A DNA stretch of 32,000 nt from Nitrosomonas europaea. GTDB lineage: Bacteria; Pseudomonadota; Gammaproteobacteria; Burkholderiales; Nitrosomonadaceae. A program made the translations under genes and the position numbers. Position 1 is the stretch's first letter; each line of letters begins with the position of its first letter. Location of the stretch: positions 1 to 32,000 of the forward strand of contig NZ_FUWK01000025.1 in NCBI RefSeq assembly GCF_900167395.1, given 5' to 3'. Below are positions 1 through 32,000 of this stretch, piece after piece. Under the pieces are notes generated by a model. That model had not been told where the DNA came from. It saw only the letters and a list, made by a program, of their open reading frames with translations, and ran no database searches.

Positions 1-245
1 AAAACATCGAATATCTTTTCCCAAATACCGGCCTGTGCCCACCGCGTAAAGCGTTTGTGAGCAGTTTTCCATTTGCCATACCGCTCCGGCAGGTCATGCC
101 AGTGCGCGCCGGAGCGTAAAACCCATAAAACACCATTTATGAACAATAGATTATCAGCACCATGTCGGCCACGATCCCCAATTTTCCCCGGTATAAACGG
201 CTCTATTCGACACCATTGCTCCCTGTTCAATTCATAGCGTTTCAT
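1..245 (-). CDS. IS5-family (IS427/IS1031-like) transposase, N-terminal part, truncated by the window edge
   Basis: Hand translation of the complement from the ATG at 245-243 gives MKRYELNREQWCRIEPFIPGKIGDRGRHGADNLLFINGVLWVLRSGAHWHDLPERYGKWKTAHKRFTRWAQAGIWEKIFDV. This is the conserved N-terminal region of IS5-family transposases (WxxIxPxxP...GRxxxxxRxxxNGxLWVLRxGxxWxDLPxxYGxWxTxxxRFxRW). It is absent from the ORF track because it runs off the window. Confidence 0.8.
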   Translation of the reverse strand, partial: MKRYELNREQWCRIEPFIPGKIGDRGRHGADNLLFINGVLWVLRSGAHWHDLPERYGKWKTAHKRFTRWAQAGIWEKIFDV

Positions 246-296
246 ACATTCCTCACTGAAAATGTTAGACCTCTTTCAGTAAAGCAAAAATTATAG
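1..296 (-). mobile_element. One end of an IS5-family insertion sequence (partial; the rest lies beyond the window start)
   Basis: The transposase gene reads toward the window start. A 51-nt non-coding tip (246-296) contains a 7-bp inverted repeat, ACTGAAA (255-261) / TTTCAGT (274-280). The adjacent flippase frame is closed by an in-frame TAG at 294-296, so the IS/host junction is placed near 296. The exact terminal repeat cannot be defined without the other IS end. Confidence 0.6.
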
Positions 297-764
297 ATGT
301 TGAGAATCCGTAAATGTCGATTTGTCCTAGGAACAATTCTAAGTAATGTTTTCTTGCCACATTTATCCAGAAATCTGGAAGATCATCCTGTTTATATGAA
401 AATAATGATGATTTCTGGACTTATGCTGACTCTGGGGATAGCTATTTTCTCTGACGCGATTTCCAGTATTCTTTTTTCTGGTAATTCGGACGAGATATCC
501 ACGTATATGCGGATTTTATCCTTGTGGATAATCTTCATTTTTATCAGAAATGCAACCGGGGCTAATTACCTGATGTTGGTTGGGAGAGAGCATATTTACA
601 AAAATATCGTTCTCTATACTTCGGTCACATCTGCGGTGGTAGGAGTTTATTTAATTCAAAAATACCAAGCCTATGGAGCGATATCTGTAGTAGTTGGCTC
701 ATCATTCATAATGGCTGTGCTGACCTACTGGTATTACGTTCAAGCTTTAGATAATAAAAGATGA
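297..764 (+). pseudogene. C-terminal fragment (about 155 aa) of a Wzx-type MOP-family polysaccharide flippase, apparently truncated by the IS
   Basis: About four hydrophobic helices plus the motif ...VFLPHLSRN... typical of the last third of Wzx/polysaccharide-biosynthesis proteins, which are normally about 400-480 aa. An in-frame stop lies directly upstream (294-296). The stop overlaps the next gene start (ATGA at 761-764). Confidence 0.55.
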
Positions 765-1906
765 TCAGCTTAATTTTTTGTGGAGATTACGCGCCTTGTC
801 GAAGATTTGAGGCAATCGTACTTGAAAGAGGTAGTGCCATACTTGGAAATGCTGCGATTGAAATAAAGACAGCAGATTTCTCATTTGTCAATCTCGAGTG
901 CCCCCTGACTGATCATCAGGTAGCTATCAATAAATCCGGCCCGGCACTAAGAGCAGGCCCTCAATGTGCGAGTGGGATTGCAGATTTCACTGTTGCAGGC
1001 CTTGCCAATAACCATAGTTTGGATTATGGGGTTCAAGGGTTGATTGATACTATCACCGCATGCCGATCTGTTGGAGTGTCGACGGTTGGTGCAGGAATTA
1101 ATCTTGCTGAAGCACAGAAAATCCATATATCTAAGGTTAAGGGAAAGAAACTTGCCGTCATTGCTGTTGCTGAGCATGAGTTTAACCAATCCGAGAATAA
1201 TGGCCCAGGTAGTGCACCACTAGATCCTGTTGATAATTATTATCAAATACGAGAAGCTCAAGCCAAGGCAGATATTGTTATTGTCACAATACATGGCGGC
1301 AATGAGCATTTTCACTATCCAAGACCTGGTTTAAGAAAACTGTGCAAGCATTACATTGACTTAGGCGTAAATGCGGTTATCTGCCATCATCCACACGTAC
1401 CAGGTGCTTATGAAATATATAACGGGAGACCTATTGTCTATTCTTTGGGTAATTTTGTTTTTGACACGTTATCTATGGTTCATGAATGGGATGTCGGATA
1501 CATGGCAAAACTTAAGTTCAATGAAGTGGATTGTACGTTTGAGGCGATAGAAATTATTCCCTATAGACAATCGATCACAGTTGAGGGTGTTGAGTTGTTG
1601 AGAGGAGATGAGCGTGATAAAGCTGTTTCCAAAATTGAAGCATTAAGAAATGCCGTGCAAGAAAATGAGGTGTGGCTAAATGAATGGAATTCTTTTGTAA
1701 AGCAGCGAACACATAATTACCTTCTAAGACAGTTTTTCCCTTTTATTTTTCCTGGAGCAGGAAGATTAGCCAGAAATATTCCAATAATAAAATTATTTTT
1801 TAATAGAAAAAATTCTCTTGCAAAATTGAATTTGATTAGGTGTCAATCACATCGAGAGGTGCTTATATCAGTTATTCAGGCAGAATCTCCCCGTCGAGAG
1901 TTATAA
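761..1906 (+). CDS. CapA/PGA_cap-family metallophosphatase-fold protein (poly-gamma-glutamate capsule CapA/PgsA-like)
   Basis: 381 aa. Motifs FCGDYAP, GLANNHSLDYG, HGGNEH, ICHHPHV and SLGNFVFD match the CapA family pattern. The start overlaps the previous stop (ATGA). Confidence 0.7.
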   Translation: MISLIFCGDYAPCRRFEAIVLERGSAILGNAAIEIKTADFSFVNLECPLTDHQVAINKSGPALRAGPQCASGIADFTVAGLANNHSLDYGVQGLIDTITACRSVGVSTVGAGINLAEAQKIHISKVKGKKLAVIAVAEHEFNQSENNGPGSAPLDPVDNYYQIREAQAKADIVIVTIHGGNEHFHYPRPGLRKLCKHYIDLGVNAVICHHPHVPGAYEIYNGRPIVYSLGNFVFDTLSMVHEWDVGYMAKLKFNEVDCTFEAIEIIPYRQSITVEGVELLRGDERDKAVSKIEALRNAVQENEVWLNEWNSFVKQRTHNYLLRQFFPFIFPGAGRLARNIPIIKLFFNRKNSLAKLNLIRCQSHREVLISVIQAESPRREL

Positions 1907-1965
1907 ATAAGTAGGGTATTTTTCGTGGGAAATAAAAGTGAAAAATTTTTAATTTAGGGGTAAAT

Positions 1966-3000
1966 ATGAGCCCTAAAGCAGCCATACATAACCGATCAGG
2001 GAGCTTCAGCGATCGCTGGATAGCGTATTGCCAGCAAAGAAATATTCCATACAAAACAGTTGATTGCCATTCATCCGATATCATTGAAGAACTGGCTGAT
2101 TGTTCGTTTCTGATGTGGAACTGGAGCCAGACCTATGCCGAAGATATGTTGATCGCACGCGGTTTGATCAAAGCTGTGGAGTCGATGGGAATCCGGGTTT
2201 TCCCGAATTCTGAAACCTGTTGGCATTTTGACGACAAGGTAGCACAGAAATACCTGATGGAAGCTTTAGGGGTTCCCATGGTTAAGAGTTATGTTTTTCT
2301 TGATCGAGCCAGGGCGCTGGAGTGGGCCAGGAAAACGGAATATCCAAAGGTTTTTAAATTGAGAGGGGGGGCTGGAAGCAGCAATGTTTTTCTGGTGAAC
2401 GATATAAACAAAGCAGAAAGGCTTATTAATAAAGCTTTTTCAACCGGTTTTCCACCGGTTTCACGCTGGAATGCCCTGAGTGAGCGCTGGTGGCAGTTTA
2501 AAAGAGACAAGACTTTTATTTCTTTTTTCAATATCTCCAGAGGGATCTTTCGTGCACTGATTAAGAACCCTACCCTTGAACGTTTGCCAGTTCAAAGAAA
2601 TTATGCCTATTTCCAGGATTTTGTTCCTGATAACGATTCCGATATTCGTGTAATAGCCATAGGAAAAAGGGCATTTGGTATCAAAAGGATGGTACGTGAA
2701 GGGGATTTCAGAGCATCCGGAAGTGGAAAAATTCTGTATGACCCGGAATTGATTCCCGAAGCTTGTATCAGGATGACATTTGATCTGGCAAAAAAAACCA
2801 GATCGCAATCTCTTGTTCTGGACTTTATTTTTTCTGATGGTAGCCCGTTGGTTGTAGAGATGAGTTATGCATTTGCATCTCACGGTTATTTATCCTGTCC
2901 CGGTTACTGGAGAAATGACATGACGTGGGTAGAGGGAAGTTTCCATCCTGAAGATTTCATGGTGGATGATCTGATCGTGTCTTCGGTAGAGAGGAGCTGA
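1966..3000 (+). CDS. ATP-grasp-fold ligase-like protein
   Basis: 344 aa. The layout DDKVAQKYLMEALGVP...YPKVFKLRGGAGSSNVFLV...DIRVIAIG...FRASGSG...LVLDFIF...VVEMS resembles RimK/ATP-grasp enzymes. The stop TGA (2998-3000) overlaps the ATG of the next gene (3000-3002). Confidence 0.5.
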   Translation: MSPKAAIHNRSGSFSDRWIAYCQQRNIPYKTVDCHSSDIIEELADCSFLMWNWSQTYAEDMLIARGLIKAVESMGIRVFPNSETCWHFDDKVAQKYLMEALGVPMVKSYVFLDRARALEWARKTEYPKVFKLRGGAGSSNVFLVNDINKAERLINKAFSTGFPPVSRWNALSERWWQFKRDKTFISFFNISRGIFRALIKNPTLERLPVQRNYAYFQDFVPDNDSDIRVIAIGKRAFGIKRMVREGDFRASGSGKILYDPELIPEACIRMTFDLAKKTRSQSLVLDFIFSDGSPLVVEMSYAFASHGYLSCPGYWRNDMTWVEGSFHPEDFMVDDLIVSSVERS

Positions 3001-4100
3001 TGCATATCGCCATATACCTTCCATCTCTGCGTGGTGGTGGCGCTGAGCGGGCTATGGCTACACTGGCCAATGGTTTTGCCGATCGAGGGTTGAAGGTGGA
3101 TCTGGTACTGGTCCGTGCTGAGGGCCCTTATCTTTCTGAAGTTTCACCCGGCGTGCGTATCGTGGATTTGCAGTCCAATCGGGTACTGACTAGTTTGCCT
3201 GGCTTGGTACGATACTTGCGCCGGGAGCGACCTCAAGCGATGCTATCCGCGCTCAATCATGCCAATGTGATTGCTGTCGTGGCGAGAATGCTGGCTGGAG
3301 TGCCTGCCCGTCTGGTAGTGAGCGAACGTAACAATGTTTCATTATCCGGCAGCTCTTCAAAAAATTTGCGTTCGCGTGTGGTGTTACACATGATGCGATG
3401 GGCCTATCGTAAAACAGATGGGGTGACGGCAGTATCCGGAGGTGTAGCGGATGATCTGGCAAATGCCATCAACCTGCCGCGTGATCGGATATCTGTAATT
3501 TTCAACCCGGTGGTAACACCAGAATTGATCGAAAAATCCAGGATGCCGCTGGAACATCCTTGGCTGGGAGAGGGTAAACCCCCTGTTATTCTGGGCGTAG
3601 GAAGGCTTACACCACAAAAAGATTTTTCTACTCTGATCCATGCTTTTGCCCAAGTACGTACTGTGCGTGACTGCCGTCTTGTAATCCTGGGAGAAGGAGA
3701 GTTGCGTGCGGAGCTGGAACAGCTGGTAGCGTCCCTTGGAGTACAGGATAGCGTCCAGCTTCCGGGGTTTGCTGATAACCCTTTCGCATGGATGAGCCGT
3801 GTGCGGTTGTTTGTGCTGTCTTCCAGATGGGAGGGGTTGCCAAATGTACTGATTCAGGCAATGGCTTGTGGTACTGCTGTTGTGAGTACTGATTGCCCGA
3901 GTGGACCGGATGAGATTCTGGAAGGGGGGAAGTGGGGAAGGTTGGTACCGGTGGGGGATGAAGAGGCATTGGCAGAGGCAATGGTTACCTTACTGGGAAT
4001 GCCAGAAAATCAATTGTCTGATGTACGTCAGCGTGCTGGTGGTTTTAGACCGGAACTGGCCGTAGATGCTTACCTAAAAATACTGAGGAGTATGCGCTGA
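3000..4100 (+). CDS. Glycosyltransferase, GT4 family (Glycos_transf_1)
   Basis: 366 aa. N-terminal YLPSLRGGGAERA and C-terminal SSRWEGLPNVLIQAMACGTAVVSTD fit a GT-B retaining glycosyltransferase. The usual E-x7-E motif reads E-x7-Q here. Confidence 0.8.
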   Translation: MHIAIYLPSLRGGGAERAMATLANGFADRGLKVDLVLVRAEGPYLSEVSPGVRIVDLQSNRVLTSLPGLVRYLRRERPQAMLSALNHANVIAVVARMLAGVPARLVVSERNNVSLSGSSSKNLRSRVVLHMMRWAYRKTDGVTAVSGGVADDLANAINLPRDRISVIFNPVVTPELIEKSRMPLEHPWLGEGKPPVILGVGRLTPQKDFSTLIHAFAQVRTVRDCRLVILGEGELRAELEQLVASLGVQDSVQLPGFADNPFAWMSRVRLFVLSSRWEGLPNVLIQAMACGTAVVSTDCPSGPDEILEGGKWGRLVPVGDEEALAEAMVTLLGMPENQLSDVRQRAGGFRPELAVDAYLKILRSMR

Positions 4101-4157
4101 TATCTAGTTGTTGGGGTACTGGCGGATGGTTTTCTGAGAGTATTAAGCAGAAATAAA

Positions 4158-5150
4158 GTGAAAACCACAATAGACAGAGCAACATTTAATGCCATTGCAG
4201 TTCTGGGGTTCGTTACAGTTATTATTTCAGTGCCATGGGAGGAAATTTTTCGCGCTGTCAATGGCTATGGATTTGTTGATAAGGGAGTTTATTCAGAATA
4301 TTTTCTTTATAAAACCAGTGTTCTTGACTATAAAGAATTTAGTGGGGTTTTGAGCTATGTTTCGAATGAATTTCTGTGGCATTACGCAATAGGTTGGTTG
4401 GTCAACAATACCGGCATCCTGATCGATCATGTGTTTCTGGCAATTTCTTTTATTACGTTGCTGATTTTTGGGTTGTTATTGGCAAAATGGCAGAGTATTT
4501 ACGCACTTCCCTTGCTTGTAAATCCACTAGTCATTGATTTTGCTTTTTCGCAGTACCGGCTTGCGCTGGCGATATCGATTCTGGGCGCGGCCTATCTGTT
4601 GCATGGGCGATACAGAGCAATTCCTTTTGCTTTGGTGCTGACTTCTTTATTCATACATTCTGGAACAACATTGTTCATTCTGATATATGCAGCGGTCTGG
4701 TTGGCTCAATGGCTTTCTATACGTTTCCGGATAGGCTGTTCGACAGTGTTTGCCATACTCTTTGCTGTTGGTGCCTTCATATCACTTTTGATTGGTCCGT
4801 TACGTGAGGCTCTGCTATCGGCGATAGAGGATCGCCGTGCTGAATACCACGATATGTCCAGCTCTTTGTTGTACTCCTTGTTCTGGATAGCTTTGCTTAT
4901 TCCCTTTTATTTAGGTCGTCGATATTTAGTGACATTAGATTATGCACGTTATGCGCTGGTAATCGTTTCTATCGTTTTCGTGAATGTATTTCATGGCGGA
5001 TATTCAACAAGATTTCTGGCTGCTGCATTTCCAGGTCTTGTTTCTGCAGTTTTAAGTTTGCACGGCGTAATAAAAATAATGATTTTAGTCCTGTTTATTG
5101 TCTATGCTGTGTTTCAATGGTTGTATTGGCTCCGCATATTGAGTGGTTAA
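4158..5150 (+). CDS. Polytopic membrane protein, putative Wzy/EpsG-like polysaccharide polymerase
   Basis: 330 aa with about 9-10 hydrophobic segments. It is AT-rich compared with the flanking glycosyltransferase genes and sits between them, as wzy genes usually do. GTG start. No sequence motif was recognised with certainty. Confidence 0.45.
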   Translation: MKTTIDRATFNAIAVLGFVTVIISVPWEEIFRAVNGYGFVDKGVYSEYFLYKTSVLDYKEFSGVLSYVSNEFLWHYAIGWLVNNTGILIDHVFLAISFITLLIFGLLLAKWQSIYALPLLVNPLVIDFAFSQYRLALAISILGAAYLLHGRYRAIPFALVLTSLFIHSGTTLFILIYAAVWLAQWLSIRFRIGCSTVFAILFAVGAFISLLIGPLREALLSAIEDRRAEYHDMSSSLLYSLFWIALLIPFYLGRRYLVTLDYARYALVIVSIVFVNVFHGGYSTRFLAAAFPGLVSAVLSLHGVIKIMILVLFIVYAVFQWLYWLRILSG

Positions 5151-6271
5151 TGGAAACTGTTCATATTATCTCTGGCCTTAACGATGGCGGTGCGGAGGCG
5201 GTTCTGTACCGTTTGTGCAGCAGTGATAAAGCAGCAGAACATTATGTCATTTCATTGATGGATGAGGGTAAATATGGTGCTTTGTTGCGTGAGGCCGGGG
5301 TGCAGGTATCTTGTCTGAGCATGCCACGGGGCAGAGTCACGTTAGGTGGCCTGTGGCGATTGTGGCGATTGCTGCGTCAGATTCGTCCGCAAGCAGTGCA
5401 GACGTGGATGTATCACGCTGATCTGGTTGGTGGATTGATTGCCCGTCTGGCTGGAGTAAAACAAGTGTTTTGGGGAATCCACCATACCACGCTGCATGCT
5501 GGGCAATCTAGACGTTCTACAATTTGGGTCGCCAGATTATGTGCTCGTATCAGTTCCTGCCTGCCTTCAGCCATCATCTGCTGCGCGCAGAAAGCCCTGG
5601 AAGCACATCGTGAGCTGGGTTATGCAGCAGAAAAATTACGAGTGATTCCCAATGGTTACGATCTGGTTCGTTTTCGTGTCGATGAAGATGCGCGTGTACG
5701 GTTGCGTACAGAATGGAATACAGGTAGCCGCTGGCTGATCGGTATGGTAGGGCGGTTTGATCCACTGAAAGACCATAAAAATCTGCTGGATGCATTGGCG
5801 ATTGTTAAGTACCGTGGCGTGGATTTTTGCTGTGTGTTGGCTGGCCGTGGCCTGGATCAGAATAATGCGCAGTTGATGGCCTGGCTGACAGAGCTGGATC
5901 TGGCTGGTGAAGTGAAGCTATTGGGGCAGCGCATGGATATACCTGATGTGATGAATGCGCTGGATGTGCATGTGCTATCCAGTTCCAGTGAAGCATTTCC
6001 CAATGTAGTAGCTGAAGCCATGGCCTGTGGAACATCAGTAGTAACGACGAATGTAGGTGATGCTGCTCTGATTGTTGGTGAGACCGGTTGGGTAGTCCCA
6101 GCCAGAAATCCGGGAATGCTTGCTGATGCTCTGTTGCAGGCGTATGTAGCCATGCATGATGAGGCGGCCTGGCAGGTGCGCTGTACTGCTGTACGGCAGC
6201 GGGTGGAAGATCATTTCAGTCTGGAGCGCATGGTCGAAAATTATCATCTTGTCTGGCAAAATAAATTGTAG
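5150..6271 (+). CDS. Glycosyltransferase, GT4 family
   Basis: The start was moved to the ATG at 5150 (METVHIISGLNDGGAE...), which overlaps the previous TAA by 1 nt. C-terminal SSSEAFPNVVAEAMACGTSVVTTNVGD contains a canonical E-x7-E motif. Confidence 0.8.
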   Translation: METVHIISGLNDGGAEAVLYRLCSSDKAAEHYVISLMDEGKYGALLREAGVQVSCLSMPRGRVTLGGLWRLWRLLRQIRPQAVQTWMYHADLVGGLIARLAGVKQVFWGIHHTTLHAGQSRRSTIWVARLCARISSCLPSAIICCAQKALEAHRELGYAAEKLRVIPNGYDLVRFRVDEDARVRLRTEWNTGSRWLIGMVGRFDPLKDHKNLLDALAIVKYRGVDFCCVLAGRGLDQNNAQLMAWLTELDLAGEVKLLGQRMDIPDVMNALDVHVLSSSSEAFPNVVAEAMACGTSVVTTNVGDAALIVGETGWVVPARNPGMLADALLQAYVAMHDEAAWQVRCTAVRQRVEDHFSLERMVENYHLVWQNKL

Positions 6272-6272
6272 C

Positions 6273-7415
6273 TTGGATAAAAAAGTCATCATCGCACTCA
6301 ATGCTGCATGGAATCTGGTGAATTTTCGTGCGAATCTGATTCGTGGTTTGGCCGCTGCGGGATATGAGGTGGTGGCAATTGCGCCGCCGGATGAGTATGC
6401 GCCACGATTGGCGGAGTTGGGCTGCCGCTATGTACCGCTATCGATGGATAATAAGGGGACGCACCCAGGGCGGGATCTACTGCTTTTCTGGCGTTTTCTG
6501 CAACTGTTGCGTAAAGAAAAACCGGCAGTCTATCTGGGGTATACAGTCAAACCGAATATTTATGGTTCACTGGCAGCTCATTTGCTGGGTGTACCGGTAA
6601 TCAACAACATTGCCGGGCTGGGGGCGGTATTTATCCAGGAAGGGTGGCTGACCCGTCTGGTACAAAGATTGTATCGTGTGGCTTTATCACGCTCAGCAAA
6701 GGTATTTTTTCAGAATAATGTGGACAGAGCCCTGTTTGTTTCAAAAAATCTGGTATCGGATGTAGTTACTGATCGCTTGCCGGGTTCAGGTATCGATCTC
6801 AACCGTTTTGTACCCGTACCTCTGCCCGATAAGACCCCTTTACGCTTTCTGCTGATTGCGCGCATGTTGTGGGATAAGGGGGTGGGTGAATTTGTTGAGG
6901 CAGCGCGTATTCTGAAAAAACAGGGGGTGAATGCGGAATTTTGCCTGCTGGGTTTTCTGGATGTACAAAACCCGACAGCCATTTCACGCCAGCAGATGGA
7001 TGAATGGATAGCAGAGGGAGTCATTCGCTATCTGGGAGTGAGTGATAACGTGGCGGAAGAAATTGCGCTGGCTGATTGCGTTGTCTTGCCTTCCTATCGG
7101 GAGGGTATTCCCCGTACTCTGCTCGAAGCAGCAGCGATGGCGCGTCCCATTGTAGCAGCGGATGCTGTCGGTTGCCGTGATGTCGTTGATGACAGTATCA
7201 ATGGTTATTTGTGCAGACCGCGGGATGCTACTGATCTTGCTGATAAAATTTCCAGAATAGTTGCGTTATCCTGCATTGAGCGTACAGCTATGGGATTGCA
7301 CGGCAGAGAAAAGATGGAGCGAGAATTTGATGAGCGGATCGTGATCGATAAATATCTGCGGGCGATCGAGGAAATATTGAATCGCCCGGAACCATCACCA
7401 TCAGGACAGTCCTGA
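6273..7415 (+). CDS. Glycosyltransferase, GT4 family (WbuB/Glyco_trans_4-like N-terminus)
   Basis: The likely TTG start at 6273 lies directly after the previous stop (6269-6271) and gives LDKKVIIALNAAWNLVNFRANLIRGL.... C-terminal PSYREGIPRTLLEAAAMARPIVAADAVG contains an E-x7-E motif. The longer track ORF (from 6156) overlaps the upstream gene. Confidence 0.75.
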   Translation: MDKKVIIALNAAWNLVNFRANLIRGLAAAGYEVVAIAPPDEYAPRLAELGCRYVPLSMDNKGTHPGRDLLLFWRFLQLLRKEKPAVYLGYTVKPNIYGSLAAHLLGVPVINNIAGLGAVFIQEGWLTRLVQRLYRVALSRSAKVFFQNNVDRALFVSKNLVSDVVTDRLPGSGIDLNRFVPVPLPDKTPLRFLLIARMLWDKGVGEFVEAARILKKQGVNAEFCLLGFLDVQNPTAISRQQMDEWIAEGVIRYLGVSDNVAEEIALADCVVLPSYREGIPRTLLEAAAMARPIVAADAVGCRDVVDDSINGYLCRPRDATDLADKISRIVALSCIERTAMGLHGREKMEREFDERIVIDKYLRAIEEILNRPEPSPSGQS

Positions 7416-7495
7416 GTTTGTGTTCAGGTACCTGAAAGCTGGCATGGCTCTTCAGGCTGAATTACTTTGCACTGAAAAGCCAGTTCGCCTGTGAT

Positions 7496-8263
7496 TCAGA
7501 CAGGCAAGGCTGCAGGGGTTTTGCGCCTTTGTGCTGCGCCCATCCCTAAAATCCCCAGACCGATCAACGCAATCGTAGCTGGCTCTGGTATCGCACTGAG
7601 TGCTACGGTGAGTGAAAAGTTGACAGGACTGGTGGGAAGTGGCTGTTCTGGGCCAAACAAAATTAGTGCGAGCCCATTTAGATCATCTTTTGACCAGGCT
7701 TCGAATTCGCCAGTAGCATAGGCGGGTGTAGACCCGGGGCCAGGCGTAAGATTGCTTAGTGTGTAATTCCATGAAGCTTCAACCGTTGTTCCTGGTGGTG
7801 CTGGTGGCGTTGGTATTGTTGCTGTGAAGGAACCATTTGTATTGGCCAGTACAGCGGTGACAAATGCATAAGCTGTATTCCATAACGGGTCGGATTGCAG
7901 ATCAGCCAGTGTGGCAAATGACTTTGATCGTGTGTCATAAAATGAAATAACTGGATTGTCAGGGGGGGCTTCTGCATACAGGGAAACAGAGGCCTGATAG
8001 GCATAGGCTGCCGGGTTGCTGATCCCGGAAAGGGTATTGCTAAATGTAAATGACCCAGTGGCGTATTCTTTGGCCCCGGCAGCATCTGGTGAGCCATCGC
8101 TTATTCCACAACCTGTCGCACCATTGGCACCATAGGAAAAACAACCACCAGTTATGTCCAGTACCATCGAGCCAGCTACACCAGCCTGGGCGGGTGTTAT
8201 TGATAGTCCTAAAATGATTCCTGTTATCGCAACACCATGTTTGATCCCGGATTTAAAGTCCAT
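7496..8263 (-). CDS. PEP-CTERM domain secreted protein (predicted exosortase substrate)
   Basis: 255 aa. N-terminal signal peptide (...ITGIILGLSITPAQA). The body is rich in Thr, Ser, Ala, Gly and Pro. The C-terminus IPEPATIALIGLGILGMGAAQRRK carries the PEP motif, a TM helix and a basic cluster. Confidence 0.85.
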   Translation of the reverse strand: MDFKSGIKHGVAITGIILGLSITPAQAGVAGSMVLDITGGCFSYGANGATGCGISDGSPDAAGAKEYATGSFTFSNTLSGISNPAAYAYQASVSLYAEAPPDNPVISFYDTRSKSFATLADLQSDPLWNTAYAFVTAVLANTNGSFTATIPTPPAPPGTTVEASWNYTLSNLTPGPGSTPAYATGEFEAWSKDDLNGLALILFGPEQPLPTSPVNFSLTVALSAIPEPATIALIGLGILGMGAAQRRKTPAALPV

Positions 8264-8474
8264 CTCTTGTAGTCTCCTGAATGATGAATGACCGTTTCTG
8301 ATGATAGGTGGCTACACTCGGCCTTTCCTCCATATTTGGATGATAATTGCATGGAGTATATGACAATATACTTTCAGGGAATGTAGCTAATGCTTTATAC
8401 CATAAAGTAAATTTTATGGACACCTTGTGCCGGCTCTTGGGTTGCAGTCAGAGTTCCGGTTGCCTGGAAAATAC

Positions 8475-9962
8475 TTATCGCTGCATCAACAGCGAGTAAA
8501 TGGACAGGTATGCCAAAGCACTGGATCGCCAGCTGAAATCCTTACGCATGCCATTGTGCTGCAGGGTTTTCCATAACCTGGTGTTGTAATAGGCATCAAT
8601 TGCCCGTCCGATTCCATTCATGAATGCATCTGCGGTCATTTCGTGAAAATGGAATCCGCTTGCAGATTCGCCGGCTGGAGTATCAGGGGCCAGATCAGTC
8701 ACTGTATCGATCAGTCCGCCGGTTGTATGGACGATGGGCGGAGTGCCGTAGCGCTGGCTGTACATCTGGTTCAGTCCGCACGGTTCAAAGCGGGAAGGCA
8801 TCAGAAAGCAGTCCGCACTGGCATTGATCCGATGCGAGAGCGCTTCGTCGTAGTCGATGCGGACGGCAATTCTGGCAGGGTTGGTTTGTGCAAGCATAAC
8901 GAGTTGTTTTTCCAGAGATTGATCTCCCTTTCCCAGCAATACCAGTTGAGCAGGGAGATCTGCCAGCATGGGTGCGACCTGCAACAGAATATCGTAGCCT
9001 TTCTGGTAACTGAGACGGCTGATTCCGGCAAACAGCGGAATCGTTTCGTTTTCTTCCAGCCCCATCTCCCGTTGCAGAGCGAGCTTGTTAATTTTTTTTG
9101 CTGCCAGGTTGCGGCTTGAATATTTTTTTACGATGTGCGGATCGGTTGCCGGATTCCAGACGGTGTTATCGATCCCGTTGATGATTCCGGTGATGGCGTT
9201 GCTGCGTTCGGCCAGTAATCCCTGTAAACCGAATCCCAGCGGCTCATGCTGGATTTCCCGGGCGTAAGTAGGGCTGACCGTAGTAATCCGGGTTGCATAG
9301 TAGATTCCCGCCTTGAGGAACGATAGATTGCCGTAGTATTCGACGCCATGCACGCTGAAGCTTTCGGGTGGCAATCCCAGCCTGGCTACTTCATCGGGTG
9401 GAAAGCAGCCCTGAAAAGCAAGGTTGTGCAGTGTCATCAGGCTGGCTGCTTTCTTCCCGGAGTGGTAGTGGAGATAAGCAGGTGTGAGCCCGCTTTGCCA
9501 GTCATTGCAATGGATGATATCCGGTATCCAGGAGAGCGGGCTGGCATCACTGGCGAGGAGTGCACCCATTTTTGACAGCAGGCCGAAGCGTTGTGCGTTA
9601 TCCGGCCAGTCCTGCCCGTCGTCATCCAGATAGATGCCGCCTGGTCGCTGATAGAGTTCCGGGCAGTGGATCACATATAAGGGCAGACTGACGGATTCAT
9701 TGATCTGTAACCGGGAGGAAAATAATGTGGTTGGAGGGAAGTGCGGCAGGAGATCGAATTCTGCCAGCTTACGTTTGTATTTGAGCCCGGATAGTACTGA
9801 CGGGTAGCCGGGTACGAGTAAGCGTACATCTGCCTTCAGTTCACGCAGCGCGGCAGGTAATGCGGCACTGACATCACCCAGCCCTCCGGTTTTGCATAAC
9901 GGAAATACTTCGGAAGTGACAAACAACACCCGTGGATTTTTGCGGGAAGGAGATGAAGACAT
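8475..9962 (-). CDS. glgA: Glycogen synthase (ADP-glucose type)
   Basis: 495 aa. N-terminal VLFVTSEVFPLCKTGGLGDV hallmark. Length and C-terminal GT-B region are typical of GlgA. Confidence 0.95.
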   Translation of the reverse strand: MSSSPSRKNPRVLFVTSEVFPLCKTGGLGDVSAALPAALRELKADVRLLVPGYPSVLSGLKYKRKLAEFDLLPHFPPTTLFSSRLQINESVSLPLYVIHCPELYQRPGGIYLDDDGQDWPDNAQRFGLLSKMGALLASDASPLSWIPDIIHCNDWQSGLTPAYLHYHSGKKAASLMTLHNLAFQGCFPPDEVARLGLPPESFSVHGVEYYGNLSFLKAGIYYATRITTVSPTYAREIQHEPLGFGLQGLLAERSNAITGIINGIDNTVWNPATDPHIVKKYSSRNLAAKKINKLALQREMGLEENETIPLFAGISRLSYQKGYDILLQVAPMLADLPAQLVLLGKGDQSLEKQLVMLAQTNPARIAVRIDYDEALSHRINASADCFLMPSRFEPCGLNQMYSQRYGTPPIVHTTGGLIDTVTDLAPDTPAGESASGFHFHEMTADAFMNGIGRAIDAYYNTRLWKTLQHNGMRKDFSWRSSALAYLSIYSLLMQR

Positions 9963-9986
9963 GGTTTTCAGATTGGTCCCGTTTCT

Positions 9987-11621
9987 TTATTGCTGTGCTC
10001 TGTAAAAATTGATCAGGCCGTTGGTGGACGCATCGTGTCCGGTTACCGGTTTATCCAGGGCCAATTCAGCCAGAATCTTGCCGGCCAGTTGTTTGCCGAG
10101 CTCTACTCCCCACTGATCGAACGGATTGATTTCCCAGATGACACTTTGTACAAATACTTTGTGTTCGTACAGTGCGATCAGCATACCCAGCGTTGCCGGA
10201 TCGAGTTTTTTGAACAGGATCGAGGTCGTGGCGTGGTTGCCCGGGAAAACACGGTGAGGAAGCAGGTGTTCCACAAGATCAGCGGATAAATTCTGGTTTG
10301 CCAGCTCGGACCGGACTTCCTGTTCAGTTTTTCCGCGCATGAGTGCTTCGGTTTGTGCGAAAAAATTCGCCAGCAGCATGGGATGATGCTCGGATAACGG
10401 GTGATGGCAGCGGCACGGTGCCAGAAAATCGGCAGTGAACTTTTGTGTACCCTGATGCAGCAGTTGATAAAAGGCATGCTGGCCATTGGTGCCGGGCTCG
10501 CCCCAGATGATTATGCCTGTACTGTAATCGACAGCTTCTCCGTTCCGGGTGACACGCTTGCCGTTGCTTTCCATCTCCAGTTGTTGCAGATAAGCCGGAA
10601 AACGATGCATGGACTGATCGTAAGGCAGGATGGCCTGGCTGGTGATATGAAAGAAATTGATCTGCCAGATACCAATCAGGCCCAATATGACTGGCAGATT
10701 CTGCTCGAAGGGAGCAGTCAGAAAATGATCATCCATTGCTTGCGCACCAGCCAGCAGTGAGTGGAAATGTTCCATTCCCACTGCCAGCGCAATCGGCAGG
10801 CCGATGGCTGACCATAACGAATAGCGCCCGCCTACCCAATCCCAGAATTCAAACATATTGTCCGGATCGATCCCGAACTGGCTGACTGCCTCACGGTTGG
10901 TAGAAACGGCGACGAAGTGTGCTGCAATATCCTGTTTACTGCCTCCTCCTGCCAGAAACCATTTCCGGGCGGAATGGGCATTGGCCAGGGTTTCCTGGGT
11001 AGTAAACGTTTTGGAAGCGATGACGAACAGAGTGGTGGCAGGATTGATGTGTTGCAGCGTGTCAGAAAGATGAGCGCCGTCGAGGTTGGAAACGAAATGA
11101 GTCCGAAGCTGCGGCAAGTGGTACGGCTTGAGTGCTTCGGTCACCATGACCGGCCCCAGATCAGAGCCTCCTATCCCGATATTGACGACATCGGTAATCG
11201 GCAGGCCGGAGTAACCCCGGTGCGACTGGTTGTGGATTTTCTGGACAAACTGTTCGATTTGCCGCAATACCCGTCTGACCTCCTGAGTGACATCCACGCC
11301 ATCCATGAAAACCGGTGAATTGGCACGCAAGGCAATGTGCAGTGCCGCCCGGCTCTCGGTGAAATTGATTTTTTCACCATTAGCCATGCGGCCAAGCCAG
11401 TCTACCAGCTTTTGCTGTTCCGCCAGTGCCAGCAGAAGACGGATGGTCGTTGCATCGACAGGTTGCTTGCTGTAGTCGAGCAGCAGATCTTTGAATTGCA
11501 GTGAGAATTTGTCGAATCGTTGCGGATCTTCATCAAACAGCGTGCGCAGAGGGCGGTTGGCAATTTCCGTCTGATGTGCACTCAGAGCCAGCCAGGCAGG
11601 GGATCGGGTCAGTGTGGACAT
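9987..11621 (-). CDS. pgi: Glucose-6-phosphate isomerase
   Basis: 544 aa. Conserved Pgi blocks are present ([53 protein letters not shown]). Confidence 0.95.
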
Positions 11622-11650
11622 ATCTGTTCTCCATAGGGTAGGCAGCCGGA

Positions 11651-12829
11651 TCAGAGTTTTTCAAAAATTGCGGCGATTCCCTGTCCGCCACCGATGCACA
11701 AAGTGACCAGTGCATAGCGGCCGTTTATACGCTGCAGCTCGTAAATGGCTTTGATTGCCAGTATACAACCGGATGCACCAATGGGATGCCCCAGTGCCAC
11801 GGCGCCCCCGTTTGGATTGACTTTGTCCGGGTCGAAATTCAGTTCCCGGGCGACTGCGCACGCCTGGACAGCAAACGCCTCATTGGATTCGATGACATCC
11901 ATCTCAGCCAGATCGAGCCCGGCCCGGTTCAGTGCCTGTTTGACTGCGGGCACGGGGCCGATTCCCATGTAGCGCGGATTGACTCCGGCGTGGCCATAAG
12001 CGACCAGACGTGCCATCGGTTGATGATGATTCCGTTCGGCTGCGCGTTCCTCCATCAGCACCAGTGCGGCAGCACCATCATTGATGCCGGATGCGTTACC
12101 GGCCGTGACTGTGCCGTCTTCCCGGAAAACAGGGCGCAGTTTACCCAGCGTTTCCATACTGATGTTGTCGCGCGGGTGCTGGTCTGTATCGAACATCGCT
12201 ACACCTTCGCGGGTGGAAACTTCAACCGGTACGATCTGCTCGCGGAAATAGCCGTTGTGAACAGCGTGAATGGCGCGCCGATGACTTTCCAGTGCGAATC
12301 GATCCTGCTGCTCGCGGGTAATGCTCCATCTTTCAGCAATGTTTTCTGCAGTGATTCCCATGTGTACCCGGTCAAACGGATCGGTCAGTGCGCCCACCAT
12401 CATATCGACTGCGGTACTGTCTTGCATACGTTGTCCCCAGCGCAGTGCGGGAAGAAGATATCCTCCTCGACTCATCGACTCGGCTCCAGCAGCGATAGCC
12501 ACTTCCGTATCTCCCAGCATCACGGCCTGCGCAGCTGAAATGATGGCCTGCAATCCACTGCCGCAAACACGATTCAGGGTAAGCGCCGCTACACTCTGCG
12601 GCAGGCCGGCTTCCAGCGCCGCCACGCGCGCCAGATACATATCCTGCGCTTCAGTGGGGATAACGTGCCCGGCGACGAGGTGCCCAATCTTGTCAGAATC
12701 GACGCTGGCGCGAGTGATTGCTTCCCTGACCGTTATGGCTGCCAGCGTGGCAGGCGCCAGATCCTTCAGCGCGCCACCGTAATCACCGATCGCGGTTCTT
12801 GCGCCACTGAGAACGACGACATTTCTCAT
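11651..12829 (-). CDS. Acetyl-CoA C-acetyltransferase (thiolase II)
   Basis: 392 aa. Active-site context [24 protein letters not shown] and C-terminal CIGGGQG are thiolase signatures. Confidence 0.9.
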
Positions 12830-12839
12830 TCAGATGCGG

Positions 12840-14171
12840 TTACAGCACGTAGCGAGCCAGATCTTCGCTTTGTGAAAGCTTGCCAAGACGTTCATCGACA
12901 TACACGGCATCGATGACATGCGTGCTTCCGCCGTAGCGGGTGGCATTGAATGAAATATCTTCCAGCAATTTTTCCATCACGGTGTGCAATCTTCTGGCAC
13001 CGATATTCTCGGTTCTTTCATTGACTGAGAAGGCAATTTCAGCCAGCCGTCCGATGGCATCTTCTGAAAAATTCAGTTCGATACCTTCTGTTTTCAGTAA
13101 TGCCTGATATTGGCGGATGAGGCAGGCATCCGTGTTGGTGAGTATTTGTTTGAAATCTTCGGCACTGAGACTTTCCAGCTCCACCCGGATGGGAAAGCGG
13201 CCCTGCAGTTCGGGAATCAGATCCGATGGCTTGGCCAGGTGAAAAGCGCCACTGGCGATGAACAGGATATGATCAGTGCGGATCATGCCGTATTTTGTAG
13301 ATATTGTTGTTCCTTCCACCAATGGTAGCAAATCCCGCTGAACGCCCTGGCGTGAAACATCGGAACCGGAGACTTCCGAACGGCTGGTGATTTTGTCGAT
13401 TTCATCGAGAAATACGATGCCATTTTGTTCGACATTCTGCACTGCACCCAGCTTCAATTCTTCATCGTTGACCAGGCGAGCGGCTTCTTCTTCGGTCAGC
13501 AGTTTTCTGGCTTCACGGATACGCAGCTTGCGCATCTTTCTTTTACCAGAACCCATGTTCTGGAACATACCCTGAATCTGGGAAGTCAGCTCTTCCATTC
13601 CAGGAGGGGCGAAAATTTCCATGCTGGTTTGTGCCATGGCGACTTCGATTTCGATTTCCTTGTCGTCCAGTTCACCCTCACGTAATTTTTTGCGGAATTT
13701 CTGGCGGGTCGCGTTGCTTTCTTCGCTGGGGCTGGCCTCAAAACCCAGGTCGCGGGCAGGTGGCAGCAATGCGTCGAGTATCCGTTCCTCTGCACGGTCT
13801 TCAGCCAGTGGTTGATTTTTTCTGATTTCACGCTCGCGTGCCTGCTTGATGGCCGATTCCACCAGATCACGGATAATGGAATCGACATCCCGTCCGACAT
13901 AGCCCACTTCGGTAAATTTGGTTGCCTCGATCTTGATGAAGGGAGCATTGGCCAGCCTGGCCAGTCGCCTGGCGATTTCAGTCTTGCCCACGCCCGTCGG
14001 GCCGATCATCAGAATATTCTTGGGAGTGATTTCATGGCGCAGAGGCTCATCTACTTGCTGCCGGCGCCAGCGGTTTCTCAGTGCGATTGCGACAGCGCGT
14101 TTGGCTGTGTCCTGTCCGATGATGTGTTTGTCCAGTTCGTGGACAATTTCCTGCGGGGTCATATACGACAT
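12840..14171 (-). CDS. hslU: ATP-dependent protease ATPase subunit HslU
   Basis: 443 aa. N-terminal [17 protein letters not shown], Walker [23 protein letters not shown]. It sits directly downstream of hslV. Confidence 0.97.
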
Positions 14172-14204
14172 GATGGGATTTTCCTGGTATGGAATGATTT
14201 CTGT

Positions 14205-14726
14205 TTAATCGAGCTGTTCGATGACATGCACCTGATTGGTATAGATGCAGATATCCCCGGCGATCGTAAGTGCCTTGGTAACGATCTCCTTGGGGCTCAG
14301 ATCGGTATTTTCCAGCAGGGCACGTGCCGCCGCCTGAGCATAGGCTCCGCCGCTGCCGATGGCTGCAATTCCCTGTTCCGGTTCGATCACATCTCCTGCG
14401 CCCGTGATGATCAGTGTGGCTTCATGATCGGCTACCACCAGCATGGCTTCCAGACGGCGCAGGATACGATCGGTGCGCCAGTCTTTGGCAAGTTCGACCG
14501 CGGATCGCATGAGATGTCCCTGATGTTTTTCCAGCTTGGCTTCGAAGCGCTCAAACAGTGTGAAGGCATCCGCCGTGCCGCCCGCAAATCCAGCCAGCAC
14601 CTTGTTGTGATAAAGCCTGCGTACTTTGCGTGCGCTGGCCTTGGCGACGACAGCGCCGAGTGTTACCTGGCCATCACCGCCCAATGCTACCTGTCGTCCG
14701 CGTCGGACTGATACTATCGTGGTCAT
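14205..14726 (-). CDS. hslV: ATP-dependent protease peptidase subunit HslV
   Basis: 173 aa. [10 protein letters not shown]-terminus (Thr nucleophile after Met removal) plus GSGG and GD blocks. A 33-nt gap separates it from hslU. Confidence 0.97.
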
Positions 14727-14752
14727 ATTTTGTATTTACAACGAAAACCCTG

Positions 14753-14783
14753 ATTATAGCGCCGTTTTGCAATAGGATTCAGG
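14753..14783 (-). promoter_or_regulatory. Candidate heat-shock (sigma-32-like) or sigma-70 promoter for hslVU
   Basis: On the - strand: CCTGAAT (complement of 14777-14783), then 14 nt, then GCGCTATAAT (the TATAAT is the complement of 14753-14758), ending about 27 nt upstream of the hslV ATG. It resembles CTTGAAA-N13-15-CCCCATNT. Pattern match only. Confidence 0.3.
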
Positions 14784-15209
14784 TGACGGGTTGGCCGACT
14801 GACATCTTCTGTTTTTCTTTACGTACTACGATTTTACACTTTCAGATATCCGCAGTTTTTAGGTGGCGTTTATCATGAAACCAGGGGAATATATTCATAA
14901 CCATAATACAAACGTGTGGAAAACATCTGCAGCTCGTTGGGCATATATAGCAGAAGGAGATCGTGTTCCCAGGGATCAGACATGACACCGAACCCGTGTG
15001 GCACTTTTGCTTATTCGCTGAACTTAAGGAACCTCTGATTAAGTCCCATATGGCCCGCACACCGTGTTTTGCGGATGGAATGCAAGGGTGAGTGAGGCAG
15101 TGATGGCTGATCCCTTCACAATGAGCTCAACGCTGCTTGTTAGCTTAATCGTTAGCCGTTCTCGTATTTCAGTGAAACCTGTAATCCGTCTTAATCATGG
15201 AGAAACGTT

Positions 15210-15914
15210 ATGAGTAAGAAGATACTTGTTGTCTTAACCAGTGTTGAAAAATATCCGGAGATGGATCGTGCCACAGGTTTGTGGCTGGGAGAGGCTGTTC
15301 ATTTTGTCAGGAAAGTCGAAGCAGCCGGGTATGAAGTCGACTATGTCAGCCCTCAAGGCGGCTATACACCGATTGATCCGCACAGCCTGGCAATGGCTGA
15401 GCCAATTGACTGGGAGTGGTACCAGAAGAAGGAATTCATGAATCGCCTTGGCAAGACTATGAAGGCAAGTGAAGTCAATCCAGATGACTATATTGCAATC
15501 TACTATGCTGGTGGCCATGGTGTTATCTGGGATTTTCCCGACAATGAAGAATTGCAATCTATCAGCCGGAAGATCTACGAAAATGGAGGGATTGTCTCTT
15601 CAGTTTGTCATGGCGCAGCCGGCCTGCTGAACATAAAGCTTTCGAATGGCAGCCTGCTGGTGAAAGGCAAGGAACTAACCGGTTTTTCCAATGAGGAAGA
15701 AAAACTTGCTGAGCTGGATAAATTTGTGCCTTTTCTGACTGAAACAGAGTTACTTGCGCGTGGCGCTATCTATAAAAAAGCTGATGAGCCGTGGGTCTCC
15801 TTTGCCGTTGAAGATAACAGACTTATCACTGGGCAGAATCCGGCTTCTGGTGGGGCTGTCGCTGATTTGCTGATAAAGGCTCTCAAGAATGAGCTCCGGC
15901 ATTTACTCAGGTAA
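15210..15914 (+). CDS. DJ-1/PfpI-family (class I glutamine amidotransferase-like) protein
   Basis: 234 aa. The nucleophile elbow SSVCHGAAGL plus LTGFSNEEE and ITGQNPASG are typical of ThiJ/DJ-1/PfpI proteins. A GGAGAA Shine-Dalgarno lies 6 nt upstream of the ATG. Confidence 0.8.
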   Translation: MSKKILVVLTSVEKYPEMDRATGLWLGEAVHFVRKVEAAGYEVDYVSPQGGYTPIDPHSLAMAEPIDWEWYQKKEFMNRLGKTMKASEVNPDDYIAIYYAGGHGVIWDFPDNEELQSISRKIYENGGIVSSVCHGAAGLLNIKLSNGSLLVKGKELTGFSNEEEKLAELDKFVPFLTETELLARGAIYKKADEPWVSFAVEDNRLITGQNPASGGAVADLLIKALKNELRHLLR

Positions 15915-15969
15915 TGCCAATTCGCGGCATGGTTTATTCAAACATCAGGTTCTTGTGCGGGAGAATTCG

Positions 15970-16344
15970 GTGATTAACCTTCATGCAAGTGATCTTCGTA
16001 CCTTTATTCCATCCCGGGATTTTGTGTTATCCAGGGATTTTTACTCGGCATTGGGTTGTGAGCTGGAGTGGTCAGATGACAATCTGGCGCTGTTCAACCT
16101 TGCAGGGTCAAGATTTTACCTGCAGCGTTACTATGTAAAAGAATGGGCTGAGAACAGCATGCTTCACATATCGGTGCAGGATGCGGCCAATTGTTTTACT
16201 GACATTACGGGGCTCATAGAATCTGGCCGTTTTCCTTCTGTCCGTGTGGCTCCGCCGAAGCGGGAATCTTATGGTGCATTGGTTACTTATGTCTGGGATC
16301 CATCAGGTGTTCTGCTGCATCTGACTCAATGGGACGAAGGCTAA
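15970..16344 (+). CDS. VOC-family (glyoxalase/bleomycin-resistance-like) protein
   Basis: The start was set at the GTG at 15970, preceded by GGGAGAA. The 124-aa product has the pattern ...FIPSRDFVLSRDFYSALGCE...ALFNL...FYLQ...HISV...WDPSGVLLHL typical of the beta-alpha-beta-beta-beta VOC fold. The longer track ORF overlaps the upstream gene. Confidence 0.6.
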   Translation: MINLHASDLRTFIPSRDFVLSRDFYSALGCELEWSDDNLALFNLAGSRFYLQRYYVKEWAENSMLHISVQDAANCFTDITGLIESGRFPSVRVAPPKRESYGALVTYVWDPSGVLLHLTQWDEG

Positions 16345-16451
16345 TCGTTCATTCAGGTCGATGCTGTTTCTCGTAATGGCAATTTGATGAAATAAGAACA
16401 ATGCGCCTTATCTTGAGCCAGTGTCTTGCCAATCTGTCGGTTAGATTTCTT

Positions 16452-17054
16452 ATGAACCGTAATTCATACAACAAGATTGCGCATTTATGGAATGTCGCTC
16501 GTAACGGGTTCTTTGGACGCGAGCGCGAATATCTCGATGCGATTCTTTCGGTTGCGCCCATAGGCTCGACGATTCTGGATCTGGGGTGCGGCACCGGCCG
16601 TCCGATGGCTGAATATATCGTTTCCAGAGGGCGTTGTGTTCTCGGAGTAGATCAGTCAGAGGAGATGCTGCGGCTTGCCCGCCAGAAGCTTCCGCACGAG
16701 CAATGGGTTCTGTCTTCGATAGAGTCGTATGAGCCAGTAGAGGGGTATCACGGCGCTCTGCTCTGGGATTCGCTTTTCCATATTCGGCGTACAGAACATG
16801 AACTCATCGTAAGTAAGGTGGTACGCGGACTTCCGTCAGGAGGCAGGCTTATGTTGACTGTTGGTGGATCTGCTCACCCGGAATTTACAGATTTCATGTA
16901 TGGAGAGGAATTTTATTATGATTCCAATACGCCACAAGAAACAGAGACGTTCCTCCAGCGATTATCTTGTCGTATGGTAATTGGCGAATATATGAATTTG
17001 CCGGATGGGGGAAGAGATAAGGGCCGATACGCAATTGTCGCGGAAAAAATTTAG
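16452..17054 (+). CDS. Class I SAM-dependent methyltransferase
   Basis: Motif I ILDLGCGTGRP, followed by VLGVDQSEEML and ALLWDSLFHI. The ATG at 16452 (MNRNSYNKIAHLW...) is preferred over 16401, but the start is uncertain because neither has a clear Shine-Dalgarno. Confidence 0.75.
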   Translation: MNRNSYNKIAHLWNVARNGFFGREREYLDAILSVAPIGSTILDLGCGTGRPMAEYIVSRGRCVLGVDQSEEMLRLARQKLPHEQWVLSSIESYEPVEGYHGALLWDSLFHIRRTEHELIVSKVVRGLPSGGRLMLTVGGSAHPEFTDFMYGEEFYYDSNTPQETETFLQRLSCRMVIGEYMNLPDGGRDKGRYAIVAEKI

Positions 17055-17076
17055 TAGATTCACACAGGAGATTGAT

Positions 17077-17490
17077 ATGTCCAGTTACGAAATGTTTGCT
17101 GATAAAAATATTGTAGCCGGGGAGCTTGCAAACCTGATGGCCTCCGCAGGCTGGGGTACGGAAGGGGATTATGATGCTACAGCCATTGAAAAGTCGCTGT
17201 CAGCTTATCCGATGATTGCCTATTGCCGAGATTCTGACGGGCTGCTTGTCGGGTATATCAGTGCGTTCACAGACGGTGCGTTTTCAACCTTTGTGGGAGA
17301 GCTTGTCGTTCGGCCGACATATCAGCAGCGAGGAATAGGTTCTGCCCTGTTAGCCATGATCGTTGAGAAGTGCCGCGGTGTGCCGGTATATGCCACCCCG
17401 TTTCAGGGCACAGAGAAGTTTTTTCTTGACAGAGGTTTCCGTGTACCCGAGCGGCCGATGTCGGTAGTCTCGATGCGTAACGTGACATAA
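17077..17490 (+). CDS. GNAT-family N-acetyltransferase
   Basis: The start is at the ATG at 17077 after AGGAG. The 137-aa product has acetyl-CoA motif A, VRPTYQQRGIGSALL. Confidence 0.75.
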   Translation: MSSYEMFADKNIVAGELANLMASAGWGTEGDYDATAIEKSLSAYPMIAYCRDSDGLLVGYISAFTDGAFSTFVGELVVRPTYQQRGIGSALLAMIVEKCRGVPVYATPFQGTEKFFLDRGFRVPERPMSVVSMRNVT

Positions 17491-17583
17491 ATCTGTTGTT
17501 ACATTGGGCTAATACAAGAAGCTGCGCAGCTCTGGTTGTAAATTATGGTGCGAAAAGCACTTGTAAACGGATGTAGAAAACTG

Positions 17584-17607
17584 AAAAAGGCCGGTTTTAC
17601 CGGTTTG
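17584..17607. terminator. Weak bidirectional intrinsic-terminator-like hairpin between the GNAT gene and rpoZ
   Basis: AAAAA-GGCCGGT-TTT-ACCGG-TTTGG. The short stem CCGGT/ACCGG (17591-17595 / 17599-17603) is flanked by an A-run (17584-17588) and T-runs, and the - strand reads ...CCGGCCTTTTTCAGTTTTC. Confidence 0.35.
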
Positions 17608-17627
17608 GGTATGATGGTTGGAAGGAT

Positions 17628-17653
17628 GATGCGGGTAGAGTAATACCCGCATC
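17628..17653. other. Perfect 10-bp stem-loop just downstream of rpoZ
   Basis: GATGCGGGTA (17628-17637), loop GAGTAA, TACCCGCATC (17644-17653). There is no adjacent U-tract, so it may be an RNA-stability or processing element rather than a terminator. Confidence 0.3.
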
Positions 17654-17672
17654 AGGATGGTGCACTGTCTGA

Positions 17673-17876
17673 TCAGCGGAGCGTATTGAGTATTTCTTCG
17701 CCGTATTTTTTTTGTGCCAGTTCACGTAAAGCGATGACGATCGGTTTATCGCGCTCGGAATCGATCATCGGTGTGGAACCGACTGAGACCTGCCTTGCCC
17801 GCACAGTGGCTGCCAGGGTCATGTCGAAACGATTCGGGATTACTTCCAGACAATCTTCTACCGTAATACGTGCCAT
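17673..17876 (-). CDS. rpoZ: DNA-directed RNA polymerase subunit omega
   Basis: 67 aa. [10 protein letters not shown]...[15 protein letters not shown] is the conserved omega N-terminus. It sits downstream of gmk, as in many proteobacteria. Confidence 0.9.
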
Positions 17877-17921
17877 ACAGAGTAACTCCAGTAAGAATTT
17901 GTAATAAAAATCTGTAAAAAA

Positions 17922-18527
17922 TCAGGAGAATTCAGCAATCAGGGAACGCTGCCTGACGAGCTGACGTATCGTTTTCAATCGTTCAGCCTGAACGATGGAG
18001 GCAACATCTCGTGCTGCTGTTTCCAGTTCGTGATTGACCACCACGTAATCAAATCTGTTCACATGGCTGATTTCACTGCGAGCAGCAGCCAGCCGGCGTT
18101 CGATGACTTTATTTTCATCCTGACCGCGTTGTTCCAGACGCTGTTTCAATGCTTCCATGGATGGAGGCAGAATAAATATGGAGGCTGCTTGTGGATAGAC
18201 CGTGCGTATCTGCTGTGCGCCCTGACAGTCTATTTCCAGCAAAACATCCTGTTCTGCTGCCATGGTTTCTTCTATCCATTTGCGCGATGTGCCGTAGAGA
18301 TTGCCGTGCACCTCGGCGCTTTCCAGAAATTCGCCACGTGCCTGCATGTCTTTGAACGTTGCATGATCAACGAAAAAATAATCATGACCATTTTTTTCGT
18401 CTCGTCTGGGTGGACGCGTGGTATAGGAAATCGAGAGAGTCAGATTGATATCCGTCTGTAGCAGAGTACGGATCACACTGGTTTTACCGGCACCGGAGGG
18501 TGCACTGATTACGAACAGACAACTCAT
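17922..18527 (-). CDS. gmk: Guanylate kinase
   Basis: 201 aa. P-loop SAPSGAGKTS, TTRPPR and the EIDxQG block. Confidence 0.95.
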   Translation of the reverse strand: MSCLFVISAPSGAGKTSVIRTLLQTDINLTLSISYTTRPPRRDEKNGHDYFFVDHATFKDMQARGEFLESAEVHGNLYGTSRKWIEETMAAEQDVLLEIDCQGAQQIRTVYPQAASIFILPPSMEALKQRLEQRGQDENKVIERRLAAARSEISHVNRFDYVVVNHELETAARDVASIVQAERLKTIRQLVRQRSLIAEFS

Positions 18528-18622
18528 AATGTTTCATTCTATTGAAATCGTGGCGTATTTTAACAGGGAAATACCGGAAAACGCCCGGGATTATCGTAGA
18601 TGACGAGGACTCATGAATAAAT

Positions 18623-18651
18623 TTGAAGCGGATCGTCGTTTCGGTTAGAAT
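18623..18651 (+). promoter_or_regulatory. Candidate sigma-70 promoter for tRNA-Val
   Basis: TTGAAG (18623-18628), a 17-nt spacer, then TAGAAT (18646-18651). The mature tRNA 5' end lies 13 nt downstream. Confidence 0.45.
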
Positions 18652-18663
18652 TCCGTCTTCTTC

Positions 18664-18740
18664 AGGCGCGTAGCTCAGCTGGTTAGAGCACCACCTTGAC
18701 ATGGTGGGGGTCGTTGGTTCGAGTCCAATCGCGCCTACCA
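18664..18740 (+). tRNA. tRNA-Val (anticodon GAC)
   Basis: Hand-folded cloverleaf. Acceptor AGGCGCG/CGCGCCT, D-stem GCTC/GAGC, anticodon stem CCACC/GGTGG with loop TTGACAT, T-arm GTTGG-TTCGAGT-CCAAT, encoded CCA. 77 nt. Confidence 0.95.
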
Positions 18741-18823
18741 GAAGACAACAGGCAGGTTCTGGTATCTGTCACCACCATTCCGGCTTCAGTCATATCTTTT
18801 CTATATTTTGTCTTGTTTCCCGC

Positions 18824-19282
18824 TTATCGGGAATTTTCTGATTTTCGTTTACTTGCGAGCATACGAATAGCGCATGCATTGCTGGAGGAAAATACTTTTT
18901 CTGCTGCTTCCCGCCATGGCAGCCAGACATACCCGAGATGCTCACGGGATGAGACTACGGCCGGTATCGTTTTGGGTAATTCCAAACCAAACACATGTTC
19001 GGTGTTGTGAGTAGTGCCCGGCGGGTAGCGCCAGTTCCATTCCTCAAAGATTTCGTAGCGGTTTTGTATTTGCCAGTCAGATAGCACGTAATCGTCGGTA
19101 TTCAGACCGGTTTCTTCTCTAACCTCACGGACTGCCGTCTGCAGCAGTGTTTCCCCGGGATCCTGACTGCCTGTAACAGACTGCCAGTAACCGGGGTGGT
19201 CGGCACGTTCCAGCAGCAGCACCTGGAGATCGGCCGTGTAGATCACCACCAGAACGGATACGGGCAATTTATAGCGTTGCAA
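18824..19282 (-). CDS. nudB: Nudix hydrolase, dihydroneopterin triphosphate diphosphatase-like
   Basis: 152 aa. Nudix box GSQDPGETLLQTAVREVREETGL. It lies 12 nt downstream of aspS, the same aspS-nudB adjacency as in E. coli. Confidence 0.75.
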   Translation of the reverse strand: MQRYKLPVSVLVVIYTADLQVLLLERADHPGYWQSVTGSQDPGETLLQTAVREVREETGLNTDDYVLSDWQIQNRYEIFEEWNWRYPPGTTHNTEHVFGLELPKTIPAVVSSREHLGYVWLPWREAAEKVFSSSNACAIRMLASKRKSENSR

Positions 19283-19294
19283 CAGACAATCCGG

Positions 19295-21076
19295 TCAATT
19301 GTTCGTGTTTTCGGTCCGGCGTAGCCGGATATGCAGCTCTCGCAACTGTTTTTCCTCGACTGCGCCGGGTGCTTGTGTCAGTAGACATTGAGCACGTTGT
19401 GTCTTGGGGAAGGCAATTACATCGCGAATGGAGTCTGCTCCGGTCATCATGGCAACGATACGGTCGAGGCCAAAAGCGATGCCTCCGTGTGGTGGCGCAC
19501 CGTATTGCAGCGCATCTAGTAGAAAGCCAAATTTCAGTTTTGCTTCATCATCCGATATGTTCAGTGCCTGAAACACCTTGCTTTGTATATCCTGCCGGTG
19601 AATACGAATCGAACCGCCACCGATTTCCATACCATTCAGAACCATGTCATACGCTCTGGAAAGCGCTTTGCCAGGATCGCTCGTCAGAAAATCCTCATGT
19701 CCCTGACTGGGAGAGGTAAAGGGATGGTGCAGGGCCTGCCAGCGTTTTTCTTCTTCATCCCATTCGAACATCGGAAAATCCACAACCCATAAAGGTTGCC
19801 AGGAGTCTGTGGCCAGATTGCGTTCATGCCCGATCTTGACCCGTAATGCGCCCAGTGCATCATTGACGACTTTGGCTTTGTCGGCACCGAAGAATACCAG
19901 ATCGCCATTTTGTGCCTGGGTGCGCTCGAGTATCGACTGTACGACAGATTCAGGCAGGAATTTCAGAATGGGGGATTGCAAACCTTCTATTCCCTTGGTC
20001 AGGTCATTGATCTTGATATAGGCCAGACCCTTTGCTCCGTAAATGCCAACAAACTGGGTGTATTCGTCGATTTCCTTGCGAGACAGTTCTCCACCACCAG
20101 GAACACGCAGAGCAGCCACCCGTCCTCCTGCTTTCTGCGCAGCGTCGCGGAATACCTGGAAAGGTACGTCCTGCATCAGATCGGTCAGTTCCGTCAGAAC
20201 TAGTGGTACACGTAAATCAGGTTTATCCGATCCGTAAAGGAACATGGCATCAGCATAGCTGAGCCGGGGGAAGGGATCGGGCAGGCTGATATCGAGCACA
20301 CTTGCGAACAGACGGCGGATCATGTCCTCCATCATGCCCATGATTTCGTTTTCCGGGAGAAAAGAGGTTTCGATGTCGATCTGAGTAAATTCCGGTTGGC
20401 GGTCGGCACGCAAATCTTCGTCCCGGAAACAGCGGGTAATCTGATAGTACCGGTCGAAACCGGATACCATCAGCAGTTGTTTGAATAATTGCGGAGATTG
20501 CGGCAGCGCAAAGAAATGACCGGCATTGACGCGTGAAGGTACCAGGTAATCACGCGCACCTTCCGGAGTGGATTTGGTCAGCATCGGCGTTTCTACATCG
20601 ATGAAGCCATGCTGATCGAGAAAAATGCGTACTGCCATGGTGACCTGGTGTCGCAGACGAATGTTGCGCTGCATCACCGGACGGCGTAAGTCCAGATAGC
20701 GATATTCCAGTCGTATTGCCTCGCTCAGATTGTCATCATCCATCTGGAAAGGAGGAGTGAGCGAAGGATTCAGAATTTCGATGGCGTTGACCAGCACCTC
20801 TATTTCTCCACTGAGAATTCCGTGATTGACCGTTCCTTCCGGGCGGTGGCGTACTGTGCCGGTGATTGCGAGCACGAACTCGCTGCGGATTTTTTCTGCA
20901 ATCTGGAAGGCGGCAACATTATCAGGATCACAAACGATCTGGACAATCCCCTCACGGTCACGCAGATCGATAAAAATGACTCCACCGTGATCACGCCGGC
21001 GATGTACCCAGCCGCATAATGTAATCGTTTTATCCAGATGGCGTGTGTTGATGGCGCCGCAATAGTCAGTACGCAT
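19295..21076 (-). CDS. aspS: Aspartate--tRNA ligase
   Basis: 593 aa. N-terminal OB fold (MRTDYCG...[19 protein letters not shown]), class II motifs ([18 protein letters not shown]; GGGSIRIH; FGLDR). Confidence 0.97.
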
Positions 21077-21159
21077 AAGTGACGTTGATGTTGATTGAAT
21101 GAGAAAGTCGATTGTTCGGTTATTTCGCCCTGTAAAAATGCTGCCAGGGCATGTTTGTA

Positions 21160-21498
21160 CTAATCCACAGAGGAAACAGTGGGAGCAGTGGTTGATGTCG
21201 ATGCTGTCGTCGCGGTCGCAGTCGTGCTGTCAGTCGTCGTGGTTGCAGCTGCTTTATCAGTGTCGGCCGCCTCCTTGCCGGATTCTTCTTTGGGTTTCGA
21301 ATCGGATCGGGTATTTTTATTTCTGAAATCTGTTACATACCAGCCGGTCCCCTTCAGCTGGAAACCCGCAGCGGATACCTTCTTGACATAATCACTGCTA
21401 CCGCAGGCAGGGCAATTTGCGATCGGGGCATCACTCATTTTCTGCAGATGCTCTTTCTCCAATCCACATGCATGGCAGGCATACTCATAGATCGGCAT
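21160..21498 (-). CDS. FmdB-family zinc-ribbon protein (CxxC_CxxC_SSSS type)
   Basis: [12 protein letters not shown]...CPACGS zinc ribbon, [10 protein letters not shown], then a low-complexity Thr/Ala/Ser tail. A strong AAGGAGGAAAAC Shine-Dalgarno lies upstream. Confidence 0.8.
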
Positions 21499-21603
21499 GT
21501 TTTCCTCCTTGGAATAAAATCTTGAAAACCCGCATTATACTTGACTACAGGGGTAATTTCCCGGATGCAGTTCTGAGCTTTGGTTTAAGAAACGATCTTC
21601 TGG

Positions 21604-23055
21604 CTAATTTTCCTTTCTGCCGTATTTATCCTCGAACCGGACGATATCATCCTCTCCCAGATAGGAACCGGACTGAACTTCAATCATTTCCAGTGGCACA
21701 CGCCCCGGGTTTTCCAGCCGATGTGGCGTTCCCAGCGGGATGAAGGTGGATTCGTTTTCGCTGACCAGAAAGGTTTTGTCTGCCCGGGTAACCTGTGCCG
21801 TTCCCCGTACTACGATCCAGTGCTCGGCGCGGTGGTGGTGCATTTGCAATGACAGCGCTGCGCCGGGGTTGACGACAATCCGTTTGACCTGAAAACGCTC
21901 ACCTCTGTCGACTGAATCGTACCAGCCCCATGGACGGTATATTTTGCGGTGTGAGCGGATTTCCGGGCGATTCCGTTGTTTCAGTATGTCGACGATGTGT
22001 TTGACTTCCTGTGTTTTGTCCTGATGTGCTACCAGAACTGCATCGGATGTTTCCACGATCACTACATTTTCCACTCCGATACAGGCAACCAGCCGATGCT
22101 CGGAAAACGCCAGAGTGTCGTGACATGCGTGCAGCAGCACATCGCCGCGCACCACGTTGCCTGATTCATCCTTCTGTAACGTGCGCCACAACGCATCCCA
22201 TGCGCCAATATCCGACCATCCGGCAGAAAGCGGGATGATGGCGCCTGGCGGTAGCATGTCCGGACGTGCGGAAAGCGTTTCCATGACCGCATAATCGATC
22301 GAATCACTTGGACAAGCGGCAAACGCGGTCTTGTCGATACGGTAAAAATCACCATCGATCGAGCCTGATTGCCAGGCAGCGCGACAGGCTTCCAGAATAT
22401 CCCGACGGCAAGTATCAATGGCGGTAAGCCAGATCGATGCACGCATCATGAACATGCCGCTATTCCACAGGTAGGAGCCTTCTTCCAGATAATTCTGTGC
22501 AGTGGCCAGATCCGGTTTCTCGACAAAACGGGCGATCCGGAAAGTGCCCGGTTCATGCAGTGCCGTACCGTACTGGATATAGCCGTAGCCGGTTTCCGGA
22601 GCGTTCGGTGTGATGCCGAAAGTGACCAGCATGCCACTTTCAGCGAGTGTCATTCCTTTGTGAATGATTGCCTGAAAAACTGAAATATCCGTTATGACAT
22701 GGTCGGATGGCATGACCAGCAGAACCGGATCATCACTGTCCTGCATGGCTGCCAGTGCGGCTATCGTCAGCGCGGGAGCGGTGTTGCGTCCGTAAGGTTC
22801 GAGAATGATCTTGCCGATTTTACCCAGAACCCGCAGCTGCTCCGCAATCACAAAACGATATTCTTCGTTACTGACGATGATGGAGGATTGAACAGCAATG
22901 TCCTCCAGCCCATCCAGGCGACGTACGGTTTCCTGCAGCAGGGAATACCGGTTGACCAGCGGCAGTAATTGTTTGGGGTACTGCTGGCGTGAAAGTGGCC
23001 ACAGGCGTGTACCCGAGCCGCCGGAGAGAATGACGGGAATGAGCGTGTGTTTCAT
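21604..23055 (-). CDS. manC: Mannose-1-phosphate guanylyltransferase / mannose-6-phosphate isomerase (type II PMI-GMP)
   Basis: The start was set at the ATG whose complement is 23053-23055 (MKHTLIPVILSGGSGTRLWPLSR...), giving 483 aa. A C-terminal cupin is present (RPWGWY...HHHRAEHWIVV.G). The 76-aa upstream extension in the track overlaps wecB and is rejected. Confidence 0.9.
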   Translation of the reverse strand: MKHTLIPVILSGGSGTRLWPLSRQQYPKQLLPLVNRYSLLQETVRRLDGLEDIAVQSSIIVSNEEYRFVIAEQLRVLGKIGKIILEPYGRNTAPALTIAALAAMQDSDDPVLLVMPSDHVITDISVFQAIIHKGMTLAESGMLVTFGITPNAPETGYGYIQYGTALHEPGTFRIARFVEKPDLATAQNYLEEGSYLWNSGMFMMRASIWLTAIDTCRRDILEACRAAWQSGSIDGDFYRIDKTAFAACPSDSIDYAVMETLSARPDMLPPGAIIPLSAGWSDIGAWDALWRTLQKDESGNVVRGDVLLHACHDTLAFSEHRLVACIGVENVVIVETSDAVLVAHQDKTQEVKHIVDILKQRNRPEIRSHRKIYRPWGWYDSVDRGERFQVKRIVVNPGAALSLQMHHHRAEHWIVVRGTAQVTRADKTFLVSENESTFIPLGTPHRLENPGRVPLEMIEVQSGSYLGEDDIVRFEDKYGRKEN

Positions 23056-23119
23056 GTATGTATTGGTTTGATCAGAAGGAAAATGGCAATTTTCTGCCGG
23101 ATCATCTGGCATCCTGATT

Positions 23120-24229
23120 TCAGGGATGCAGCTCTCTGGTAAGTATCTCCACGATGCGGCGTGCGGCGTTGCCATCCCACAAATGCGGCCGGCGCCCTTG
23201 CTTACCACGTCCTCCCAGAATGTCATCAACCGCAGCCAGTATTCGTTCAGGGCGGGTGCCAGCCAGTATGTTCGTGCCTTCATTCACTGTGATCGGCCGT
23301 TCGGTATTTTCGCGGATGGTGATGCAGGGAACTCCCAGAGCAGTGGTTTCTTCCTGCAAACCGCCGCTGTCAGTCAGAACGAGCGTGGCATCTTTCCATA
23401 GATGAAGAAATGGCATATAAGCCTGCGGGCCCATCAGGAGGATATTTGGTCCGAGATCGATATTGAATTTCTTCAGGTTGTTCTGTGTGCGCGGATGAGC
23501 CGGGAAAACGAGTGGCAGACGTTTGGCAATCTGTTTCAGTGTCAGGCTGATACGCTCCAGGGCGTCAGGACTATCCACGTTGCTGGGCCGGTGCAGCGTG
23601 ACCACACCATACGATTGATTACCCAGTGATGTTTTGAGCTGACTGGTTTCGAAGTTGGATGTATCCGCTCGCGCAAGTTGCTCTACCTGGTAAAGCAGGT
23701 TGTCCACCATGACATGGCCGACGTAGTGAATGGCTGATGCCGGTTTCCCTTCCTGCAGCAGATGCTGCTGTCCACTTGGTTCGGTTACGAAAAACCAATC
23801 GGTGATGCTGTCTGTCACCAAGCGGTTGATTTCTTCCGGCATACACATATCGCCACTGCGCAGCCCTGCTTCGACATGAGCAACCGGGATATGCAGCTTC
23901 TTGGCCACGATAGAACAGGCCAGCGTCGAGTTGACATCGCCCACGACCAGTACCGCATCCGGTGGTTCCGTTTGACAGTATTCTTCGAAGGCGACCATGA
24001 TTTTGGCGGTCTGTTGTGAATGACTGCCTCCTCCAGCCGCCATAAAAATATCCGGCTGCGGAATACCCAGTTCCTCGAAAAAAACATCGTTCATTTCCCG
24101 ATCGTAATGCTGACCGGTGTGGACGATTTTATAGGTCAGCCTGTCCTGTTGCTGCAAAGCGCGGACGATGGGTGCAATTTTCATGAAATTAGGTCGTGCA
24201 CCGGCGATGAGATAGACCTTTTTCTGCAT
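23120..24229 (-). CDS. wecB: UDP-N-acetylglucosamine 2-epimerase (non-hydrolysing)
   Basis: The start was set at the ATG whose complement is 24227-24229 (MQKKVYLIAGARPNFMKIAP...), giving 369 aa. Blocks HTGQHYD, HVEAGLRS, PEEINR and DSGGLQEE are present. Confidence 0.9.
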   Translation of the reverse strand: MQKKVYLIAGARPNFMKIAPIVRALQQQDRLTYKIVHTGQHYDREMNDVFFEELGIPQPDIFMAAGGGSHSQQTAKIMVAFEEYCQTEPPDAVLVVGDVNSTLACSIVAKKLHIPVAHVEAGLRSGDMCMPEEINRLVTDSITDWFFVTEPSGQQHLLQEGKPASAIHYVGHVMVDNLLYQVEQLARADTSNFETSQLKTSLGNQSYGVVTLHRPSNVDSPDALERISLTLKQIAKRLPLVFPAHPRTQNNLKKFNIDLGPNILLMGPQAYMPFLHLWKDATLVLTDSGGLQEETTALGVPCITIRENTERPITVNEGTNILAGTRPERILAAVDDILGGRGKQGRRPHLWDGNAARRIVEILTRELHP

Positions 24230-24402
24230 GATTTTCCCTGACAAAGCAATGAGCAGGATTGTAAACCATCCGAGGCATGCTGCCGGCAGGAAAACATTGG
24301 TTTTTCCCGCCTGTTTATGCAAATGGGGTTAAGGTAAGGGTGGGAAGATGCGGTCGACCCGGACTTCTGTTGTTGTTTACCTGCTTCATCGATGCCGGAA
24401 CG

Positions 24403-24431
24403 TTACTGAAGCAGATTACAGGGCTTATAAT
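24403..24431 (+). promoter_or_regulatory. Candidate sigma-70 promoter for yajQ
   Basis: TTACTG (24403-24408), a 17-nt spacer, then a perfect TATAAT (24426-24431), 36 nt upstream of the ATG. An AGGAAA Shine-Dalgarno lies in between. Confidence 0.4.
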
Positions 24432-24467
24432 GGCAGCATTCAATTCTATATCTGATCAGGAAAAATC

Positions 24468-24953
24468 ATGCCTTCATTCGATATTGTTTCCGAAGTGGAT
24501 AAGCAGGAAATTCGTAATGCGGTCGATCAACTGAACAAGGAAGTTTCCACCCGGTTTGATTTCAAGGGTTCGGATGCCCGTGCCGAGCAAACTGATTATG
24601 AACTTTATCTTTACGCGGATGATGAGTTCAAACTTGGCCAGGTCATGGATATTCTGATGACTAAATTTACTAAACGCGAGATTGATGTTCGCTGCCTGGA
24701 AAAGGGCCAGACCGAAAAAATCAGTGGCAATAAGGTGAAGCAGAAGGTAACAGTTAAGACCGGGGTGGAAAGTGATCTCGCTAAAAAGATCATCAAACTG
24801 GTCAAGGACAGTAAACTTAAAGTCCAGGCGAGCATCCAGGGTGAGGTAGTGCGGGTAACCGGCGCCAAGCGCGATATCCTGCAGGAGGCCATTCAACTGG
24901 TAAAAGGCAGCATCACTGAGCTGCCGCTGCAGTTTCGCAACTTTCGGGATTGA
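24468..24953 (+). CDS. yajQ: YajQ-family (UPF0234) nucleotide / cyclic-di-GMP-binding protein
   Basis: 161 aa. The N-terminus [21 protein letters not shown]...RFDFKG and overall length match the YajQ family. Confidence 0.9.
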
Positions 24954-24984
24954 ACGAGGGTTCCATCAAAACAATTTCAGGATA

Positions 24985-25051
24985 TGATCCCGGGCAACTT
25001 CACAGTAATCGGTGAATTGAGCGCCTGTACTGTGGTGATGCCCGGGTGATC
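24985..25051. terminator. Extended imperfect palindrome between convergent yajQ and the porin gene (possible bidirectional terminator)
   Basis: Outer arms TGATC-CCGGGCA (24985-24996) / TGCCCGG-GT-GATCA (25039-25052) share an 8-bp CCCGGGCA core. Inner arms are CACAGTA (25001-25007) / TACTGTG (25028-25034). There are no clear U-tracts. Confidence 0.3.
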
Positions 25052-25062
25052 AGCGGTTTATA

Positions 25063-26562
25063 TCAGTAATTCCACTGTAACTGGAATCTCAGGACATCAG
25101 CCTTGTATCGTTCGTAAGGGGCACTTGCTACATTGGTACGATTCATCATGTGATAAACCGCTGTAAGCTCAATTTCTTTCATAACCTGCCATTCCAGTCC
25201 AAATTCCAGATCATTAACGTGATTTCTCGGGGCGTTGCGCTCGAATTTCTGACCACCCTTGAAGTGTTGCCATTTAACGAACGGGAACAGCGTTCCCCAG
25301 CGTAATCCATCGATTTTGTAGGTTGCCAGAACATAACCACCATTGAGCGAGGATTCAGTAAGCATCGTCTGGCCGTCATTTAACTGAGGCCCCCGCCCCC
25401 AGTTCCATTCTGCCTGCAGCCCGAAGGGTTGCGGATAAAGTACGGCATGCACCCCGACACGCTCATCTTTGAAACCTTTCTCGGGTGCATCCATGACCGG
25501 AGTAAATCCGCCTGCAGGGCCTGTTGATGGAACGAAGCGTCCACGTAGAGCTTGTATACCTGCTTCAAGAATTTGACCGTTGCTGAATTGGTGTGGGTAG
25601 GTGAAGCGGGTGACCATGTGCACACCGTTATTTCCTTCGAGGCGGTTGGCACCCTGTCCATTGTAGATACCAAAGGCGAACATGCCATAATCACCGGATC
25701 CTTTCAGATTCTTCGCCATGACTTCTTTGAACCGGTCGCGTATATGAGTCGGAGCCCAGTAGAAGAATGCACCGATGTCACGCTCATCCCGACAGCAACT
25801 GTTCATGGCATCATTACGGTCAAGTGCAAGGCGATTTTGGCTGGATTGCAGGTTCTCAAAACTATAAGGGATTTTTGATTGCCCGACCCTGACCCGGAAT
25901 TCCTTGTTCTTATCGAAGTGGATATCGGCGTAGGCATCCCTTAACTGAGCGAAATGGCCTGTACTGGAGCCAGACGGAGTGCTGGCAAAGTCGGGTTGTA
26001 TATACAGAGAGAGATGATCGTTGATATCTCCGAAAATGACCAAACGTGCCCGTCTGATCAGGAAGGAACCATCCTCACCTACCGATTTGTCAGGCCAGTA
26101 AGATACTGCATCCTTATCGCCACTCACCGTACTACTGTAGCGGAATTGTGTATAGCCCCGAATGCCGATTCTGTCGTACCACTTTTTTTCTTCTTTGGGT
26201 TTTTCAGCCGAAGGCTCATTGCTGTGTGCAGCGATTTCCTCTGATTTTCTCCGGATATCAGATTCTGCTCCGGATTGGCCCGAATTTTCCTGAAATTTTG
26301 CTTCACCTTGCGCCAGGCCGGTTGTTGTATTGCTGACAGGCTGGCTTGACTCGGTATCTGGCTTGCTTTGAGATTGAACGGGTGACTCTTTTACTTGCTG
26401 GAAAGTACCCAGTTTGATCCTGTTTTTGCCGGGTTCGGTGTAAACCTGTTTGGTAGCTGTGTCTACATACAGGATTAATTCTTGTGCACCGGCTGGAAAG
26501 AAATGGGATGTAACGAGAATTAATCCCAAGCCACATATTGTTAAGTTGAATCTTTTTATCAT
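25063..26562 (-). CDS. Phosphate-selective porin O/P-family outer-membrane porin with an N-terminal extension
   Basis: 499 aa. Signal peptide (...SHFFPAGAQE). The FLIRRARLVIFG motif is characteristic of Porin_O_P, alternating beta-strand patterning follows, and the C-terminus is aromatic (...LQWNY). A GGGAGG Shine-Dalgarno lies upstream. Confidence 0.7.
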   Translation of the reverse strand: MIKRFNLTICGLGLILVTSHFFPAGAQELILYVDTATKQVYTEPGKNRIKLGTFQQVKESPVQSQSKPDTESSQPVSNTTTGLAQGEAKFQENSGQSGAESDIRRKSEEIAAHSNEPSAEKPKEEKKWYDRIGIRGYTQFRYSSTVSGDKDAVSYWPDKSVGEDGSFLIRRARLVIFGDINDHLSLYIQPDFASTPSGSSTGHFAQLRDAYADIHFDKNKEFRVRVGQSKIPYSFENLQSSQNRLALDRNDAMNSCCRDERDIGAFFYWAPTHIRDRFKEVMAKNLKGSGDYGMFAFGIYNGQGANRLEGNNGVHMVTRFTYPHQFSNGQILEAGIQALRGRFVPSTGPAGGFTPVMDAPEKGFKDERVGVHAVLYPQPFGLQAEWNWGRGPQLNDGQTMLTESSLNGGYVLATYKIDGLRWGTLFPFVKWQHFKGGQKFERNAPRNHVNDLEFGLEWQVMKEIELTAVYHMMNRTNVASAPYERYKADVLRFQLQWNY

Positions 26563-26797
26563 TATTACCTGCCTCCCTTTTTAGCAATCCGTTTACTGGA
26601 ATAAATCAGTTGAAACGGGAGGCATTATTTCAATTGCTTATGACACTCTTATTACATGGCAGATACCGGACTGACCGGATCAGAAAGAAGGGGTGTTCTG
26701 AAAAAGAGTGTGGTTGGAGATCGTGGTTAAAATGAAGGTCTTTATTTGGCAGTATGTCAGATGATGCAGCTGGTTCTGGGGTGTATATACTTGTTTC

Positions 26798-27547
26798 CTA
26801 GTGATTTTTCTTTTCTAACTCCGCTTTGATATCTTCTGCGATAGCTTGGTAAAGCGGGCGAAAAATCGGGCGCATATTGCTGATAATACTGTTGATTTCT
26901 ACCATGGATGGGAAACGCAGACCACGATGCTCGACGGGTGCGCCGATGGGTTCCAGTTGCGCACCTAGTCTGCTGAAGTGACTGGCCAGCCGTTCTTCGG
27001 TTAGCATGAAAAGTACTCTGATATCGTGTATGCGTGCCAGTTCGATTGTGCCGATATAAAGACTCAGCGGAATGTAGGGAAAGCGCATCATTGGGCCTGT
27101 ACTAAAATCTTCTTCAGAAATATTGATAGGATGATTCTTTTCACCTTTTCGCCGGCGAAAGGCGGCGATAACAGCAAGACGGGAAACTTCACCAATTTTA
27201 TCTGCCGGTAGTCTGGACGGATCTATGATGGAGCGGTCGAGCGTCTGAGCACAGGTTTTCTCAAAGGGCAAGCGCCTGTCGTTACTGTTTGATGACGGAC
27301 GGATGATACGGGTACAGCCGATGAATGTATCGTTATTGATACTGCGAATTAGAAGATGTAGTGAGTGGGCATCATATTCATCTATCTCAAATCCGTCAGA
27401 TCGTGAAGATTCAAACTGCAAATCTTCGCAATAAACGGAGTGACGGACGCGATAAGCCTCACGCTTCAACTCTTCGGTCAATGCTGGCACGATTTTGAAG
27501 TACTGCCTGAAAGAAGTGCCCAAATGGCTATTTTCCTGGGTAAACAC
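26798..27547 (-). CDS. PEP-CTERM/exosortase system-associated N-acyl amino acid synthase-like acyltransferase (TIGR03694-like; LuxI/GNAT-related)
   Basis: 249 aa. The N-terminal pattern FRQYFKIVPALTEELKREAYRVRHSVYCEDLQFE, followed by EIDEYDAHSLHLL and GEVSRLAV, matches my recollection of this family. The GTG start has no clear Shine-Dalgarno, so the exact start is uncertain. Confidence 0.6.
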   Translation of the reverse strand: MFTQENSHLGTSFRQYFKIVPALTEELKREAYRVRHSVYCEDLQFESSRSDGFEIDEYDAHSLHLLIRSINNDTFIGCTRIIRPSSNSNDRRLPFEKTCAQTLDRSIIDPSRLPADKIGEVSRLAVIAAFRRRKGEKNHPINISEEDFSTGPMMRFPYIPLSLYIGTIELARIHDIRVLFMLTEERLASHFSRLGAQLEPIGAPVEHRGLRFPSMVEINSIISNMRPIFRPLYQAIAEDIKAELEKKNH

Positions 27548-27671
27548 GATCGCGTTCGTCTAATGATTAAAGAATTTTTAGAAATTTAACAGTTAAGACA
27601 GTCAAGTAGAGGAAGCACCTCCTGTTTAAGCTGCCCATGGCTTGATGCTTTGGCTCGATCAGTCTGCCGGT

Positions 27672-28445
27672 TCATTCAAGTCTCTTCAGATAATCCTTGG
27701 TGAATATTTTGTCCGGCAGATCACGCAGTTTCATATCCGAGTAATCAAGTACTGAAACTTCACCTGACTTCAGCGCATCTTCCATGATGATGCGGGTTGG
27801 GCGCATCTCGCCGAGAATGTTGTCAAAATTCTCGTAACGGCTGGTCTTTAGCAATCGACCCGAAACAGAGTAGAACTCTGCTTTATACGGCCTGAAATTG
27901 GATTGATTTACCCATAACAACACTTTCTGGTAAGTGACTGAGCGATCTATACCAGTAAGTTCAAGGACATAGTAGTCTTCATCATCGATTGATTCATTAC
28001 GCAGCAGTTGCGGATGATAGTCACCAGTAAAGTTGGCGCGAGCAATATCACCGTTGGCAACCTGGCCGGTCAGCCGCTGGGAAAGTGATAGCCGTATCGG
28101 CTGCGAAACACTGGGCATGAAAACCCATAAATCACGCCCTTTCATGAGAATTGCCTGACCACGCTCGGATGCAGGCTCGGTAATCATGACGATGCTGTTT
28201 TCGTTACCCTTGGAAAGTACTTGGTAACGATACAGATCTTCTGCGTGATCAGGAGCAGCTGTGCGAATAGCGACATTGACCTGAAAGCTGTCCTGCGGGA
28301 AGCGAATTTCATCCGCTTTTTCCAGTATACTTTGGGCGGTTACGGCAGATTTTTCAGTTTCCACCGGGGATGAAAACGATGTGCCTCCCTGAGCCAGTAG
28401 AAAACAACCTGTTATCAATGAAAGTAATAAGGAATATAAGTTCAT
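27672..28445 (-). CDS. LolA-like outer-membrane lipoprotein-sorting (periplasmic carrier) protein
   Basis: The start was set at the ATG whose complement is 28443-28445 (MNLYSLLLSLITGCFLLAQG...), giving 257 aa with a signal peptide. The block ILMKGRDLWVFMPSVSQPIRLSLSQRLTGQVANGDIAR is typical of the LolA_like family. Confidence 0.65.
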   Translation of the reverse strand: MNLYSLLLSLITGCFLLAQGGTSFSSPVETEKSAVTAQSILEKADEIRFPQDSFQVNVAIRTAAPDHAEDLYRYQVLSKGNENSIVMITEPASERGQAILMKGRDLWVFMPSVSQPIRLSLSQRLTGQVANGDIARANFTGDYHPQLLRNESIDDEDYYVLELTGIDRSVTYQKVLLWVNQSNFRPYKAEFYSVSGRLLKTSRYENFDNILGEMRPTRIIMEDALKSGEVSVLDYSDMKLRDLPDKIFTKDYLKRLE

Positions 28446-28512
28446 ATTCAATCTCCATGAGTAAACTGTCCGGGTTAGACTACCCTGAAATCGTTCGTTC
28501 GGGGCCAGACAA

Positions 28513-29208
28513 GTGAGCAGCATCGTCCGCATTGAAAATGTATTCAAGGAATATACGCTCGGCACAAGCCGGGTTCATGCACTCAAGGATATCAATCTGC
28601 AAATCGGAAATGGGGAGTTTCTAGCCATTGCCGGTCCTTCAGGTAGTGGAAAATCAACATTGCTTAATCTAATCGGTTGTATCGATATTCCGTCTTCCGG
28701 AAAGATTTATATCGATGACCGGGATACTAGCGGGCAAACGCCAGATCAGCTATCAGAACTCAGAGCTAGAACTATCGGCTTTATTTTTCAGACATTTAAT
28801 CTTTTTTCAGTCTTGTCAGCAGAGGAGAATATTGAATACCCTTTGCTGCAATTCAAGGAATTGCGTGCTGCTGAACGCCGTGAGCGGATTGTAAAATTTC
28901 TCGACATTGTCGGGCTGGCCGAGTTTGCCGATCATCGACCTAATCAGTTAAGTGGTGGCCAGCGCCAGCGTGTCGCAATCGCCCGCGCTCTCGCCACCCA
29001 TCCCAAAATCATCCTGGCGGATGAACCAACCGCCAATCTCGATCACAAGACAGGCGAAGGTATTCTGCAATTGATGAAGGACATCAATCGCAACAGTGGT
29101 ACGACTTTCATTTTTTCAACGCATGATGCCAAAGTAATGGCCATGGCGGAGCGTTTGATACGCATCGAAGACGGACAGCTTGTCGGGGAAGATGCCGTTC
29201 ATACCTGA
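28513..29208 (+). CDS. ABC transporter ATP-binding protein, LolD/MacB type
   Basis: 231 aa. Walker A GPSGSGKST, Q-loop, signature LSGGQRQR, Walker B ILADEPT, H-loop STHD. GTG start. Confidence 0.9.
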   Translation: MSSIVRIENVFKEYTLGTSRVHALKDINLQIGNGEFLAIAGPSGSGKSTLLNLIGCIDIPSSGKIYIDDRDTSGQTPDQLSELRARTIGFIFQTFNLFSVLSAEENIEYPLLQFKELRAAERRERIVKFLDIVGLAEFADHRPNQLSGGQRQRVAIARALATHPKIILADEPTANLDHKTGEGILQLMKDINRNSGTTFIFSTHDAKVMAMAERLIRIEDGQLVGEDAVHT

Positions 29209-29219
29209 CCGATGCGACG

Positions 29220-30719
29220 ATGATTCTATACCCCCGTAGCGCTGTACTGGATTGCTTCGGCACGGCGTCTTCGCAAAGACGGGGTGTGGTGGCGCCAGCC
29301 AGTTTTTCACAGATCACAGGGCAGTCAGTCGGAAAAATCGGGGTTCTGTTCCTGTTGCTGATGGTGTTGTGGAGCGCGAATCTCTGCAATTCCTCAGACA
29401 TTACACCACTTTCTGCAAACAGAGCGAACGTCGGGCAGATGGTGCAAGCGTTTACCTTCGATGATTTATTCAAAGAGGATGGCCCCAGTTCCGATCTACC
29501 ACAACGTGTATTCCGGCAAACTTCTTCCTGGCGCGGATTTTCGCAACTGGAATTTGCTGAAACGATTGCCAGCCCCAAACATGCATCAAAACTGCGTTTG
29601 CGTTCTGAACTATCGAATCTTGGCCAGTTGAGCCCAAACGTAAAATGGAAGCTGAGTGCCCGCATCGATTACGATGCAATCTACGATCTGTCTGATTTTT
29701 ATTCGCGTCAGGTACGCCGGGATCAGCGGTTTGAGCTATTTCTGCGGGAAAATTATCTGGATTTTTCGATTGCTGATTTCGATGTCCGTGTAGGTCGCCA
29801 GCATATCGTCTGGGGAGAAATGGTTGGGCTGTTCTTCGCAGATGTCGTTTCCGCCAAGGACATGCGTGAGTTTGTGCTGCCTGATTTCGATATTCTGCGT
29901 ATTCCGCAATGGGCTGTCCGTACTGAGTATTCCAAAAATGACTTTCATGCTGATCTGATCTGGATTCCATTTGCCAGTCTGGATGAGATTGGTCGGCCAG
30001 GGGCTGATTTTTACCCATTCAAGCTCCCCGTTGCTGCACCAGTCAGTTTTTTGAAAGAAGATCGCTCCGGGCGCAACGTCGCTCACTCGAATTATGGAAT
30101 CCGGCTATCCCAGCTGACGAATGGCTGGGATGTCTCTGCATTTTATTATCACAGTCTCGATGCCACCCCTACTTTCCACCGGATCAGCCAGCCCTGGGAA
30201 CCGCTGCTGTTTCAGGCACGCCATGGAGAAATCGACCAGGCGGGCGGGACAGTGACTAAAGACTTGGGATCGGCGGTACTCAAGGGAGAATTCGTTTACA
30301 CGCATGGACGTCGCTTCAACGTGACCCGCCCGACTGCAGCGGATGGTCTGGTACGGCAGGATACTATTGATTATGCACTGGGGCTGGATTTCACACTACC
30401 ATCGGATATCCGGCTGAATTTGCAGTTCTTTCAGCGCGCGTATCTGAATTATGATCGGGATATTTTTCAGGATCGGCTGGAAAACGGGGGCAGCATTTTT
30501 CTGCAGGGAGACTTATGGCGCGATTTTCAGGGGCAGATATTGTTGATCCACAGTTTCAATCGTAATGAATGGATGCTGCGTCCGCGCCTTACCTGGAACT
30601 TCGCCAGAAACTGGAAACTGGCGGCAGGTGCAGATATTTTCAATGGCCCTCCCACTGGACTGTTCGGCCGGTTTGACAGCAGCGATAGAGTATATACCGA
30701 GCTGCGTTTTTCTTTTTAG
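29220..30719 (+). CDS. Outer-membrane beta-barrel protein, DUF1302 / alginate-export-like
   Basis: LRENYLDFSIADFDVRVGRQHIVWGEMVG matches the RxGRQxxxWGE block of these barrels. Alternating strands run throughout, and the C-terminus YTELRFSF is a typical OMP signature. The true start is uncertain because the hydrophobic signal segment only begins near residue 40. Confidence 0.55.
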   Translation: MILYPRSAVLDCFGTASSQRRGVVAPASFSQITGQSVGKIGVLFLLLMVLWSANLCNSSDITPLSANRANVGQMVQAFTFDDLFKEDGPSSDLPQRVFRQTSSWRGFSQLEFAETIASPKHASKLRLRSELSNLGQLSPNVKWKLSARIDYDAIYDLSDFYSRQVRRDQRFELFLRENYLDFSIADFDVRVGRQHIVWGEMVGLFFADVVSAKDMREFVLPDFDILRIPQWAVRTEYSKNDFHADLIWIPFASLDEIGRPGADFYPFKLPVAAPVSFLKEDRSGRNVAHSNYGIRLSQLTNGWDVSAFYYHSLDATPTFHRISQPWEPLLFQARHGEIDQAGGTVTKDLGSAVLKGEFVYTHGRRFNVTRPTAADGLVRQDTIDYALGLDFTLPSDIRLNLQFFQRAYLNYDRDIFQDRLENGGSIFLQGDLWRDFQGQILLIHSFNRNEWMLRPRLTWNFARNWKLAAGADIFNGPPTGLFGRFDSSDRVYTELRFSF

Positions 30720-30755
30720 TTGGTCGTTCTCAAAAAATGTCGGAAAATTTTACAT

Positions 30756-31967
30756 TTATATATTTTGTCGTAAGGCATCAACAACTGGTATACGTGAAAC
30801 ATGCCTGGCCGGCAGTATTGCCGCTAGTACAGTAGCAGTAAAGCCGATGCCTAATGCGAGTAGTAAAACAGACGGTGCGATCTGGATTCGGGCGATATAG
30901 CCAAGATCAGCATTGGGAGGGGGGGGCATGGGGATACCTATGGCGGAAATGGCCGTGGCCAGCAGTACCCCTATCCCGATTCCTAATCCTCCCCCAATCA
31001 ATCCCAGTAAAAGGTTTTCACTGATAATCAGCCGGAATACCTGATGGCTGTCATTACCCAGGGCCATCATCGTGCCGAATTCACCCACGCGCTCGAAAAT
31101 ACTCATATTGACGCTGTTGGCAACGCTGAGCAGTACCATGATCAGGATAATGATCTGCAGCACACCAAATTGCCCTTTATACATTTCCACCGTTTTTTCG
31201 TAAAAATCATTCAGTTCCACCCAGGTTTTGACTTCCAGGTCTGATGGTCCTAATGATTGCTTTAACTGTGCTGCAATCTGATCGGTTTCTTCTGTATGTT
31301 TCAGTGAAATGACGAGTGCGTTGACTCCTTGAGTGCCGAGCAGCTCCTGTGCGGCAGCTAACGGGATTCTGACAGCGCGTGCATCAAAATCGTTGGAAAA
31401 ACTCTGGAAAATACCCGTTACTTGAAAATCCAGACTATTGAGCGCACCATCAAGCGTGTTGACCAGTAATGTCACCGGGTCACCCGGTTTTAATTGCAGT
31501 GCCTGAGCGACACCTTTACCCAGCAAAATGCCGAATGTATCTTCGTCACTTAGCTGTCGTCCTGCGGTAATCTGTACAGAGCTACCCAGTTTCACTTCGT
31601 GTGACGGTTCCACACCCTCACCAATGATCGGCAGATCACTTTTACCATTGTTGAGCAATCCGGAGAAATTGAGCCGTGCCATGACCTGCGCAACTTCAGT
31701 TTCACCAGCAATTTGTTGCCTGATAGTATCGGGCGTATCTATCAGATATTTTTCCGGAGAACGTGAGCCGGCTTCATAGTACCCTTGGCGATAGATTTGC
31801 AGATGTCCACTTTGCGAGTGGATGAGCGCTTCACCCAGTTGAACATAGATATCCTGTACCCATCCACCCGCCAGAATGATACCGGTTACTCCGGCGATAA
31901 CTGCTGCCAGCGTCATCAGCGTATGGGTTTTTTGACGGAGGATATTGCGTAACGCGAGTTTGAACAT
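30756..31967 (-). CDS. ABC transporter permease, FtsX/MacB/LolCE type
   Basis: 403 aa. TM1 (residues about 17-35) is followed by an approximately 230-aa periplasmic domain and then three C-terminal TMs (FtsX domain). N-terminal MFKLALRNILRQK is typical. A GGAGAA Shine-Dalgarno lies upstream. Confidence 0.85.
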   Translation of the reverse strand: MFKLALRNILRQKTHTLMTLAAVIAGVTGIILAGGWVQDIYVQLGEALIHSQSGHLQIYRQGYYEAGSRSPEKYLIDTPDTIRQQIAGETEVAQVMARLNFSGLLNNGKSDLPIIGEGVEPSHEVKLGSSVQITAGRQLSDEDTFGILLGKGVAQALQLKPGDPVTLLVNTLDGALNSLDFQVTGIFQSFSNDFDARAVRIPLAAAQELLGTQGVNALVISLKHTEETDQIAAQLKQSLGPSDLEVKTWVELNDFYEKTVEMYKGQFGVLQIIILIMVLLSVANSVNMSIFERVGEFGTMMALGNDSHQVFRLIISENLLLGLIGGGLGIGIGVLLATAISAIGIPMPPPPNADLGYIARIQIAPSVLLLALGIGFTATVLAAILPARHVSRIPVVDALRQNI

Positions 31968-32000
31968 GATTCTCCGGGGGATATGGGCAAGCAGTTATGT

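Follow-up and report, generated by a model that had tools for sequence, protein, structure and literature searches.

A conserved gene island in Nitrosomonas europaea that may make an N-acyl-amino-acid-derived lipid and export it to the outer membrane

With moderate confidence, we read five adjacent genes of Nitrosomonas europaea as most of a conserved island for biosynthesis and export, which would build a lipid from an N-acyl amino acid and carry it to the outer membrane or the cell surface. The genes lie near the end of the window, by which we mean the whole stretch of 32,000 nucleotides that was analysed. Open reading frames for all five were found at the coordinates and on the strands given by a first-pass annotation, the same boundaries are returned by independent gene calls on N. 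europaea contigs, and profile searches upheld all five family assignments. The module had been described as complete; however, the end of the window cuts the unit, and a second permease gene lies just past base 32000. No description of this gene combination was found in the searchable literature. The features of the window are as follows:

26798-27547, minus strand: TIGR03694 acyltransferase with a LuxI/FeeM fold, cytoplasmic (profile and model)
27672-28445, minus strand: LolA_like periplasmic carrier (PF17131/TP_0789-like), the same protein as NE2245 (Pfam and PDB)
28446-28512, separating the LolA-like/acyltransferase unit from the ATPase/barrel unit: divergent intergenic region of 67 bp (read from the sequence)
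28513-29208, plus strand: ABC ATPase subunit of the DevA/LolD/MacB type (ABC_tran)
29220-30719, plus strand: DUF1302 outer-membrane beta-barrel (PF06980)
30756-31967, minus strand: FtsX/MacB_PCD permease, the 'proximal' one of two paralogues (MacB_PCD and FtsX)
7496-8263, minus strand: PEP-CTERM protein, outside the conserved unit (TIGR02595 domain)

The intergenic region is listed by position only, since a search of it for a sigma-70 or sigma-54 consensus gave nothing convincing.

The acyltransferase consists of 249 amino acids and belongs, as had been proposed, to the N-acyl amino acid synthase family TIGR03694, with a score of 290.8 bits against a cut-off of 111.95 and residues 11-243 covered. 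It is 100% identical to one N. europaea protein and matches Acetyltransf_5, Autoind_synth and FeeM in Pfam. Its AF2 model (pLDDT 82) adopts the LuxI/FeeM-type GNAT fold, the best Foldseek matches being LasI, BjaI, RpaI, TofI and FeeM (2G0B) at a probability of 1.0 and a target TM of 0.60-0.70. Enzymes of the TIGR03694 type reportedly synthesize N-acyl amino acids, as Craig et al. concluded in 2011 from heterologous expression, and the same work is said to have linked their genes to PEP-CTERM/exosortase systems. The earlier remark that no physiological role has been assigned to such synthases is outdated, as a mutant of Methylomonas LW13 in an acyltransferase of this type loses a polysaccharide band (PMC11072679).

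The carrier aligns with all 184 positions of PF17131 (LolA_like; 1-184, 176.9 bits, cut-off 30) and is identical to PDB entry 3BUU (NE2245, E=2.8e-148), deposited as a LolA superfamily protein, which bears out its description as a LolA-like periplasmic carrier. Canonical LolA membership is not indicated by the profiles (LolA3, 17.9 bits against 83; LolA1_Flavo, 17.6 against 100). The protein has an N-terminal signal sequence, and it is probably soluble, since its lipobox-like cysteine (LITGC) is not conserved in 36 homologues. The existing crystal structure makes binding tests on the carrier straightforward.

The ATPase scores 121.8 bits against ABC_tran in Pfam. Its best NCBIfam match is DevA (TIGR02982, 223.6 bits, equivalog cut-off 295.8), followed by LolD (TIGR02211, 216.6 bits, cut-off 307.75) and the N-terminal region of MacB (212.4 bits, likewise below the equivalog cut-off). 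The permease within the window matches MacB_PCD (73.5 bits) and FtsX (61.5 bits), and its best relatives in the PDB are LolE (65 bits) and LolF. Its NCBIfam scores also stay below the equivalog level for LolC/LolE (TIGR02212, 92.2 bits against 362.45) and DevC (19.9 against 290), and the MacB scores in the module lie at 42-212 against 966. As the ATPase and the permeases fall below every equivalog cut-off, their function is assigned by analogy only. The partner permease, a paralogue of 400 amino acids beyond base 32000, is found at 7863-9065 of locus L087. Such tandem permease paralogues, 38% identical to each other, occur in 38 loci and form two orthologous groups, with the position label kept by 76/76 nearest neighbours; the two paralogues are ancient. 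The genes thus specify what LolCDE comprises, namely two different permeases and a separate ATPase, and because of this second, different permease and separate ATPase the predicted pump is heteromeric and LolC/LolE-like, not MacB-like. The LolD/MacB-type ATPase and FtsX/MacB-type permease families of the first-pass annotation are therefore retained, and the MacB-like pump architecture is replaced.

The outer-membrane barrel ends in ELRFSF, as had been noted, with an aromatic last residue, and the assignment holds: residues 136-389 alone align with DUF1302 (PF06980), at 46.6 bits against a cut-off of 23.2. Translation probably begins within the open reading frame, at the signal-like segment KIGVLFLLLMVLWSA. 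Its AF2 model is strand-rich and of low confidence (pLDDT 57), and Foldseek matches it to 16-strand porins with a probability of 1.0 and a TM of about 0.5. A search for a solved sequence relative of the barrel returned none.

The linkage of these genes was tabulated around 80 homologous acyltransferase genes (47-90% identity) from species-level genomes, spanning ammonia oxidisers (Nitrosomonas, Nitrosospira and Nitrosovibrio), Rhodocyclales (Thauera and Azoarcus) and unclassified Burkholderiales genomes. Transporter genes lie within 10 kb of the acyltransferase in 57/80 loci, with all four transporter families in 28/80 and some of the four in 29/80, and the linkage holds down to 47% acyltransferase identity. 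When the barrel was used as the seed instead, the same cluster was recovered in 3/3 look-ups. Both tabulations bear out the claim that the adjacency exceeds chance. Gene order is shuffled in five loci, the flanking genes vary between genera, and the unit moves together from one set of flanks to another. The ATPase gene is present in 35 homologous loci, and a DUF1302 barrel is encoded with a PF17131 carrier in 33-37. In 27/80 loci the acyltransferase gene immediately follows the LolA-like gene in the same orientation, and in 19/80 it follows a permease gene in this way; this placement directly 3' of a co-oriented transporter gene, in 46/80 loci altogether, makes co-transcription of acyltransferase and transporter genes probable. 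The conservation is nevertheless restricted to certain lineages. In Rhodocyclales, permeases alone adjoin the acyltransferase, the carrier, ATPase and barrel genes often being more than 10 kb away or not found. The module does not accompany the acyltransferase in the sister clade found at XrtA loci, and distant plasmid-borne acyltransferases have neither an XrtA locus nor the module. The absence of linkage in these two groups indicates that the acyltransferase does not always need the module.

Additional genes recur around this core. A PEP-CTERM gene lies within a few kb in 38/56 loci with the module versus 5/24 without it; the remaining 18/56 module loci have none within reach. In N. europaea, a PEP-CTERM gene of the PepA family (equivalog) adjoins the second permease gene in divergent orientation, outside the window (6738-7547 of L087). 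The proposed PEP-CTERM tie is supported by this enrichment and this neighbour, but not by the protein originally named for it: 7496-8263 does carry the PEP-CTERM domain (TIGR02595, 21.8 bits, cut-off 16), yet it is separated from the module by 19 kb with glgA, pgi, bktB, hslUV, aspS and other housekeeping genes. No exosortase gene was seen in the 32-kb window or in the 21-kb contig stretch. Tailoring genes also recur, differing among lineages, and comprise an FAD oxidase, a ThiF-like enzyme with a nitroreductase, a GT1 glycosyltransferase, a methyltransferase and an acyl-AMP ligase with a reductase; those for lipid tailoring in N. europaea lie past the end of the window. ThiF and nitroreductase are tied to N-acyl amino acid chemistry by NCBIfam PRK14852, in which both domains are fused to FeeM. 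Eight loci encode a second synthase, of the FeeM type.

Compared to known systems, the module resembles LolCDE-LolA-LolB of Escherichia coli in its two different FtsX-type permeases, which bear periplasmic MacB_PCD domains, in the separate ATPase and in the soluble carrier from the LolA superfamily. Unlike in the Lol system, all subunits score far under the Lol equivalog cut-offs, the carrier belongs to PF17131 instead of the LolA family, a DUF1302 beta-barrel of about 450 amino acids takes the place of the LolB lipoprotein acceptor in the outer membrane, and the genetic link is to a lipid-making enzyme instead of housekeeping lipoprotein sorting. A lipid biosynthetic cluster with its own Lol-like route of LolA-like chaperone, inner-membrane transporter and outer-membrane receptor is also seen in ApeL/ApeM/ApeN of the aryl polyene cluster of E. 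coli CFT073, which have been proposed to place their product in the outer membrane (PMC8253772). Where the module has a two-permease ABC extractor and a DUF1302 barrel, the Ape cluster relies on a transporter of the RND class and a LolB-like protein of family DUF3261, and its product is a polyene, in contrast to the N-acyl amino acid predicted here. DUF1302 barrels are paired with LolA-superfamily proteins in other systems as well (PMC6394551, PMC13499233). AmeABCD of Castellaniella and PP_0765-0766 of P. putida resemble the module in joining such a barrel, a LolA-superfamily protein and an inner-membrane transporter for hydrophobic compounds, and a barrel-carrier complex has been predicted for a DUF1302/DUF1329 system with an ipTM of 0.84. 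The DUF1302/DUF1329/BNR/RND systems, however, employ a DUF1329 carrier and a proton-driven RND pump in place of the PF17131 carrier and the ABC ATPase with FtsX permeases, and they lack the attached biosynthetic enzyme of the module.

DevBCA-HgdD, the heterocyst glycolipid exporter, and MacAB-TolC share with the module an ABC machinery of the FtsX/MacB type, through which lipid or glycolipid leaves the inner membrane. Whereas these exporters rely on a membrane-fusion adaptor and a TolC-type duct, the module has a soluble carrier and a dedicated barrel. Among the annotated recurrent neighbour clusters (some rare neighbours being unannotated) there is no adaptor or TolC gene, and the two permease paralogues depart from the homodimeric permease of a tripartite exporter with its adaptor and duct. 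The acyltransferase itself shares family and fold with FeeM and with the TIGR03694 enzymes of classical XrtA/PEP-CTERM loci, which were seen in seven of the loci examined; tailoring enzymes occur with the synthase here, as they do in the Fee cluster. Unlike its XrtA-locus relatives, the gene lies outside an XrtA operon and is tied to the transport module and a PepA-type gene. Finally, remote cassettes encoding an ABC protein, FtsX, a LolA_like protein and a protein of about 450 amino acids reside inside PKS/FAS lipid clusters of E. coli EDL933 (O157 island), Paraburkholderia, B. gladioli, Aliiroseovarius and Burkholderia FERM BP-3421. They follow the same four-part logic and share the carrier family (25-34% identity), but possess one permease instead of two, in collinear order, and their last protein is not recognized as DUF1302. 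No TIGR03694-family acyltransferase or PEP-CTERM gene is annotated beside them, and we know of no characterisation of these single-permease cassettes. Their place in PKS/FAS lipid clusters argues that the cargo class of the module is a small-molecule lipid.

By their family assignments, the parts fit the proposed cytoplasm-to-outer-membrane route for a hydrophobic product. We postulate that the acyltransferase condenses acyl-ACP with an amino acid and that, in some lineages, tailoring enzymes modify the resulting N-acyl amino acid lipid, which would then enter the inner membrane. The LolCDE-like heteromeric ABC extractor would pull the lipid from the outer leaflet by ATP-driven mechanotransmission and pass it to the LolA_like carrier. 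The carrier could dock on the DUF1302 barrel, which may insert the lipid into the outer membrane or free it at the surface, where it might contribute to the formation of matrix or flocs alongside exopolysaccharide and PepA-type PEP-CTERM proteins. The cargo named here is a prediction, and so is the role as exosortase acceptor that had been suggested for the product.

Part of the evidence can be accommodated by other readings. One that we consider unlikely is that the cargo is a protein: the exosortase would join the cleaved C-terminus of a PepA-type protein to a lipid that bears an amine and stems from the acyltransferase and tailoring enzymes, and the C-terminally lipid-anchored protein would reach the surface through the LolCDE-like pump, the LolA_like carrier and the DUF1302 barrel, as a second Lol pathway for exosortase products. 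The enrichment of PEP-CTERM genes near the module, the divergent PepA gene beside the second permease in N. europaea and the post-translational processing of PepA (PMC9850573) are consistent with this, as are the location of sister acyltransferases within XrtA operons with FemAB and amidotransferase genes and the two-permease build that the pump shares with the lipoprotein extractor LolCDE, the polyketide-cluster cassettes having one permease. However, no lipid adduct on any PEP-CTERM protein was found in the searchable literature, and among ordinary N-acyl amino acids only those of Lys or Orn offer a free amine as nucleophile. The neighbouring genes for a glycosyltransferase, a methyltransferase and an oxidase resemble small-molecule tailoring, related cassettes occur in clusters without a PEP-CTERM gene, and the 18 module loci without such a gene within reach also speak against a protein cargo.

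It is improbable, in our estimation, that the transporter works inward or serves general efflux or housekeeping of hydrophobics such as fatty esters, solvents or membrane lipids, its tie to the acyltransferase reflecting shared regulation of matrix and exopolysaccharide instead of a substrate-product relation. Fitness on Tween 20, fatty esters and monoterpenes is affected by DUF1302, DUF1329 and RND systems, and DUF1302/DUF1329 systems elsewhere have been interpreted as uptake, catabolic or efflux devices; the sub-equivalog scores of the ATPase and permeases are likewise compatible with another pump direction or substrate. MacB/Lol-type (type VII) ABC systems, on the other hand, are to our knowledge outward extractors only. 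The frequent co-orientation of the acyltransferase with carrier or permease genes, the travel of the unit as one between differing flanks and the repeated placement of this cassette type inside biosynthetic, not catabolic, clusters all speak against this account.

We give rather little weight to the idea that the product is an AHL-like N-acyl amino acid acting as a diffusible signal or surfactant, which the module secretes to the medium with no role in the outer membrane or matrix. AHL-type signals require no dedicated trans-envelope carrier. The closest solved folds of the acyltransferase are indeed AHL synthases, and long-chain N-acyl amino acids of this enzyme class are surface-active and antibacterial (PMC4897644), but the recurrent neighbours encode surface-matrix proteins and include no LuxR-type receptor gene, and the sole mutant phenotype is the polysaccharide band loss described above. 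That the adjacency is a chance or lineage-specific neighbourhood of no functional meaning is barely credible: the porin, yajQ, wecB and GMP/PMI neighbours in the window are common to the N. europaea group only, so that some of the synteny is merely inherited, but 57/80 species-level genomes keep the linkage across three orders, with rearranged order and unrelated flanks, and together with the barrel-seeded recovery this contradicts such a reading.

As a whole, the conserved unit joins a synthase, a complete-looking inner-to-outer-membrane lipid route, tailoring enzymes and the gene of a PepA-type flocculation protein. More generally, the ABC-FtsX-LolA_like-barrel cassette seems to be a reusable device by which bacteria export lipid natural products. 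If the cargo were a protein after all, the long-sought exosortase acceptor would be identified, along with a new class of bacterial lipoprotein. The island makes it possible to test what N-acyl amino acid synthases do for bacteria with PEP-CTERM/exosortase systems, a question dating from 2011, in organisms that matter for wastewater floc formation and nitrification.

Five adjacent genes make up an acyltransferase and its neighbouring transport module in the window:

26798-27547, minus strand: acyltransferase, TIGR03694 (290.8 bits against a cut-off of 111.95)
27672-28445, minus strand: carrier, PF17131 LolA_like (176.9 bits, whole profile covered)
28513-29208, plus strand: ABC ATPase; top NCBIfam matches DevA, LolD and MacB, each under its equivalog cut-off
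29220-30719, plus strand: barrel, DUF1302 (46.6 bits against 23.2), with the C-terminal residues ELRFSF
30756-31967, minus strand: permease with MacB_PCD and FtsX domains

The anatomy and the family memberships of this module are established by gene calling and profile searches. The coordinates and strands proposed for the five open reading frames in the first-pass annotation are exact, with the same boundaries in independent gene calls on N. europaea contigs. Every one of its family assignments was upheld, including that of the 249-aa protein to TIGR03694. A N. europaea protein is 100% identical to the acyltransferase; the best superpositions of its AlphaFold2 model (pLDDT 82) are with AHL synthases and FeeM. 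The carrier has been crystallised as the "uncharacterized LolA superfamily protein NE2245" (PDB 3BUU), and the nearest solved relatives of the permease are LolE and LolF. For the barrel, the PDB sequence search returned no solved relative. Its model is poor (pLDDT 57), strand-rich and matches porins; we take it to suggest a porin-like β-barrel and draw neither a strand count nor a plug from it.

The carrier (27672-28565, minus strand, in its longest form) has in its signal region LITGC, which resembles a lipobox. Only N. europaea and the relative closest to it (locus L001) have the cysteine, and 34 other homologues lack it; the signal sequence is ordinary. A LolB-like anchored receptor was therefore dropped, and the restriction of this residue to the N. 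europaea lineage suggests that the carrier is probably a soluble shuttle. A start at 28445 is plausible, since the longest-ORF start at 28565 overlaps the divergent ATPase gene.

Nothing elsewhere in the window puts the module within an exosortase locus. The stretch before the acyltransferase is occupied as follows:

1-7415: GT4 glycosyltransferases
7496-8263: PEP-CTERM protein
about 15 kb thereafter: housekeeping genes glgA, pgi, bktB, hslUV, gmk and aspS
after the housekeeping stretch: GMP/PMI, wecB, yajQ and a porin O/P gene, the porin just before the acyltransferase

The genes for the YajQ-family cyclic-di-GMP-binding protein and the phosphate-selective porin O/P occupy 24468-26562, with the acyltransferase on one side and the sugar-nucleotide genes wecB and GMP/PMI on the other. 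Only the N. europaea/eutropha/halophila group has this synteny. As the gene for porin O/P, downstream of the acyltransferase, was found in only seven Nitrosomonas loci, it was dropped as a candidate sixth member. Ahead of the GT4 genes, 761-3000 (plus strand) encodes a 381-aa protein with a weak MslH-type epimerase match (84 bits, far under cut-off) and an ATP-grasp RimK-like ligase (54 bits); the pair may constitute an amino-acid-ligating modification step of an exopolysaccharide cluster. Scans of 24900-32000 for sigma-70 promoters and terminators gave fewer matches than shuffled sequence and were set aside, and a sigma-54 -24/-12 scan of the window found nothing in the intergenic regions of the module.

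Conservation of the linkage between synthase and module was established by scanning one genome per species for acyltransferase relatives, which yielded 80 loci (47-90% identity, all Betaproteobacteria), analysed by tblastn and de novo clustering of neighbours. These are the closest relatives of the acyltransferase; distant TIGR03694 members are represented by two plasmid copies only, and the module is absent beside both. All four transporter families lie within 10 kb of the acyltransferase in 28 of the 80 loci, and at least one of permease, barrel and carrier does so in another 29. A classical XrtA/Prs locus without the module accounts for eight loci, and neither arrangement was found in 15, eight of them on truncated contigs. 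The carrier gene is directly upstream of and co-oriented with the acyltransferase in 27/80 loci, a permease gene in 19/80. The linkage occurs in Nitrosomonas, Nitrosospira, Nitrosovibrio, Thauera, Azoarcus and unclassified Burkholderiales, and is kept despite shuffled gene order in L020, L033, L044, L055 and L072. The genes flanking the unit differ between genera, so it moves as one block. When barrel homologues, rather than the acyltransferase, served as the seed, all three look-ups returned the same cluster. On these grounds the adjacency exceeds chance. The linkage is not universal: acyltransferases of XrtA operons form a separate clade without the module, and their neighbours are xrtA/epsI, a FemAB-family gene, stp1, stp2, an amidotransferase gene and prsK/R/T.

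Several genomes carry two TIGR03694 paralogues (L025 and L052 in Nitrosospira briensis Nsp8; L015 and L049; L055; L072). In some, one paralogue accompanies the transport module and the other lies elsewhere. Those of Azoarcus taiwanensis (L055) lie on either side of one module.

The module had been described as complete within the window. The window holds the proximal permease gene only, and a second lies past base 32000, a region we read from N. europaea contigs, where the order is:

205-aa coiled-coil membrane protein
second permease, 400 aa
PepA-family PEP-CTERM protein, divergent (158.9 bits against a cut-off of 80)
FAD_binding_4 oxidase
356-aa protein with a CxxC pair and an SGGKDS PP-loop, without a Pfam match
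AMP-binding enzyme, 615 aa
NAD_binding_4 reductase
fatty-acid desaturase

Most loci have two tandem permease genes, 38% identical to each other. The permeases fall into two orthologous groups, with the position label kept by 76/76 nearest neighbours. The 205-aa protein between them (9315-9932, plus strand, in the N. europaea contig L087) comprises a signal/TM segment, Q/F-rich heptad-like repeats (DQRF...) and a second TM segment. It gave no family match and is confined to the N. europaea/halophila lineage (L001, L005).

The set of FAD_binding_4 oxidase, 356-aa PP-loop protein, AMP-binding enzyme and NAD_binding_4 reductase (L087, 91-5911, minus strand) also adjoins the module in L045, L059, L070 and L071, and is joined by the desaturase in N. 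europaea. The set resembles a branch of fatty acyl-AMP ligase and reductase that would supply the same lipid. In one N. europaea genome pepA is separated from the FAD oxidase gene by a Y1_Tnp (IS200-type) transposase gene (L089, 6026-6469, minus strand); in other N. europaea contigs this position holds a short ORF without annotation. In other lineages the accessory genes encode a ThiF-family protein paired with an Acg/Rv1355c-type nitroreductase, or else a GT1 glycosyltransferase, a methyltransferase or an additional synthase of FeeM type. The ThiF-family (NCBIfam PRK08223, 447 bits) and nitroreductase-fold pair travels with the module (neighbour clusters c11 and c20) in L012, L020, L024, L033, L066, L090, L092 and others. 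Since FeeM, ThiF and nitroreductase domains are naturally fused in NCBIfam PRK14852, the pair is tied to N-acyl amino acid chemistry, of which carboxylate adenylation is one possibility.

Of the 56 loci linked to the module, 38 have PEP-CTERM tails, at a density of 4.8 per 100 kb and for the most part no more than 3.5 kb away from it; of the 24 other loci, 5 have them, at 1.3 per 100 kb. The proteins belong to the families PepA, THxN and EDSAP-1. PepA of Aquincola is required for flocculation and is RpoN-dependent (PMC9850573). A predicted sigma-54-type -24/-12 element, TGGCACATATCGTGCT (L087, 7643-7658, minus strand), precedes the N. europaea pepA start by about 96 nt, within a 315-bp divergent region common to pepA and the second permease gene; it is the sole one-mismatch match in 21 kb. 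This candidate element is consistent with the RpoN dependence of pepA in Aquincola. The only phenotype known for the enzyme type is that of a Methylomonas LW13 mutant, which lost a polysaccharide band and growth in a gradient system (PMC11072679).

Remote relatives of the carrier (25-34% identity) occur in collinear cassettes of an ABC ATPase, one FtsX permease, the LolA_like protein and an unannotated protein of about 450 aa. The cassettes lie within polyketide or fatty-acid-type clusters of five organisms (an E. coli O157:H7 island, Paraburkholderia ginsengisoli, Burkholderia gladioli, Aliiroseovarius and Burkholderia sp. FERM BP-3421), a pattern which argues that the cargo class in general is a lipid produced by adjacent genes. 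The E. coli O157:H7 EDL933 island (L081, NZ_CP124742.1, 142215-160961), beside ycdU and an integrase gene, encodes an ACP, an aminomethyltransferase-family protein, two ketosynthases, a malonyltransferase, the ABC ATPase, the FtsX permease, the LolA_like protein and a 462-aa unannotated protein; this lipid cluster, apparently uncharacterised, brings a Lol-like exporter of its own. A DUF1302 relationship of the cassette-end proteins was unsupported (best BLASTP E=0.007, no Pfam match).

The MacB-like character first ascribed to the module did not hold. Genes for a membrane-fusion adaptor or a TolC-type protein are absent from those recurrent neighbours that were annotated, so the pump is not of the MacAB-TolC or DevBCA-HgdD type, and the two permease paralogues give a LolCDE-like architecture. 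Comparable systems are the aryl polyene cluster, whose LolA-like, RND and LolB-like genes are proposed to place the aryl polyene lipid in the outer membrane (PMC8253772), and DUF1302 barrels elsewhere, which pair with LolA-superfamily DUF1329 proteins and RND pumps (PMC6394551), a DUF1302-DUF1329 complex being predicted (PMC13499233).

The most interesting rival, which we consider improbable, makes the PEP-CTERM protein the cargo: exosortase would join it to a lipid of the acyltransferase pathway. PEP-CTERM enrichment beside the module and the two-permease, LolCDE-like architecture would fit such a cargo, but the tailoring genes are of small-molecule type, the remote cassettes are without PEP-CTERM genes, and the literature searched reports no lipid adduct on a PEP-CTERM protein. 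An uptake or efflux device, and a diffusible signal as the product, are both less likely readings. Adjacency by chance is excluded, given the linkage across genera.

Already known or named are the enzyme family and its PEP-CTERM link, the carrier crystal structure, DUF1302 and Lol-like routes in lipid clusters. In the literature searched, most subscription journals lying outside it, no paper was found that combines PEP-CTERM, acyltransferase, LolA and ABC transporter, nor one on a LolA-like protein with FtsX and a gene cluster. With the parts known singly, the conserved union of a TIGR03694 synthase and a PepA-type gene with a two-permease ABC extractor, its PF17131 carrier and the DUF1302 barrel is therefore probably a new combination of known kinds.

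The best-supported reading is a five-step route from synthase to surface, for which we infer product, transport direction and hand-over steps by analogy with Lol and MacB systems. The cytoplasmic acyltransferase would make an N-acyl amino acid, which lineage-specific enzymes would tailor. A LolCDE-like heteromeric ABC extractor would take the lipid out of the inner membrane, and the NE2245-type carrier would move it through the periplasm. The DUF1302 barrel would then insert or release it at the surface, where it may act together with PepA-type proteins and exopolysaccharide.
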